Shown piece by piece: positions 1 through 64,000 of a stretch of DNA of 64,000 nucleotides; positions within the stretch are counted from its first letter, which is position 1; every line of letters starts with the position of its first letter. Source of the stretch: Elusimicrobia bacterium GWD2_63_28 (GTDB lineage Bacteria; Elusimicrobiota; Elusimicrobia; Elusimicrobiales; UBA9959). The notes under the pieces were generated by a model. The model made no database searches and was not told where the DNA came from. It worked only from the letters and a program-made list of their open reading frames with translations. The DNA is taken from NCBI GenBank assembly GCA_001799895.1, contig MGUI01000044.1, forward strand, positions 55,483-119,482, given 5' to 3'. The position numbers and the translations under genes are program-made.

Positions 1-1
1 C

Positions 2-1606
2 GCGCAGGTGGAGATAGTGGCGCTCAACGCGCAGCTGCGCAAGGCCGCCCAGGAAAGCGCCGCCAGGGAATCCGCCTTCACCGGGGAGATGATAGCCGCG
101 AAGGCCGGTTTTGAAAAAGAAATTTCGGACAGGGTCAGGGAGGCCGTGCTGGCTCAGACCGGCGCGCTGGCGGAGGCACTGGACGAACTGAAGGCCGAGA
201 GGGCCTCGCTGGCGTCCGCGCTGGAAGGCAAAGAGAGCGAGATCACGGCCCTGAAAGCCGAGACCGAACTGGCCGAAAGGAATTTCGAGGCGAAACTGTT
301 CGCCGACTCTTCCGCGGCCGCGGAGGCCCGCAGGCTGGAGCTGGAAAAAGCCTACGCCGCCAGGCAGGCCGCCCTGGAAGAGGATTACCTGGCGCGCCGC
401 GCCACCCTGGAAGGCGAACTTTCCATGAAGAGCGGCCGTCTGGCGCAGGAGAACGCGGCCCTGAGGTCTTCCCTGGACAATATCAGCAGCGCCGCGGCGG
501 CCGCCAACGGCCGCGCCGCGGAACTCGCGGAGAAACTGCTGGCCGCCGAGAAAAACTTCCACGCCGAGAAGCTGGAGATGCAGAAGCTCTACGTGAAGGA
601 GCTGGACTTCTCCATAAATTCCGCCGTCGGGGCCGCGCTGGAGACTTCCGCCGAGAAGCTGCGGCGCACGCAGGAAGAGCTTGAGAAAAACAGGGCGAGC
701 GCAAACGAAATTTCCCAGCGGCTGCTGGCCGCGGAGAAAGCCGCCCAGGCCGAGAAGCTGGAGATGCAGAAGCAGCACGCCAGTGAGCTGGACTCCGCCG
801 TAAATGCCGCCGTGGCGGCCGCGCTGGAGACCCCGATCGAGAAACTGCGCCGCACCCAGGAAGAACTGGACAAAGCCAGGAAGAGCGCTGACGAGCTTTC
901 CCAGCGGCTGCTAGCCGCGGAGAAAGACTTCCAGGCAGAGCGGCTGGAGATGCAGAAGGAACAGGTCCGCGAATTCGAGACCTCCGTGTCCGGGGCGGTT
1001 AACGCCGCCGTGGAGATAGCCGAGCAGCGCCTGAAGCACGCCCAGGAAGAACTGGCCAAGGCGCAGAAAGAGGCGCGCGAAGAGGTGCGGCTGCTCGAGG
1101 AAACTTATAACGCCGAGAAGGACCGCCTGCTGGAAGAGATGGACCGCCGCGACCGCTACATAGAGGCGTCGGAGCAAAAGCTGCAGGAGCTGGAGCGCGA
1201 GATGTCGGAGTACCGCCAGAAGGCGTCCAGCGAACTGATGAAGCACATCTCCGACCAGGACGACCGATTCCGCCGCGCGGCGGGGGAGGAGAAGGCCCGC
1301 AGCGACGCCCGCCTGGCGCAGCTGGAGACCCTCCTCTCGGCCAAGGAAAAGCTGCTGTCGGAAAGGGAGAAGCAGTACAGGCAGAAGCAGCTGGAGCTCG
1401 ACAGCATGAACTCCGACTTCAACCTGCGCACCGACCAGTTTAACGAGGAGATCTTCGCGCAGAAGCGCGCGCTGGCCGACAAGGAAAAGGCGCTCAACGA
1501 CTTCCGCCTGAAGCTGGAGAAGGAATACTCCGTCAAAACGCTGGAGCTCGAGCAGATGAAGGGCGAACTGACCCGCGCCATCATGGACTACAGGAAGAAC
1601 AAGTAG
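2..1606 (+). CDS. Coiled-coil protein, probably 5'-truncated by the window edge, with three tandem 62-aa repeats
   Basis: The ORF is open from the first in-frame codon; the track start at 8 is a GTG. Composition is strongly Glu/Lys/Ala/Leu/Arg-rich and heptad-like throughout. An internal repeat LLAAEK..EKLEMQK..LRRTQEEL occurs three times. Confidence 0.6.
   Translation, partial: AQVEIVALNAQLRKAAQESAARESAFTGEMIAAKAGFEKEISDRVREAVLAQTGALAEALDELKAERASLASALEGKESEITALKAETELAERNFEAKLFADSSAAAEARRLELEKAYAARQAALEEDYLARRATLEGELSMKSGRLAQENAALRSSLDNISSAAAAANGRAAELAEKLLAAEKNFHAEKLEMQKLYVKELDFSINSAVGAALETSAEKLRRTQEELEKNRASANEISQRLLAAEKAAQAEKLEMQKQHASELDSAVNAAVAAALETPIEKLRRTQEELDKARKSADELSQRLLAAEKDFQAERLEMQKEQVREFETSVSGAVNAAVEIAEQRLKHAQEELAKAQKEAREEVRLLEETYNAEKDRLLEEMDRRDRYIEASEQKLQELEREMSEYRQKASSELMKHISDQDDRFRRAAGEEKARSDARLAQLETLLSAKEKLLSEREKQYRQKQLELDSMNSDFNLRTDQFNEEIFAQKRALADKEKALNDFRLKLEKEYSVKTLELEQMKGELTRAIMDYRKNK
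536..1093 (+). repeat. Three in-frame tandem coding repeats, period 186 bp (62 aa)
   Basis: Repeat units start at 536, 722 and 908, each beginning CTGCTGGCCGC / CTGCTAGCCGC. Units 1 and 2 share 43 of 62 residues by my hand alignment. Confidence 0.8.
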
Positions 1607-1619
1607 CAGGAGCACCCTT

Positions 1620-2318
1620 ATGGAAAAAGAAAGCGCGATACAATGCGTGCCGGTGGAGCTGATGGAGCGGCTGAAGGTTCTGGCCGCCAAACTCTGGGAC
1701 GACAAGAACCCGGCCTCGGTGCACCTCAACGCCATCCTCGAGGAGTTCGAGCCCGACGTCAAGTCCCTCGGCCACATCATAAAGGAATACGAGACGGACT
1801 ATTCCGGGCGGCTGTCCGCCAACCAGGGAGAGAGCTCGCGGAAAGAGGGGCGGTTTAAGAAGGAAATAGAGGACCTCAAAGCCAAGCTGGCGGGACAGGA
1901 GGCCGCGCGGGCGGAGGCGCTCAAGCGCCTGGAGGAATTCCGGGCGGTGCTCGGAGCGCGCGAGAGCGCGCTGGCCGAGCTGAAGATGAAATTTTCAGAG
2001 ACGGAAGGCGACCTTAACTCGAAATATGTGGCGAAGATGCAGGAGCTCTACGAGAAGGTGAACCGCAAGGAACTGGACATGCTCTCCCGCTGGGAGGAAA
2101 AGACCAAGGCGCTGGAGACGCGGTCCCAGGAGCTGGAAACCGAATACGCGGCCCGCAACCGCCAGCTGAGGCTGCGTGAGAAGACGCTGGAGGAGGATTT
2201 CAGCGCCCGCAAGGCGGAGCTGATAAGGACTTTTGACCGCATACGCGAGGGGCTGGAAGCCCGCGAGAAGGCCCTGGCCGCGCGCGAGGCGGAGCGGCCC
2301 GCCAAGGGCGGCTTATGA
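1620..2318 (+). CDS. Coiled-coil protein of unknown function
   Basis: An AGGAG RBS precedes the ATG. The C-terminal two thirds are charged and heptad-like (EIEDLKAKLAGQEAARAEALKRLEEF...). It lies 13 bp after the preceding gene. Confidence 0.55.
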   Translation: MEKESAIQCVPVELMERLKVLAAKLWDDKNPASVHLNAILEEFEPDVKSLGHIIKEYETDYSGRLSANQGESSRKEGRFKKEIEDLKAKLAGQEAARAEALKRLEEFRAVLGARESALAELKMKFSETEGDLNSKYVAKMQELYEKVNRKELDMLSRWEEKTKALETRSQELETEYAARNRQLRLREKTLEEDFSARKAELIRTFDRIREGLEAREKALAAREAERPAKGGL

Positions 2319-2896
2319 GCGACACTAAAGATCTGAAACTGCTGCTGGAGCGGCTGCGCAGCGAGGTGGGCCCGCTGCCGCCCGAGAGGCCTGAGGACAA
2401 CCTGGCGTCCCGGCCGGCCCTGCCCGAGGGAGAGGCGCCCAGGCGGGAAGGCCCGCACCGGCCCTACCGGTTGCAGGAGCCGAGGCCGGAGGAGCGGGAA
2501 AACCAGTCGAACCCGGCCTGGAGCGAGAACAAGGAAACCATGCTTTTCGGCATGCTGGCCTCGCTGATCGCTTCCCTGGGGGGGATACTGGCCGGTCTGG
2601 ATTACCTGGTGCTTATCGGAGCCGTGGTGTTCTCGCTCTTTTCGCTGGTCATGTTCCTGGCGCTGCTCAGGTTCAGCTTTTCGCCGCGCCGCAGGGGAGT
2701 TGATACGCAGGGGCTGGCCGAGCGGGTGGACGCGCTTTCAAAGCGCGTGGAACTGCTGAGCGCCAGGGCCGTTTCAGGTAGCGTTCCCCACCAGGCCGGA
2801 GCCGCGGGGCATGACAGGGAACTGGAACAGAAAGTGGAAGAGCTGCGGGTGCTGGTGAAAAGCCTGTCAAAGGCCGTTGGGAGCGGAAATAAATAA
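2315..2896 (+). CDS. Membrane-anchored coiled-coil protein (two predicted TM helices)
   Basis: ATGA start/stop overlap with the upstream gene. The hydrophobic stretch MLFGMLASLIASLGGILAGLDYLVLIGAVVFSLFSLVMFLALL is followed by a short coiled-coil tail. Confidence 0.55.
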   Translation: MSDTKDLKLLLERLRSEVGPLPPERPEDNLASRPALPEGEAPRREGPHRPYRLQEPRPEERENQSNPAWSENKETMLFGMLASLIASLGGILAGLDYLVLIGAVVFSLFSLVMFLALLRFSFSPRRRGVDTQGLAERVDALSKRVELLSARAVSGSVPHQAGAAGHDRELEQKVEELRVLVKSLSKAVGSGNK

Positions 2897-2929
2897 AAAA
2901 CGGTTATAGTAAATATATATAATTAGCCT

Positions 2930-3616
2930 ATGAAAACCATATCGATAGCGCTTTCCGCGGTACTCTTTTTCAATACGCTGCCGGTTTTCAGCCTTGAGGG
3001 GCCGGGGGAAGACAAAGAATATTTCATAGAGGCCGGGGACGTTATAAATATCAACGTTTTCCCCGCCCAGGAATTTTCGAAAGAAGTGACGGTGCAGCCC
3101 GACGGCAACATCGAGATCCCGCTGCTGGGCTCCATGAAGGCGCAGGGCATGAAGCCGGGCGAGCTGGAGAAGGTGCTGACGGCGAAGTTCTCGAAGTACG
3201 TCTCCAACCCTTCCATAACGCTGAACATCAGAAAATTCTCTTCCAGCAGGGTGGCGGCCATAGGGCAGGTTCTCAACCCCGGCTATTACGAGTACCGCGA
3301 GGGAATGCGCCTGCTGGACCTGCTGGCCCAGGCCGGCGGCCACCAGGATTACGCCCGCAACGCCAAGGTTCGCATTTTCCGCAAGGTAAAACTTGAGGGG
3401 GACAAGCTCAGCGAGCAGGTGATACAGGCCGACCTGGAGAAGGTGCTGGCCGGGGACATGGAGAAGAACGTGCTGCTGGCCAGCGGCGACATAATTTACA
3501 TCCCGCGCAAACCCTACTCGGCCGCGGCCAAGTGGATAACGGACAACGTTACCCCGTGGGCCACGCTCTTCATGTTCACGATCACCGCCGGTATCGTGGT
3601 GAACAACAACAGGTAA
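2930..3616 (+). CDS. Polysaccharide export protein, Wza/GumB-like (Poly_export + SLBB-type domains)
   Basis: Signal peptide present. The motif GDVININVF...VTVQPDGNIEIPLLGSMKAQGMKPGELEKVL...Y is typical of the Poly_export domain. The second half (GDIIYIP) is SLBB-like. An AT-rich promoter-like tract lies at 2881-2929. Confidence 0.8.
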   Translation: MKTISIALSAVLFFNTLPVFSLEGPGEDKEYFIEAGDVININVFPAQEFSKEVTVQPDGNIEIPLLGSMKAQGMKPGELEKVLTAKFSKYVSNPSITLNIRKFSSSRVAAIGQVLNPGYYEYREGMRLLDLLAQAGGHQDYARNAKVRIFRKVKLEGDKLSEQVIQADLEKVLAGDMEKNVLLASGDIIYIPRKPYSAAAKWITDNVTPWATLFMFTITAGIVVNNNR

Positions 3617-3618
3617 AT

Positions 3619-5475
3619 ATGGAATCCGAACTTACCCTTTACGATTACTGGCGGATAATAAACCGCCGCAAGTGGGTGGCCCTGCTGATCTTCGCCGTCA
3701 CCATTTTCTCCACCCTGTTCTACACCCGCCTGCAGCCCACGGTCTACCGCAGCCAGGCCCTGGTCAAGATAAAGCCCCCGGCCTCCTACAGCAAGATGCC
3801 GGGCGCGGACCTGATGGATTTCGACCCGTGGAGCGCGGTCGCCACCGAGCTCAAGGTCATCACGTCGCTGGAGATCTCCGAGCGCGCGGCCGCCCGCCTG
3901 GGCATGCCGTCGGGCGCCGCTTCGGCCGCGGAAGTGGCCGGATCCTACAAGGTGGAGCGCCTGCAGGAATCCAACCTGATAGCCCTTTCCGCCTTCAGCA
4001 ATTCCCCGGCCCGCGCCGCGGACATCGCCGCGGCGGTGATAGAAGCCTACCGGGATTTCGACCTGGAGCAGAAGAGCCTGCAGGCCAGGAAGACCCTGGA
4101 GGACATTTCCAGCCGCAAGGACGAGGTTGAGGATAACCTGCGCGCGCTGGAGCGGCAGAAGCAGAGTTTCGTGGAGCGCAATCCCAAGACGGGACTGGGC
4201 TCGGCGCTGGCCAACCAGCTGGCCGACCTGGAGATCCGCAAGAAGCAGCTGCTGGAAAAATACACGCCGAACCATCCCGACGTGCTGAACCTGGCCCAGC
4301 GCATTGAAGTGATAGAGGATAAGCTCGGAGAGATCCCGGCCCAGGAGGTGGCGCTGGCCCGCATCAGCCGGGAACTGCGCATGCAGGAGGACCTCTATAC
4401 CACGCTCAACAAGCAGCACGAGGAGGCCAAGCTGGGCGTCTCGTCCATGGTCTCTTTCGTAAGCGTGGTCAACCGGCCCGTGCCCGAGACCGCCCCGATC
4501 TCACCCAACCGCCCCCTCAATATGCTGGCCGGCTCCGTGCTGGGCATTTTCCTGGCCGTGGCCCTGGTTTTCCTGCTGGAGAACCTGGACGTTTCCATCT
4601 CCACCATCGAGGATATCGAGGGTTTCCTGAAACTGCCGGTGCTGGGGATCATCCCGCACATCCTCAGCGAAAAGCATTTGGATAACTGGCTGACGCAGGT
4701 GTTCCGGAAGGAGCGCTATACCGTGGACGCGTTCCGCAGCGTCCTGGTGGTCAACAGGCGCTACGCCTCCGGCGTGATAGAGTCCTACCACACGCTGCGC
4801 ACGAACATCATGTCGCAGCTCAACACCAAGGAGAGCGTCTCGCTGGTGTTCAGCTCCGCCGGCGCCGCCGAGGGCAAGACGCTGACCGCGGTGAATTTCG
4901 CCCTGGCCAGCGCCCACTCCGGCCTGAAGACGCTGCTGGTGGACGCCGACATGCGGCGCCCGGCGATAAACGAGATCTTCGGTACCCGCAAGGAGCCGGG
5001 CCTGAGCGACGTGCTGGCCGGCCGCGCGGACTGGCGCGACGCGGTGCTGGAGAGCGCGGACTTCATAATGGGCGGCCTGGATTACGACCAGATCATGCGC
5101 TTCCCCGGCATAGAGAATTTGAAGGTGCTTAATAGCGGCACGCAGCCCGACAACGTTATAGACATCCTGGACTCGGCCAACTGGCGGGAGCTGATGGACG
5201 ACTTCAAGAGCGAGTTCGACCTGATACTCTTCGACGCCCCGCCCGTGCTGCTGTTCGCGGACTCTTTGATGATAGCCAAGCACGCCTCGGACGGCGTGGT
5301 GCTGGTATACAAGGCCGGCAAGATAGCCCGCGGCGCCCTGCGGCGCGCCAAGGAACAGATAGGCGGGGTGAACGCCCGCATGATAGGCGTGGTGCTCAAC
5401 GGCGTGCGCGCCTCCGAGATGGGGCCCCAGTACGGCTACTATTACCACGATTACAAAAACTACTCCCGGCGCTAA
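3619..5475 (+). CDS. Polysaccharide co-polymerase / tyrosine autokinase (Wzc/EpsG-like BY-kinase)
   Basis: N-terminal Wzz-like TM region plus coiled coil. Walker A is GAAEGKT, Walker A' is LLVDADMRRP and Walker B is DLILFDAPP. The C-terminal tail is Tyr-rich (YGYYYHDYKNY). The ATG at 3619 was chosen over the ORF-track start at 3532, which overlaps the upstream gene. Confidence 0.85.
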   Translation: MESELTLYDYWRIINRRKWVALLIFAVTIFSTLFYTRLQPTVYRSQALVKIKPPASYSKMPGADLMDFDPWSAVATELKVITSLEISERAAARLGMPSGAASAAEVAGSYKVERLQESNLIALSAFSNSPARAADIAAAVIEAYRDFDLEQKSLQARKTLEDISSRKDEVEDNLRALERQKQSFVERNPKTGLGSALANQLADLEIRKKQLLEKYTPNHPDVLNLAQRIEVIEDKLGEIPAQEVALARISRELRMQEDLYTTLNKQHEEAKLGVSSMVSFVSVVNRPVPETAPISPNRPLNMLAGSVLGIFLAVALVFLLENLDVSISTIEDIEGFLKLPVLGIIPHILSEKHLDNWLTQVFRKERYTVDAFRSVLVVNRRYASGVIESYHTLRTNIMSQLNTKESVSLVFSSAGAAEGKTLTAVNFALASAHSGLKTLLVDADMRRPAINEIFGTRKEPGLSDVLAGRADWRDAVLESADFIMGGLDYDQIMRFPGIENLKVLNSGTQPDNVIDILDSANWRELMDDFKSEFDLILFDAPPVLLFADSLMIAKHASDGVVLVYKAGKIARGALRRAKEQIGGVNARMIGVVLNGVRASEMGPQYGYYYHDYKNYSRR

Positions 5476-5481
5476 AATTTC

Positions 5482-6864
5482 ATGCCGATAATAATAGTCC
5501 TCGTCGCGCTGGCGGCGGCCGGCTGGCTGGGCTTCATGGCCGCGGCCGGCGGGCAGTATTATATCCTGGTAGGGGGCAGCGTCCTGCTGGTGGCCCTGCT
5601 GGCCTTCTTCCGGCCTAAGCTCAGCCTGGCGCTGCTGGTCTTCTCAATGCTGCTGTCGCCGGAGTTAACCATGGGCACCCTCACGGCCCAGCGCGAACTG
5701 GTAATCCGTTACGACGACATACTGCTCATTATCATCTTCCTCTCCTGGTTCGCCCGCACGGCCATACAGAAGGACAGGCCCTTCATAACCTCTACTCCGG
5801 CGCAGATGCCGGTGCTGCTCTACACCGCGCTCTTCGTGATCTCCACCGCGTTCGGCGTCATGCGCGGCGACATTTCCTGGGCCTATTCCACGCTCTACGT
5901 CCTCAAATATATCGAGTATTTCCTGCTCTTCTTCATGGCGGCCAATATAGTGGAGTCCGAAGAGGACGTGAAATACTTCCTGCGCCTGGGGCTTATCGTC
6001 GCGGTGCTGGTAACGATCTACGCGTATTTCTATTATTACAGCGCGGGGATCGGTACCCGCGCCACCGCCCCGTTCGAAGCCGCCATCGGCAGGCCGGAGG
6101 AAGGGGAGCCGGCCTCGCTGGGCGGGTATTACCTGCTTGTCTTCGGGGTGTTCATGGCGATGCTCGTGGAGGGCGGGGGGCTCGGCCTTTGGCGGGTGCT
6201 GCTCCTGCTGGCTTTCATGTTCCCGGCCTTCCTGATAACTTTTTCCCGGGCGTCCTATATAGGCTTTATCTTCATGGTGCCGGCGCTGTTCCTGCTAACC
6301 CAAAAGCGGCGCATCCTGCTTGCCGGGATCTTCGCCGCCGGGCTTCTCGCGGTGTCGCTGATGCCGGTCTTGAAGCAGAAAGTCATGGACCGCATAACGA
6401 TGACCTACCGCGGGGCATACGCCACGGAAAACATCCGGACGGGCTTGGGCGGGACCGTGAGGCTTGAACTTTCCGCCGCTGAGCGGGTCTATTCGCTGAA
6501 GCGGGTCATCTTCGAAAAACTTCCAAAACACCCGCTGATCGGGTGGGGAGTCACCGGGGTGGGCCTGGGCGATACGCAGTATTCTCTGATCTTGGGAGAG
6601 GTGGGCCTGCTGGGCGCGGCGCTGTTCTGCTGGATGCTCTACCGCCTGCTCTTTACGGCCAAGGTTGTATGGAAGTCTTACCAGGATCCCTATATCCGGG
6701 CGCTGGCGCTGGGTTTCATTATAGCTACGGTGGGGCTACTTTTTCAGTCGCTCGGGGTCAACAGTTTTATTATCGTCCGCATCATGGAACCTTACTGGTT
6801 CATGGCCGCTATGCTTGGCGCGCTTTACCTTAAGCGCAGAAAAACGGAAGAGGCGGCCAGCTAA
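5482..6864 (+). CDS. O-antigen polymerase/ligase family (Wzy-like) polytopic membrane protein
   Basis: About 10-12 hydrophobic helices with a large loop, an overall Wzy_C-like architecture. It is positioned between the Wzc-like and flippase genes. Confidence 0.65.
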   Translation: MPIIIVLVALAAAGWLGFMAAAGGQYYILVGGSVLLVALLAFFRPKLSLALLVFSMLLSPELTMGTLTAQRELVIRYDDILLIIIFLSWFARTAIQKDRPFITSTPAQMPVLLYTALFVISTAFGVMRGDISWAYSTLYVLKYIEYFLLFFMAANIVESEEDVKYFLRLGLIVAVLVTIYAYFYYYSAGIGTRATAPFEAAIGRPEEGEPASLGGYYLLVFGVFMAMLVEGGGLGLWRVLLLLAFMFPAFLITFSRASYIGFIFMVPALFLLTQKRRILLAGIFAAGLLAVSLMPVLKQKVMDRITMTYRGAYATENIRTGLGGTVRLELSAAERVYSLKRVIFEKLPKHPLIGWGVTGVGLGDTQYSLILGEVGLLGAALFCWMLYRLLFTAKVVWKSYQDPYIRALALGFIIATVGLLFQSLGVNSFIIVRIMEPYWFMAAMLGALYLKRRKTEEAAS

Positions 6865-7027
6865 GCCGCCCAGCCCCGGTTTTTCAGGCGCCAGACCCAA
6901 ACGCGGAGTATTATCGCTTCAGACGTTCCGAGACACTCCCGGTAACTTTGGGCCTCGCCGTAATGCTAATGTCTGGATGCGAATTTCAGGGAGATGGGGG
7001 CGGCCCCGCACAGAAAAAGTATACGTG

Positions 7028-8587
7028 ATGAACACGGATAAAAAAATCGCAAGAAATACGCTGTATAATACGGCCGGGTATATATGGAGATCCCTCCTGA
7101 ATATATTGATAACGCCGTATATAGTGTTACGGCTTGGGAATGAGCAGTTCGGCATCTGGGCGCTTGTCTTCGCAGTGGTCGGATATTTTTACTTGATCGA
7201 TATGGGGATCGGCAGCGCCTATGCAAAATTTATCGCTGAATGTTATGCAAAAAATGAGCACAAGAAACTGAATGAAATAGTTGCTACCGGGCTGGTTTTT
7301 AATATAGCGGTTAGTTCTGTCGTTGTGCTGCTGACCGCGGTTTCCGGAAAATGGGTGATAGGGATATTAAAAATCCCGCAAGCGTATCACGGCGAGGCTG
7401 TTTTCGCGCTGCTTGGCGCTGTTGTGGTTTTTTCATTGTCGCAGGTATCCGGAGTGTTCAGCTCGGTCGTAATTGGACTGCAGCGAATGGATCTGGGCAA
7501 TAAAATATCAATCGCGGTGTCGATAGCTAATACGGCTGGAACGATTCTGGTTTTAGAGTCGGGTTTCGGGATACGAGGGCTTGTCGTTAATTTCGCGATA
7601 ACGGCGCTCCTTACGGGGCTAAGCAATCTCTACGCTACGGTTAAATTGCTTCCCTCCTTCAGTATTGGAGTCAGTGAAATTTCCTTTGAGACCTTTAAGA
7701 TGCTTTTTTCTTACGGGATAAAAATCCAGGCAAGTAATATTTCCAGCCTGATGAACTTGCAAACGCAAAAAGTCTTCCTGGGTTATTTTATGAATATGTC
7801 TGCCGTAACTTTTTATGAACTGGGAAGCAAGGTTTCCAATACGGCCAGGTCGCTGCCGATGCTGTTGTTCTCCGCCGTAACCCCGGCCTCTTCGGAACTA
7901 TATTCGCAATCGGATACGGGGCGGTTGAATAAATTATATTTAAAAGGCTCAAAATACCTTTATTCCATAACTATCCCGATGGCGGTATTTCTCTTTTTTG
8001 ACGCGGGCTTGATTATGACTTCGTGGATGGGGAAAGGATATGAATCTTCGACCCTGGTGATACAGTTCCTTGTAACAGGGTATTTTTTTAATTTATTGAC
8101 CGGCCTGGCAACATCTATGGCCCGGGGAACAGGGGACGTGGTTTATGAGATGAAGTCTTCTATACTAATATTGGCATTGAACATCCCGCTGAGTATTATC
8201 CTGATAAATAAAATTGGACTGATGGGCGCTCTAATAGCGGCATCTGGCACTATAATAATAGGTTCGATTTATTACATGATACTGTTCCATCGTCACGTAA
8301 TAAAGCTTCCTGTGGTTCCTTTTGTCACAGATATGAGCTTTAAACCGTTGATTTTCAGTATGATTTCATGCGGCGGGGTCTGGCTGCTCAATAAACTTAT
8401 CGGTGACAGTCTTGGCACCGGAAGAATTGGCGGCATAGTCGTTTTAACGGTTGATTGCCTGACGTTTGGCTTGATATATTGCTCATTGATCTTGAAAACT
8501 GACTACCTTGAGAAAGGCGACCTCCTGATGATTATGGAGCACCTGGGCATCTTGAACCGGAAGGTACAGGGCTCCAATTCGCATTAA
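7028..8587 (+). CDS. Polysaccharide flippase (Wzx/MOP superfamily)
   Basis: The N-terminus KIARNTLYNTAGYIWRSLLNILITPYIVLRLGNEQFGIWAL is typical of Wzx/RfbX-type flippases, and about 12-14 TM helices follow. The ATG at 7028 was chosen; the track ORF start at 6815 adds a non-membrane basic extension. The gene is markedly AT-richer than its flanks. Confidence 0.8.
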   Translation: MNTDKKIARNTLYNTAGYIWRSLLNILITPYIVLRLGNEQFGIWALVFAVVGYFYLIDMGIGSAYAKFIAECYAKNEHKKLNEIVATGLVFNIAVSSVVVLLTAVSGKWVIGILKIPQAYHGEAVFALLGAVVVFSLSQVSGVFSSVVIGLQRMDLGNKISIAVSIANTAGTILVLESGFGIRGLVVNFAITALLTGLSNLYATVKLLPSFSIGVSEISFETFKMLFSYGIKIQASNISSLMNLQTQKVFLGYFMNMSAVTFYELGSKVSNTARSLPMLLFSAVTPASSELYSQSDTGRLNKLYLKGSKYLYSITIPMAVFLFFDAGLIMTSWMGKGYESSTLVIQFLVTGYFFNLLTGLATSMARGTGDVVYEMKSSILILALNIPLSIILINKIGLMGALIAASGTIIIGSIYYMILFHRHVIKLPVVPFVTDMSFKPLIFSMISCGGVWLLNKLIGDSLGTGRIGGIVVLTVDCLTFGLIYCSLILKTDYLEKGDLLMIMEHLGILNRKVQGSNSH

Positions 8588-8620
8588 GGACAGAGCTGCG
8601 GGAAGATTCTGCAACTAAAA

Positions 8621-9769
8621 ATGAAAATTAATTTTAATTTCGTGCATTTCGCGCATACTGGCGGGATCCGTGTGCTGTTTGAGATAGCCAATGAATTGGT
8701 GCGGAGAGGGCACGAGGTTACTTTCACACACACCTGCAAGGACAGCGGCATAAACTGGTTCAAAGTAAACGTAAAACTCGTAAAAGTGTCCAACGCATAT
8801 TATTCTTTCCAGTACTTGTTGCACAGGCTGTTCCGCAAGGGGGCGGCCGCTCTTTCCAATAACCGGATTTCAAACCAGGTTCTGAACTATATTTATACGG
8901 ACAAGATCCTGCGCGGCGCCATGCCGGATTGCGATATAAACATTGTCTCCAATCGTTTAACTGTTTGGCCCACATTTAGAAGCAAAAAAGGCAGACCATT
9001 CTATTTAATGCTCGGCTATGATGCGTTTTTTGAGTCTGACCCTGAGGTAAAGGAACTGATAAATGATTTTTTTAAATTGCCGATAAACTTTGCGGCAAAT
9101 TCTATATGGCTTAGGGATAAAATTAAAGAAGACCATGGAATTACTTTGCCGATAATTAATCCGGGCATAGACCATAAAATGTTTTATCCCAGGAAAGCAA
9201 ATAGAAAATCCAATAAAAAACAGGTCCTTTGTTTTGGCAAGAAAGATGCGTGGAAAGGTTTTTGTGACGCCGTGGAGGCCATGAAAATTGTATTTAAGGA
9301 GCGCGGCGATGTCGAGTGGGTCGTATATGGCGCAGAGCCTCCTGCGCCACAGAACTCCGAGGCGCCTTATAGATTTGTAAAACCCGCAAATGATGAGGAG
9401 TTGGCGGGGTTGTATTCATCTTCGGATGTTCTTTTCCTGCCGTCATGGTACGAGAGTTTTCCTTTGCCGCCTATAGAGGCAATGGCGTGCGGGACTCCCG
9501 TGGTAACAACCAGATTTGGAACGGAAGATTACGCCTTTGACGGAAAAAATTGCCTGGTCGTGCCGCCAAGGGAGCCGGGAAAAATGGCAGAATCAATATT
9601 GAAATTGCTTGAAGATCGGGATTTGGCTGATAAGTTCCGAAAAAATGGTTTAAAGACCGCAGAGAAATTTACCTGGAAAAACACTGTTGATGCTTTAGAG
9701 AAACGCTTTTTTGAAAGTTTGCCTGCAGACGGCAAGGGTTCTGATGAAGCGGCGCCAGGCAATCAATAA
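8621..9769 (+). CDS. Glycosyltransferase family 4 (GT-B, retaining)
   Basis: C-terminal donor-binding motif SWYESFPLPPIEAMACGTPVVTT (E-x7-E type). Confidence 0.8.
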   Translation: MKINFNFVHFAHTGGIRVLFEIANELVRRGHEVTFTHTCKDSGINWFKVNVKLVKVSNAYYSFQYLLHRLFRKGAAALSNNRISNQVLNYIYTDKILRGAMPDCDINIVSNRLTVWPTFRSKKGRPFYLMLGYDAFFESDPEVKELINDFFKLPINFAANSIWLRDKIKEDHGITLPIINPGIDHKMFYPRKANRKSNKKQVLCFGKKDAWKGFCDAVEAMKIVFKERGDVEWVVYGAEPPAPQNSEAPYRFVKPANDEELAGLYSSSDVLFLPSWYESFPLPPIEAMACGTPVVTTRFGTEDYAFDGKNCLVVPPREPGKMAESILKLLEDRDLADKFRKNGLKTAEKFTWKNTVDALEKRFFESLPADGKGSDEAAPGNQ

Positions 9770-9810
9770 TTCTGGTTTGGAAAGCCACTGCGCCCCGGAT
9801 GGAAGGAATC

Positions 9811-10518
9811 ATGAAATTCACTGGTGAAAGAGTGATTGAAGGCGAAACACCTTCCAGGATCTGGCTTGAGCATGTTGCCCGCTACGAATTTGCTTCGGAT
9901 TGGGTCAGGGGGAAGAAGGTGCTGGATATTGCCTGCGGAACCGGTTATGGTTCCAGATTGTTGCATGATCATGGGGCAAGCACGGTCCTGGGAGTCGATA
10001 TCGATGCAGAGGCCGTTAGTTATGCAAATAAAAGGTATGGATGTCCCGGATTGGAATTTGCGGCTGGCGACGCACTGAACTTTAAGGCCAGCGCGGACTT
10101 TGATGTGGTTGTTTCTTTCGAGACACTCGAACATCTACCGGCCCCGGCACAATTTGTCCGTTCAATCCCGTCCCTGCTGGTTAACTCAGGCATTTTTATC
10201 GTCTCCACGCCTAACCGGAGAGTGACTTCGCCCGGGAAACTGATCGCTGAAAAATGCGATAACCCGTTCCACCAGATTGAATATGCGAAAGGGGAGTTCG
10301 CTGAACTCCTCGGGGAATCCTTTGGAAGCGTGAAAATTTACGGCCAGCGCGAAAATCACAAGCTCAAAGTATTGTTTATTAAAGCGATTCGGAAAGTTGC
10401 CGGCATGTTTTCGACGCAGCCATATGTGCTAATCGATGGGGAGCCTGAGGTGAAAAAAATATCCGCGTTATATGAGCCGCGGTATTTTGTCGCGGTCTGT
10501 TCCTCTTCACGGACGTGA
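9811..10518 (+). CDS. Class I SAM-dependent methyltransferase
   Basis: Motif I is VLDIACGTGYGS; a post-I acidic residue and the FETLEHL motif are present. A GGAAGGA RBS favours the ATG at 9811 over 9799. Confidence 0.8.
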   Translation: MKFTGERVIEGETPSRIWLEHVARYEFASDWVRGKKVLDIACGTGYGSRLLHDHGASTVLGVDIDAEAVSYANKRYGCPGLEFAAGDALNFKASADFDVVVSFETLEHLPAPAQFVRSIPSLLVNSGIFIVSTPNRRVTSPGKLIAEKCDNPFHQIEYAKGEFAELLGESFGSVKIYGQRENHKLKVLFIKAIRKVAGMFSTQPYVLIDGEPEVKKISALYEPRYFVAVCSSSRT

Positions 10519-10568
10519 ATGGTTCCCGGAAGGGCTGTTTGGCGGGCCGAGTATCCTGTAAAGTGAGT

Positions 10569-10601
10569 GTCCCCGTAAACTTGGTCGGGGACGGTTGTTT
10601 T
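10569..10601 (+). terminator. Intrinsic terminator-like hairpin at the end of the AT-rich cassette
   Basis: GTCCCCG-(10 nt)-CGGGGAC followed by GGTTGTTTT. Confidence 0.5.
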
Positions 10602-10614
10602 AAATGAAATCGCT

Positions 10615-11544
10615 ATGGACAAACCAGTGATCTTCGTGAATATCCTGGCCTGGAACGGGGAAAGGTGGCTTAAGGGCTGCCTGGATTCCGTGTTTGCGTC
10701 GGAGGGGGCGGATTTCAAGGTCCTGGTGGTAGACAACGGTTCTTCCGACCGCAGCGCGGAGATAGTCGAAAAGGACTATCCGCAGGCGCTGCTCGTCCGG
10801 AACGCGGCGAACCTGGGTTTCGCTGAAGGGAACAATGTCGGCATCAGGTACGCGCTGGACAGGGGCGCGGACCAGGTCGTCCTTCTCAACCAGGATGTGA
10901 CCGTCGACCGGCAATGGCTGTCCCAATTGCTCTCCGCCGCCGAGACCGAAAGGGAATTCCAGATCTTCGCGCCGCTGCAGTACGACTACGAAGGCCGCGA
11001 ACTGGACAGGCTCTTCCTGCGTGGGATGCTGGACATGAGCCCCGAATTCGCCGAGGACTATAAAAAAGGGGAGGGCTTCCGGAAGATCTATCCCCTGCCG
11101 ACGGCTTTAGGCGCGGCGGTCCTGATAAAAAAAGAGGTGTTCCTGAAGGCCGGCGGTTTCGACCCGTTCTACTTCGTCTATCATGAGGAGACGGACCTTT
11201 TCCAGCGCTGCGCTTACCACGGTTTCCGGATAGCCCTTGCGCCCGGCAGCAGGATCAATCACTGGCACGGCTCGCTGCATCCGGAGGAGATGGCCCTGCG
11301 GAGCAGGTACCTGACCTACCGCAATAAATTAGTGCTGATGCTGAAAGACCCGCGGATTTCGGTCTTTAGCGGCCTGTTGGCCTGTTTTTCCTGGAGCTGG
11401 CAATTCGCTGCCGAGAACGCGGGCCCGGCGCGCGGCTTCCTGCGGATAGCCCTTGTCGCGTGGCTGCAACTGCTTGTGCTGTTCTACCTGCCGCTTATAG
11501 CGTATAAACGGTTCAGGGAAAAGAGGGGGGCATGCTATTTATGA
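10615..11544 (+). CDS. Glycosyltransferase family 2
   Basis: N-terminal GT-A signature: ILAWNGERWLKGCLDSV....KVLVVDNGSSDRS, then GFAEGNN and VVLLNQDV. Confidence 0.8.
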   Translation: MDKPVIFVNILAWNGERWLKGCLDSVFASEGADFKVLVVDNGSSDRSAEIVEKDYPQALLVRNAANLGFAEGNNVGIRYALDRGADQVVLLNQDVTVDRQWLSQLLSAAETEREFQIFAPLQYDYEGRELDRLFLRGMLDMSPEFAEDYKKGEGFRKIYPLPTALGAAVLIKKEVFLKAGGFDPFYFVYHEETDLFQRCAYHGFRIALAPGSRINHWHGSLHPEEMALRSRYLTYRNKLVLMLKDPRISVFSGLLACFSWSWQFAAENAGPARGFLRIALVAWLQLLVLFYLPLIAYKRFREKRGACYL

Positions 11545-12810
11545 CCGCGCCGCACCGCACGCCGCCTTTTGCCGGGTGAAGTCCGCCATATCGCCGAAGC
11601 TTATCTCAAGCTGCCTGTAGTTTTTCATAACCCACCACAAGATGGCGAAAGTGGCGATGAAATGCCCCGAAAATATAATGTCGTGCAATAAGGGATGTGC
11701 CTCCCGTGCGAACTGGAGCTGCCTGGCGGTCAGGTTCACCACCGGCAGCGGCAGGTGATAGTACAGGAATTCCCAGCAGTTAATGAATATAAACGCCCCC
11801 AGGAACACGGCGGGATATTTAAACCTGCGTATATCCCCCAGCATCGCCAAGATTACGAAGTAAAAAGGCACAATAAGCAGCGCGCCGTACATCAGCCAGG
11901 CCGGCGGCATGGCGAGTATCATTATCAGGGTCAGCGCGAAAGTATCGGCAGCAAGCTGGCCGGGGGAAGCCGGCTCCGTTCCGGATTTTCGCCCCGTTTC
12001 CCACCACCAGAACAGTAATCCCGCCAGGAATAAAAGGTGTGAGAAAAAGAGCGCGGAGACGGATAGTCCGGGAAAGAATATTTTCAGCGGGAAAGTGAGC
12101 GACATGACGTGCAGCGTGCCGCTATATCTGTTCATCGAAGGCAGGTGCCGCAGATATTCCAGGTTCGGGCCGATATTAAACACGGAAACAGACAGGCCCA
12201 GCAGGAGCGCCGCCGCAAGCAGGACATGGCGGAGCGCCGCCTTGTCCCGGGCCCGGACTAACACTCCGAGCAGGATCGCCGGGAAGATCTTGATGGCGGC
12301 AAAAAGCGCCAGGGCCCAGGCGGCCAGTTTCGTTCTGCCGTAAAACAGGCAGGTGTACAAGGCCGCAAGGCCGGAGAACAGCACGACGTTAATATTCCCG
12401 TTATGCAGCATGGCGTACAACGGGGTTGAGGAGGCCGCGGTTGCGCATACGGCGAACAGGGCCCGCAGCGGGTCCTTCCCGCGGCCCAGCCTGTACGCAA
12501 GCCATAATGACAGCAAGACGAGGATTTGTGAAAGCCAGAACCAGGCTAGTTTTGCGTTCCCGGGAGACAACGGCGTAAAAGGAAGATAGAGCAGTGTGAC
12601 CGGCGGGAAGTAGAAATACTGGTCGACCCCGGCAGGCATGTCGTAGAGGGGCCTGCCGCTAAGAAAGTTGCCGGCGGCAATGCAGCCTCGCTCAAAATCT
12701 ATTCCTGTTTGGGGGGAGTGTGTCCCCAGCAGTTTGTATATGGCGTAGTAGCAATAACAGAACAGGGAGCCAGCTATGCCCAATAAATAATAAAACTTGC
12801 GTTTATTCAT
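11539..12810 (-). CDS. Polytopic membrane glycosyltransferase, GT-C fold, GT87/DUF2029-like
   Basis: About 11 TM helices. The first loop reads DFERGCIAAGNFLSGRPLYD....YFYFPPVTLLYLPF, as in polyprenyl-phosphate-sugar-dependent transferases. This is the only minus-strand gene inside the glycan locus. Confidence 0.55.
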   Translation of the reverse strand: MNKRKFYYLLGIAGSLFCYCYYAIYKLLGTHSPQTGIDFERGCIAAGNFLSGRPLYDMPAGVDQYFYFPPVTLLYLPFTPLSPGNAKLAWFWLSQILVLLSLWLAYRLGRGKDPLRALFAVCATAASSTPLYAMLHNGNINVVLFSGLAALYTCLFYGRTKLAAWALALFAAIKIFPAILLGVLVRARDKAALRHVLLAAALLLGLSVSVFNIGPNLEYLRHLPSMNRYSGTLHVMSLTFPLKIFFPGLSVSALFFSHLLFLAGLLFWWWETGRKSGTEPASPGQLAADTFALTLIMILAMPPAWLMYGALLIVPFYFVILAMLGDIRRFKYPAVFLGAFIFINCWEFLYYHLPLPVVNLTARQLQFAREAHPLLHDIIFSGHFIATFAILWWVMKNYRQLEISFGDMADFTRQKAACGAARS

Positions 12811-13018
12811 CGCCAGTCCGGGTAGCGGGCGGGGGCCGCCAGTGTGCCGGGTTTATGAAAATACGCCGCAACTTGCCCGCGTAATATCGGCATTTCGTGC
12901 AGGTTAAATGGTAGCATTAATGTGGAGAATGGCGGTGCTTTTTGGTTAAATATACGGCATAGTCGGGAAGGGTGCCGTCAGCGACCGCGTGTCTGCACTA
13001 TCGGAAACGTGACCTGGG

Positions 13019-14200
13019 ATGCGTATTTTCGTTTATTATTATCTATATGATGAGGTTTTGCGGGGCATGCCTGGCGGCCCCGTGAAAGTTTTCGATCTTT
13101 GCACCAACTTGAAATCCATGGGGCATGACGTCGTTCTCTTTGCTCCGGATAATGGGTGTCCGGAAACACAGACCACGGCAAAAGTTGTCAAAATCCCCGC
13201 GTTCGGAATTCCAATATTCGGCATAATCTGGCACGAGCTGTTAAGTTTGGCCGCATCGCTTCTTGAGCTGAGGCATGGCGCCTGCTCGGCGGTATTCGTC
13301 AGGATAACCACCTCCTTCGTCCCGTTATTCATGAAGAGCGTGACCGGGGCTGTCCTGCTGACTGACGTAAATGACGACCCGTTCTACCGCTACCGGGAAA
13401 CGCGTGGGGGCATGCGCCTTAAACTGCCGCTGGTGAGGTTCTGCGACAGGTTGAACCTGAAGCTCAGCGACGCTGTGTTCACTATAAACTCCAAGGTTAA
13501 GAAAGCATTGGTCGGGGGATTTGGACTGGACGAGGATAAGGTTAGTATCCTTCCCAGCGGAGCCAATACCGATATTTTCAGGCCGCTAGACAGGGCGAAG
13601 GCCTGCGCGGAACTGTCCCTCGCTCCGGAACTGCGCTACGTCTGCTTTGCGGGCAGCCTTAACAAGTGGAACGACTACCCGCTGATAATAAGTGCGGCGA
13701 AGGAGATACTCGGCGCTTTCCCGGACGTGCGGTTACTGCTGCTGGGGGATCTTGACGATGCCTGCAGGGAGTTGATAGCCGGGACCGGACTCGGCGGCAG
13801 GTTTATCCTTACTGGCCGCGTAGCGCAGCAGAAAGCCGCCGCCTATATAGCCTGCTCCGAGGTCGGGCTGTCGGCGCTTACCGGGGCCGGGGAGGCTGTG
13901 ACTCCGGTGAAGATCTTCGATTACCTGGCCTGCGGCAAGCCTGTAGTTGCCGCTATGCCGCGCGGCACGAACGATTTCTTTCAGGACTGCGAAGCTGTCG
14001 CTGTCACTGATGCCGGAGATGCGCCAACTTTTCTCGCCGCAATCTCGCGCTTTCTCGAGGACCCGGAGCGCGCTTCGCGGCTCGGCGGACAGGGCCGGGC
14101 GCTTATACTGGAAAGATTTGACCGCGCCGCGGTGGCGCGTCGGGTAGCGGAAGCAGCCGAAACCTCTTTCAGGGGGAGTCCACCCCTGGGGGGGAAATGA
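13019..14200 (+). CDS. Glycosyltransferase family 4
   Basis: GT-B architecture. The C-terminal motif is PVKIFDYLACGKPVVAA. Confidence 0.75.
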   Translation: MRIFVYYYLYDEVLRGMPGGPVKVFDLCTNLKSMGHDVVLFAPDNGCPETQTTAKVVKIPAFGIPIFGIIWHELLSLAASLLELRHGACSAVFVRITTSFVPLFMKSVTGAVLLTDVNDDPFYRYRETRGGMRLKLPLVRFCDRLNLKLSDAVFTINSKVKKALVGGFGLDEDKVSILPSGANTDIFRPLDRAKACAELSLAPELRYVCFAGSLNKWNDYPLIISAAKEILGAFPDVRLLLLGDLDDACRELIAGTGLGGRFILTGRVAQQKAAAYIACSEVGLSALTGAGEAVTPVKIFDYLACGKPVVAAMPRGTNDFFQDCEAVAVTDAGDAPTFLAAISRFLEDPERASRLGGQGRALILERFDRAAVARRVAEAAETSFRGSPPLGGK

Positions 14201-14218
14201 CGGGATTTTTCGCGCTGA

Positions 14219-15226
14219 ATGGAGCATACAATGCCTGAAAACTCGATAATGTCCGCCATACATGCCGGAGCAAAGACCTTGGCAAGGCCTTTCATGCGCC
14301 TCGGCTTTATCAAGAGCGGGCTACGGGGCATATACCTAAAGCGGCGCCTGGCCTTTCCTTCGATGGTGCAGATAGAGGTTACCAACACCTGCAACGCGCG
14401 CTGCATAATGTGCCCGCACCAGAAAATGACCCGGACCAAAGCCCTTGTCAGCGGGGAACTCGTCTCCAAGGTGGTGCAAGAGTGCGCCGCCAACAAGGAT
14501 AAAGTCCTCACCTTCCTGCCGAACCATTTCGGCGAGCCGCTGCTGAACCCCCGCCTCCCCGAATACGTGGCGCAGGTAAGGGCAGCCCTGCCTGACGCCG
14601 AAATATGCATTTTCACCAATGGCGCGCTGCTGACCGAAGAACGCGGAAGGGCCTTGATAGAGGCCGGGCTGGACCTTATCAACATAAGCTTCGACGGCTT
14701 CACCAAGGAGACCTACGAAAAGATAAGGGTAAATCTGAACTTCGACGAGGTAAACGCCAATGTCGAAGGGTTCATCAAATTGCGAAATTCGATGGGCAGG
14801 AAGAAGCCGCTGGTAAATCTCGCTTTCGTGGCGATGCCGGAGAACATAAAGGAAGTAGCACCTTTCCGGGAAAAATGGACGAGGCTCGCCGACACGGTCA
14901 CGATAGGCACCTTCTGCAACTGGGGCGGAGAGATCCCCGGCGAAGTAACCTCTTCGGTGCGCAACACCGAGCGGCGGCCCTGCACCCGCCTGTGGAGCCA
15001 TATGCTGGTGCTGAACAACGGGGACGTCCCGCTCTGCTGCCAGGACTATAACGGGGAGAATTTGCTGGGGAATGTGGTCAATTCCAGCATTGCCGAGGTC
15101 TGGCACGGCGAAAAGCTGGAGCGTATCCGCAAGCTGCACCTCGAGCGCCGTTTCGACGCCCTGCCCATCTGCCGCGACTGCAACTTCTGGCAGCAGCAGA
15201 ACGAGCCTATCTGGTGGTGGGAGTGA
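14219..15226 (+). CDS. Radical SAM enzyme with C-terminal SPASM-like Cys-rich domain
   Basis: CX3CX2C motif in VTNTCNARCIMCPH. C-terminal cysteines lie in RPCTRLW...PLCCQDY...LPICRDCNFW. The true start may be the ATG at 14231, which has a GGAG RBS. Confidence 0.85.
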   Translation: MEHTMPENSIMSAIHAGAKTLARPFMRLGFIKSGLRGIYLKRRLAFPSMVQIEVTNTCNARCIMCPHQKMTRTKALVSGELVSKVVQECAANKDKVLTFLPNHFGEPLLNPRLPEYVAQVRAALPDAEICIFTNGALLTEERGRALIEAGLDLINISFDGFTKETYEKIRVNLNFDEVNANVEGFIKLRNSMGRKKPLVNLAFVAMPENIKEVAPFREKWTRLADTVTIGTFCNWGGEIPGEVTSSVRNTERRPCTRLWSHMLVLNNGDVPLCCQDYNGENLLGNVVNSSIAEVWHGEKLERIRKLHLERRFDALPICRDCNFWQQQNEPIWWWE

Positions 15227-15227
15227 G

Positions 15228-16418
15228 ATGCGACTGGCGGTAATAGCCTACGAGGACCTCTCACGCTACAACGGCGCTATAGTGCAGCTGGTGGAGCTCT
15301 GCGAGAACCTGGCCGCACTGGGCCATTCCGTGACGCTGTATAACCCGGGGCACGGGCGGTTCCCGCGGCCGGTCAAGTTCAAAATCCGCTACGTCCCGGT
15401 GATAGATCTGCCGCTGCTGCGTAACCTGTCCTATCTCATAATGTCCATCCCCTGCCTGGCGGCCGGCTTTCTCCGTGACAGGCCGGAACGGGCGGTGCTC
15501 TCCGAATATTACCTGGACCCCGTGCCCGCGCTCGCCTGCGCCGTTTTCGGGGTGCCCATGACTTTCTTCGTCAACGGGATAGTTTCGGAGGACATGACCC
15601 TGCCTTCGGCGCTGAAGCCGGTGATGTGGCTGATAAACCTGGTGCAGAAGTTCAACTGCGCCATGTCCGCGGCGGTTTTGGCCATTACCGACGAGGTGGG
15701 CCTGGACCTGCGCGAGCGCCACGGTTTCCCGCGGGAATGCATAGAGGTGCTGCACGATGGCGTAGACCCGGAGAAGTTCAGGCCGATGGACTCTTCAGCC
15801 CTGCGCGCAGAGCTAGGGATAGCGGCGGGCGCCCCGGTGACGGGCTTCGTCGGGGGGCTGTTCAAGTGGCACGGGCTGGACTACCTGGTAGAGGCGGTGC
15901 CGCTCGTACTGAAAGAACTGCCGGAGGCCAGGTTCCTGATAGTGGGCGGCGGCCCTCTCGGGGAAAGCCTGAAAGCCCTCGCGGTCGAACGCGGCGTGCG
16001 GGATGCCTTCATCTTCACGGGCCGCGTGCCTTACGAAGAAGTGCCGCGCCACATAAACGTTTTCGACCTCTGCATCTGCTTTTTCAAGGGGCCCAGGAAG
16101 AACCCGGGGGATCCGGTAAAGACCTACGAATACCTGGCCTGCGGGAAGCCCGTGCTCGCCAGCAGCGTGAAGGGCTACGGGGATTTTGTGGAAAGAGTGG
16201 GGGCCGGCGTTTCCGTGGACGCCTCGGACCCGGCGCAGGCGGCAGCCGCCATCCTGAAACTTCTGAAGGCCCCGGCACTGCGCGCGGAACTGGCAGGCCG
16301 CGGCCGCCTCGAGGTTGAAAAGAAGCACACCTGGCTCCGGCGAGCCGGGCAGATGGCCGCGTTCCTGGAAAAGGCGAGTTCGCGCGGGGCCGCCGCACGG
16401 CGGGGGGAGGCGTCATGA
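15228..16418 (+). CDS. Glycosyltransferase family 4
   Basis: The ATG at 15228 lies one nucleotide after the stop (15224-15226) of the radical SAM gene. The motif is PVKTYEYLACGKPVLAS. The track ORF start at 15072 overlaps the upstream gene. Confidence 0.8.
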   Translation: MRLAVIAYEDLSRYNGAIVQLVELCENLAALGHSVTLYNPGHGRFPRPVKFKIRYVPVIDLPLLRNLSYLIMSIPCLAAGFLRDRPERAVLSEYYLDPVPALACAVFGVPMTFFVNGIVSEDMTLPSALKPVMWLINLVQKFNCAMSAAVLAITDEVGLDLRERHGFPRECIEVLHDGVDPEKFRPMDSSALRAELGIAAGAPVTGFVGGLFKWHGLDYLVEAVPLVLKELPEARFLIVGGGPLGESLKALAVERGVRDAFIFTGRVPYEEVPRHINVFDLCICFFKGPRKNPGDPVKTYEYLACGKPVLASSVKGYGDFVERVGAGVSVDASDPAQAAAAILKLLKAPALRAELAGRGRLEVEKKHTWLRRAGQMAAFLEKASSRGAAARRGEAS

Positions 16419-17122
16419 AAGGCTTCCTGCGCCGCATTCTGCGGGCTGACGACGAAACGGCACGGCTTCGCAGAGATTTCATGCGTTTTGTCGGCCATGC
16501 AGGGGGTGCCGGTTCATTGTTGGACGTAGGCGCCGGGGACTGCTCCATGACCGTAGAGTACCAACGGATGCTGGGCGTTCCGGAGAATCACATACATACG
16601 ATAGAGATGCTGGATAAGTACATTGCCACTTACCCGCCTTACATTCAGAACTCAAAAGTAAACCTGGAGGACGGGCGCTTCCCCTACGCCGACGGGTCCT
16701 TCGACTTGGTGGTCTGCAGCCAGGTGCTGGAACATCTCAAGAACATCTTCCTGCCGCTGGCGGAGATGGAGCGCGTGCTGAAGCCCGGGGGCTATCTCGC
16801 TCTCGGCGTGCCCAATCTTGCGGCGCTCCACAACAGGCTGCTGCTGGCTTTCGGCGCGCAGCCGCTGTGCAACGCCATTACGGGGCCGCATATACGCTGC
16901 TTCGCCCACAAGGATTTCCTGAAATTCCTCACCTCCAACCCGTGCTTCAGCCTGGTGCGCTGCGCCGGCTCCACGCTCTACCCGCTGCCCTACCCGCTCG
17001 TAGACTACGGCGCGCGCCTGTTCCCCGGCCTGTCCGCCTATACCTTCTACCTGCTGCGCAAGGAGCGGAGTTCCGGTGAGAGCGCCTGGATGCGCTCTTC
17101 CGTCGGGGACACCTGCCTATGA
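16415..17122 (+). CDS. Class I SAM-dependent methyltransferase (Methyltransf_11-like)
   Basis: Motifs LLDVGAGDCS and DLVVCSQVLEHLKN....VLKPGGYLALGVPN. ATGA overlap with the upstream gene. Confidence 0.75.
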   Translation: MKGFLRRILRADDETARLRRDFMRFVGHAGGAGSLLDVGAGDCSMTVEYQRMLGVPENHIHTIEMLDKYIATYPPYIQNSKVNLEDGRFPYADGSFDLVVCSQVLEHLKNIFLPLAEMERVLKPGGYLALGVPNLAALHNRLLLAFGAQPLCNAITGPHIRCFAHKDFLKFLTSNPCFSLVRCAGSTLYPLPYPLVDYGARLFPGLSAYTFYLLRKERSSGESAWMRSSVGDTCL

Positions 17123-18258
17123 AGAAGCTGCGCCTGCTGTTCGTAATAGAGAACGAAGCCTACGGCGGCGGGGAGAAAGGCTTCGCGCAGCTCATCAACG
17201 GGCTGGACCCGGCGCGCTACGAGTTCCTGGCCGCCTGCCGCGCGGAGGGGCCTTTCGCGGAGAAGATACGGCACGCCGCCCGCGTGATCCCTTTCGACAT
17301 GGGCCAGCGGTTCTCCCTGCCCGGCTTCGCCAGGCTCCGCCGGATCATCAGGGACGAGGGGGTGGACCTGGTGCATTCACAGGGGGCCAGGGCCGACCTG
17401 TACGCGCGCCTGGCCGCGGCCGCCGCCGGGCGGCCGTCGGTCTCCACGCTGCAGATGCCCGTAGAAGGCTTCGACGTCGGCCCGCTTCGCAAGGCGCTCT
17501 ATGTGCTGGCCGACAAGTTCTCCTCGCTTTTCTGCGACCGCGTGATAGTGGTCTCCCCCGCGCTGGCGCGTTTCGCGCTGGAACGGCGGCCCTTCAGCGC
17601 CGACAAGGTGCGGCTCATCTACAACGCGCCAGGCCCCGAGTTCTTCGACGCGCCCGCCGGCGCCGGCCGGCCGGCCGTTCCCGGGGCGGAGGGCAAGTTC
17701 CTCATCGGCGCTGCCGCCCGGCTGGTCTGGCAGAAGGGCTTCGCCTGCCTGATAGACGCCCTCGCGCTGATCAAGGCCGAAGAGCCGGAGCTCTCTTCGC
17801 GGCTGCTCTGCGCGCTCGCCGGCGAGGGAGAGCTGAAGGAAGAACTGATGGAGCGGGCGCGCCGGGCGGGCCTTTCAAACGTAGTTTTCCCGGGCTTCAT
17901 TCAACGGCCGGCGGAGTTCCTGTCCGGCCTGGACGTTTTCCTGCTGCCCTCGCTGCGCGAAGGGCAGCCCAACGCGCTGCTGGAGGCTATGGCGCTGGGC
18001 AAGCCCATCATCGCCTCGGCGATAGACGGCGTCATCGGGACCGTAGAGGACGGCCGGGACGCGCTGCTGGTCCCGCCCGGAGACGCCCGGGCGCTCGCCG
18101 CGGCCATCAGGAAAGCCGCTGCCGACCCCGGGCTGGCGCGCCGGCTGGGGGAGAGCGCGCGGGCGGCCGCGCGCGGGAAGTTCTCGCACGGAGTCTTCAT
18201 CTCGGAGCATGACAGGCTTTACCGGGAACTGGCCGGGCAAGAGCGGAGGGAGGACTGA
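17119..18258 (+). CDS. Glycosyltransferase family 4
   Basis: The N-terminus MKKLRLLFVIENEAYGGGEK is GT4-like. The motif is LLPSLREGQPNALLEAMALGKPIIAS. ATGA overlap with the upstream gene. Confidence 0.85.
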   Translation: MKKLRLLFVIENEAYGGGEKGFAQLINGLDPARYEFLAACRAEGPFAEKIRHAARVIPFDMGQRFSLPGFARLRRIIRDEGVDLVHSQGARADLYARLAAAAAGRPSVSTLQMPVEGFDVGPLRKALYVLADKFSSLFCDRVIVVSPALARFALERRPFSADKVRLIYNAPGPEFFDAPAGAGRPAVPGAEGKFLIGAAARLVWQKGFACLIDALALIKAEEPELSSRLLCALAGEGELKEELMERARRAGLSNVVFPGFIQRPAEFLSGLDVFLLPSLREGQPNALLEAMALGKPIIASAIDGVIGTVEDGRDALLVPPGDARALAAAIRKAAADPGLARRLGESARAAARGKFSHGVFISEHDRLYRELAGQERRED

Positions 18259-21185
18259 TGTGCGGCATCTGCGGCTTCGCCGGGTTGCGCGCGGACGCGC
18301 TGCTGCGCGGCATGGCACTGTCTCTGGAGCACAGGGGTCCGGACGAGGACGGTTTCTTCTCCGAGGGCGAAGAGGTTTCGCTGGGTATGCGCCGGCTGAA
18401 GGTCATAGACCTGGCCACGGGGGCGCAGCCCATCTCCAACGAGGACGGAACCGTCACCGTAGTTTTCAACGGTGAGATCTACAACTTCCGCGAACTGCGC
18501 CGCGAGCTTGAGGCCGCGGGACACAGATTCAGAACCAATACCGACACCGAAGTGCTGGTTCACCTCTACGAAGAACACGGAGAGGGCTTCCCGAAACTGC
18601 TGCGAGGCATGTTCGCCTTCGCGCTCTGGGACGGCCGGGCCCGCAAGCTGCTGCTGGCGCGCGACCAGTTCGGGATAAAGCCGCTCTACTACGCTCTCGC
18701 CGGGAACAAGCTCTATTTCGCTTCGGAGCTTAAGGCCCTTCGGCTGGTGCCCGGGCTTTGCGGGGACCTGGACGCCGCCGCGCTGGACTATTATTTTACC
18801 TACCTCTACATCCCCGCCCCGCTGACCGTATATAAGGGCGTGAACAAGCTGGAGCCGGCCTCGCTGCTGGTCTTCCGCGGCGGCTCGGTACGCGTTGAGA
18901 AATATTGGGAGCTGAAGCCGCCGGACCTGGCGGGCAAGCCCGAGGAATTTTACCTGGAGAACATCCGCGGCCTGCTCTCCAAAAGCGTGAAGGAACAGCT
19001 GGTCAGCGATGTGCCGCTGGGGCTGCTGCTTTCTGGCGGCGTGGATTCCGCCTGCCTGCTTTCGTTCATGGCCGAGCATGCCGGCAAGGGGGTCAAGACT
19101 TTTACCGCCGGCTTCGGCGGGGAAGATGCGGGTTTCGACGAAACAACGGGCGCCCGCGCTACGGCGGAATACTTCGGCGCGGAGCATCTCGAGGTGCCGG
19201 TCACCCCGGACATCGGCGCGGTGATAAGGAAGCTGGCGGGCCATTTCGACGAGCCTTTTGCCGACTCCTCGGCGATAGCCTCCTACCTGGTGAGCAGGGA
19301 GGCCAGGCGCGCGGTAACCGTGGCGCTGGCGGGGATAGGGGGCGACGAACTTTTCGGCGGCTATCCGCGCCATTTAGCCGCGCGGTTCCTCCCGCAGTAT
19401 CTCAAGGTCCCCGGGCCCCTGCGCCGGCTGGCCGGCGGGGCGTTTTCGCTGCTGCCCGAGAGCCGCTCGCCTTCAAACCTGCCGGGCCGTCTCAAGCGCT
19501 TTTTCAATTCCGGTGCGGCTGATTTCTCCGGGGCCTACAATTCATGGATCTCTTATCTGCCGGCGGAAGAGAAGAAAAATCTTTACTCCCCGGAACTGTG
19601 GGCCGCGCTTGGCGGCGCGCACCCCAGGCTGCCCGGCTCTCCGGCGGGCCCCGAAGATATACTGGCCTTCGAGATCGGCAACTACCTGCCGGCGGACCTG
19701 CTCTGCCTGGCTGACAGGACCTCGATGGCCAATTCGCTGGAACTGCGCGTGCCTTTCACGGACGTCAGGCTGGTGGAGTTCATGGCCGGCGTGCCCATGG
19801 CCGCGAAGACGCGCGGGTTAACGCTTAAATACCTGCTGAAAAAAGCGATGGCCGGCAGGCTCCCGCCCGGCACCCTGAAGCGGCCCAAGCGCGGTTTCCA
19901 GGTCCCGCTCGCGCGCTGGCAGGACAAAGAACTGAAAAAGTTTACCTCGGAACTGCTAAGCCCCGGCGCGCTGAAAGCCTCCGGCGTCCTTTCTCCCGAA
20001 GGAGTGACGCTGATGCTGGAGGAGCACGCTTCCGGCCGCCGCAACCTCTACGACCGCATCCACGCGGCTTCCGTCTTCCAGCTCTGGTTCGAGGACAACC
20101 GGCGCAACCCTGCCGCCGCCATAAGCGGCGCGTGGAACGTGCGCGGCCGCCGGAAGATACTGCTGGTGAACATGGCCGGGCTCGGCGATATTATAATGAT
20201 GACGCCGGCCGTGCGCGCTCTAAAAGCTGCTTACCCCGACGCGCGGCTGGAACTGCTTACCATTGACCGCTCCAAAGAGCTGGCGGCCGGGATAGCCGGC
20301 ATAGACAAGATACATTCCGTGCCTATCCGCTACCGCTTCGGCGGCCCTGCCGCGGCGTATAAATTCTTGAGGACGCTGCTGCAACTGCGCGGGGAGGGGT
20401 TTGACGCCTTGGTGAATTTCAGCCTGGTGTCCTCGTACGGCGGCCTGCTCAAGACCAGGCTGATCAACTGGCTCGTTAAGCCGGCGCTCGCTTCCTGCCG
20501 CGTAATGACCGGCCTGGGCGGGGCCGGCAGCCATACCGTCTTCGAAGAAGTTATAGAGAAGAAAAACGCCGTGGATCTTATTTCAAGACTGCTGGCCCCG
20601 CTCGGTATCGAGCAGCGTGACTTCCTGATAGAGTACGCGCCGGGGCTGGAGGCCAAGAAAAGCGTTTCTATGGACCTCGCCTCGCGGGGTCTTTCCGGCA
20701 AGCCTTTTATCGGGCTCAACCCCGGGGCCTTCAGGCCCTCCCGGCGCTGGCCTTTGGAAAAATGGAAGGCCCTGGTGAAACTGCTGCTTGAGAAATATCC
20801 GTCCGCCCTTTTAATGGTGACCGGCTCTGCGGAAGAAAAGGCCATGGCGGATGAACTTAAAATATCCGAAAGGGTGTTCTCCTCCGCGGGGCTTTACACG
20901 CTGGGGCAGAACGCGGCGCTCTACAGCCTGATGGACGTTTTTATTACCAATGATACCGGGCCCATGCACATGGCCGCGGCGGTGGGGACAAAGACGGTCT
21001 GCATTTTCGGCCCGGGAGACCACTGGCGTTTTGCGCCCTCGGTGCCGGGGGAAAAGAAGCGCGTGATAAGAAAGGACATGCCCGGCTGCGAGACGCCCTG
21101 CTATAAATTTCATTGTCCCAACCCCGTCTGCCTGACGGCCATCACCCCTGAAGAGGTCCTGGCCGCGGCGGAGGACTTGCTGTGA
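18258..21185 (+). CDS. Fusion protein: glutamine-hydrolysing asparagine synthase-like amidotransferase (aa 1 to about 630) plus GT9 heptosyltransferase-like domain (about aa 631-975)
   Basis: The N-terminal nucleophile is in MCGICGF, and the PP-loop is LLLSGGVDSA. From about nt 20148 the GT9 signatures appear: KILLVNMAGLGDIIMMTPAVRALKAAYPDARLELLT and NDTGPMHMAAAVGTKTVCIFGP. It is a single uninterrupted 975-codon frame. Confidence 0.85.
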   Translation: MCGICGFAGLRADALLRGMALSLEHRGPDEDGFFSEGEEVSLGMRRLKVIDLATGAQPISNEDGTVTVVFNGEIYNFRELRRELEAAGHRFRTNTDTEVLVHLYEEHGEGFPKLLRGMFAFALWDGRARKLLLARDQFGIKPLYYALAGNKLYFASELKALRLVPGLCGDLDAAALDYYFTYLYIPAPLTVYKGVNKLEPASLLVFRGGSVRVEKYWELKPPDLAGKPEEFYLENIRGLLSKSVKEQLVSDVPLGLLLSGGVDSACLLSFMAEHAGKGVKTFTAGFGGEDAGFDETTGARATAEYFGAEHLEVPVTPDIGAVIRKLAGHFDEPFADSSAIASYLVSREARRAVTVALAGIGGDELFGGYPRHLAARFLPQYLKVPGPLRRLAGGAFSLLPESRSPSNLPGRLKRFFNSGAADFSGAYNSWISYLPAEEKKNLYSPELWAALGGAHPRLPGSPAGPEDILAFEIGNYLPADLLCLADRTSMANSLELRVPFTDVRLVEFMAGVPMAAKTRGLTLKYLLKKAMAGRLPPGTLKRPKRGFQVPLARWQDKELKKFTSELLSPGALKASGVLSPEGVTLMLEEHASGRRNLYDRIHAASVFQLWFEDNRRNPAAAISGAWNVRGRRKILLVNMAGLGDIIMMTPAVRALKAAYPDARLELLTIDRSKELAAGIAGIDKIHSVPIRYRFGGPAAAYKFLRTLLQLRGEGFDALVNFSLVSSYGGLLKTRLINWLVKPALASCRVMTGLGGAGSHTVFEEVIEKKNAVDLISRLLAPLGIEQRDFLIEYAPGLEAKKSVSMDLASRGLSGKPFIGLNPGAFRPSRRWPLEKWKALVKLLLEKYPSALLMVTGSAEEKAMADELKISERVFSSAGLYTLGQNAALYSLMDVFITNDTGPMHMAAAVGTKTVCIFGPGDHWRFAPSVPGEKKRVIRKDMPGCETPCYKFHCPNPVCLTAITPEEVLAAAEDLL

Positions 21186-22015
21186 TGGCAAGCACTACCC
21201 GCTGTGCGGTATGCGGCGGCGCCACGGGAGAAAGCCTGCCCGGGCTTGGTAAATGCCTGAGCTGCGGGCTGGTCTTCAGGATCGAAAAGATTTTTGCCGC
21301 GCCCGTCTATGAACCCGGCCTGGAGGAGGATATCTACCGCGGCGCCAAACAAGGCCTCTTCTCTTCAGCGCTGGCTTTCCTGGGCGCAAGATTCCCGCGC
21401 CAGGGGAAATTGCTGGATATCGGCTGCGCCGCCGGGGATTTTCTCAAAGCCGCGGCGCTGCGGGGCTGGGAGGCGGAAGGGATAGAGATAGATACAAACA
21501 TGGCGGCCAAGGCTTCTTCCGGAGGCAGCAAGGTCTATGCCAGCCCGGTGGAGGCGCTGGGCCTGCCCGGGCAGTACTACGAGGCAATTACCGCTTTTGA
21601 AGTTTTCAGCCAGATGGATAACCCGGCGGCCGCCGCGGCGGAAATCTCGAGGCTGCTGAAACCTGGCGGCATATTGTACGCCAGGGATTATAACGCGTGC
21701 TTCCACCTGCCCCTTCACAGACTTGAACTGAAAGGCTTCTTCCGGGGGCTGGGGGTCAGGCCTTCGGTGGTACATAACTTTAATTTCGGCCCGCGCTCGC
21801 TGCACCTGCTGCTGCAGCGGGCAGGCTTCAGGGATATAACGATACGCAACTCCAGGCCTACCCCGGGGGACCCCTACCGCACTGGCGGGCGGCTGGGAGG
21901 ATTTCTTACCTCTCTGTTTAAAGTTCTATACTATTACCTGGCACAGGCGCTTTGGCTGATTACGCTCGGGCGAGTCTATGCCGGTTCGGCCCTGATAGCC
22001 ACCGCCAAAAAATGA
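21182..22015 (+). CDS. Class I SAM-dependent methyltransferase with N-terminal Cys4 zinc-ribbon
   Basis: Zinc-ribbon cysteines in CAVCGG...CLSCG, then motif I LLDIGCAAGDF. The start is GTG 21182 or ATG 21185, overlapping the upstream stop. Confidence 0.75.
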   Translation: MMASTTRCAVCGGATGESLPGLGKCLSCGLVFRIEKIFAAPVYEPGLEEDIYRGAKQGLFSSALAFLGARFPRQGKLLDIGCAAGDFLKAAALRGWEAEGIEIDTNMAAKASSGGSKVYASPVEALGLPGQYYEAITAFEVFSQMDNPAAAAAEISRLLKPGGILYARDYNACFHLPLHRLELKGFFRGLGVRPSVVHNFNFGPRSLHLLLQRAGFRDITIRNSRPTPGDPYRTGGRLGGFLTSLFKVLYYYLAQALWLITLGRVYAGSALIATAKK

Positions 22016-22686
22016 AAGCCGCCATCCACCAACTTCAGTACTGGCCCGGGCTGCGCTTCTTCGCCAAGATGCGGGCGGCGGACCTGTTCATCTATCTCGA
22101 CGACGTGCAGTACGAGAAGCGCGAGTTCCAGAACCGCAACCGCATCCGCACGCCGCGCGGCTGGCAGTACCTGACGGCGCCGGTCATCTCCAAGGGCCGT
22201 TTCTCGCAGAAGATAAACGAGGTGGAGCTGGACCGCGGCGGCACCTGGCTGGGCGACCACCTGCAGGCGATAAAGATGAATTACGCGCGGGCGCCCTTCT
22301 TCAAGCAGTACCTGCCGGGGCTGGAAGAGATCTACGCGCGGGATTACCGGCTGCTCGCAGACCTGGCGATAGCCACGATGGATTTCCTGAAGGACGGCCT
22401 GGGCATAAAGATCCAGGTCCGCTTCTCTTCGGAGTTCAAGGTGGAGGAAGCCTCCAGTGCGCGGCTGGCGCGGCTCTGCGCGGCGGCCGGGGCGGGGGAA
22501 TACCTCTCCGGCGCTGGCGCGAAGGCCTACCTGGACCCCAATGTTTTCAGCTACGCCGGCATAAAGCTGGCCTGGCAGGATTTCAAGCCGCGCGAATACC
22601 CGCAGGCTTTCCCCGGCTTCGAGCCGGATCTGTCCGCGCTGGACCTGCTGCTCAACTGCGGGCCGCGCTCTTCGGAGTGGTTATAA
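22012..22686 (+). CDS. WbqC-like family protein
   Basis: The N-terminus IHQLQYWPGLRFFAKMRAADLFIYLDDVQYEKREFQNRNRI matches the characteristic WbqC family opening. ATGA overlap with the upstream gene. Confidence 0.7.
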   Translation: MKAAIHQLQYWPGLRFFAKMRAADLFIYLDDVQYEKREFQNRNRIRTPRGWQYLTAPVISKGRFSQKINEVELDRGGTWLGDHLQAIKMNYARAPFFKQYLPGLEEIYARDYRLLADLAIATMDFLKDGLGIKIQVRFSSEFKVEEASSARLARLCAAAGAGEYLSGAGAKAYLDPNVFSYAGIKLAWQDFKPREYPQAFPGFEPDLSALDLLLNCGPRSSEWL

Positions 22687-22690
22687 ACTT

Positions 22691-23404
22691 ATGAACCCTT
22701 ATATTGCTGCCGCCGTGGCGGAGATGGACAAAGTGAACGTGTCGCGCCTGGAACACCCGGGCTCCTGGGCGATGGACCCCGCCTCCTGCCGCTTCGTGGC
22801 GGCCTTCGCGCGCGCCCTGGAGGCGCGGCGTGTGATGGAGTTCGGCTCCGGGTTCTCTACGCTGATGCTGGCCAGGGAGATAGAGCCGCATGAGGATAAT
22901 TACCTGCTTTCGGTGGACGATTCCCCGCGCTACTCCGCGCTGGCCAAAGAGGCCATGGAGACTTCCGCCTGCCAGGCCAAAGTAGAATTCCGCGTGGCCC
23001 CCCTTCGCCCCCGGCTTTACGGGCCGCGCCTGCTGCTTTCCTATGCCCTGCCGAAGGGCCTGGTGGGCGCCATGGGGCCCTTCGACCTGGCCCTGATAGA
23101 CGCTCCGCATGACAGCTGGAATCCCGAGGCCGTGCTCTACGACGTCTTTCCCGCCCTGGATCTCGGCGGCTACGCGCTGATCGATGACGCCAACGCGCCC
23201 GGCCGCGCCGCCACCATGACCGCCTGGCGCGCCGCTTTCGGCGAGGCCGCCGACTTCATACATCTGGAAGGGATAGGCAATGGCCTGCTGGCGATAGAGA
23301 AGCTGTCCGACGACGGGCCTCAATATCCGTTCAAAGGCGCGCTCTCCGCTTCGGCTAAAACTATCGCCGATTTCGCCCGCACTTTCTCCGGGGACCGGGA
23401 ATAG
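22691..23404 (+). CDS. Class I SAM-dependent methyltransferase-like protein
   Basis: Motifs VMEFGSGFSTLMLA and DLALIDAPHD, with an overall O-methyltransferase-like layout. It starts 4 bp after the upstream gene. Confidence 0.55.
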   Translation: MNPYIAAAVAEMDKVNVSRLEHPGSWAMDPASCRFVAAFARALEARRVMEFGSGFSTLMLAREIEPHEDNYLLSVDDSPRYSALAKEAMETSACQAKVEFRVAPLRPRLYGPRLLLSYALPKGLVGAMGPFDLALIDAPHDSWNPEAVLYDVFPALDLGGYALIDDANAPGRAATMTAWRAAFGEAADFIHLEGIGNGLLAIEKLSDDGPQYPFKGALSASAKTIADFARTFSGDRE

Positions 23405-23499
23405 CCTGGGCCCTTTGTCCTTTGCCGTAGGTCCTTTTATTTAAGTTTGGGGTACCAACGGCCCTTATGGTCCGCGCCTGCAGTGTGTAGACTATAGGC

Positions 23500-25191
23500 A
23501 TGGTACATAAAACCCTCGTATACGACCTCAAAATCTTCAACGCCCTCTTCATAGCCTTCTTCGCCATCTTCCTCGCCTGTTTCGCGGACCTCAGCTACGG
23601 CCAGCAAGCCCTCGGGCAGCTGGAATTTTCAGCCGGCGCCGGCCGTGCGGCTCTTGCCGCCCCTGCCCCCGAAGCCATGCCGCTGCCCCAGGAAGACAAG
23701 GCCCTGCTGGTAAACGCTTTCAAAGAACGCCTGGTGCGGCAGATAACCGGCAACTGGGCCCACCCCACCAAGGTGGACGACGCCATAGTGAAAGAGCTCG
23801 GCGCGGCCTACCAGGAAGGCATACTGGAGCCGGTGATAGTGGCCGTGCTCAGCGACCCGCGCCTGGAGCGCTTCTTTCCGGCCGGGGCCAAGATGGAACC
23901 CGCCGAGGCCGCCCGCGTATTTTCGATGTATGTCGGCGCCGAGCTGGAGTCCAACGGCCACGTGCCCGGCGTGCAGGCCATAGAGGGCTGGGACGAGCTG
24001 ACGGCCCGCCACCTGGCGCTTACCCGCCCCGGCTCCCCGGTCTCTTCCGGCCAGGCCTTCTTGTCCGAACTCGGTTCCATACAGCGCACCCCTTTCTCCT
24101 CCGGCAACCTTATTAAACCCCTCATCAACGGCGCGGCCTCTTTCGGCAAGCGCGCCGAGCTCATAAAGGCCGCCAGGAAGAGCGTCTACCTGACCACCTG
24201 GGCCTTCTACGACGACGAGACCGGCCACCACACCGCCGACCTGCTGATAGCCAAAAAGAAGGAAGGCCTCGACGTGCGCCTGATGATAGACAAGGACACG
24301 GCCGGCCTCTACGACAAGGGCATCCTCGCCAAGATAGCCGCCGCCGGCATCCCGGTGCTGCGCTACCAGCCCTCCTCGAAGAATTACTACGAGTTCCATT
24401 CCAAGATCCTGATAACGGACGGCAAGTACGCCGTGCTCGGCGGCATGAATATCGGCAACGAGTATTCGCATATGGCCGGCCACGAGAAGTGGCGCGACAC
24501 CGACGTGCTGGTGCAGGGCCCGGCGCTGAAGGACGCGATGAAGTTCTTTGCCGGGGCCTGGAACGAGCAGGCGGCTGAGGCGGGACTGGCGGTGCGCGCT
24601 TCCGCCGCCGCCTACGACGGCACGCCGGCCGGCGGCAGCGAGGGCGCCATAGTCTGGAACGTCCCCGGGCAGGAGCCCTATATCTTCCTCTCCATGCTGC
24701 GCGCGGTCTACGCCGCGAAAGAGCGCATCAATATAGAGAACGCCATCATCGTAATGCCGCCCGCCATGAAGATCGCCCTGCTGGACGCCAGGGCCCGCGG
24801 CGTGGAGGTGAACATCCTCTCCAATTCGCTCGAGACCATAGGCGACAAGATCATGGGCGCGATGATACTGGGCAGCTTCCCCGAACTGGTGAAGGCCGGC
24901 GCCAATATTTACCTGAAGGAAGGCGGCCTGCCGAACCGGCTGCATTCCAAGTTCATGACGGTGGACGGCTCCTACGGCACCATCGGCTCTTTCAACCTGC
25001 AGCCGCGCTCCATCCGCTACGTGATGGAGATAGCCGTGAACTTCTCCGACAGGCAGGCCGTGGCCGAGCTGGACGCAGCTTTCCGCAAAGATATCTCCGC
25101 CGCGAAGCACGCCAAAAAAGTGAAAGACCTCGGCATCCCCTATATGCCCATAAAGGGCCTGATCCACAAACTGATGTTCAACCAGCTGTAA
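23500..25191 (+). CDS. Phospholipase D superfamily protein with two HKD motifs, N-terminal signal/anchor
   Basis: HKD motifs FHSKILITDGKYAVLGGMNIGNEY and LHSKFMTVDGSYGTIGSFNL. The N-terminus is hydrophobic (IFNALFIAFFAIFLACFA). Confidence 0.8.
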   Translation: MVHKTLVYDLKIFNALFIAFFAIFLACFADLSYGQQALGQLEFSAGAGRAALAAPAPEAMPLPQEDKALLVNAFKERLVRQITGNWAHPTKVDDAIVKELGAAYQEGILEPVIVAVLSDPRLERFFPAGAKMEPAEAARVFSMYVGAELESNGHVPGVQAIEGWDELTARHLALTRPGSPVSSGQAFLSELGSIQRTPFSSGNLIKPLINGAASFGKRAELIKAARKSVYLTTWAFYDDETGHHTADLLIAKKKEGLDVRLMIDKDTAGLYDKGILAKIAAAGIPVLRYQPSSKNYYEFHSKILITDGKYAVLGGMNIGNEYSHMAGHEKWRDTDVLVQGPALKDAMKFFAGAWNEQAAEAGLAVRASAAAYDGTPAGGSEGAIVWNVPGQEPYIFLSMLRAVYAAKERINIENAIIVMPPAMKIALLDARARGVEVNILSNSLETIGDKIMGAMILGSFPELVKAGANIYLKEGGLPNRLHSKFMTVDGSYGTIGSFNLQPRSIRYVMEIAVNFSDRQAVAELDAAFRKDISAAKHAKKVKDLGIPYMPIKGLIHKLMFNQL

Positions 25192-25208
25192 ACTCGCTTC
25201 ATACTCAT

Positions 25209-25241
25209 AAAAGGGCCTACATCCGTGTAGGCCCTTTTTTG
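25209..25241 (+). terminator. Intrinsic terminator
   Basis: GGGCCTAC-(loop)-GTAGGCCC followed by TTTTTT. Confidence 0.75.
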
Positions 25242-25298
25242 CGCCCTGTGTAGGTATTTGGCCGCTCCCGCCGGAGGCCCGCAGAGGCTACACTATAT

Positions 25299-26372
25299 AT
25301 GTTAATGAGATCCCGCATAAATATTTTAATCGCGGCGGCGCTGGCTACAACCTGCGCCTCCCCGCTATTTGCCGGGCCCCTCGTCTACAAGCAGGCCGCC
25401 GCCCCCTGGTCCGCCGAGCAGGCGCTGAAGCTCCCGCCGGCCATAACCCCCGAATTCCTCAAGGAAGTGCAGGCCCTGCACGGCGGCGCGGCCGCCGAAG
25501 GCCTGGCCGACAAGAAGGAAAAGGTCTCGTCCCTCACGGCGCGCTTCAAGGCCTGCGCCCTTAAAACCGAAGACCTGGCGACGGCCGAGAAATATTTCAT
25601 CCCGGAGTTCAGCGCCGAGGTGCGCTATTACGCTAATGGCGGCTGCGCCGCCGCCCTGGCTTCCGCCCAGGCCCGCCCCGCGGCGTCCCGCCCTGCCCCG
25701 GCGGAGAAGCTGGGCGCCCTGGCCGCTTCAAAAGATCTCTTTACTTCCGAAGGCGCGGCGAGATTCTTCGACGGCGCTTCAGCCCGCGGCGCCGCCGCCC
25801 TGCCGGCCGTTTACGCCGGCGGCCCCGCCCAGGCCCGCCCCGCCGCCGCTCAGCCGGCCCCGGCCGCCGCCCGCCCTTCAAGACCGCTTTCTTCAAAGGT
25901 TCCCCTGCCCCCTTCCATGCGGGCGGCCCTGACCCCTCCCGAGCGCCCCGCCGACCTGGGCAAGGACGGCCGGGTGCACCAAGCCATGGCTTACTGGCTT
26001 TCCCTGCGCCGCGAGAACCTGGCGGCCCTGAAGACCGGTGAACTGTCCGGGGCCGAAAAAGCCAAGGCCGCCGGCAAGCTGGCCGCGGGCGCCGTCTTCC
26101 ACGGCCTGCTCTGGGTCAGTAACCTGGACAATGTAGAAATAGCCGCGTCCCGGCTGGGCTGGGACGTGGGCCAGGGCGCAGGCGCGGGCGTTATCGCTTC
26201 CGACGCCGCCAAGCTGATTTTCCACTCAGCCGTTTTCGCCATGCTGCTGGCCCCCATACCGCTTTCCAAAGTGGCCAAGGCCGTCCTGGCAGGCGAGCCC
26301 TGGGCCATAGCCTTCGTGGGCGCCATGGCCTCGGGACCCCTGAACCGCTACTGGCTCCACTTCGCCGACTAG
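25299..26372 (+). CDS. Ala/Pro-rich secreted or membrane protein of unknown function
   Basis: Signal peptide, then a low-complexity PAAxxP-type middle region. Two to three hydrophobic helices lie at the C-terminus. Confidence 0.45.
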   Translation: MLMRSRINILIAAALATTCASPLFAGPLVYKQAAAPWSAEQALKLPPAITPEFLKEVQALHGGAAAEGLADKKEKVSSLTARFKACALKTEDLATAEKYFIPEFSAEVRYYANGGCAAALASAQARPAASRPAPAEKLGALAASKDLFTSEGAARFFDGASARGAAALPAVYAGGPAQARPAAAQPAPAAARPSRPLSSKVPLPPSMRAALTPPERPADLGKDGRVHQAMAYWLSLRRENLAALKTGELSGAEKAKAAGKLAAGAVFHGLLWVSNLDNVEIAASRLGWDVGQGAGAGVIASDAAKLIFHSAVFAMLLAPIPLSKVAKAVLAGEPWAIAFVGAMASGPLNRYWLHFAD

Positions 26373-26402
26373 CCCTAAAGTCTCCAGCCGCCTTTTAGCA
26401 AG

Positions 26403-26424
26403 ACCCGCCCCGGCGGGTTTTTTG
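26403..26424 (+). terminator. Intrinsic terminator
   Basis: CCCGC-(loop)-GCGGG followed by TTTTTT. Confidence 0.6.
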
Positions 26425-26437
26425 TTATACTTTTTTT

Positions 26438-27040
26438 ATGAAAACGAGCTCAATGACCACTAAAAAATTCTTCGACCTGGTGCGGCACCGCAACGCGCGC
26501 AACGCGGCCGCCGTGGACGCCAGGATAGAAAAGACCTGCGGCGCAGAGCTGACCGTAGTCTCCTGCGACTCTTCCGGCTTCTCCAAGAAGACCCACGAGC
26601 ACGGCATCATAGAGTTCATGGACAACATGGTGAAATGCCACGACGGCCTGGAGAAGATAGTGACCCGCCACGGCGGGATAACCCTTTCGGACAAAGCCGA
26701 CAACCTGATGCTGATCTTCCCCGAGCCGGTGAAGGCGGTGGCCTGCTCCATAGAAATGCACCGCTGGCTCAAGCGCCGCAACGTGGGCCTGCCGGAGCAT
26801 AAGAAATACAGCATCTGCGTGGGCATACACCACGGCAAGCTGCTGCGCTTCGCCGACGACGCCTACGGCCCCGCGGTGAACGTGGCCTTCAAACTGGGCG
26901 AGGACATAGCCGGCAAGGACGAGCTGATGATCACCGGCCAGGTGAACGAGGTAGTGAAGAAAAAGTTCCGCACCGACTACTCCAAGCACATCACCATCGG
27001 CGGCCTCAGCTTTGACGCCTACAAGGTCAAATACCGCTAG
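26438..27040 (+). CDS. Stand-alone class III nucleotidyl (adenylate/guanylate) cyclase catalytic domain, 200 aa
   Basis: VVSCDSSGFS corresponds to the faDivGFT motif. KADNLMLIF corresponds to the iGDavmavF motif. CVGIHHGKLL and YGPAVNVAFKLGE correspond to the GdtVNlAsRle motif. No sensor or TM domain is present. Confidence 0.7.
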   Translation: MKTSSMTTKKFFDLVRHRNARNAAAVDARIEKTCGAELTVVSCDSSGFSKKTHEHGIIEFMDNMVKCHDGLEKIVTRHGGITLSDKADNLMLIFPEPVKAVACSIEMHRWLKRRNVGLPEHKKYSICVGIHHGKLLRFADDAYGPAVNVAFKLGEDIAGKDELMITGQVNEVVKKKFRTDYSKHITIGGLSFDAYKVKYR

Positions 27041-27053
27041 GCGAACCAGCCGG

Positions 27054-27090
27054 AAAGAAAAGCCCCGCCTTGGCGGGGCTTTCTTTTTTG
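27054..27090. terminator. Bidirectional terminator between convergent genes
   Basis: AGCCCCGCC-TTG-GCGGGGCT flanked by an A-run and a T-run. Confidence 0.75.
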
Positions 27091-27093
27091 CGG

Positions 27094-28167
27094 CTACAGG
27101 GCCTTCTCCCTCTCCATGGCGGCCGTGAAAGCCGGCCAGAACGGGTCCTTCACCGGGTGGGCCAGATCGCGCTGCCTGCCGTCCTCCGTAACTTTTATGC
27201 CGCCGGATTTTTCTGTAACCTCGCCTATGACCGAGGTAGCTATGCCTTTGTCCTCGAGCCGGGCCAGTATGGCGGGTACGCCGGCGGGTTTTGCCGTTAT
27301 TATGAGCGTGCCTTCGCTGATGGCGGAGTACGGGTCTATGCCGAAGCGCGCGCAGAGCCGCGCCGCGGCGGGGTCCAATATTATGGCGTCCCGGTCCACC
27401 GCCATGCCGGTGCCGGAGGCCCGGGCTATCTCGTAGAGCCCGCCCCAGATCCCGCATTCGGTGGCGTCGTGCATGGAAGTCACGCCGGCGGCGCGGGCGT
27501 TCCCGTCGGCCGCGGCCAGCGCGTCCTCCACCGTGGACATCTTGTAGAAGAGCTTCTCCAGTTCGCGCAGGTCAGGCGCGCCCAGTTCCGCCTCCACCAG
27601 TTTCGGGCAGGCCGCGGCGAAGAGGCCGCAGGTCTCTATGGCCGCGCCCTTCGTTACTATCACCCTGTCGCCAGGCCTGGCCATGCGGGTGGTAACGTAC
27701 TTGTCCTCGTCTCCCAGCGCCGTCATCACCGCGCCCCCGACCATGGGGTAATTGCAGCCGGCGTAGCGGGCCGTGTGGCCGGTCACCACGCTGACGCCGT
27801 ACTTGACGCATTCCCGGTGCACGGTCTCCCACAGCAGTTCGAGCTCCTCTTTTTTTATGGAGAGGGGGAGGTTCAGGTCCACGGCCAAATGCGAGGGCGC
27901 GAGCCCCGTGGTGGTGATGTCGGAGGCCAGTATGTGGAAAGCGAACCAGGCTGCGCGCTCCCAGCCGTATTCCGGCACGATGAAGATCGGGTCCGCCGTC
28001 ATGGCCATTACCCGGCCCGGCGCCACGCGCACCACGCCGCAGTCCACGCCGTGCATGGGCCCGGCCAGTATGTCCGGCGACGGGGCGCCCAGGCGCGGGT
28101 AGATGAGGCCGTCGAAGACGGCGGGGTTGATCTTGCCCTCGGCGGGCAGTTCGGCTGTTAAGGTCAT
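27094..28167 (-). CDS. PurM/AIR-synthase superfamily protein (HypE/ThiL-related), last gene of the thi operon
   Basis: The N-terminal GPMHGVDCGVV...MTADPIF and the ASDITTTG motif resemble PurM-type ATP-binding N-domains, and a PurM C-domain-like half follows. ATGA overlap with the thiE stop. Confidence 0.65.
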   Translation of the reverse strand: MTLTAELPAEGKINPAVFDGLIYPRLGAPSPDILAGPMHGVDCGVVRVAPGRVMAMTADPIFIVPEYGWERAAWFAFHILASDITTTGLAPSHLAVDLNLPLSIKKEELELLWETVHRECVKYGVSVVTGHTARYAGCNYPMVGGAVMTALGDEDKYVTTRMARPGDRVIVTKGAAIETCGLFAAACPKLVEAELGAPDLRELEKLFYKMSTVEDALAAADGNARAAGVTSMHDATECGIWGGLYEIARASGTGMAVDRDAIILDPAAARLCARFGIDPYSAISEGTLIITAKPAGVPAILARLEDKGIATSVIGEVTEKSGGIKVTEDGRQRDLAHPVKDPFWPAFTAAMEREKAL

Positions 28168-28787
28168 TTCTTTCTCCTGTTGAATTGTTTTACCGACTGG
28201 CCGGTTTTATTCCCGGCGAATACCGAAGACACTACCGACACCAGGTCGGCCCCGGCCGCGTAGACCAGCGGGGCGTTCTCGGGGGTGATGCCGCCTATGG
28301 CCACCAGCGGCACCTGCAGCCTGCGCCGGGCTTCGGCGAAGACCGAGAGCGGCACCAGGGCCTCCCGGGGCTTGGTGGGCGATTTGAAGCAGGCGCCGAA
28401 CGAGATATAATCCGCGCCGGCCTTCTGCACCCGGACTGCGAGGTCTATGTCGCCGTAGCAGCTCACTCCTATTATGGCCCGCCGCCCGAGCAGCGCGCGG
28501 GCCTCTTCCACTGAGGCGTCGTCGCGCCCTAGATGCACGCCGTCGGCGCCGATAAGCGCCGCCAGCTCCGGGTCGTCGTTGATCACCAGTTTCGCGCCGT
28601 GTGCGTGCGCCGCCCGCACCGCCGCCCTGGCCAAGGCCAGGCGGTCGCGCAGGGAACTGGCTTTCTCGCGCAGCTGTATTATGCCGGCTCCGGCGGCGGC
28701 GGCTTCGGCCACTTTTCGCACGAAATCGCGGCGGCGCATGAGCTTCTCGTCGGTGATGACATAGAGGCCGCTGGGAAGTTTTTTCAT
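28164..28787 (-). CDS. thiE: Thiamine-phosphate synthase
   Basis: Motifs LYVITD, IQLREK, GADGVHLG and VAIGGI. The ATG at 28787 was chosen; the track ORF extends to 28943 inside thiD. Confidence 0.85.
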   Translation of the reverse strand: MKKLPSGLYVITDEKLMRRRDFVRKVAEAAAAGAGIIQLREKASSLRDRLALARAAVRAAHAHGAKLVINDDPELAALIGADGVHLGRDDASVEEARALLGRRAIIGVSCYGDIDLAVRVQKAGADYISFGACFKSPTKPREALVPLSVFAEARRRLQVPLVAIGGITPENAPLVYAAGADLVSVVSSVFAGNKTGQSVKQFNRRKK

Positions 28788-29572
28788 GAGGCCCTCCAGT
28801 GGTGGTTCAGCGGGCCGTGCCCCGCGCCCAGGCCGAAGGCGTGGCGTATGGCGCCGGCCACGTACTCCACCGCGCCGGCCACAGCCTCCCGCGGCGGCAG
28901 GCCCAGGGCCAGGCCGGCCGCTATGGCCGCCGACAGCGTGCACCCCGTGCCGTGGGTGTTCTTAGTCCTGACGCGGGGAGAGGAATGGACGGTGAAGGTT
29001 TTTCCGTCGTAGAGCAGGTCCTGGCAGACCGGCCCGGCCAGGTGGCCGCCCTTGACCAGCACGAAAGCGGGCCCCAGTGCGCGTATGGCGCGCGCGGCTT
29101 TCTTCGCGCCGGCCAGGTTCCGCACGGCCACTCCGGAGAGGCGCTCAGCTTCCGGCGCGTTGGGCGTAACCAGCAGCGCGAGCGGCAGCAGTTCCTTTAT
29201 CAGCGCGCCGGCGGCCCGCGGCTCCAGCAGGGCGTGACCGCTCTTGGCGTACATCACCGGGTCCACCACCAGGTTCTTCACGCGGTGGGCCTTCAGCCGC
29301 GAGGCGATGGCCTGTATCGCGGCCGCCGAGCCCAGCATGCCGGTTTTAACCGCGCCCGCCCCGATGTCCTCCAGCACGGCGTCTATCTGCCCTGAAACCA
29401 CCTGCGGTGGTACGGCCATTACGCCGCGCACGCCGAGGGTGTTCTGTACGGTGACCGCGGTGACGGCCGACATGCCGTAGACCTTGAAAGCCGAGAAGGT
29501 CTTGAGGTCCGCCTGTACGCCGGCCCCGCCGCCGGGGTCCGAGCCCGCTATGGTGAGCGCGCGGGCCGTCAT
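28784..29572 (-). CDS. thiD: Hydroxymethylpyrimidine/phosphomethylpyrimidine kinase
   Basis: Motifs ALTIAGSDPGGGAGVQADLKTF, VKTGML and GTGCTLSAAIAAGLA. The start at 29572 gives an ATGA overlap with the thiC stop. Confidence 0.85.
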   Translation of the reverse strand: MTARALTIAGSDPGGGAGVQADLKTFSAFKVYGMSAVTAVTVQNTLGVRGVMAVPPQVVSGQIDAVLEDIGAGAVKTGMLGSAAAIQAIASRLKAHRVKNLVVDPVMYAKSGHALLEPRAAGALIKELLPLALLVTPNAPEAERLSGVAVRNLAGAKKAARAIRALGPAFVLVKGGHLAGPVCQDLLYDGKTFTVHSSPRVRTKNTHGTGCTLSAAIAAGLALGLPPREAVAGAVEYVAGAIRHAFGLGAGHGPLNHHWRAS

Positions 29573-30840
29573 GCCGCGGCCTGCCTGCCAAGCTTGCGCG
29601 ACTGCCGCATGGAACAGAACTCGGGGCCGCACATGTTGCAGAACTTTTTCTTCTGGCCGTCGCCGCGGTAGCAGCGCGCGCGCCGCGGGTCCAGCGACAG
29701 CGCGAACTGCCGCTCCCAGTCGAAAGCGTAGCGCGCGCGCGACATGCGGTGGTCCCGCTCTGCGGCCCCGGGCCGGCCGCGGGCGATGTCCGCCGCGTGG
29801 GCGGCTATTTTGGAGGCGATGATGCCCTGCCGCACGTCCTCAAGCTCCGGCAGGCCGAGGTGTTCTTTCGGCGTTACGTAGCAGAGGAAGGCCGCGCCGG
29901 CCCAGGCGGCCAGCGCCCCGCCGATAGCGGAATTTATGTGGTCGTAGCCGGCGGCGATGTCGGTGACCAGCGGGCCCAGCACATAGAACGGCGCGCCGTT
30001 GCACACCTTCTCCGCGCGCTCCACGTTCATGAAGACCTTGTCCAGCGGCACGTGGCCGGGGCCTTCCACCATCACCTGCACGCCGGCGGCGCGGGCCCGC
30101 TTCACCAGGCCGCCCAGAGCGTCCAGCTCGGCGAACTGCGCGGCGTCGCACGCGTCGGCGAGCGACCCGGGGCGCAGCGCGTCGCCGAGGCTGAAAGTCA
30201 CGTCGTATTTCCTGAAGATCGCGCAGATGTCGTCGAAGCGTTCGTAGAGCGGGTTCTCGGCGCGGTTCAATTCCATCAAGCGGGCCAGCGCCGCCCCGCC
30301 GCGCGACACTATGCCGGTGGTCCGGCCTTTTATAAGCGGCAGGTGGCGGCGCAGCAGCCCGGCGTGTACGGTCATGAAGTCCACACCGGCCTCGGCTTGT
30401 TCTTCAATGACCTCCAGCAGCAGGGCGGCGGTTATCTTCTTGGCGCCCCCGGCCCGCTTCAGCGCTTCATAGAGGGGCACCGTGCCCACCGGCATGGGGC
30501 TGCGCTTTATTATCTCTTTCCTTATCTTAGGCAGGTCGCCGCCGGTGGACAGGTCCATTACCGCGTCGGCGCCGAGCTCGGCGGCCAGCGCGAGCTTGCG
30601 CAGTTCCTGCCGCAGGCCGGAGCCGGTTCCCGAGGTGCCCAGGTTCACATTGATCTTGCAGTTGAAGGCCTTGCCTATGGCTGCGGGGAATAAGCCCTTG
30701 TGGTTTAGGTTGGCCGGCACCACGGCGCGGCCTGCCGCCACCTCTTTGAGCAGCAGGCCGGCTTCGGCGCCTTCGCGCGCGGCGGCTTTTACCAGTTCAG
30801 GGGTTAAGGCGCCCTTGCGGGCTGATTCGAGTTGTGTCAT
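29569..30840 (-). CDS. thiC: Phosphomethylpyrimidine synthase
   Basis: ThiC-like sequence throughout, with the C-terminal CX2CX4C cluster motif CNMCGPEFCSM. It lies immediately downstream of a TPP riboswitch. Confidence 0.9.
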   Translation of the reverse strand: MTQLESARKGALTPELVKAAAREGAEAGLLLKEVAAGRAVVPANLNHKGLFPAAIGKAFNCKINVNLGTSGTGSGLRQELRKLALAAELGADAVMDLSTGGDLPKIRKEIIKRSPMPVGTVPLYEALKRAGGAKKITAALLLEVIEEQAEAGVDFMTVHAGLLRRHLPLIKGRTTGIVSRGGAALARLMELNRAENPLYERFDDICAIFRKYDVTFSLGDALRPGSLADACDAAQFAELDALGGLVKRARAAGVQVMVEGPGHVPLDKVFMNVERAEKVCNGAPFYVLGPLVTDIAAGYDHINSAIGGALAAWAGAAFLCYVTPKEHLGLPELEDVRQGIIASKIAAHAADIARGRPGAAERDHRMSRARYAFDWERQFALSLDPRRARCYRGDGQKKKFCNMCGPEFCSMRQSRKLGRQAAA

Positions 30841-30865
30841 TATTTCCTTTGTGAGAGGAAAAATG

Positions 30866-30898
30866 ACAATAAAAAACCGGCTGCGCAGGCGCAGTCGG
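30866..30898 (-). terminator. Attenuator terminator (expression platform of the TPP riboswitch)
   Basis: The minus strand reads CCGACTGCGCCTGCGCAGCCGG followed by TTTTTT, about 25 nt before the thiC RBS. Confidence 0.6.
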
Positions 30899-30919
30899 CA
30901 ATAGGCATACGGACCCTTT

Positions 30920-31012
30920 CATTTTCCCTCCGCCGGTATTACCCGGTTCAAGTTATAAGGGTCTTCCGGCAACACCGGAACTCTCAGCCTGGTCGCTACC
31001 AAGCTCCCCGCG
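30920..31012 (-). promoter_or_regulatory. TPP (THI-box) riboswitch aptamer
   Basis: The minus strand reads GGGGAGC..GCUGAGA..ACCCUUAUAACUUGAACCGGGUAAUACCGGCGGAGGGAA. This matches the conserved CUGAGA and ACCUGAUCUGGAUAAUGCCAGCG-type THI-box cores. Confidence 0.85.
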
Positions 31013-31042
31013 TCCTTTTTGAGGACAGATAGATTTTAACAA

Positions 31043-31119
31043 AAATAGGGACAGCCCCCTATTTCCTGGCCGGGGTCCGTGGTAAGGAGTATTGGGAAAA
31101 TAGGGGGCTGTCCCTATTT
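31043..31119. repeat. Perfect 22-bp inverted repeat with 33-nt spacer
   Basis: AAATAGGGACAGCCCCCTATTT (31043-31064) and AAATAGGGGGCTGTCCCTATTT (31098-31119) are exact reverse complements. Confidence 0.9.
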
Positions 31120-31126
31120 AAATAAG

Positions 31127-31150
31127 AACGCCCCGGGGGACCGGGGCGTT
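31127..31150 (-). terminator. Terminator-like hairpin after the HEAT/NlpC-P60-like gene
   Basis: AACGCCCCGG-GGGA-CCGGGGCGTT, a 10-bp stem. The U-tract is only modest. Confidence 0.5.
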
Positions 31151-31168
31151 CTGTTGTCCGGAGTGAAA

Positions 31169-32371
31169 CTAGTTTGCCGGCACGGGGAGGGGGATCGAGC
31201 TAGCCTCGGGGGCGCGCACGCCGAAAGCTCCGGAGAGAGCGTTGAAGCCCTGGGTGATGATGGCCTGGCCGGGCATTATGATCGTGGCGTTGTTGGGCAG
31301 GATGATCTGGCCCTGGGGTTTGACATTGGGCTTTAAAGCTATGAACTGCTCCCAGGGGGTCAGCGGCCAGCCCCAGCCGGTCTCGTAGCTGTTCTCGGTG
31401 GGGTTCAGGCCCACGGCCTCGTAGAGGAATTCGGTATAGCCCACGCAGTCGAACTTCACCGGGCCCTTCTGGGAGCCGTGGGTGTCGCTGTAGGTGAGGC
31501 CTCTTTTGCCCATTTCTATGGCCAGCCTGGCGATGCGCTCGCGCTGCGCGGCGGTGGGCTTCACCGGGGTGGTGCGGTTGCCGTAGTACGGGTACATGAA
31601 GTGGTGGGTGAAGTTGTTCCAGGAATCTATGTTGCGCACGCCGCCCGGCTTGAAGTTATCCGGTACGCAGTCCGCGATGACGACGCTGATCTTGCCGTTC
31701 TTGATCTCGGTGCCGACGAACAGGCCGGCGTGGCCGATGGGGAGGTCGGGGCTGACCCAGCCGCTGATGGTGCCGGTAATGCCGCCGGTGAAGATCAGGT
31801 CCGCCTGCTCTATGCCGACTTCTTTGGAGGGGACCAGGTTCAGCACGGTGGAGGGATAGTTGATATGCTCGAGCATCTCGAAGGCCACGGAGCGGACCAC
31901 CGCGGTCTCCTGCGGGTTGGAGGCCACGCCGAACAGGTAGGGGCCGGCCTTGGTATTGCTCTTGAGCTTGCCCATGCTGATGATCAGGTTCATTTTCACT
32001 ACATCGTCGGCCTCGCCGTAGAACTTGGAAAGCTTGGACATCAGGCGGGGGTCGCCTATTTCGCCCAGGGACCAGATGGAGTCAATGGCCTTGAGGCGGG
32101 CCTTGAGGTTGTCTTCGTAGACGCCTTTGTTGGCGCTTTTGCTGGCGTTGAGGGCGGCCGACTGGTAATTTTCTATGTTGGCCAGAAGCGCGTCCACCGC
32201 CGAGTCGCGGGTGGCGGAGTCGCTGCCTTCGTCCATGGCCTGCTGCATTAAAACGGTAGTTTCGGATTTATGCCTGGTATCGTCCACGGGCAACGCATTC
32301 GTGGCGTAGGCTGAAACTGAGAAGGATAAGAGGACTGCGGTAAGAGTAAGGTTCTTGAAAGTGCCGTTCAT
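31169..32371 (-). CDS. Secreted protein: HEAT-like repeats plus C-terminal permuted NlpC/P60 (YiiX-like) cysteine hydrolase-like domain
   Basis: Signal peptide present. Repeats of the type LGEIGDPRLMSKL / VVRSVAFEML occur in the N-terminal half. The C-terminal half has ADLIFTGG....PIGHAGLFVG and later FDCVGYTEFLYEAVG (candidate catalytic Cys). Confidence 0.5.
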   Translation of the reverse strand: MNGTFKNLTLTAVLLSFSVSAYATNALPVDDTRHKSETTVLMQQAMDEGSDSATRDSAVDALLANIENYQSAALNASKSANKGVYEDNLKARLKAIDSIWSLGEIGDPRLMSKLSKFYGEADDVVKMNLIISMGKLKSNTKAGPYLFGVASNPQETAVVRSVAFEMLEHINYPSTVLNLVPSKEVGIEQADLIFTGGITGTISGWVSPDLPIGHAGLFVGTEIKNGKISVVIADCVPDNFKPGGVRNIDSWNNFTHHFMYPYYGNRTTPVKPTAAQRERIARLAIEMGKRGLTYSDTHGSQKGPVKFDCVGYTEFLYEAVGLNPTENSYETGWGWPLTPWEQFIALKPNVKPQGQIILPNNATIIMPGQAIITQGFNALSGAFGVRAPEASSIPLPVPAN

Positions 32372-32499
32372 TAACTCCCTCCTTGGCTGCTCTACACCTA
32401 TAGTTTATCACAGGGGGAGAAAACGGCAAGGTTCGGCAGGCCTATAGGCCCGGAGTTAAATAGACCAGGCCCGCGTGGGCCCTTTGGGCCCCGGGCCTG

Positions 32500-33615
32500 T
32501 TACTTCGCGTTTATTAATGTGAGCACCGGGATCTCGGTGGAAGAGAGCCAGCGCAGCGGGGGGCCCCAGGTGCCGGCTCCTGAAGTTACATAGAAAATAC
32601 TGTTATTTATATGGTACAGCCCGTAGAAATGCCTGTAGAACAGCCAGGTAAAGAAGTGGAAGGGGAAGATCTGCCCCCTGTGGGTGTGGCCCGAGAAGCC
32701 CAAATAATCCCCGGCCGCGGCTATCTCTTTGTAAAACACCGGCTGATGCGTCATCAGGACGGTGAACTTGCCGTCACGGTGCTTTCCCAGTATGGAGGTC
32801 ACGTCCTCCTTGGTCAGGTGTTCGGTATGTATGTCGCCCAGGCCTATCAGCTTCAGATCGCCCAGGTCGGCGGCTTCGTTCTTCAGGAGTTTTATGCCGA
32901 AGGCCTTGTAGCAGCCCAGCGCGGCGTCCAGGCCGTAATAGTATTCGTGGTTGCCTAGCGCGCCGTAAAGGCCCAGGCGGCTCTTTATCTTGCCGGTAAG
33001 CTCGGCCAGGTCCTGGCGGCAGGTGATGCCCGGGTCTATCAGGTCGCCGGTCACCAGCACCAGGTCCGGCGAGGCCGAATTGATCCGGTCCACTATGCCG
33101 GCGAACTGCCGCAGCTTCCAGCCGGAGTCCACGTGCATGTCCGAGATCTGCGCTATGCGGAAGCCCTCCAGGGCGGGGGGCAGGTTTTTTACCGGGACGG
33201 TGATTTCCTTCAGCACCGGTATTTTCTGGCCGCCGTATACGCTCCAGGCGATAACTCCCGCCAGCAGGGCCAGTGTCAGGCGGGCCAGGGCCGCGGGCGA
33301 GAACCAGGCCGCGCGCCGCAGTGCCAGAGCGGCCAGGTCCGAGCAGGCGAACAGGAAAGCGGCTATCAGGATTATCCCCATCCAGGCGTAGCCGACGGCG
33401 TAGAGGGCTTCCAGGAAGGGGCTATGGTAGTAGCGCTTGAGGAACATGGTGAACGGCGACAGGAAGGCCGCCGCCAGCAGGGCTCCCCTCAGCCAGGCGG
33501 CCGGGCCGGGGAGGATGGCGAAGCTTCTTGCCAGCCAGCGGCCGGCGTAAAAATGCAGCCCGACATAGGAGACTACCAGCAGTATGAAGACGGGGAAGAA
33601 ATGATAGGTTTTCAT
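32500..33615 (-). CDS. Membrane-anchored metallophosphoesterase (YkuE-like)
   Basis: Four N-terminal TM helices are followed by the DMHVD, GDLID, GNHEYY and GHTHRGQ motifs. Confidence 0.85.
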   Translation of the reverse strand: MKTYHFFPVFILLVVSYVGLHFYAGRWLARSFAILPGPAAWLRGALLAAAFLSPFTMFLKRYYHSPFLEALYAVGYAWMGIILIAAFLFACSDLAALALRRAAWFSPAALARLTLALLAGVIAWSVYGGQKIPVLKEITVPVKNLPPALEGFRIAQISDMHVDSGWKLRQFAGIVDRINSASPDLVLVTGDLIDPGITCRQDLAELTGKIKSRLGLYGALGNHEYYYGLDAALGCYKAFGIKLLKNEAADLGDLKLIGLGDIHTEHLTKEDVTSILGKHRDGKFTVLMTHQPVFYKEIAAAGDYLGFSGHTHRGQIFPFHFFTWLFYRHFYGLYHINNSIFYVTSGAGTWGPPLRWLSSTEIPVLTLINAK

Positions 33616-33836
33616 GGGCGGTCAGTCTCAATTATATAATTTAGTAGCCCATGACACACCACCTCAACCGTGATCCCGGGCCGCGCGGCTACCAGGCCCG
33701 GCCTTTGATATTTAGATAAAACACGCAGCCCCCTATGGCCCCCCGGAGAAGCCGGGGGTAGGGCGCCGTATAATTATAAATATTTATATTATTATAAATG
33801 ATAATATAAATAAATAGCCAAACTAGGGAGACCAAA

Positions 33837-35126
33837 ATGAAAAAAGCATTTAAGCTTTATGCGGCAGCCGTTGTGTTCTCTGTACTTTTAACGGCCGGCC
33901 CCGCCGGGCACGCCGTGGCCGCGGTTTCTTTTAAGAATACTGACCTGCTCAATATTTTCAACGACAGCAAGACCTTGTACGGGGACCAGGACACCCTGGG
34001 AAAACGCATCAACACGATCAAGAATTATCTCGGGACCTCGGCCACGGCGCTGGGGATGCTGTCCACGTTGGACGCCGACCTGAGAAAACTTGAGGCCTCG
34101 GCTAAAACCCTGCAGTCCGCGGCGGTGGCGGCGGAAGCCATACCGCAGGCCAGAGAAAAGGCCGGGAAGATAAAAGCCTCGCTCGGAGCGTCGCTCAAGG
34201 AGATTACCGCCGCCCGCATAAGAGTGGACGCCATAGTGGCCAAAACGGAACCCCTGCGCCTGAAACTGGCCGACGCGGCAGACAAGGCGGATAAGCTCGG
34301 CAAAGCTCTTTACATCATCAACAACGGCTTTGTGAAAAAGTTCCCCCGCGTTGCTCAAGCCGCCGAAGCCTGCCTTGCCAGCCTGCCGGGAAATACCCGG
34401 GCCTGCGCTGACCCCAATGTAAGCAAGTACGCCGTCAAACTGGACCAGGCGCTGGTGGACTACGACAAAGCGGTAAAGGTTCTTATCTATACCCCGGGCG
34501 CCTGGCTGCCTTCTGTCGATTTCTTCAACCCTTTCGGCCCCGAGCTTGCTGAAATAGACTCCCTGCGCAAGCAGATCGAGGCCCTGTATGACCGGGTGGA
34601 AGGCCTGAGCAACAAGCTCTCGGGGCTCAACACACTGGTGAACAGCAGTTTTTCCTTCAGTTTCCCTTATCCTACGCTGACCGGGATGTCTTCTTACAGA
34701 GTATCCATAGGCTTCAGGACCATTATGGATGGCGCCGACGCCATAGAGGGAAAAATTAAGAGCGTACTGAGCAGCTTCCTCTGGGAAGTGCTGAGCAAGC
34801 TCGGCGTGGGGGGGTATGTCGATTCCCTGATAAAGCAGGCCAACAACGCGCTGAACGTCATCCTTGATGCGGTGGACGCCAACATAAACCTCGGCCTGCC
34901 CGACCTGGCGGCCCTGAATGTTTTTGAAGCCGACGAACTAAAGCTGGAGGCCTCCATCAACGCGCTTAAGCTTCCGTCCGTGGGAATGGACCTGCCTAAT
35001 TTTGGGCTGCCGGGCCTGGACCTGAACTTGGGAGAAATAGAGAAAATGTTCTCGGTGCTGACCCCTAACGGTCTCGACTTGAAAAACCCCGACCTCTGCA
35101 AGAACGTCACTTACGGCTGCAAGTAG
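33837..35126 (+). CDS. Secreted, predicted mostly helical protein of unknown function
   Basis: GGGAGA RBS and signal peptide. The N-terminal half is Ala/Lys/Leu-rich. The terminal pair of cysteines lies in CKNVTYGCK. An extremely AT-rich tract (33768-33815) precedes the gene. Confidence 0.55.
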   Translation: MKKAFKLYAAAVVFSVLLTAGPAGHAVAAVSFKNTDLLNIFNDSKTLYGDQDTLGKRINTIKNYLGTSATALGMLSTLDADLRKLEASAKTLQSAAVAAEAIPQAREKAGKIKASLGASLKEITAARIRVDAIVAKTEPLRLKLADAADKADKLGKALYIINNGFVKKFPRVAQAAEACLASLPGNTRACADPNVSKYAVKLDQALVDYDKAVKVLIYTPGAWLPSVDFFNPFGPELAEIDSLRKQIEALYDRVEGLSNKLSGLNTLVNSSFSFSFPYPTLTGMSSYRVSIGFRTIMDGADAIEGKIKSVLSSFLWEVLSKLGVGGYVDSLIKQANNALNVILDAVDANINLGLPDLAALNVFEADELKLEASINALKLPSVGMDLPNFGLPGLDLNLGEIEKMFSVLTPNGLDLKNPDLCKNVTYGCK

Positions 35127-35142
35127 GCGAAGCCGAAGCAAA

Positions 35143-35174
35143 GAGAAACCGCCGGGGAGTCCCGGCGGTTTCTC
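35143..35174 (+). terminator. 14-bp stem hairpin after the secreted-protein gene
   Basis: GAGAAACCGCCGGG-GAGT-CCCGGCGGTTTCTC. No clear U-tract follows. Confidence 0.5.
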
Positions 35175-35296
35175 ATGGCTTCAGTAAATAGTAATATAGC
35201 CACCAGCGTCCCCTATAAGCCATAGCCCCACCTTCGCCTGAAGATTAATACTGTCCCTGACCAGCCGGCGTCCCGCCCGGCGGCAGAACCGCGCGC

Positions 35297-35367
35297 AAAA
35301 ACGCGCCGGGTTAAGGGAAAAAAGGCGGGGGGAATTGACGATAACCGCTCTTATGCTTCCTACAGTT
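35297..35367 (+). repeat. Direct repeat copy A (71 bp), a pseudo-copy of the EamA gene leader plus its first codons
   Basis: It aligns without gaps to 36303-36373, with 59 of 71 identical by hand alignment. It includes CTTATGCTTCCTACA. Confidence 0.8.
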
Positions 35368-36005
35368 CAGTCGGCAAGCTCCAGTGTCCATAAAGTGACC
35401 GTGCCCTCGACCAGATCAAGGACAATGGGAAGGTCTTCGGTGCTGAGTGTATCGACCAAAACATTGTAAGGCGAAAAGCCTCTTAACATAAATAATTCCC
35501 TGTCGCGTTTAACAAGGTAATTTGTCGTTTCACGCAGCAAGGACTTAAAATCGTACCAGTTGTCTCCATCTACCCTGAAAATCCACTCCGCCAGCACATT
35601 GGCCGCGTCACGCTGAACAAAACGCTGAAGAGGCATAGCTTTTACCTGAGCAACGGCCCGCTCACAATGCTGAACGGTTAATAATTCGCCCAGTCTGACA
35701 ATCGCGGCATTCTTTGCAACCCTGGCCATACAGACGTCATATACCGTGCGTTCGAGTTGTTTTTTTATTGCCGCATCAGATACTACAGGTCCGGGAAGAA
35801 TTTCGAGCTGTAATGGGGTCGTATACGGGGTAAGCCTGAAATTTTCTCCGGTAAATATATCCGTAGTGTACATTTGCCGTTTAAATTCCTGCGCCGATTC
35901 CGAATTGGCCGCGCTTACCGCCGCCTCTGCCTGTTGTCCCAGCATGGCGCCTGCCATTACAGCTACAATAAGAAATCGTAAAACTGAATCCTTCATAATT
36001 GCCAC
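35367..36005 (-). CDS. Secreted protein of unknown function (AT-richer than surroundings)
   Basis: The signal peptide is FLIVAVMAGAMLGQQAEA. No motif was recognised. By eye the gene is about 40-50% GC in a roughly 65% GC background. Confidence 0.5.
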   Translation of the reverse strand: MAIMKDSVLRFLIVAVMAGAMLGQQAEAAVSAANSESAQEFKRQMYTTDIFTGENFRLTPYTTPLQLEILPGPVVSDAAIKKQLERTVYDVCMARVAKNAAIVRLGELLTVQHCERAVAQVKAMPLQRFVQRDAANVLAEWIFRVDGDNWYDFKSLLRETTNYLVKRDRELFMLRGFSPYNVLVDTLSTEDLPIVLDLVEGTVTLWTLELAD

Positions 36006-36302
36006 CTCTTAAGTGATTTGCGGGCGACGGCGTCCGCAGCGGCCGGCGCCCCGGGAACCCGATGTGCGTCATGACCGGCATTTCCGGTTTTCCCGCTTTC
36101 GGCTCGGTTCGGTAGTGAACCGTGCCGACTTGCACCCGCTACGGATCAATTTACATGCCAGCCATGGTCAAAGCGCAAGGCATTTGCTTTTTCTCCGGAG
36201 AATGTTTGTATTTATAAAGTAGAGAAAGGACTGCCCGAATTTACAAAACCCCGCACGGTTTTTGATATTATAAATAAAGCGCTCGCCGCTACGCCGGTTT
36301 TA

Positions 36303-36373
36303 AAAAACGCACCGGGGGAAGGGGGAAAAGGCCGGGGGAACTGACGACAACTGAGCTTATGCTTCCTACAATT
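36303..36373 (+). repeat. Direct repeat copy B (71 bp), the functional leader and start of the EamA transporter gene
   Basis: See copy A. The offset is exactly 1006 bp, and this copy contains the ATG at 36359. Confidence 0.8.
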
Positions 36374-37303
36374 ACAATTACCCCGCTGGGCGCCATCTGG
36401 CTGACTGTCTGCATAAACTCCTTCATCCCGGTCATGGGGTACTTCGCCGCCGGGCGCATCTCGCCGCCGCTCTTCGCCCTGGCCGGCTCGGCGGTCGGGT
36501 TCGCCTGCTTCCTGCCCTGGGCCGTCAAGAACAAGATCTTCCCGGTGTATTTCCGGAGCGACCTGTGGCCGCGCCTGCTGGTCATAGGTTTCTTCGGCAG
36601 CGCGCTGCCCATAGCCGCGCTGGTGCTGGCGCTGAACTACACAACGCCGGCCAATGCCGCCATTTTGGGGCAGGTAGAGGCGGTCTATACCATCATCCTG
36701 TCCAGGCTGTTCCTGAAGGAAAAAATTTCAAAGAGCCAGCTGTTCGGCACCGCGCTGGTGCTGTCGGGCACCCTGCTGATAGCTTTCAAGGAGCGGTTCA
36801 CGGTGCGCTGGACCGGGGACCTGATAGTGCTGGCGGTGCCGCTGATGTACCAGGTGTCGCATTTGTTCAGCAAGAAGCTGCCGAAAGAGCTGTCCCACGT
36901 GTTCGTGGCCTCCGCGCGCACGCTGTTCGCGACGCTGGGCATACTGCCCGTCTTCGCGCTGGGCTTGTTCATGCCGGTGGCGGCCTTCGAGCCGAGCCTG
37001 AAGCTGCTCGGGATAATTTTGGTCTGGGGCGTGGCGCTGACCGCCCTCAACAACGTGCTCTGGTACAAGGCCATACTCAACATGGACCTGTCCAAGGCCA
37101 CCGCCATAGTGCTCTCCTACCCGGTGCTGACGGCCGTGATCTCTCACCTGCTCGGGATAGAAAAAATTCAGACCTACCAGGTCATAGGCCTGCTGCTGGC
37201 GCTGTCCGGCGCCTGGTGGGTGACCCTGCTGGTAAAGAAGGCGGAGTTAAGGGGCGGGGAAACAGGAACGATCCCCCAGCGGCGCATGGACGCTACTTTT
37301 TAG
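36359..37303 (+). CDS. EamA/DMT superfamily transporter
   Basis: Ten predicted TM helices arranged as two EamA-like halves. Confidence 0.75.
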   Translation: MLPTITITPLGAIWLTVCINSFIPVMGYFAAGRISPPLFALAGSAVGFACFLPWAVKNKIFPVYFRSDLWPRLLVIGFFGSALPIAALVLALNYTTPANAAILGQVEAVYTIILSRLFLKEKISKSQLFGTALVLSGTLLIAFKERFTVRWTGDLIVLAVPLMYQVSHLFSKKLPKELSHVFVASARTLFATLGILPVFALGLFMPVAAFEPSLKLLGIILVWGVALTALNNVLWYKAILNMDLSKATAIVLSYPVLTAVISHLLGIEKIQTYQVIGLLLALSGAWWVTLLVKKAELRGGETGTIPQRRMDATF

Positions 37304-38003
37304 GTTTCGGGACTTCGCAGATATACCAGTTCTCCAGCTTCTCGCGCGCCCAGGGATTTTTCCGCAGGAAGATGAGGCTGGACTTGATGCTGGGGTCGTA
37401 CTGGAAGCAGCGCAGGGGGAGGCGGTTCCACAGCCCTTCCCAGCCGTGCAGTTCGAGCAGGTAGGTAAGGACGGCTTCCAGCGTAAGGCCGTGCAGCGGG
37501 TCTTTGGATTTTTTTACGGGCACGGGCTTGGCGGAGGATTCGGCTATGGCCGCGGCGTAAGCGTTGCCGGAGCAGCACTGCCCCAGCGGGTTCTTCTCTT
37601 CGCAATTGCATTTAGGCACCCGGCCGGTTATTTCTTTTACTATGGAGGCCCAGCGCGTGGCCCCGGTCTTGTTGACGGCGGCCACCACCTGGGTTTTGGT
37701 GATCCCGGCGCAGTAGCAGGCGTAGACGGGCACCGCCGCGGTTTTGAAATGGACGGGCACAATCACCTCGTCCTGCCTGAACAGGGCGCCCTTCGGGTGG
37801 AAATAAACCGCGGCGCAATCGGGAGCGGCGCAGATCAGGTACCTGTCCGCGGGCGCCGCCAGGCCGGGCTTAAGCAGCTTGCGCACCGTACTTCCTCGCA
37901 CCACCTCGCCCGTCTTGCCGCAAAGGGGGCAGGCGATGCTGTCGCCGCCCTGCGGGGGCTTGCCGCAGCAGGAATCCCCGCATCCGCCTGGTCGTTCATT
38001 CAT
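37293..38003 (-). CDS. Cys-rich metal-binding domains fused to a DUF2132 (VF530)-like C-terminal domain
   Basis: The N-terminal Cys clusters are CGDSCC..CPLCG..CAAPDC. A BFD/2Fe-2S-like segment reads YACYCAGITK...KCNCEEKNPLGQCC. The C-terminus is LHGLTLEAVLTYLLELHGWEGL...LRKNPWAREKLENWY. Confidence 0.5.
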   Translation of the reverse strand: MNERPGGCGDSCCGKPPQGGDSIACPLCGKTGEVVRGSTVRKLLKPGLAAPADRYLICAAPDCAAVYFHPKGALFRQDEVIVPVHFKTAAVPVYACYCAGITKTQVVAAVNKTGATRWASIVKEITGRVPKCNCEEKNPLGQCCSGNAYAAAIAESSAKPVPVKKSKDPLHGLTLEAVLTYLLELHGWEGLWNRLPLRCFQYDPSIKSSLIFLRKNPWAREKLENWYICEVPKPKK

Positions 38004-38102
38004 AATTAAAAGGGTCCCGCCGTTCCAGGTCCATTGATATTCTACAAAACAAAACCGCCGGCCTTGCCCGGCGGCTTGCCGCGGCGGGGCCGTGTAAAAA
38101 GG

Positions 38103-38139
38103 AAACCTGCCGCTTTTCAGGGCGGCAGGCTTTCTTTTT
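38103..38139. terminator. Bidirectional terminator-like hairpin downstream of argF
   Basis: CCTGCCGC-(loop)-GCGGCAGG with T-rich flanks on both strands. Confidence 0.6.
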
Positions 38140-38160
38140 GCGGCTGTCGCCGTTAAGCCG

Positions 38161-39165
38161 TCAGCGGCCCAGCGTTGCCACCATCACGGCTTTGATGGTG
38201 TGCATGCGGTTCTCCGCCTGGTCGAAGGCGATGCAGGCGGGGGACTCGAACACTTCCTCGGTGACCTCGATGCCGTTGGTCAGGCCGAACTGCTCGGAGA
38301 CCTGTTTGCCCACCTTGGTGTCGGCGTTGTGGAAGGCCGGCAGGCAGTGCATGAACTTCACGTTCTTATTGCCGGACTTCTTCATGAGCGCCGGGGTGAC
38401 CTGGTAGGGCTTGAGCAGTTTGATGCGCTCGGCCCAGACTTCCTTGGCCTCGCCCATGCTCACCCACACGTCGGTGTGGATGAAGTCCGCGCCCTTCACG
38501 GCAGCCGCCGCGTTGGCGGTAATGGTGATGCGCGCGCCGGAAATCTTGGCTATCTCTTTGCACTGTTCGATGAGATCGGCGTCGGGCTGCAGGCCTTTCG
38601 GCGCGCCTATGCGCACGTCCATGCCCAGGATGGCGCCGATGACGAGCAGCGAGCGGCCCATGTTGAAGCGGGCGTCGCCGACGTAGGCGTAGGCTATCTT
38701 CTCGAGAGGCTTGGAGCAATGCTCGGTCATGGTCAGCACGTCGGCCAGCATCTGGGTGGGATGCCACTGGTTGGTCAGGCCGTTCCACACCGGCACGCCG
38801 GCGTACTTGGCCAGCTCTTCCACTATCTCCTGGCCGAAGCCGCGATACTCTATGCCGTCGTACATCCGGCCGAGCACGCGGGCGGTGTCCTTCACGGTCT
38901 CTTTGTGGCCCATCTGGCTGCCCGAGGGCTCCAGGTAGGTCACGTGCGCGCCCTGGTCGTGCGCGGCCACTTCGAAGGCGCAGCGGGTGCGGGTGGAGGT
39001 CTTCTCAAAAATGAGGGCGATGTTCTTGCCGGTCAGGCGCTGCTGCTCGGTGCCGGCGTACTTGGCGGCCTTGAGGTCCGCGGAAAGCTTGAGGAGGAAC
39101 ACCAGTTCCTGCTTGCTGAAGTCGAGTTCTTTGAGGAAGTGCTTGTTTCTAAGATTGAAGCCCAT
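38161..39165 (-). CDS. argF: Ornithine carbamoyltransferase
   Basis: Motifs [17 protein letters not shown] and FMHCLPAF. The length of 334 aa fits the family. I cannot distinguish an anabolic from a catabolic (arcB) role. Confidence 0.85.
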
Positions 39166-39276
39166 TGTGATTCTCCTTTATTTTAACGGAAAGTAGTCAG
39201 GCGCCTGTTTTGCCGTCTATCCCGGAGGAAAGAACGCCGCTGTAAATATTATACCCTTTTGGGCAAAAATCTTCTT

Positions 39277-40719
39277 TTACCCCTTGATAACGATAAGCGG
39301 GCGCATGCGCGCCACGCGGCCGGCTATGCCCGCCCCGGCGATGACGCCCACCACCGACTCCACGTCCTTGTAGGCTTCGGGCATCTCTTCGGCCAGCGTA
39401 TCCTTGCCGGAGGAGCGCACCCAGACGCCCCTGGCGGCCAACTCGTCGGCGATGCGGCGGCCGCGCGCGCGCCGCACGGCTTCCCCGCGGCTCATCAGGC
39501 GGCCGGCGCCGTGGCAGGCGGAGCCGAAAGTGTCAGTCATGGCCTTGGCCGTGCCGGCCAGGAGGTAGGAGCAGCGGCCCATGTCGCCGGGGATGATCAC
39601 CGGCTGGCCAGCGGCGGCGTAGGCCGCCGGCAGCTCCGGGTGGCCGGGCCCGAAAGCGCGCGTGGCGCCCTTGCGGTGCACTACCAGCTGCAGCTTTTTG
39701 CCGCCGACTTCGTGCTCCTCCAACTTGGCGATATTGTGCGCCACGTCGTAGACCAGGCGCAGCCCGAGGGCGTTCTCGCCGAGGCCGAAGGCCTTTTCAA
39801 AGATCTCCCGGGTAAGCCCCGTCAGGGCCTGGCGGTTGGCCCAGGCGTAGTTGGCGGCCGCCTGCATGGCGCCGAAATACTGCTGGCCCTCGGTGCTGCG
39901 GAAAGGGGCCGCGGCCAGCTGGGGGTCGGCCAGGGCGATGCCATAGCGCCGGGCGGCGTCCCGCATGACCTCTATAAAATCGGTGCAGACCTGGTGGCCG
40001 AAGCCGCGCGAGCCGGTATGCAGCATGACGGTGAGCTGGCCTTTGAAGAGGCCGTAGGCCGCCGCCGCTCTTTCGTCGTAAATGTCGGTGACTTCCTGCA
40101 CTTCCAGGAAATGGTTGCCGGAGCCCAGCGTGCCCAGCTGATCCCGGCCGCGCTCCATGGCCTTGTTGCTGACGGCGCGCGGGTCCGCCCCGGGCAGGGC
40201 GCCGCCGGATTCCGCCCGCTCCAGGTCCTCCTGGCGGCCCAAGCCGTTCTTCACCGCCCAGGCCGCGCCGTCGATAAGGGGGGAATCCTGTTCCCGCCGG
40301 TTGAGCCGTAGACCGCCGCCGGCGCCGACGCCCGCCGGGATGCCGGCGTAGAGCTTCTGCGCCAGGCTCTCCAGCCGGTCAGCCAGGCCTTTGACCTCCA
40401 GCGAAGAGGCCAGCAGGCGCACGCCGCAGTTTATGTCGTAGCCCACGCCGCCGGGGGAGATCACCCCGTCGCGCGCGTCGTAGGCGGCCACGCCGCCTAT
40501 CGGGAAGCCGTAGCCGGAATGGATGTCGGGCATGGCCAGGGCGCTGCCGGCGAGGCCGGGCAGGGTGGCGGTATTGGCGGCCTGCTCGAGGGCGCCGGGA
40601 TCTATGAGTTTTTCTAGTTCTCCGTCGGCGTAAATGATGGCCGAGCCGAGCATGCCCGGCTTATAGGAGGGGAGCAGCTCCAGCCTGTATTTGTCCAGCC
40701 GCCGTATGTTGGGAGTCAT
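39277..40719 (-). CDS. rtcB: RNA 3'-phosphate ligase RtcB
   Basis: Motifs PDIHSGYGFPIGGV, GGVGYDINCGVR, GSGNHFLEVQ, GSRGFGHQV and HGAGR. Confidence 0.9.
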   Translation of the reverse strand: MTPNIRRLDKYRLELLPSYKPGMLGSAIIYADGELEKLIDPGALEQAANTATLPGLAGSALAMPDIHSGYGFPIGGVAAYDARDGVISPGGVGYDINCGVRLLASSLEVKGLADRLESLAQKLYAGIPAGVGAGGGLRLNRREQDSPLIDGAAWAVKNGLGRQEDLERAESGGALPGADPRAVSNKAMERGRDQLGTLGSGNHFLEVQEVTDIYDERAAAAYGLFKGQLTVMLHTGSRGFGHQVCTDFIEVMRDAARRYGIALADPQLAAAPFRSTEGQQYFGAMQAAANYAWANRQALTGLTREIFEKAFGLGENALGLRLVYDVAHNIAKLEEHEVGGKKLQLVVHRKGATRAFGPGHPELPAAYAAAGQPVIIPGDMGRCSYLLAGTAKAMTDTFGSACHGAGRLMSRGEAVRRARGRRIADELAARGVWVRSSGKDTLAEEMPEAYKDVESVVGVIAGAGIAGRVARMRPLIVIKG

Positions 40720-40767
40720 GTATCGAGCGCCGCCGTCCGCCCGGGGAGAACGAAAGCGCGGGGAATT

Positions 40768-41463
40768 CTAATTTTTGCCGCCCCGGACTTTCTTGCGGAC
40801 AGGGAGCGGCAGCGTCACGGTTCCGGATTGTATCGCCTTGGCCAGCTCGTGGTAGCTGCTCTGCCTGGCCACGTCGGCGGCGGTCTGGCCGGCCTTGTTG
40901 ACCTTGTTGGGGTTGGCCCCCAGCTCCAGCAGGGCTTTGGCCGTGGCCTCCCGGCCGCGGTTGGCCGCCATCATCAGCGCGGTATTGCCATTGGTATCCT
41001 TGAATTCTATGTTGGCCCCGCCTTCAACCAGGGCCAGCACCACGTCGGTGCGGCCCTGCATGGCGGCCCACATCAGCGGGGGCCAGGCCAGGCGGTCCAG
41101 CGCCTCCGTCTTGGCGCCCACGGAGATCAGGTAGCGGACGGTGTCCAGGCGGCTCCAGCGGGAGGCGATGTGCAGCGCCGTCTCGCCTTTTTTGTTCCTG
41201 GCGTCCAGGCGCGCGCCGCGCTCCAGCAGCAGCTTCAGCGTGTCGGTATTGTCCTTGGCGGCGGCCCACATCAGCGGCGTCCAGCCGGCCGAGTCGGTGA
41301 TGTCGGGCGGCACGCCGGAATCGAGCAGGCGGCGCATGTTGCGCTCGTAGTCGTTCTTGGCGGCCTTGAACATCCGCTCCTCGGGCGTGCCGAGAGGGAT
41401 GTCGCAACCGGCCGACATAATGGCAAAAAAAAGCAGACAGGCTGCGGTCTTGGCCCGCGTCAT
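40768..41463 (-). CDS. Ankyrin-repeat lipoprotein
   Basis: The lipobox-like sequence is IMSAGC. About five ankyrin repeats follow (GWTPLMWAA..., GETALHIA..., WPPLMWAA..., GNTALMMAA..., GQTAADVA). Confidence 0.8.
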   Translation of the reverse strand: MTRAKTAACLLFFAIMSAGCDIPLGTPEERMFKAAKNDYERNMRRLLDSGVPPDITDSAGWTPLMWAAAKDNTDTLKLLLERGARLDARNKKGETALHIASRWSRLDTVRYLISVGAKTEALDRLAWPPLMWAAMQGRTDVVLALVEGGANIEFKDTNGNTALMMAANRGREATAKALLELGANPNKVNKAGQTAADVARQSSYHELAKAIQSGTVTLPLPVRKKVRGGKN

Positions 41464-41512
41464 GCAATCAATATATAAATAATGGGGCGGCCGGGCAATA
41501 GCGGCGGCCGCG

Positions 41513-43129
41513 CTACTTTCCGGAGAAGAAATCCCCGCCCTTGTCGTCTACCAGGATGAAGGCTGGAAAATCCTCCGCTTCGATGACCCAGACCGCCTCC
41601 ATGCCGAGCTCGGGGTAGTCCAGGGTCTCCACTTTCCGGATGTGCCGCTCCGCCAGCAGCGCGGCCGGGCCGCCGGGCGAGCCCAGGTAGAAGCCGCCGT
41701 GTTTTTTGCAGGCGTCAGTAACGGCCTTTGACCGGTTGCCCTTGGCTATCATCACCAGGGACGCTCCTCCAGCCTGCAGCAGGTCGACGTAGGAGTCCAT
41801 GCGGCCCGCCGTGGTGGGGCCGAAAGAGCCGGAAGGTTTGCCCGCCGGCGTCTTGGCCGGCCCGGCGTAATAGACGGGGTGCTTCTTCAGGTACTCGGGC
41901 AGCGGCTTGCCCGCGTCGAGCAGCTCTTTGAACTTGGCGTGGGCCAGGTCCCGGGCCACCACGATGCGGCCGCTCAGGGAGAGGCGCGTGCCTATGGGAT
42001 GCTTTGAAAGCTGCGCCAGGATCTCCGGCATCGGCCGGTTGAGGTCTATGCTCACGCAGCTCGAGCAGGAGGAGAACTTCGCGCGTATTTCCTTCGGGAT
42101 CAGGCCGCCGGGTTCGCGGTCCAGTTCCTCGAGCCACAGCCCGCCGCGGTCTATGCGGGCCAGGACATTGCGGTCCGCGGAACAGGAAACTCCAAGGCCG
42201 ATGGGGGCCGACGCGCCGTGGCGCGGCAGCCTCACCACCCGCACGTCGTGCGCGAAACACTTGCCGCCGAACTGCGCCCCGAAACCCAGCTCCCGCGAGG
42301 CCTCCAGCAGTTCCCTCTCCAACTCCTTATCCCGGAAAGCGCGCCCCGTTTCGCCGGGATTCTCCGGCAGCCCGTCGAGATAGCCGGCCGAGGCCAGCTT
42401 GACCGTCTTCAGGCACATCTCGGCGGAGGTGCCGCCGATCACGAAGGCTATATGGTAGGGGGGGCAGGCCGCCGTGCCCAGGGCTTTCATCTTCTCGACG
42501 AGAAAAGGCTTTAGTTTCTCCGGCGTCAGCGTGGCCTTGGTCTCCTGGAACAGCGCCGTCTTGTTGGCCGAGCCGCCGCCCTTGGTGACGAATAAAAAAT
42601 CGTAGGCCATGCCCGGCTTCGCGTAGATGTCTATCTGCGCCGGCAGGTTGTTCCCGGAGTTCTTCTCACGATACATATCCACCGCGAGCGTCTGCGAATA
42701 GCGCAGGTTCTCTCCGGTGTAGGCCTCCCAGATCCCCTTCGACAGCTGTTCCTCGTCGTCGCAGCGCGTCCAGACCTGCTCGCCCTTCTTGGCCACCACC
42801 GTCGCCGTGCCCGTGTCCTGGCAGAAGGGCAGCTCGAAATTGGCCGAGATAGCCGCGTTCTCCAACATACACCACGCCACGAACTTGTCGTTCTCCGAAG
42901 CCTCCGGGTCGCTGAAGATCGCCGCCACCTGCTCATTGTGAGCCCGCCGCAGCAGGAAAGAAACATCCCTTATCGCCTCGCGCGCCAGCCGCGTCAGCGC
43001 CTCCGGCTCCACCTCAAGAATCTCTCTCCCGCCGTCCCGCGACATCACCACTCCCTCTTTTGAAACAAGCCTGAACTTACACTTCGGCTTGTCCAACTGG
43101 AAGAGCTCGGTGTATTTAAAATCGGGCAT
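41513..43129 (-). CDS. Class I (Fe-S) fumarate hydratase, fused alpha/beta type
   Basis: The size (538 aa) and motifs fit: CQDTGTA, GGGSANK, and a C-terminal beta-domain with [13 protein letters not shown] and [14 protein letters not shown]. Confidence 0.8.
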
Positions 43130-43168
43130 ACATTATTCCCTTAATATTCGAGAAGATGCTGAGTAGCA

Positions 43169-43305
43169 GGGGGCACCGCAGGGGGGAGGCTAAGCAAAAC
43201 CCCCTCGGAGGCCGAGGCTTGCGTAGCGCCGAGGCCGAGAGCGGGAGGCGCGCGCACGGTGTGCGCGACGCCGTTTTTGCGTGCCTCCCCCCTGCGGTGT
43301 CCCCC
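43169..43305 (-). other. Long-range inverted repeat / structured spacer between sdhB and the fumarase gene
   Basis: GGGGGCACCGCAGGGGGGAGGC (43169-43190) pairs with GCCTCCCCCCTGCGGTGTCCCCC (43283-43305), with one bulge. The arms enclose 92 nt that contain further hairpins. Confidence 0.6.
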
Positions 43306-43312
43306 GGAGTGC

Positions 43313-44080
43313 TTAGCGCTTAGAGAGCAGGTTGGCGAGCAGGAACTCGCGGTTCATCCGGGCGATGTTGGCCACCTTCACTTCCTTCGGGCACACCGCC
43401 TCGCACTCGTACTCGTTCGTGCAGTTGCCGAACCCTTCCTTGTCCATCGCCGCCACCATCTCCAGCGCCCGCTTGGCCCGCTCCGGCGCCCCCTGCGGCA
43501 GCAGCGCCAGCTGCGAGATCTTCGCCCCCGTGAACAGCATCGCCGCCCCGTTGGGACAGGCCGCCACGCAGGCCCCGCAGCCTATGCAGGCCGCCGCGTC
43601 CATCGCCTCCTCGGCCCTGTCCTTCTCCACCGGCACCGAGTTGGCGTCGGGCGCCGCGCCCGTGTTTATTGAAATAAAGCCGCCGGCCGTGATTATCCGG
43701 TCCAGCGCGCCGCGGTCCACCACCAGGTCTTTCAGGACCGGGAAAGCCTTCACGCGCCACGGCTCCACCGTGATCACGTCGCCGTCGCGGAAGCGCCGCA
43801 TGTGCAGCTGGCAGACCGTGGAATGCTCGTCCGGGCCGTGTACGTCCCCGTTGACCACCAGGCCGCAGCAGCCGCAGATACCCTCGCGGCAGTCGCTCTC
43901 GAAAGCTATCGGCTGCTCGCCTTTCTTCAGCAGCTCGTCGTTGAGGACGTCGAGCATCTCCAGGAAGGACATGTCCGGGGAGACGTCCTTGACCCTGTAG
44001 GAGGCCATCTTGCCGGGCTCGCGCGGGCCGGCCTGCCGCCAGACGCGTATCGTTACCGTGAAATGTTTGATCTTTTTCAT
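43313..44080 (-). CDS. sdhB: Succinate dehydrogenase/fumarate reductase iron-sulfur subunit
   Basis: Cys clusters CREGICGCCG, CIGCGACVAACP and CTNEYECEAVCP. Confidence 0.9.
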   Translation of the reverse strand: MKKIKHFTVTIRVWRQAGPREPGKMASYRVKDVSPDMSFLEMLDVLNDELLKKGEQPIAFESDCREGICGCCGLVVNGDVHGPDEHSTVCQLHMRRFRDGDVITVEPWRVKAFPVLKDLVVDRGALDRIITAGGFISINTGAAPDANSVPVEKDRAEEAMDAAACIGCGACVAACPNGAAMLFTGAKISQLALLPQGAPERAKRALEMVAAMDKEGFGNCTNEYECEAVCPKEVKVANIARMNREFLLANLLSKR

Positions 44081-44090
44081 AAGTCTACGC

Positions 44091-46004
<1,914 letters not shown>

Positions 46005-46016
46005 TGTTCGTCCCCC

Positions 46017-46700
46017 TTACCTTATCACCGTCACCTGGTAGCCCGCCTCGGCGGTCTTGAGGTCTATGTTGAGCAGGAAGTAGACCGAGATCAGCGCGAA
46101 GCCGACCATCGAGACCGCCACCAGGATGCCGCCGATCTTTATGAACGGCGTGTATTTGGGATGGTTTACCCCCAGCGTCTGGAAGGCGCTCTGCATGCCG
46201 TGGCTGAGGTGCAGCGCAAGCGCCGTAGAGCCTGCTATGTAGATGCCCACGAAGAGGGGGTTGCGGAACGCGGCCGTGACCATCTGGTAGAAGCCCATCG
46301 AGTGGTCCACGAACCTGAAGGTCAGCAGATGGTAGGCCAGGTAGGCGAGTATCGCGGCCGCGGTATAGAGCATGGTGGCCGAACCAATGGTGCGGCCGCC
46401 CTGCCACTTGCGGGCCTCGTAGCCGCGGGGGGCGTTGAGGAAATCCTCCAGGCGCACCCAGACGCCGGTTATTATGTGGGCGATGAAGATGAACAGCAGG
46501 CCGACCTCAAGGAAGGGGGTGACCGGGTTGGAGAGCAGCAGGTCCACCCAGCCGTTGTAGGCGGCCTCGCCCCCGAACAGCAGCAGGTTCTCGGCCAGGT
46601 GCACCACCATGAAGCCGCCCAGCAGCAGGCCCGAGACGGCCATGACGGCTTTTCTGCCTATGGAGGTGGTGATAAAACGCTTAAGGAATGTTATATCCAT
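46017..46700 (-). CDS. sdhC: Succinate dehydrogenase cytochrome b subunit (single-subunit, five-helix b558-type anchor)
   Basis: 227 aa with about five TM helices and conserved His residues. It lies immediately upstream of sdhA. Confidence 0.75.
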   Translation of the reverse strand: MDITFLKRFITTSIGRKAVMAVSGLLLGGFMVVHLAENLLLFGGEAAYNGWVDLLLSNPVTPFLEVGLLFIFIAHIITGVWVRLEDFLNAPRGYEARKWQGGRTIGSATMLYTAAAILAYLAYHLLTFRFVDHSMGFYQMVTAAFRNPLFVGIYIAGSTALALHLSHGMQSAFQTLGVNHPKYTPFIKIGGILVAVSMVGFALISVYFLLNIDLKTAEAGYQVTVIR

Positions 46701-46870
46701 AAAATATAGAAGCTCCGTACTGCGATATGGTGTATCGTAAAAAATTAACGGCGCCGTGGCAAGGGCGATCTGCTTAAAGGCGTATAAGGTAAATTAATAG
46801 CCGGAGGGTTTGAATCCCCGCTGAAATTTAATAGAATAGAAGCAAGAACCTGCAGAGGGGAGGCAGTTAA

Positions 46871-49800
46871 ATGAAACGCTTGATTTTTGTAGCCGTGTTT
46901 TTCGCCATGGCGGCGGTCTCGTCCGCCTATGAGAAAATAGAGTTCAAGAGCCTGATAACCAACCCGGCTTTCCAGAAACCGTCCGCGCTGGCCGTGGCGG
47001 GGGGCAAACTGTTCGTGGCCGACGCCAAGGTCAACGCCGTTTTCGTCTTCGACCTGGAGGGCAAGTTCCTCAAGAAGATAGAGGGCGCGCTGAAGGCCCC
47101 CGAAGCCGTGGCCGTGGGCGGCGGCAAACTCTACGTGGCCGACACCGGCAACTCCCGCGTGGCCGTTTTCGACGAGGAAGGGAAAATGCTCTGGGCCTTC
47201 TCCAGCCCGGGCGACGCCCCCGGCCAGGTGAAGGGCCCCAGGGGCATAGCTTACGGCCCCGACAACAGGGTCTACCTTGCCAACACCGGCGGCTCCAGGG
47301 TGGAAGTCTTCAACTCGGACGGCATCTACCTCTACGGCTTTCCCGTAGCCAAGCAGGACGGCGTTACCAAGCTCAAGCCCGTCAAACTCTCCCTGAGCCG
47401 CGCCGGGGATATACTGGTTTCCGACCCGGAAAAGGCCGTGCTGCAGCGCTACGACCGCACCGGCAAGCTGCTCAAAGAGTATTCCATGCCCAACGACGGC
47501 GCCGCTTTTGACCGTTACGGCTACAAGTTCGCCATCAACTCCAAGGACGGCAAGATCATGGAGATCTCCGAGGCCGGCGAGAAGATAGGTACTTTCGGCA
47601 CCAGGGGCAAGGGCAAGAGCGAGTTCCGCAAGCTGCGCGACATCGCCATAGACAGGGACGGGAACATTTACCTCTGCGACGAGGAAAATAAGAAGGTGGT
47701 GGTGATAAAGGTCACTACCGCCTATTCCGGCCCCCGGCTGACCGAGGCCGACATCCTGGACCGCTTTATGGTCAAGGGCCCCACCGCCAAGTTCCCCTAC
47801 AAGACCGACGTTTTCGCCGTAACCCCCGGGGGTGCCCTCGTGGCCTGGCTGCCGGAAGCCAAGGAACTGGCCCTCCTGGAAAAAGACACCAAGAAAACCC
47901 TGGTCAGGGAAGGCAAGCTGCAGGGGCAGCTGCGCGCCCCCAAAAGCCTGCTGGTGGACGCCAAGGGCCTGATCTACGCGGCCGATACCGGCAACGACAG
48001 GATACAGATCTTCAACCCCGACGGCACCTACAATAACATGTTCGGCGAGAGCGGCTCCGGCGAGGGGCAGTTCCGCGCGCCGTCCGGAGTGGCCGTGAAC
48101 TCCATGGGGAATATTTACGTGGCCGATACCAAGAACAAGAAGATCAAGGCCTTCAGCGCCGACGGCATGTTCATGTTCGCGGTGGGCCCCGAGCTGGGCA
48201 ACGTGCTGCTCGCCAGCCCGGTCTCCATAGCCTGCGACGAGAACAAGAACGTCTATATCCTGGACTCGGTGCTCAAGAAAGTGGTGGTCACCGACGCGAT
48301 GGGCAAGTTCCTGCGCCTCTGGGACGACTCGGGCAGCCTGCAGGACCCGGCCTCGCTGGTTTACGACGGCAAGGGCTTCTTCTATATCCTGGACCGCGGC
48401 ACCTTCAACGTCAAGATCTTCGACGCCGCCGGCAAATTCACCGCCAGCTTCTTCGCCCGCGGCCGCAGCGAGCGCGAACTGTGGTCCCCGCAGGACCTGG
48501 CCTTCAGCGCCGACAAGATCTACGTTTCGGACAAGGAGACCTCCCGCCTGGTGGCTTTCGACGTGAGCTACCTGCCGGAGCAGCCCTTTGAGCTGTCCGC
48601 CGAAGCGGGCAAGAAAAGCGTGAAGCTGGCCTGGCAGGCCAAGGACAACGCCTGGACCCGCGGCTTCAAGGTTTTCCGCGCCTCCGGCTCCGACGACATG
48701 GAAGAGGCCGGCGCGGCCAAGGGCAAGGCTTTCGAGGATACCGCGCTCAAGCCCGACACGACCTACTATTATTACACGGCCGCCCTTTCGGTGAGCGGCC
48801 AGCAGGGCGGCCTCTCCCGGCCGGCGGAGGTCTATTTCAAGGGGGCCGACGCACCCGCTCCCGTCGCCGCGCCCGAGCCTGCGGCCGCGGCCGCCGAGGG
48901 CCCGCGCAAGAACGCGGCGCCGCTTGAGATCATCGCGCCGAAGCTGGATTACATCTTCTCGGCCAACTACAAGCAGCACAGCCCGCTGTCCGAGAAGAAG
49001 AAGCCCATCGGCGTCGTGACGGTGCAGAACAATACCGACAGCGACTTCTCGGGCGTCATGCTCTCCTTCTTCTCGAGCGAGATCATGGAATCCGCCAGCA
49101 GCAATGAAGTCGGGGACGTTAAGGCCGGCTCCAAGGTGGAAGTGCCGGTCTACGCCACCTTCAGCAACCGCGTGCTCAATATCACCGAGGACACTCCGAT
49201 ACAGTGCAAGATGACGCTGACCTATTACAAGGACGGCGAGGAAAAGACCTACACGATGAACAAGCCGATGAAGATCCTGTCCAGGGACGCCATCGTGTGG
49301 GACAACACGGCGCGCCTGGCCAACTTCATAACGGTCAAGGACACCCCCGTGGTGGAATTCAAGGCTTTCGCCCAGGGCGAAAAGAAGAACATCGGCGACG
49401 CCGGCGACAACGTCAGCGAGAAACTGCTGACGGGCCTGCTGATCTGGGAAGCGCTGGGCGACCACGGCGTCGGCTACCAGGCCGACCCCGTCAACTCCTA
49501 CGCCGCCGTCAAGTCCACGCAGAACCTGATGCTGGACACCGTGCAGTTCCCGCGCAAGACGCTCAAGCTCAAGAGCGGCGACTGCGACGACCTGACCGCG
49601 CTGTTCGCCACGCTCTACGAGGGTTCCGGCCTGCATACGGCGCTGCTGGATTACCCCGGCCACATCGCCCTGATGTTCGACACCGGCGAGACCGACGCCA
49701 ACGCGGTCGGCCTGCCCGAGGAATCGCTGATAAAGTACAACAACACCCTGTGGGTGGGCGTCGAGGTCACCATGGTGGGCAAGAGCTTCTACGACGCCAT

Positions 49801-50368
49801 CGTCTACGAGGCGGACATGTACCGCAAGTCGGCGGCGGACGTGAAGGTGATAGACGTGCGCTCGGCGAGGGACGAATTCGAGCCGGTCACGCTGCCGGAT
49901 ACCGAAACGGACAAGTACGCGTCAGCCGGCCTGACGGATCGCGTAAAGGAGGCCATCACAGCTCTGACGGCCGCCCGCTACGATCACCTCAAGGAGTACT
50001 ACGGCAATATCCTGCGGGAGACCCCCGACGACATAGAGGCCAACCTGACGCTGGGCATCTACCACGCGGAGTACAAGGCTTACGGCGAGGCGTCCGGCTG
50101 CTTCGGGAAGGTGCTGGCCAAGGAGCCTTTTAACGCGGCCGCCCTGAACAACATGGGCAACCTGCGCTTTGCCGAGGGCAAGTTCGAAGAGGCAAAAGAC
50201 TTCTACTTCAAGTCCACCAAGGCCGACCCGTTCGACGGCAGCGTCTGGCTGAACCTGGCCAGGGTGTCCGCGAAGCTGGGCAAGAAGGACGACGTTAAGA
50301 TGTTCGCGGAGAAGGCCGTCAAGATCGAAGAGGGGCTGGGCGATATCGCAAAGATGCTGTCCAAGTAG
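46871..50368 (+). CDS. Large secreted multidomain protein: about 12 NHL repeats, FN3-like domain, transglutaminase-like cysteine protease core, C-terminal TPR
   Basis: Signal peptide present. The recurrent pattern P.G[IV]A[VY]...G.[IL]YV[AS]D..N.R[IV]..F fills aa 30-560. The FN3-like segment is LSAEAGKKSVKLAWQ...YYYYTAAL. The transglutaminase-like core is SGDCDDLTALFATLYEGSGLHTALLDYPGHIALMF. The TPR-like tail is FNAAALNNMGNLRFAEGKFEEAKDFY. Confidence 0.7.
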   Translation: MKRLIFVAVFFAMAAVSSAYEKIEFKSLITNPAFQKPSALAVAGGKLFVADAKVNAVFVFDLEGKFLKKIEGALKAPEAVAVGGGKLYVADTGNSRVAVFDEEGKMLWAFSSPGDAPGQVKGPRGIAYGPDNRVYLANTGGSRVEVFNSDGIYLYGFPVAKQDGVTKLKPVKLSLSRAGDILVSDPEKAVLQRYDRTGKLLKEYSMPNDGAAFDRYGYKFAINSKDGKIMEISEAGEKIGTFGTRGKGKSEFRKLRDIAIDRDGNIYLCDEENKKVVVIKVTTAYSGPRLTEADILDRFMVKGPTAKFPYKTDVFAVTPGGALVAWLPEAKELALLEKDTKKTLVREGKLQGQLRAPKSLLVDAKGLIYAADTGNDRIQIFNPDGTYNNMFGESGSGEGQFRAPSGVAVNSMGNIYVADTKNKKIKAFSADGMFMFAVGPELGNVLLASPVSIACDENKNVYILDSVLKKVVVTDAMGKFLRLWDDSGSLQDPASLVYDGKGFFYILDRGTFNVKIFDAAGKFTASFFARGRSERELWSPQDLAFSADKIYVSDKETSRLVAFDVSYLPEQPFELSAEAGKKSVKLAWQAKDNAWTRGFKVFRASGSDDMEEAGAAKGKAFEDTALKPDTTYYYYTAALSVSGQQGGLSRPAEVYFKGADAPAPVAAPEPAAAAAEGPRKNAAPLEIIAPKLDYIFSANYKQHSPLSEKKKPIGVVTVQNNTDSDFSGVMLSFFSSEIMESASSNEVGDVKAGSKVEVPVYATFSNRVLNITEDTPIQCKMTLTYYKDGEEKTYTMNKPMKILSRDAIVWDNTARLANFITVKDTPVVEFKAFAQGEKKNIGDAGDNVSEKLLTGLLIWEALGDHGVGYQADPVNSYAAVKSTQNLMLDTVQFPRKTLKLKSGDCDDLTALFATLYEGSGLHTALLDYPGHIALMFDTGETDANAVGLPEESLIKYNNTLWVGVEVTMVGKSFYDAIVYEADMYRKSAADVKVIDVRSARDEFEPVTLPDTETDKYASAGLTDRVKEAITALTAARYDHLKEYYGNILRETPDDIEANLTLGIYHAEYKAYGEASGCFGKVLAKEPFNAAALNNMGNLRFAEGKFEEAKDFYFKSTKADPFDGSVWLNLARVSAKLGKKDDVKMFAEKAVKIEEGLGDIAKMLSK

Positions 50369-50386
50369 GGGTACGGAGGTTACTTT

Positions 50387-50866
50387 ATGAAAAAAATATT
50401 GATCGCGCTGACGCTGATGTTCGCCGTGGGCACGCTGCACGCCGAAGAGGGCAAGAACTGGAAGGCCTGGTATAACAGCATGCTCAAGGGCCTCAAGACC
50501 AAGATGTCCAAGGGGCTTGAATCCAAGACCCGCGTTTCCGCCGTGGCCGCCGTGCGCGGCGCCAAGCAGGGGACGGACGCCAACGCCCTCTACTGGAAGG
50601 GCGGCGTTTCCGAGAAGGCCGAGAAGAAACTGGCTGAAGAGAAGAAGCAGCTGACCGAGGCCGTGGAACTGGTCGTGGGCGGCGACACCGAAGGCGGCCG
50701 CGCCGCGCTCAAGAAATTCCTGAAGGATAACCCGGAGAGCTTCTTCGCGCAGGACGCCAAAGAGGCGCTGGCCAACCTGCCGGCTCCCGAGGCCAAGCCC
50801 GAAGAGACGAAGCCGGCCGAAGGCGCCAAGGCTGAAACTACCGCCTCAGAAAAGTCCGGCGAGTAG
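50387..50866 (+). CDS. Small secreted Lys/Glu/Ala-rich protein
   Basis: GGAGG RBS and signal peptide (LMFAVGTLHA). It starts 18 bp downstream of the NHL gene. Confidence 0.5.
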   Translation: MKKILIALTLMFAVGTLHAEEGKNWKAWYNSMLKGLKTKMSKGLESKTRVSAVAAVRGAKQGTDANALYWKGGVSEKAEKKLAEEKKQLTEAVELVVGGDTEGGRAALKKFLKDNPESFFAQDAKEALANLPAPEAKPEETKPAEGAKAETTASEKSGE

Positions 50867-50883
50867 CGCGGAACGCAGGCAAT

Positions 50884-50915
50884 AAAAAACCCCGCCATCC
50901 GGCGGGGTTTTTTTT
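50884..50915 (+). terminator. Intrinsic terminator
   Basis: CCCCGCC-ATCC-GGCGGGG followed by eight T. Confidence 0.85.
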
Positions 50916-50918
50916 ATA

Positions 50919-51004
50919 GGGGACGTTGTTGAGTTGTTGAGTTTTTACTGGACAAGCCAAAGGGCAGGCAGACTAGGAAAACTCAACAACTCAACAACGT
51001 CCCC
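50919..51004. repeat. Perfect 27-bp inverted repeat with 32-nt spacer
   Basis: GGGGACGTTGTTGAGTTGTTGAGTTTT (50919-50945) and AAAACTCAACAACTCAACAACGTCCCC (50978-51004) are exact reverse complements. Each arm contains an internal GTTGAGTTGTTGAG tandem. Confidence 0.9.
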
Positions 51005-51010
51005 ATTGCT

Positions 51011-51919
51011 TTAGTCGTCCGGGGTTTCATCCGCCGCGGGAGGTTCCGCAGGGGCGGGGGGCTGCTGCTGCGCGGCCGGCTGTTCGGCCGGCAGGGGCTG
51101 GCCTGGCGCGGGCCAGGCCTGGTCGGGCGTTCCCGGGGCGATGGCCGGCACGGGCTCCGTCCTGACCCCTTCCGGGGTCTCGCCGGGCAGCCAGGTCCTG
51201 TCAGGCTGCAGCGGGGGGCCGGAGAGCGCGGGCTTTTTCTCCTCCGGCTCGGCGGGCTTGGGGGGCAGCTCGCCGGCCGCGCCCGCCGCCTTCAGCCTGG
51301 AATATACGTCGGTGGCCGAGCGCCACAGCATCTGCTTGAGCAGGCCGCGCTCGCGAGAACCCGGCGAGAAGAAGGGGTAGAGCGGGGCCATCAGCAGGTG
51401 GAAGGTGGTCTTGTTGCGCGCCTCGGTCTCCACGCGCACCGGCCCGCCTGAGGCGGCGAAATCCGCGGTCAGGTAATAGTTCACCCGGAGCGAGGCGGGC
51501 AGCAGGAAGATAAAACCGGTGTCCACCAGGAAGGAGCGGAACAGGTCGCTGTAGGTCCACCGGCCGAAGCTGGTCAGCTCCAGGCGCAGCGTGCCGCGGC
51601 CGCGCGCTTTGTCGTAGAGGCCGGCTTCGGCGAAGATTCCCCTGGCCCGGCGGGCGAAGGCTTCCGCCTCCTCCGCGTCCACCGGCACGGGCTTGATCTT
51701 TTTCGGGTTGGTGAGGGAGCCTTCGCCGATGGAATCCGTGGGCGCCCGGTAGGGGTAATTCTGCCAGTAGACCTCTATGGCGGAAAAGGGGACCAGGGTC
51801 TTGTCTTCGAACATGGCGCTCGCGGTCTCCCGCTCGACCCTGACGTCGCCCGAATTGAAGGAGGCGCAGCCGCAAAGGCCCGCCGCGGCTAGGAGAAGTA
51901 AAAGTTTATGTTTTGTCAT
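51011..51919 (-). CDS. Lipoprotein of unknown function with Pro-rich C-terminal tail
   Basis: The lipobox is LAAAGLCGCAS. The C-terminal 90 aa are Pro/Ala/Glu-rich. Confidence 0.6.
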   Translation of the reverse strand: MTKHKLLLLLAAAGLCGCASFNSGDVRVERETASAMFEDKTLVPFSAIEVYWQNYPYRAPTDSIGEGSLTNPKKIKPVPVDAEEAEAFARRARGIFAEAGLYDKARGRGTLRLELTSFGRWTYSDLFRSFLVDTGFIFLLPASLRVNYYLTADFAASGGPVRVETEARNKTTFHLLMAPLYPFFSPGSRERGLLKQMLWRSATDVYSRLKAAGAAGELPPKPAEPEEKKPALSGPPLQPDRTWLPGETPEGVRTEPVPAIAPGTPDQAWPAPGQPLPAEQPAAQQQPPAPAEPPAADETPDD

Positions 51920-51988
51920 CGTTTAGGCCCGGGGCGTACTGACCGCCGTCATTATGAAAAGCACCTTATTTTTACTATATTATATTAT

Positions 51989-53185
51989 ATGGCGCTGAAA
52001 AAAATCGAAAAGATAATTAAAACCGAGGGCAAGCCCGACATCATCATAAGGCTGGCCAAGGTTCCCGACATGCGCCGCATACAGATGCTGTACGCGGAAG
52101 TGTACGGCGCCGCCTACCCGATACCGATCATCGCCGACAAAGACAAGATGCGCAGCGCCATCGAGAACGACGAGTATTACTGGCTGGTGGCCGAATGCCA
52201 GAGCCGCGTGATAGGCAGCCTGGTCTATTCGGTGGACCTGCTGTACCGCAACTCCAAGGCCTTCGGCGCCGTGGTCAGCCAGGAGTTCCGCAAGCACGAC
52301 CTCGCCTTCACCATGATGAAGCTGGTGCTCGACGACATCACGCAGACCAAGGACCTGGTGGACCTGGTCTACGCCACCACCCGCACCGCCAACCACGCCC
52401 CGCAGAAGCTGACCGAGAGCCTGGGCTTCATCAAGCTGGGCATCTTCCCCAACACGCACAAGGTGCAGGACAACGAGACGCATTGCCTGACCGCCTATTT
52501 CACCGAGCGCGCCCTGCAGCGCCGCCGCACCACGCCCGTCATCATCCCCGAGATAGCGCCGTTCTACGAGATCGTCCGCCGCCAGATCAAGCTGGAGCCG
52601 GCGCAGCTCAGCGACGTCAAGCGCGACTACAGCGACCACAAGACCAAGATCCCGCTCTTGAACTTCGAGACCATCACCGCGACGGAGTTCATCAAGCACC
52701 GCTGGAAGAAGACGAAGAGCAACAGCTTCTTCGAGAATATCTTCATGCCTTTCCACGAGCCCAACCTGATCCTGATCACTCCGGACCAGGGCACCGAGGT
52801 GTACATTACCTACAGCCAGAAGGACAAGTACAGCGTGATCGTGGGCGGCGTGACCAACGAGAAAAGCTTCGCCGTGGTGCTCGAGAGCGTGGCGCAGAAG
52901 GTCAGCCAGATGGACATGAGCTACGTGGAGGTCATCATAGACGCCTACTCCCCGGAGCTGCAGCGCGACGCGCTGGACGCCCGCTTTATCCCCAGCGCCT
53001 ACTTCCCCAGCGCCAAGCGCATGGAAGACAAGCGCTACGACTGCGTGGTCTTCTCGCGCACGTTCGACATCCTGGACTTCCGCAACGTCAGGATCATCTC
53101 GCTCTACAAGAACTTCCTTAACGAGTACCTGAAGCTCTGGCGCGAGAATTACATAGAGCTGGTTTTCGACTCGGAACAGAAATAG
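51989..53185 (+). CDS. GNAT-family acyltransferase N-domain with uncharacterised C-terminal domain
   Basis: The GNAT-like core is WLVAECQSRVIGSLVY...FGAVVSQEFRKHDLAFTMMKLVL...A.KLTESLGFIKLG. The ATG at 51989 follows an AT-rich promoter-like tract; the track start at 51908 overlaps the divergent gene. Confidence 0.6.
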   Translation: MALKKIEKIIKTEGKPDIIIRLAKVPDMRRIQMLYAEVYGAAYPIPIIADKDKMRSAIENDEYYWLVAECQSRVIGSLVYSVDLLYRNSKAFGAVVSQEFRKHDLAFTMMKLVLDDITQTKDLVDLVYATTRTANHAPQKLTESLGFIKLGIFPNTHKVQDNETHCLTAYFTERALQRRRTTPVIIPEIAPFYEIVRRQIKLEPAQLSDVKRDYSDHKTKIPLLNFETITATEFIKHRWKKTKSNSFFENIFMPFHEPNLILITPDQGTEVYITYSQKDKYSVIVGGVTNEKSFAVVLESVAQKVSQMDMSYVEVIIDAYSPELQRDALDARFIPSAYFPSAKRMEDKRYDCVVFSRTFDILDFRNVRIISLYKNFLNEYLKLWRENYIELVFDSEQK

Positions 53186-53193
53186 GGGGACCC

Positions 53194-54363
53194 GTGGCCG
53201 ATCTTTCCGCAGAGGACAAGCTGCCGCCTTTCCATAAGCCGCTCAAAAGCCGCGCCGCCATGGACGCGCTGTTCGAAACGCCGGCTTTCGATTATTCGCC
53301 CCGTACCTCAAAGGCCTTCCTGGCCGCGATGCGCGCCGCGCTGGACTTCCAGGGCCGCCGCGCTCCGGTGCTGAAGGCGCTCTACAGGGCCGAGGGCTTC
53401 TCTCCGGCGTCGGTGCGGACCGAGGCCGACATCCCCAAGATCCCCTATATTTTCGTCGCGGCCCTCAAAGAGCGCGACCTGACCACGCTGCCATATTCCA
53501 AAATAGCCCTGGAGCTGAAGTCCAGCGGCACGTCGGGCCAGCGCTCGCGCATGCAGCTGGACCGCGGCTCGCTGATGCGCGTGAGGCGCATGGCCTGGAG
53601 GGTCTTCGAGGGCCTGGGCCTGACGGACCTGGAGCGGGCGCACGACTATATCTGCTTTACCTACGACCCGGAGGTCGCCAAAGACCTGGGCACCGCCTGG
53701 ACCGACAAGCTGCTGACCGGCTTCACGGCGAAGGGGGAGATCTTCTACACCTTCCGCTGGAGCAAGGCCAAGAACGATTTCTACTTCGACATAGACGGCG
53801 CGGTGCTGGCGCTGAAAAAGTTCGAGGCTTCCGGCAGCCTGGTGCGGCTGGTCGGCTTTCCCGCCTTCGCGCTGAAGCTTACCGAGGAGTTCAAGAAGCG
53901 CTACGGCCGCTACCCCGCGCTGAACCCGGGCTCCTCCGTGGTCACCGGCGGCGGGTGGAAGACGCTGTCGGACGAGGCGATGGACAAGAAGGTCTACCGC
54001 AAGATCCTGGCCGACAGCCTCGGCGTCCCGGCCGGCAACGTGCGCGACCTGTTCGGCATGGTGGAGCACGGCGTGCCTTACGTGGACTGCCGGCTCGGCA
54101 ACTTCCATATCCCCAATTACGGCCGCGTCATCGCGCGCCACCCCGGGACGCTTGCGCCGCTCGGCTTCAACAAGGCCGGGCTGCTGCAGTTCATCACCCC
54201 GTACCTGGCCAGCTACCCGTCGCTGTCGGTGCTGTCCTCGGATTTCGGCCTGGTGCGAAAGCGCTGCTCCTGCGGGCTGAAGGGCCCCGTGCTGGAGATA
54301 AAGGGCCGCGCCGGAGTAACCAAGCTTAAAGGCTGCGCCATCTCGGCCGCCACCATGCTGTGA
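53194..54363 (+). CDS. LuxE-like acyl-protein synthetase (adenylate-forming)
   Basis: Motifs LKSSGTSGQRSRM, VVTGGGWK and DLFGMVEHG. The length and N-terminal helical region resemble LuxE family members. GTG start. Confidence 0.7.
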   Translation: MADLSAEDKLPPFHKPLKSRAAMDALFETPAFDYSPRTSKAFLAAMRAALDFQGRRAPVLKALYRAEGFSPASVRTEADIPKIPYIFVAALKERDLTTLPYSKIALELKSSGTSGQRSRMQLDRGSLMRVRRMAWRVFEGLGLTDLERAHDYICFTYDPEVAKDLGTAWTDKLLTGFTAKGEIFYTFRWSKAKNDFYFDIDGAVLALKKFEASGSLVRLVGFPAFALKLTEEFKKRYGRYPALNPGSSVVTGGGWKTLSDEAMDKKVYRKILADSLGVPAGNVRDLFGMVEHGVPYVDCRLGNFHIPNYGRVIARHPGTLAPLGFNKAGLLQFITPYLASYPSLSVLSSDFGLVRKRCSCGLKGPVLEIKGRAGVTKLKGCAISAATML

Positions 54364-54400
54364 GGAGTCTATCGAGGCTTCGACTCGATAGGGAAGGCTC

Positions 54401-57037
54401 ATGAAAATACATAACACTTATCTTTTCGGCAAAGCCCTGGACAAGGCGGCCTGGACCCCGGCCGAGCTGGAGAAGATAGGCCTGCAGGCGCAGGCCGCGC
54501 GCGGACTGCTGCGGGGCGTGCCGCGCGAGTACATCATCGAAACCCTGGCCAAAGCCGGCCAGCTTTTTAAAAAGGGCAGCGCCTACCGCAAGGCCGCGCT
54601 GGCCCACCTCAAGGACCACATCACCTTCTCCGGGCCGGTGATAGAAAAAACCCTCGACGTGATACCCGAACTGCTGAACAAGGCCGCCCTGAACAAGCGC
54701 ATGAACATGGAGTTGTTCCTGCCCTACGCGCTGGAGACCTCCGTGGAGCGGCGCGGCTACTCCGGCCTGATCCGGGCCATGCCCAAGGGCGTGGTGCTGC
54801 ACGTAGGCGCCGGCAACGTCTTCCTGGGCATACTCGACTCGCTGGTCATCGGTTTTCTGACCAAGAACGTCAACATCGTGAAGCTCTCCTCCTCGGGGTC
54901 GAGGTTCATCAACCTCTTCATGGCCGCGCTGGCGGAGGCGGACGAGAAGGGCGCGCTGGCGAAATCCGCCGCGGTGCTCAGCTGGAAAGGCGGCAGCCAG
55001 GGGCTGGAGGAGGCCGCGCTAAAGCACGTCAATGCCGTTTTTGTCTGGGGCGGCTACGACGCCGTGCAGGCCTACCGCAGGATCGCCCCTATCGACGTGC
55101 GCGTGGAGGGATTCGGGCCCAAGACCAGCGTGGGCGTGGTGTTCGAAAGCTGCATAACGCACGAGGGCATGGATAACGTGGCCCGCCGCGCGGCGCTCGA
55201 CGCCTCGCTGTGGGACCAGGCGGCCTGCTCCTCGCTGCATACCCTTTACCTGATAGCGCCCGCGAAAAAGCACAAGGCGCTGGCGGCCGAATTCCTGAAG
55301 TGCGCGAAGACGCATTTCGCGGCCCTGGCCGCCGACCTGCCGCCCGGCAAGCTGTCGCCCGACGAGATGGTGGAGATAACCAAGGCCCGCCAGCTGGCCC
55401 GGGTGGACCAGGCCCTCGGCAACGCCTCCTATATCAGCTCCGCGCCTAAAACCGACTGGACGGTAATTTACGAGAGCGACCCCGTGTACCGCGTCTCGCC
55501 GCTAAACCGCGTGCTTTACGTCAAGACCGTGGAGACTTTGGAAGAGGTGCGCGACCGCCTACTGCCGCTGCGCGGCTATATCCAGACCGTGGGCGTGGGC
55601 GGCTCGATAGAGCGCAAGAAGGTGATGGAGACGCTCGGGCCCGCCGGCATAGCGCGCGTGGTGCGCCTCGGCAAGATGCTCGAGGAGTCCAACGGCTCCC
55701 CGCACGACGGGATCTTCCCGATGATGTCCCTGGTGAACTGGCTGCCGATAGAAGAGAAGCCGTCGCAGCTGGACCGCATCAGCGAACTGGTGGATTACGC
55801 GCGCAGCCGCAGCCCCTTCTACAAGAGGCATTTCAAGGATGTGCCGCGCATAGTGACCGTGGCCGATTTCCAGAAGGTGCCGTTCCTCGAGAAGCACCAC
55901 GTCCTGGAGAACACGCCGCCCGACAGCGCCGACCTGCTGACTTCCAAGGTGCGGCGCGGCATCTTCTTCGCCAGCGGCGGCTCCACGGGCCAGCCGAAAT
56001 ACGTCTTCTACGACCAGCACGAGTACGACCATACCTGCCGCATGCTGGCCTCTTCCATGGAGGCGGCAGGCCTCGGCGAGAAGGACATCATCGCCAACCT
56101 CTTCGTGGCCGGCAACCTCTGGTCCAGCTGGCTCTCCGTGGAAAAGGCCATCGCTTACACCAAGGCCATCTCGGTGCCCGTGGGCAGCAACCTGCCGCTG
56201 GAGAACATCGCCGGGTATCTGCACGATTTCAAGGTGACGGCCGTGGTGGGGCTGCCGTCCTTCCTGGTGAAGATGGCGGAGTTCGCGCGCGCGAACCCCA
56301 AATATAAGATCCCCCTCAGGCATATCTTCTACGGCGGTGAATACGTGGGCGAGGAGATGGTCAAGTTCTTCAAGAGCGTCTTCCCCGGGGTGGACGTCCG
56401 CTCGGCGGGCTACGCCACGGCCGACGCCGGCGTGCTGGGTTTCCAGTGCCCGTCCTGCGTGAAGGGCCAGCACCACCTGTTCGCCTTCAGCCAGTTCATT
56501 GAGTTCGTCAACCAGGACACCATGGAGCCGGTGAAGAAGGGCGAGATCGGCGAGCTGGTGGTGACCGGCCTTTCCAAGAAGCACATGCCCATCATCCGCT
56601 ACCGCGTGGGCGACCTGGGCCGCTGGATCCTGAAACCCTGCGCCTGTGCCCGCAAGGAGCCGCTGTTCGAGATCCTGGGACGCTGCGACGACCGCATACA
56701 CGTCGGCGGAGCGCATTTGTTCGTCAACGACATACAGGAAGCCCTCGGCAAGGTGCCGGACCTGACCTTCAACTTCCAGGTGGTCATAGCCAAGAAGGGC
56801 CACCGCGACACGCTGGACATACGCGTGGAGGTAAAGGACCCCGCCGCGCTGGCGCGCGCCGGGGAGCTGGCGGACCTGCTGTGGCGGGCGCTGGAGAAGC
56901 ACTGCGAGGACCTGCACGAGAGCGTGCGCATGAAGTGGCTGGATAAGCCGGAGATAGAGGTGCTCAAGCCCAATTCCATAGAGCGCATACAGCGCACCGG
57001 CAAGATCCGCAAGGTGATAGACAAGCGCATCGTCTGA
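54401..57037 (+). CDS. Fusion: LuxC-like acyl-CoA/acyl-protein reductase (aa 1 to about 440) plus PaaK/CapK/F390-synthetase-like adenylate-forming domain (about aa 445-878)
   Basis: The N-terminal half has VLHVGAGNVFLGILDSLV...KNVNIVKLSS and LWDQAACSSLHTLYL (candidate acyl-Cys). The C-terminal half has FFASGGSTGQPKYVFY, GLPSF, YGGE and IIRYRVGDLGRW. It is a single 878-codon frame. Confidence 0.7.
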   Translation: MKIHNTYLFGKALDKAAWTPAELEKIGLQAQAARGLLRGVPREYIIETLAKAGQLFKKGSAYRKAALAHLKDHITFSGPVIEKTLDVIPELLNKAALNKRMNMELFLPYALETSVERRGYSGLIRAMPKGVVLHVGAGNVFLGILDSLVIGFLTKNVNIVKLSSSGSRFINLFMAALAEADEKGALAKSAAVLSWKGGSQGLEEAALKHVNAVFVWGGYDAVQAYRRIAPIDVRVEGFGPKTSVGVVFESCITHEGMDNVARRAALDASLWDQAACSSLHTLYLIAPAKKHKALAAEFLKCAKTHFAALAADLPPGKLSPDEMVEITKARQLARVDQALGNASYISSAPKTDWTVIYESDPVYRVSPLNRVLYVKTVETLEEVRDRLLPLRGYIQTVGVGGSIERKKVMETLGPAGIARVVRLGKMLEESNGSPHDGIFPMMSLVNWLPIEEKPSQLDRISELVDYARSRSPFYKRHFKDVPRIVTVADFQKVPFLEKHHVLENTPPDSADLLTSKVRRGIFFASGGSTGQPKYVFYDQHEYDHTCRMLASSMEAAGLGEKDIIANLFVAGNLWSSWLSVEKAIAYTKAISVPVGSNLPLENIAGYLHDFKVTAVVGLPSFLVKMAEFARANPKYKIPLRHIFYGGEYVGEEMVKFFKSVFPGVDVRSAGYATADAGVLGFQCPSCVKGQHHLFAFSQFIEFVNQDTMEPVKKGEIGELVVTGLSKKHMPIIRYRVGDLGRWILKPCACARKEPLFEILGRCDDRIHVGGAHLFVNDIQEALGKVPDLTFNFQVVIAKKGHRDTLDIRVEVKDPAALARAGELADLLWRALEKHCEDLHESVRMKWLDKPEIEVLKPNSIERIQRTGKIRKVIDKRIV

Positions 57038-57057
57038 CGCCTCCGCCGTAAAACAAG

Positions 57058-57089
57058 GAAGGCCCGGGAAACCGGGCCTTCTTTATTTT
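57058..57089. terminator. Bidirectional terminator between convergent genes
   Basis: GAAGGCCCGG-GAAA-CCGGGCCTTC followed by TTTATTTT. Confidence 0.8.
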
Positions 57090-57123
57090 GCGGGGCGGGC
57101 AGGATGAAAAAGATCACTGGCGG

Positions 57124-58392
57124 CTATTGCCCGGCGGCGGACTGGCCGGCCAGGTAGCCCGTGGAGAAAGCCTCCTGCAGGTTGTAACCGCCGGTGATGC
57201 CGTCGAGGTCCAGCACTTCGCCGCAGAAGTAGAGCCCCGGCTGCAGCCGGGATTCCAGGGTGCGCGGATCAACTTCCTTTAAATTCACGCCGCCGCGCGT
57301 CACGGTGGCTTCCTGCAGCGGCCGCGGGCGGGTCAGGCGCAGCCTGAAGTCGGCCAGCAGCCCGGCTATGCGCCCGCGTTCGGCGCCGGTGATGGAGGCG
57401 CATTGCCTGCCGTGGTCTATGCCGCTGCGCCGCTCGAACACGGGGGCCAGGGAAGCCGGCAGGGCTGCTTTGAGGTAGCTGGCGAACTGCTTGGCGCCGT
57501 TGGCCGCGAAGTAGCTCTGTATGGACGCCGCCAGCGCGTCCGGGTTCAGTTCCGGCTTCAGGTTCAGGGAAAGTTCCACTGACGCCCCGGCGGCCAGGGC
57601 GTCCGACGCCGTCCCGCTCAGGACCAGCAGCTTGGGGCCGGACACGCCGAAATGGGTGAACAGCAGCTCTCCTTTGTCCGAAACGGCGGCTTTGCCGTCT
57701 ACGAGTATCGTCAGCCTGATGTCCTGCAGCGTCAGGCCCTGCAGGTCTTTGATGAAAGGCTCGTCCGATTCCAGCGCGGTCAGGCCGGGCCTGAGGGGGA
57801 CTATGGTGTGCCCGCACTGTTTCGCCAGGGCGTAGCCGTCGCCGGTGGAGCCGGTGCCGGGGTAGGACATGCCGCCCGTGGCTATTATCACCTTGTCGCC
57901 AAGCACCCTGCGCCCGTCGGAAAACTCAACACCTTCCAGCGCGCCGTTGCGCAGCAGCAGGGCCGAGGCCCGCCCGGTCAGAGATTTCGCTTTCCCGCGG
58001 CTGACATAGCAGTTCAGCGCGTCCAGCACGCTTTGCGCCTTGTCGTCGGCCGGGAAGACCTTGCCGTCGGGGTCGGTGCGGACCGGCACCCCGAAAGACT
58101 TCAGGAAGCCGGTCAGGTTCTCGGGCGAGAAGACGGAGAAAGCCCTGTACAGGAATTTCCCGTTGGGGCCGAAGGCGGCGATAAAAGCCTTGAGGCCGGC
58201 GCTGTTGGTGACATTGCACCTGCTCCCGCCGGTGAGCAGCAGTTTCAGGCCGGCGCGGTCGTTCTTTTCCAGGAGCGTCACTTTGGCGCCCAGTTCCCCG
58301 GCGCGGCCGGCGGCCATCAGCCCGGCCGGCCCGGCGCCTATTACCAAAATACCGGCGGCGGGGTCGTTCGGAACGGCAGATTTTGAATTCAT
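57124..58392 (-). CDS. HI0933/BaiN-like NAD(P)/FAD-dependent oxidoreductase
   Basis: Motifs VIGAGPAGLMAA, TGGSRCNVTN, GGMSYPGTGSTGDGY, and the C-terminal GGYNLQEAFSTG. Confidence 0.8.
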   Translation of the reverse strand: MNSKSAVPNDPAAGILVIGAGPAGLMAAGRAGELGAKVTLLEKNDRAGLKLLLTGGSRCNVTNSAGLKAFIAAFGPNGKFLYRAFSVFSPENLTGFLKSFGVPVRTDPDGKVFPADDKAQSVLDALNCYVSRGKAKSLTGRASALLLRNGALEGVEFSDGRRVLGDKVIIATGGMSYPGTGSTGDGYALAKQCGHTIVPLRPGLTALESDEPFIKDLQGLTLQDIRLTILVDGKAAVSDKGELLFTHFGVSGPKLLVLSGTASDALAAGASVELSLNLKPELNPDALAASIQSYFAANGAKQFASYLKAALPASLAPVFERRSGIDHGRQCASITGAERGRIAGLLADFRLRLTRPRPLQEATVTRGGVNLKEVDPRTLESRLQPGLYFCGEVLDLDGITGGYNLQEAFSTGYLAGQSAAGQ

Positions 58393-58479
58393 ACTAGGGA
58401 AAATATAGCAATTATGGACGGCCGGCCGCAGTTCCGCGTCTTCCTGAACTCAGACCGGCCTTGTAGTATAATTGCTTGT

Positions 58480-60561
58480 ATGAAAGCTCTCCTTTTCCTC
58501 ATCTTCGCCTCGCAGGCGGCCTGGGCGGCCGGCCCGGCGGCGCCTCCCGCGGACCCCTATCTCTGGCTCGAAGAAATTGACGGGGCGAAGGCGATAGACT
58601 GGGCGCGGGCCCGCAACAATGAGACGCTCTATGAGCTGCAGACCGATCCGCGCTACAAGGCCGCCTACGACCGGGCCCTCGCCATCTACGACTCCAACGA
58701 ACGGATCCCGCGCATAGCGATGCGCGGCGGCTACGCCTACAATTTCTGGCAGGGCCCGGGCAGCCCGAAGGGCCGCTGGCGCCGCGCCCCGCTGTCGGAG
58801 TTCCTGGCAAAAAAGGCCCCCGCCTGGGAGGTGCTCATCGACATCGACATGCTGGCCGCCATAGAAGTAGAGAACTGGGTTTACAAGGCCGCCTCCTGCC
58901 TGCCGCCGGCCGGGGAGCTGTGCCTGATCAGCCTGTCCCGCGGGGGAAAGGACGCCGTGGTGGTGCGCGAGTTCGACGTCCGGAAAAAAGCTTTCGTCGA
59001 AGACGGGTTCAGGCTGGAAGAAAGCAAGAGCGCGGCGGCCTGGCTGGACGCGAACACGCTGCTGCTGGGAGAGGCGCTTTCGGCCGACTCGCTGACGGAT
59101 TCCGGCTACCCCCGCGTAGTCCGCAAGTGGGCCAGGGGGACGGATCCGCGCAAGGCCCCGGTGCTGCTGGAGGGAAAAAAGAGCGACGTCACCGCGGGGG
59201 GCTGGTGCTCTTTCCGGCCGGAAGGCGTCAACTGTTTCGTGGTCCGGGCCCCCTCTTACTTCGAGTCCGAGGTGTTCCTGATCGCCGGAGATAAACTGAA
59301 AAAGATGCCCCTGCCCCCGGACGCGGCGGTGAGCGACGTCTTTAACGGCAAGCTTTTGCTGACCCTGCGCAGCGACTGGAAGCTTAAGGACAAGACCTTC
59401 AAGCAGAATTCCCTGCTGGGCGTAGGCCTGGAAGCGGCCGGGCAGCCCGAAGAGCGGGCGGAGCCCCGCCTGGTTTTTGAGCCGGGCCCCCGGATGACGG
59501 TAGAAGGGGTTTCTCTCACCAGGGACGTCATGCTGCTCACCCTGCTGGACAATGTGAAGGGGCGCATCCTGAAGGTGGGGCCCTCCATAGGCGGCCTGCA
59601 CACCGAGGAAGTGCCGGTGCCGCCCAACGGGGCCGCGTATATCTCGGCGGCCAGCGACTACGCGGGTGAATTCCTGTTCGGTTACCAGAATTTACTGACG
59701 CCGCCGTCGCTTTATTATTCAGGCAAGCCCGGCGCGCCCATCAAGCAGGAGAAGCCCAAGTTCGACGCCTCCGGCTTTGAAACCGAGCAGCGCGAGGCAG
59801 TCAGCGCCGACGGGACGAAGATCCCGTATTTCCTGGTCTCTCCCAAGGGCATGAAGCGCGACGGGAAGAACCCGACCTTGCTTTACGGCTACGGGGGGTT
59901 CGAAAATTCCATGCTGCCCTATTACGCCTCCGTCACGGGCGCCCTCTGGCTGGAGCGGGGCGGCGTTTACGTCCTGGCCAATATCCGCGGGGGCGGCGAG
60001 TTCGGCCCCGTCTGGCACCAGGCCGCGCTAAAGGAGAACCGCCAGAAATCTTTCGACGACTTTATCGCCGTGGCCGAGGACCTCGTCAAGAGCGGCGTTA
60101 CCTCGCCCCCCAAACTGGGCATCTGGGGCGGCAGCAACGGCGGGTTGCTGGTGGGCGCTGTCTCTACGCAGCGGCCGGAGCTGTTCGGCGCCGTGATTTG
60201 CGAGGTGCCGCTGCTGGATATGCTGCGCTACACCAAACTGCCGCCTGGCGCTTCGTGGGTGGGGGAGTTCGGGGACCCGGAGGACCCGGTGCTGGGCCCG
60301 GTCATCGCAAAATATTCCCCGTACCAGAATGTGCGCGCCGGGGTTAAATACCCGGCTATTTTCTTCCTGACCTCCACGAAAGACGACCGGGTACATCCGG
60401 GCCACGCCCGCAAAATGGCCGCCAAACTGAAGGACCTGGGGCACAAGGTCTATTATTACGAGAACATGGACGGCGGGCACAGCGCGGCCGCCAGCAACGC
60501 GGAGTCAGCCAGGCGCCTGGCGCTCGAGTATACGCTGCTGATGCGCAAGCTGATGGACTAG
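58480..60561 (+). CDS. Prolyl oligopeptidase family (S9A) serine peptidase, secreted
   Basis: The signal peptide starts at the ATG at 58480. DPYLWLEE is the family N-terminal motif. The nucleophile is in GGSNGGLL, and DDRVHPGHARK and GGHS complete the triad. Confidence 0.85.
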   Translation: MKALLFLIFASQAAWAAGPAAPPADPYLWLEEIDGAKAIDWARARNNETLYELQTDPRYKAAYDRALAIYDSNERIPRIAMRGGYAYNFWQGPGSPKGRWRRAPLSEFLAKKAPAWEVLIDIDMLAAIEVENWVYKAASCLPPAGELCLISLSRGGKDAVVVREFDVRKKAFVEDGFRLEESKSAAAWLDANTLLLGEALSADSLTDSGYPRVVRKWARGTDPRKAPVLLEGKKSDVTAGGWCSFRPEGVNCFVVRAPSYFESEVFLIAGDKLKKMPLPPDAAVSDVFNGKLLLTLRSDWKLKDKTFKQNSLLGVGLEAAGQPEERAEPRLVFEPGPRMTVEGVSLTRDVMLLTLLDNVKGRILKVGPSIGGLHTEEVPVPPNGAAYISAASDYAGEFLFGYQNLLTPPSLYYSGKPGAPIKQEKPKFDASGFETEQREAVSADGTKIPYFLVSPKGMKRDGKNPTLLYGYGGFENSMLPYYASVTGALWLERGGVYVLANIRGGGEFGPVWHQAALKENRQKSFDDFIAVAEDLVKSGVTSPPKLGIWGGSNGGLLVGAVSTQRPELFGAVICEVPLLDMLRYTKLPPGASWVGEFGDPEDPVLGPVIAKYSPYQNVRAGVKYPAIFFLTSTKDDRVHPGHARKMAAKLKDLGHKVYYYENMDGGHSAAASNAESARRLALEYTLLMRKLMD

Positions 60562-60576
60562 TTCCAGCCCGGGCGC

Positions 60577-60610
60577 AAAAAAAGCCGGGAGGTCCCGGCT
60601 TTTTTATTTT
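60577..60610. terminator. Bidirectional terminator between convergent genes
   Basis: An A-run, then GCCGGGA-GG-TCCCGGC, then a T-run. Confidence 0.8.
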
Positions 60611-60619
60611 CAGGAAGGC

Positions 60620-61738
60620 TTAAGGCAGAACGGTGCGCAGAGTCTGGGCGTTGATGTCGGTGAATTCCTGGCCCAGTATACCCTTCTTCTGAAGGTTAGT
60701 GATGACCATCAGCGGCATGGTGGCCTTAACGTTATAGACCATGTAGGGGATGGTCCACAGCTTTATCTGCCGCTCTTTGGGCAGCACGCGGTTGAGCAGG
60801 ATGAGCAGATTGTTGGTGCAGTTGTTCTTGATGGTGTGGTAGAACTCGCCCTCGCGGTCCACGGCGGCCTGCGTCAGGGACTCGCGCAGCAGGGCGGCCT
60901 TGCCGGCGTGGTCGAGCAGCACGGGGTAGGGCACCAGGTGGCCTTTCTCCTCGTGGATGGTGCGGCCGGCGTATTCTTCCCAGGTGGAAAGGCTCCAGTT
61001 GATGCCGAAGGACTTTTTCAGCCCGGTGAGGGGGGAGAAGCTCTGGCCCACGCGGGTCTTGCCCTCGATGCTGAGCGCCAGGGCCATCGGCTGCTTGCCG
61101 TTGGCGTCCGTCAGGCCGCCTTTTTCGAAGGTGAAGACGAAGAAGGAGTGCGCGGCCACTACTTCCGGCTTGAAGGGCTTCTTGATGAGGTAAATATTCT
61201 TTATCAGCTCCGGCTTGATCGTCATGGTGGTCCACTCGTAGGAGTCGGGAACGGGGACCTCGGCGGAGGACATGCGCACGTTGCCCATCACCATGCGGCC
61301 GTCCTTGTTCTCCAGCAGGGTGGCGGTGCGGCGGCGGGGCTGGTAGGGGGCGGGCACTATTTCGCCGGCCGCGGGCTCGTACTCGGAAATTTCTTCGACC
61401 TTTAGCAGCGAGAGGTCGTCGGCCTGCTTGGCCTGGGCTTCCACGATGACGGTCTTGCCGTCGAACTTGGCGGCCTTGCGGTCGCTCAGGTCCAGCTTGA
61501 AGAGCCGGCCGTCCACGGTATTGAGGTAGGGGCCGTTCTCGGTGACGGAGACCATGCCCCTCAGGGTGTAGTTGACGCCCCAGCTCTTGTCCTGCGGCAG
61601 CTGCAGGCCGGGCAGGGAGAGGTCTTTTACCTGGGAGGCGTTAAAGTTTTGAAGCGCGTAGAAGTTTACTTCGTTCTGTGCGGCGGCGGCCGCGGGGAAG
61701 GCTATGAATACGAGGAGGGAGAGGGTTTTGAATTTCAT
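60620..61738 (-). CDS. Secreted protein, C-terminal half DUF4105-like
   Basis: Signal peptide present. The C-terminal motif is EFYHTIKNNCTNNLLILLN. This is a tentative family call from memory of a YHxxxNNCT-type motif. Confidence 0.45.
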   Translation of the reverse strand: MKFKTLSLLVFIAFPAAAAAQNEVNFYALQNFNASQVKDLSLPGLQLPQDKSWGVNYTLRGMVSVTENGPYLNTVDGRLFKLDLSDRKAAKFDGKTVIVEAQAKQADDLSLLKVEEISEYEPAAGEIVPAPYQPRRRTATLLENKDGRMVMGNVRMSSAEVPVPDSYEWTTMTIKPELIKNIYLIKKPFKPEVVAAHSFFVFTFEKGGLTDANGKQPMALALSIEGKTRVGQSFSPLTGLKKSFGINWSLSTWEEYAGRTIHEEKGHLVPYPVLLDHAGKAALLRESLTQAAVDREGEFYHTIKNNCTNNLLILLNRVLPKERQIKLWTIPYMVYNVKATMPLMVITNLQKKGILGQEFTDINAQTLRTVLP

Positions 61739-61854
61739 GTACTATATCGTACCTGATGCCGGCTCCTCCCGGGAGGGGCCAAGGGCCCTTTAACTTAAGG
61801 CTTTGTTCCTATCCCGGGGTAGGCCTTTAGGCCGCTATTTGATACCATTTGTCC

Positions 61855-62871
61855 ATGCGGATAGAGGTTTTTGACCCCTTAAACGGCTCTCCTGAATTAT
61901 GGGAGGCGTATTTTGCCGTTACGGAAGAGATACGCGAAGAAATTATTCCTGGAGAGCCGAACCTGCCGCGGGAGAAAAGAAAACTCGCGCTGCGGTCGGA
62001 GGCCTCAGAGCTTTATTACCGGAATATCCATTTCCTCGCCTTCGCTGAAGGGGGGGAAGCCGCCGGCTACGCCAGGCTGATCGCAGAAACTCCCGCGTCG
62101 CCGTCCTATGAAGGCAACAAGCATTTGGCAACTATCGGGGTCCTGGTCGCCAAAGCCCACAGGCGCAAAGGTTTAGCCTCTGCGCTTTTCACCCGCGCTC
62201 TTTCCAAAGGCAGGGAACTCTCCCCGGCCTTGAGCGAGGTGAGGTCGCACGCTACGCTTAACTCCGGCTGCCTGTTCCTGGAGAAGCTCGGCGCCAAGCT
62301 TTCCCTGGAGTCGGCCGAAAACAGGCTGCAGCTCGGCAAGGTGAACTGGGAAATGGTCGGGGCCTGGGCCGGAGAAGGCGAGCGCAAAAATCCTGGCACA
62401 AAAGTAGTTACGGCCTTTACGATACCCGAAGAAGATATAGCGGATTTCGGCAGGGCCTACGCCGAGATCTGCGACCAGGAGCCTGTCGGCGGCCTGAAGC
62501 TGCGCAACGAATTTCCTCCTGAGAAGATCCGGGCCGCCGAGCGCAAGCTGGCCGAGCGGGGGATGACCGAGCTCACGATGTATTCAAAAGAGGCCGACGG
62601 GCGGGTGAGCGGCCTGACCGAGATCTTTTATCAGGAGGAGACCGGGCACAAGGTCAGCCAGGGCCTGACCGGGGTGCGGCTGGCCTACAGGGGGCGCGGG
62701 CTGGGCAAGCTGCTCAAGGCCAGGATGCTGCTCCATGTCAGGAAAAATTATCCCGGCGTAAAATATATCGCTACGGGGAACGCCGACTGCAACGCGCCGA
62801 TGCTCGCGATAAACCGCCGGCTGGGGTTCAGCCGGCACCTGTCGGTAAAGGTTTACAGTCTTGAGCTATAA
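61855..62871 (+). CDS. GNAT-family N-acetyltransferase (tandem GNAT-like halves)
   Basis: Motif A-like segments are VLVAKAHRRKGLASALFTRAL and GVRLAYRGRGLGKLLKARML. The C-terminus reads NAPMLAINRRLGF. Confidence 0.65.
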   Translation: MRIEVFDPLNGSPELWEAYFAVTEEIREEIIPGEPNLPREKRKLALRSEASELYYRNIHFLAFAEGGEAAGYARLIAETPASPSYEGNKHLATIGVLVAKAHRRKGLASALFTRALSKGRELSPALSEVRSHATLNSGCLFLEKLGAKLSLESAENRLQLGKVNWEMVGAWAGEGERKNPGTKVVTAFTIPEEDIADFGRAYAEICDQEPVGGLKLRNEFPPEKIRAAERKLAERGMTELTMYSKEADGRVSGLTEIFYQEETGHKVSQGLTGVRLAYRGRGLGKLLKARMLLHVRKNYPGVKYIATGNADCNAPMLAINRRLGFSRHLSVKVYSLEL

Positions 62872-62881
62872 GAACAAACCT

Positions 62882-64000
62882 ATGCTGAAATACCTGAAGT
62901 TGAGACATTTGCTTTACCTGCTGCTGCCGGCGGCCGGGGCCGCGGCGGCGGTCTATTACACCCTGCCGGTCAACCGGGTGAACATGCGCTCCGGGCTGGT
63001 GATGCTCGGGGACCTGAACTCGGACAATAAGTGGGACTCGAAGGACGGGGACCTGTTGGCCGCCCTGCTCGAAGACCCGTTCTCCGCACCGCCCGAAACG
63101 GCCTTCAAGACGGACGTCAACCACGACGGCCTGCTGGACGCCGAGGACATAGCCCTGCTGAAAGCTCTTTACGCCGGCGGCGACCCTTACGAGCTGCGCG
63201 CAGCCGCCCTGAAGGCTGGCCGGGCCTTTCCTTACCCGCGCGAGTTCTTCCGCTACGTGCCGGGCAGCGAGTATGTACAGCGCCCGGTGCTGGCCCTCAG
63301 GCACAAGGCCGAGGACGGCACACCGCTGAAATTCCTGCGCGCGGTGCGGGAGAGGGCGGGAGACGGCTATGCCCGGCGGCTGCGCCATGAGATCTACAGC
63401 GAGGGGATCAGGTTCTCCATCGCTTACGCCAGGAGAAAGGCGGAGCTCAACCCCGTAGAGGCCCGCTACGCCGGGGACAAGATAAGCCGCTGCGCCGCGC
63501 TCTGGGCCGCCGGGCGGGACTACGACCTGCTGCTGGAGCTGATGGGGCTTACCGAGGACGCCGAAACACTGACGATGGCCGGGCAGCCGCCCTTCGTGGC
63601 TAAGGTTATTTATTTCAGGGACCACCTGAGGGCCCTGCTGGAATCCGCGGACTATAAAAAGTACCAGGCCGGGGGCCTGCCGCCGGAGGAGATACTGGGC
63701 CGCATGCAGGCCCTCCTAAAAGAGGACCTGGGGCTGGAGATAGACCTGGCGGAACTGAAGTCGCCGCGCAACTTCCTGGACCTGAGGAATTACCTGGAGC
63801 GCGCGCGCTGGCAGTATTACAAGTCTTCCGCTTCACGCCGCGATTTCCGCAAGTTCCTGCTCTTCGCGCAGTACGACCGGCGCTACCTGCGCGCCGCGGC
63901 CCGCACCACGCGCAAGCACGGCGACGCGCCGCTGGAGAACCACAACCTGCCGATGATACTGCTGTTCCGCGAGGCGATGGCCATAAAGGGCTGCAGCAAG
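62882..64000 (+). CDS. Hypothetical membrane-anchored protein with two dockerin/EF-hand-like Ca-binding loops, 3'-truncated by the window edge
   Basis: My own translation gives 373 codons open from the ATG at 62882 to the window end. The N-terminal hydrophobic helix is LLYLLLPAAGAAAAVYY. The loops are GDLNSDNKWDSKDGDLLAALL and TDVNHDGLLDAEDIALLKALY. This ORF is not in the supplied track because no stop is reached. Confidence 0.5.
   Translation, partial: MLKYLKLRHLLYLLLPAAGAAAAVYYTLPVNRVNMRSGLVMLGDLNSDNKWDSKDGDLLAALLEDPFSAPPETAFKTDVNHDGLLDAEDIALLKALYAGGDPYELRAAALKAGRAFPYPREFFRYVPGSEYVQRPVLALRHKAEDGTPLKFLRAVRERAGDGYARRLRHEIYSEGIRFSIAYARRKAELNPVEARYAGDKISRCAALWAAGRDYDLLLELMGLTEDAETLTMAGQPPFVAKVIYFRDHLRALLESADYKKYQAGGLPPEEILGRMQALLKEDLGLEIDLAELKSPRNFLDLRNYLERARWQYYKSSASRRDFRKFLLFAQYDRRYLRAAARTTRKHGDAPLENHNLPMILLFREAMAIKGCSK

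Follow-up and report, generated by a model that had tools for sequence, protein, structure and literature searches.

A conserved three-gene LuxE and LuxC::PaaK-like cassette in Elusimicrobia, a probable distant relative of the leupeptin operon

The window analyzed here, a 64-kb stretch of DNA from Elusimicrobia bacterium GWD2_63_28, harbors at 51989-57037 three intact co-directional genes (g1-g2-g3), with coordinates and gaps (8 and 37 bp) exactly as claimed by an earlier interpretation made from the letters alone (the sequence-only reading). The genes and their surroundings comprise the following features:

51011-51919, minus strand: conserved lipoprotein gene, divergent from g1
51920-51988, no strand assigned: AT-rich divergent intergenic region, 69 bp, with candidate promoters for g1 and the lipoprotein gene
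51989-53185, plus strand: g1, putative tandem-GNAT acyltransferase, 398 aa
53194-54363, plus strand: g2, GTG start, LuxE-type acyl-protein synthetase (LeupA-like), 389 aa
54364-54400, plus strand: g2-g3 spacer, 37 bp, with a short inverted repeat, CTATCGAG ... CTCGATAG, and a ribosome-binding site, read directly
54401-57037, plus strand: g3, LuxC::PaaK-like fusion, 878 aa
54401-55756, plus strand: N-terminal half of g3 (residues 1-452), LuxC-type acyl-thioester reductase domain
55757-57037, plus strand: C-terminal half of g3 (residues 453-878), complete PaaK-like adenylate-forming domain
57058-57081, no strand assigned: bidirectional intrinsic-terminator-like hairpin, GAAGGCCCGG GAAA CCGGGCCTTC

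Ribosome-binding sites GGGGGA and GGGAAGG accompany the intergenic gaps of 8 bp (g1-g2) and 37 bp (g2-g3). A longer g1 ORF from 51908 is unlikely, and the start at 51989 is preferred, because homologues begin with MALKK. The two elements said to bound the operon, an AT-rich divergent region and a 3' hairpin, are both present. The former contains sigma-70-like hexamers on the plus (51954-51983) and minus (52001-51974) strands and is a candidate promoter region for both divergent genes; the lipoprotein gene keeps its syntenic position in 50 related loci. The hairpin has a stem of 10 pairs, 8 of them G-C, with T-runs on either side (TTTATTTT follows the stem on the plus strand), and separates g3 from a convergent HI0933-like flavoprotein gene. 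A general domain scan of operon-flanking genes gave no match to luxA, luxB or luxD.

Profile-HMM searches against Pfam supported the earlier LuxE, LuxC, adenylating-domain and GNAT calls, and the motifs on which these were based proved real and catalytic in alignments to LuxE, LuxC and PaaK structures and in the conservation of homologues. The protein encoded by g1 gave a weak match to Acetyltransf_1 (GNAT) at residues 54-147 (E = 3.2e-5), and its AlphaFold model (pLDDT 84) matched exclusively GNATs among PDB folds (about 1e-9). The C-terminal 198 aa modelled alone also matched GNATs only (3e-6 to 1e-4). The GNAT assignment thus stands, while the C-terminal domain of about 200 aa that the sequence-only reading did not recognize is, from these structure matches, a cryptic second GNAT fold (about residues 225-360) followed by a long terminal helix. 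The g2 product belongs to the LuxE family (2.7e-33) and has an adenylation lysine (Lys256, TGGGWK), Arg372 and a C-terminal acyl-acceptor cysteine (Cys381), which align on K238, R355 and C364 of LuxE (PDB 7xc6; residue roles from PMC9157457) and are invariant in 81 homologues.

In g3, Pfam delimits LuxC (residues 43-447, 2e-69), AMP-binding (525-723) and AMP-binding_C_2 (770-876). The LuxC domain contains the AGNV nucleotide motif and a cysteine (Cys276, DQAACSS) that aligns on that of DQQAC in LuxC (7xc6), the acylation site according to the passage of PMC9157457 that cites Lee & Meighen 1997. The PaaK-like half shares its fold, motifs (SGGSTGQPK P-loop, YRVGDLG) and the G-K lysine of the C-terminal subdomain (Lys868) with PaaK and PaaK-like amide/CoA ligases (PDB 4r1l, 2y27, 2y4o, 6siw, 6wuq); the matches to 4r1l, 2y4o and 2y27 (1e-37 to 1e-29) include an aligned C-terminal GKxRxVxDKR. 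It differs from PaaK in being fused to a reductase, in its NCBIfam PaaK score (1.6e-44, 152 bits vs a cut-off of 700), and in that no paa catabolic genes lie near the window cassette.

The two halves of g3 are joined without a linker (LuxC ends near residue 452 and the PaaK-like domain starts near 455), and an assembly artefact is ruled out because the junction is kept in >100 independent clusters, at identities down to 52%, and in >100 full-length representatives (27-38% identity). Overall, the fusion was found in >100 Elusimicrobia protein clusters, in 352 species-representative genomes and in many phyla; among 25 distant fusions, Cys276 and Lys868 scarcely vary. The expectation that the three genes are conserved neighbors was borne out as well: the g1-g2-g3 trio occurs in 57 of 63 Elusimicrobia-type loci, and also in Armatimonadota, Wallbacteria and Muiribacteriota. 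In the remaining six loci g1 or g2 is missing from the stretch examined, and for four or five of these the end of the contig is clearly the cause. Triple fusions (LuxE::LuxC::ANL) exist, and the genes of the trio are probably functionally coupled. Neither a LeupC-type ligase nor the MFS exporter was found in the window or within +/-7 kb in the 63 related loci.

The sequence-only reading took the operon for a candidate undescribed system, knowing of no characterised pathway with such an architecture. This interpretation is refuted, because the same architecture has already been published with a function, in the leupeptin operon leupABCD (LuxE, LuxC::AMP-binding fusion, PaaK-like ligase and GNAT), reportedly described by Li et al. 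in Angew Chem in 2020. The operon occurs in the Klebsiella oxytoca complex, Photorhabdus and Xenorhabdus (PMC8283571; PMC11480411), makes leupeptin and derived pyrazinones (PMC11480411), and is represented in antiSMASH by a 'Leupeptin' region type (PMC12542766). Coordinates and PCR primers are available for the Klebsiella oxytoca complex (PMC8283571), from which the operon was retrieved by a published primer, with the second primer at the published 1,235-bp distance. The retrieved operon encodes leupA (LuxE, 378 aa), leupB (LuxC::AMP-binding fusion, 801 aa), leupC (PaaK-like ligase, 446 aa) and leupD (GNAT, 305 aa), and is adjoined by an MFS transporter gene.

By sequence comparison, each of the three window proteins has a distant homologue among the Leup proteins. 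g2 is 34% identical to LeupA over 354 aa (E = 4e-65) and g3 is 27% identical to LeupB over 651 aa, across the junction and both domains (E = 9e-58); matches of g2 to LuxE (7xc6, 70 bits) and of the LuxC half of g3 to LuxC (7xc6, 84 bits) are weaker. The N-terminal domain of g1 (about residues 15-175) is LeupD-like, both in a comparison of its profile with that of LeupD and the type-2 GNATs described below (probability 94.7%, E = 5.7e-8) and in direct BLASTP (26% identity over 139 aa, E = 0.003). Both systems have a LuxE-type synthetase with a C-terminal cysteine, a LuxC reductase directly joined to a PaaK-like adenylating domain in one polypeptide, and a GNAT with an N-terminal 'VYG..Y..P' signature, and both are without carrier protein or NRPS. 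They differ in gene order (GNAT-LuxE-fusion in the window, LuxE-fusion-ligase-GNAT in leup), in the absence of a stand-alone LeupC ligase and an adjacent MFS transporter from the window cassette, in the size of the GNAT (398 vs 305 aa, with only the N-terminal domain of g1 aligning), and in the host, an uncultivated Elusimicrobia lineage whose sampled loci nearly all carry the cassette, in conserved synteny. Since the window proteins are only 26-34% identical to Leup proteins and LeupB is an outlier of the fusion family (25-28% to every other member, whereas the others share 30-57%), neither orthology nor substrate class is to be assumed.

Intermediate architectures link the trio to leup. One is a locus (L072) with the order GNAT-LuxE-MFS_3-LuxC::ANL, and others are larger clusters, here termed type-2. 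The type-2 clusters were found in Rhodopseudomonas palustris/pseudopalustris, Marichromatium gracile, Hippea alviniae, Desulfofustis, Muribaculaceae, Acidobacteria and Deltaproteobacteria. They share with the window a LuxE (39% to g2), a LuxC::PaaK-like fusion (30-34% to g3) and a LeupD-like GNAT. Unlike the trio, they have an additional LeupC-like ligase and an MFS_3 'secretion effector' transporter (Rhodopseudomonas, Marichromatium, Hippea and Muribaculaceae have clusters of GNAT, MFS_3, LeupC-like ligase, LuxE and fusion), another cryptic PaaK-like protein, about 450 aa long and without Pfam match, and an RsbW-type HATPase_c_2 domain fused to the GNAT. They carry up to four adenylating enzymes. 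A partner-switching set, consisting of a dCache-HAMP-SpoIIE phosphatase, an anti-sigma-type kinase and a STAS protein, adjoins two of the four type-2 loci examined (Marichromatium and Muribaculaceae), these being the two with enough flanking sequence. No published description of type-2 clusters was found in the literature searched.

The genes with their intact active sites, the conserved trio and the Leup homology are direct observations. On balance, the operon is probably a distant, reduced relative of leupABCD, an NRPS-independent cassette whose product would most likely be a small N-acylated peptide aldehyde or amino aldehyde. By homology, the tandem GNAT g1 (LeupD-like) would N-acylate an amino acid with acyl-CoA as donor; the PaaK-like domain of g3 (the ligase half of LeupB) would adenylate a carboxylate and link it, through one amide bond, with the amine of a second amino acid; g2 (LuxE/LeupA-like) would adenylate the free C-terminal carboxylate and form a thioester on its own Cys381; and the acyl group would pass to Cys276 of the g3 LuxC domain for NAD(P)H-dependent reduction to the aldehyde. 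The leupeptin enzymes of Streptomyces include a leucine acyltransferase, a leupeptin acid synthetase, and a leupeptin acid reductase that depends on ATP and NADPH; the proposed assignment of steps to Leup proteins draws on this older enzymology and on domain chemistry. The idea of the sequence-only reading, that two modules activate carboxylates while a thioester reductase and an acyltransferase help to yield an aldehyde and/or N-acylated product, agrees with the logic of the leupeptin system. Since no LeupC-type second ligase is present here or in about 60 related loci, the predicted product has one residue fewer than leupeptin (acyl-Xaa-Yaa-al or acyl-Xaa-al), unless the single ligase is used iteratively. 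As a counterpoint, the cassette is strictly syntenic and vertically conserved in Elusimicrobia, which resembles a housekeeping trait more than a sporadic secondary-metabolite cluster.

A lux-like fatty acid reductase, in which g2 and the LuxC domain form a fatty aldehyde or alcohol while the PaaK-like domain and GNAT add a second acyl group to give, for example, a wax-like, N-acyl or ether-lipid precursor, is essentially what the sequence-only reading envisaged, and is considered unlikely. The best named Pfam and NCBIfam matches are indeed LuxE and LuxC of the bioluminescence fatty acid reductase, known as LuxC-LuxE(-LuxD) from a cryo-EM structure (7XC6; PMC9157457), and the key residues of its ping-pong chemistry (adenylation, transfer to the LuxE C-terminal Cys and then the LuxC Cys, NADPH reduction to aldehyde) are conserved in g2 and g3; vertical conservation and synteny in Elusimicrobia would also suit a membrane-lipid function. 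However, NCBIfam scores fall far short of the lux equivalog cut-offs (82 vs 550 and 121 vs 750 bits), similarity to LeupA/LeupB is much higher than to LuxE/LuxC, and in relatives an MFS_3 exporter and additional amide-type ligases accompany the system. Moreover, a general scan saw no LuxD-type acyl-ACP thioesterase, acyl carrier protein or lipid-synthesis gene among the genes scanned or listed for the window and related loci. The cassette also differs from the lux system in that its LuxC is joined to a further, complete adenylating domain and that no LuxD-type acyltransferase or luciferase was seen among the genes scanned. A fatty-acid substrate is not indicated, and the likely substrate of the cassette differs from that of the lux reductase.

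Quite improbable is the same chemistry (activation, reduction, N-acyl transfer) on a non-peptide substrate, for instance a dicarboxylic or hydroxy acid with one carboxylate reduced and the other activated for transfer to an amine. Such a scheme, involving RfbK-O and the LuxE-domain protein RfbN, has been suggested to furnish the O1 antigen of Vibrio cholerae with its tetronate side chain, and Aeromonas flagellin glycosylation islands carry LuxC/LuxE genes. Luciferase-less homologues are documented in glycan-modification loci (PMC7874193; PMC4772473, citing Morona et al. 1995), which share an adenylating enzyme, LuxE/LuxC and an acyltransferase with the cassette. Those loci are nevertheless described with separate LuxC and LuxE and an ACP, without a LuxC::ANL fusion (PMC7874193); no glycosyltransferase, sugar-nucleotide or ACP genes adjoin the window cassette, nor do any appear next to it in the gene listings of related loci, and the window polysaccharide locus is about 40 kb away. 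A regulatory system, whose signalling output would be acylation of a protein by the GNAT, or of the enzymes by themselves, with no diffusible metabolite, is suggested by the HATPase_c_2 fusion and the SpoIIE, kinase and STAS genes of the larger relatives, but is highly improbable, as g1 is without HATPase_c_2, the 64-kb window has no clear partner-switching genes (the sole STAS-query match is marginal, E = 8e-4), and MFS_3 with up to four adenylating enzymes in the relatives is better explained by regulated production of a small molecule for export.

The basic architecture is already known from leupABCD of Klebsiella and Photorhabdus. New are the three-gene variant without LeupC and transporter, carried by 57 of the 63 Elusimicrobia-type loci, and a second, larger relative of the system in Proteobacteria, Hippea and Muribaculaceae.

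The three genes of the cassette were read as open reading frames at exactly the positions that the sequence-only reading had assigned to them:

51989-53185, + strand: g1, GNAT acyltransferase, 398 aa
53194-54363, + strand: g2, LuxE-type synthetase, 389 aa, GTG start
54401-57037, + strand: g3, fusion of a LuxC reductase and a PaaK-like adenylating domain, 878 aa

The intergenic gaps are 8 bp (g1-g2) and 37 bp (g2-g3), and each contains a purine-rich ribosome-binding site. Upstream, g1 and a divergent lipoprotein gene are 69 bp apart, and this AT-rich spacer carries promoter-like hexamers on each strand; downstream, a G+C-rich hairpin of 10 bp (57058-57081), with T-runs flanking it on both strands, lies between convergent genes. 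Minus-strand ORFs within the operon region are shadow ORFs, as is usual in DNA of 63% G+C, and Rfam and tRNA scans of the 64 kb revealed no Rfam family and no tRNA. The g2-g3 spacer carries a short inverted repeat, CTATCGAG gcttcga CTCGATAG (54368-54392), which could form a small RNA hairpin acting on translation or processing. The lipoprotein gene (51011-51919, minus strand) encodes 302 aa with a Pro/Ala-rich C-terminal tail and no Pfam match. It is syntenic with the cassette in 50 related loci, which may reflect mere kinship of the genomes or a functional link.

Pfam profile searches supported the domain calls made from the sequence: LuxE for g2 (2.7e-33); LuxC (residues 43-447, 2e-69) followed by AMP-binding (525-723) and AMP-binding_C_2 (770-876) for g3; and a weak GNAT match at residues 50-150 of g1. 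The motifs singled out earlier in g2 and g3 proved to be the catalytic ones upon alignment to the LuxE-LuxC complex 7XC6 (chains E and A) and to PaaK structures. In the chain-level alignment, Lys256 (in TGGGWK), Arg372 and Cys381 of g2, all invariant in 81 homologues, correspond to Lys238, Arg355 and the acylated Cys364 of LuxE, residues with assigned roles (PMC9157457). Cys276 of g3 (in DQAACSS) aligns with the acylation-site cysteine of LuxC, and Lys868, the lysine of a C-terminal G-K motif, with the equivalent lysine of the PaaK C-terminal subdomain; both are nearly invariant across 25 fusions of merely 25-61% identity. The acyl-relay residues of the bioluminescence LuxCE proteins are therefore conserved in the cassette. 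Nevertheless, g2 scores only 81.6 bits against the NCBIfam model LCFA_lig_LuxE (cut-off 550) and g3 only 120.8 bits against LCFA_red_LuxC (cut-off 750). Judged by these scores and alignments, g2 and g3 are relatives of the lux equivalogs rather than members, and would work like LuxCE although they stand outside those equivalogs. Likewise, the C-terminal half of g3 is nearest to PaaK in NCBIfam (152 and 149 bits), but it differs from phenylacetate-CoA ligase in falling below the equivalog cut-offs (700 and 646) and in having surroundings unrelated to paa catabolism. No match to luxA, luxB or luxD was found in a general scan of some window genes or in the lists of called genes from related loci.

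The C-terminal extension of g1 (about 200 aa) had been left unrecognised; the extra domain is indeed present, but it was identified as a second GNAT fold. The GNAT order of strands and helices occurs twice in the AlphaFold model of g1 (pLDDT 84), and a fold search with the full model returned PDB matches exclusively to GNATs. The C-terminal half modelled alone (moderate confidence, pLDDT 71) matched solely GNAT acetyltransferases in the PDB (3e-6 to 1e-4), so that a new fold is ruled out. By sequence methods alone, phmmer against the PDB gave no match for this domain, and the internal repeat was marginal in hhalign. On the evidence of the models, g1 is a tandem GNAT with two consecutive GNAT folds.

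Leupeptin, acetyl-Leu-Leu-argininal, is classically attributed to three enzymes: a leucine acyltransferase, a leupeptin acid synthetase and a leupeptin acid reductase. A parts list of an N-acyltransferase, carrier-free amide-type ligases and an ATP/NADPH-dependent carboxylate reductase fits this enzymology. The products that define leupeptin-type clusters are N-acyl peptide aldehydes, acetyl- or propionyl-Leu-Leu-argininal. A leupeptin operon, leupABCD, was reportedly described by Li et al. in 2020 from Photorhabdus, Xenorhabdus and Klebsiella. The idea of a leupeptin-like system arose from the chemistry and was tested by retrieving this operon with a published primer. The coordinates of leup in K. 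oxytoca CAV1374 and the primers leupA_f and leupB_r are available (PMC8283571), leupeptin and a pyrazinone derived from it are products of the operon (PMC11480411), and 'Leupeptin' is an antiSMASH region type (PMC12542766). Scanning metagenome contigs with leupA_f yielded eight loci, and in one of them, L090 from the Klebsiella oxytoca complex, the distance to the second primer is exactly the 1,235 bp that was published. The genes of L090 are as follows:

upstream partial gene (partial ORF, 303 aa): MFS transporter
leupA, 378 aa: LuxE
leupB, 801 aa: fusion of LuxC (43-413) and AMP-binding (416-663)
leupC, 446 aa: PaaK-like ligase
leupD, 305 aa: GNAT

The leupA_f primer (L090:1049-1069) starts with an ATG, but this lies in a different frame from the LuxE-type ORF (988-2124) and is not the leupA start codon.

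The cassette shares three components with leup: a LuxE-type synthetase with the adenylation lysine and the C-terminal acyl-cysteine (LeupA), a LuxC reductase placed N-terminal to a PaaK-like adenylating domain in one polypeptide (LeupB), and a LeupD-type GNAT in the operon. Identity is 34% between g2 and LeupA (354 aa aligned, E = 4e-65) and 27% between g3 and LeupB, where the alignment of 651 aa is colinear across the junction of both domains (E = 9e-58); LeupB is the outlier of the entire fusion family. The N-terminal domain of g1 matched a profile of LeupD and the GNATs of larger relatives (probability 94.7%, E = 5.7e-8); direct BLASTP of g1 against LeupD gave E = 0.003, and the C-terminal halves do not align. 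The cassette differs from leup in lacking the stand-alone PaaK-like ligase LeupC: no ORF resembling LeupC or the PaaK-like ligase of Hippea was found in the 64-kb window besides g3 (and, weakly, g2), and no LeupC-type ligase occurs in the 7 kb to either side in 63 related loci of the three-gene, Elusimicrobia type.

The sequence-only reading held that no characterised pathway has this architecture. Because the leup operon is a published counterpart with homologous proteins, that statement was wrong by the reading's own measure, a published function for the same architecture; the architecture is already known, and the cassette is not a new kind of system. Searches under lux, ligase and GNAT terms had found no paper on the LuxC::PaaK-like fusion. 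Their matches (lux work, Aeromonas flagellin islands, Riemerella luxE, V. cholerae RfbN and tambjamine TabE) concern related chemistry in a different architecture. No description of the individual Leup enzymes was found in the literature searched.

The fusion is widespread. More than 100 clusters of the LuxC::PaaK-like protein come from Elusimicrobia assemblies, down to 52% identity. A HMMER search of 1.8 billion representatives retrieved 498 proteins with E < 1e-30; among the best 150 of these, more than 100 are full-length (800-900 aa, 27-38% identity). A pattern scan with one genome per species placed a relative in at least 352 genomes. Based on the best 80 loci and a further protein search, the hosts include Armatimonadota, Riflebacteria, Wallbacteria, Muiribacteriota, Vulcanimicrobiota, Acidobacteria and Deltaproteobacteria, as well as Rhodopseudomonas palustris, R. 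pseudopalustris, Marichromatium gracile, Desulfofustis limnaeus, Hippea alviniae and Muribaculaceae. The three genes are conserved neighbours: homologues of g1, g2 and g3 occur together in 57 of the 63 Elusimicrobia-type loci, and in the remaining six g1 or g2 is missing from the available stretch, mostly through a contig end. The trio is also found in Armatimonadota, Wallbacteria and Muiribacteriota, and the genes flanking it vary among distant members. Five Elusimicrobia loci have spaced cassettes with 1-3 kb of extra DNA between g1 and g2 or between g2 and g3: L013 (g1 622-1896, g2 3429-4598), L016 (g1 1564-2829, g2 5742-6911), L052, L056 and L064. Triple fusions LuxE::LuxC::PaaK-like are encoded in an Armatimonadetes genome (L069:5711-9655, 1314 aa) and by a metagenome protein (P0306, 1276 aa), providing independent evidence that the modules cooperate. 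An assembly or frameshift artefact at the junction of g3 is rejected, since hundreds of independent assemblies keep the junction and triple fusions also occur; the in-frame fusion is real. An apparent GNAT fusion, P0242 (1244 aa), was discarded because its tail consists of Clp_N and YgbB and was taken as read-through of neighbouring genes.

In Rhodopseudomonas, Marichromatium, Hippea and Muribaculaceae, the LuxE and the fusion belong to a six-gene set, referred to here as type-2 (L085:2502-14369, L087:5200-17011, L086:2554-11700 and L084:1663-11220), with these extra genes:

about 490 aa: RsbW-type HATPase_c_2 domain and GNAT
MFS_3 transporter
stand-alone PaaK-like ligase
about 450 aa (L086:5185-6537, L085:5194-6558, L087:14353-15711, L084:3145-4536): no Pfam match

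A three-member profile of the 450-aa protein is colinear with PaaK-like domains (E = 1e-7 to 3e-4), and the protein looks like a very divergent PaaK-like adenylate-forming enzyme. Homologues of the extra genes were detected by phmmer in L077 (Acidobacteria) and L078 (Deltaproteobacteria), LeupC has a homologue in the stand-alone type-2 ligase and LeupD one in the type-2 GNAT, and an Armatimonadota locus (L072) is intermediate, with the order GNAT-LuxE-MFS_3-fusion. The Marichromatium and Muribaculaceae clusters adjoin genes for a dCache-HAMP-SpoIIE phosphatase, an anti-sigma-type kinase and a STAS protein, which suggests that a partner-switching relay gates type-2 synthesis through the GNAT-fused kinase-like domain. 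No paper describing such clusters was found in the literature searched. Elsewhere in the 64-kb window there was no clear match to LeupC, MFS_3, the cryptic ligase or partner-switching genes, the STAS query giving a marginal match.

On balance, the cassette probably encodes a leupeptin-type, NRPS-independent aldehyde pathway. In the mechanism that we infer, g1 would acylate an amino acid with acyl-CoA as donor, the PaaK-like domain of g3 would adenylate a carboxylate and form an amide bond, one in all, g2 would adenylate the terminal carboxylate and load Cys381, and the acyl group would pass to Cys276 in the LuxC domain of g3 and be reduced to an aldehyde. Confidence is limited because identity to the Leup proteins is low, LeupB is so divergent a member of the fusion family, one defining component is missing, and the assignment of steps within leup is itself inferred. 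Given that no LeupC-type ligase is present in the window or near the 63 related loci, the product is predicted to have one residue fewer than leupeptin, barring iterative action of the ligase.

A possible but tentative alternative is that the cassette is not a leupeptin pathway but a minimal aldehyde machine of a tandem GNAT, one LuxE and one LuxC::ligase. Its product could be a non-peptide aldehyde or else an aldehyde of the N-acyl dipeptide or amino type with a new specificity, made in a lineage-wide, quasi-housekeeping role, proposed because the cassette is syntenic and occurs in nearly all sampled Elusimicrobia-type loci; the larger relatives would then be an undescribed exported-aldehyde family gated by a partner-switching phospho-relay on the HATPase_c_2-GNAT fusion. 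A lux-like fatty-acid reductase is unlikely: the family names fit, but the scores do not, the relatives are linked to a transporter and extra ligases, and lipid or ACP genes are apparently lacking among the neighbours examined. Slightly more doubtful still is the handling of a non-peptide acid at two carboxylates, which would parallel the tetronate proposal for V. cholerae, where RfbN carries a LuxE domain (PMC4772473), and the LuxC/LuxE genes of Aeromonas flagellin islands (PMC7874193), but for which the glycan context is lacking. A protein-acylating regulatory device is very improbable, being hinted at solely by the partner-switching neighbours of the larger relatives, which are better taken as regulators of synthesis.

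At 58414-60561, 1.4 kb downstream of the operon, lies a gene for an S9 prolyl oligopeptidase whose N-terminus has a hydrophobic segment, possibly a signal; enzymes of this class are classically inhibited by N-acyl dipeptide aldehydes. The oligopeptidase was rejected as a functional partner or target because the neighbourhood is kept in just one of 80 related loci, and its position next to a putative peptide-aldehyde operon is probably a coincidence. Another, unrelated two-domain GNAT (340 aa) is encoded 5 kb downstream of the operon, at 61849-62871, with two Acetyltransf_1 stretches. The region at 5482-11544, with a G+C content of 45-55% versus about 63%, is a surface-polysaccharide locus with genes for a Wzy-like protein, a Wzx/MatE flippase, a GT4, a methyltransferase and a GT2, and has no relation to the cassette.

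Three features appear to be new: the three-gene form without LeupC or an exporter, which has a tandem GNAT and shows vertical conservation in Elusimicrobia; the wide spread of distant leup-like clusters over phyla; and the tie of one sub-family to a partner-switching module. The three-gene form offers a compact test bed for the carrier-free coupling of a LuxE/LuxC acyl relay to an amide ligase. Leupeptin and other peptide aldehydes inhibit proteases potently and serve as precursors of pyrazinone signals, and to our knowledge the NRPS-independent route to them has so far been described from a few Gammaproteobacteria. The leup operon itself has been described as narrowly distributed (PMC11480411). 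A distant form of this enzyme logic is present in at least 352 species-representative genomes, from Elusimicrobia, Armatimonadota, Acidobacteria and Proteobacteria to Hippea and gut Muribaculaceae, which suggests a far larger family of small-aldehyde metabolites, whose members may be hidden from searches based on leup genes by an identity of 25-34% to the Leup proteins.
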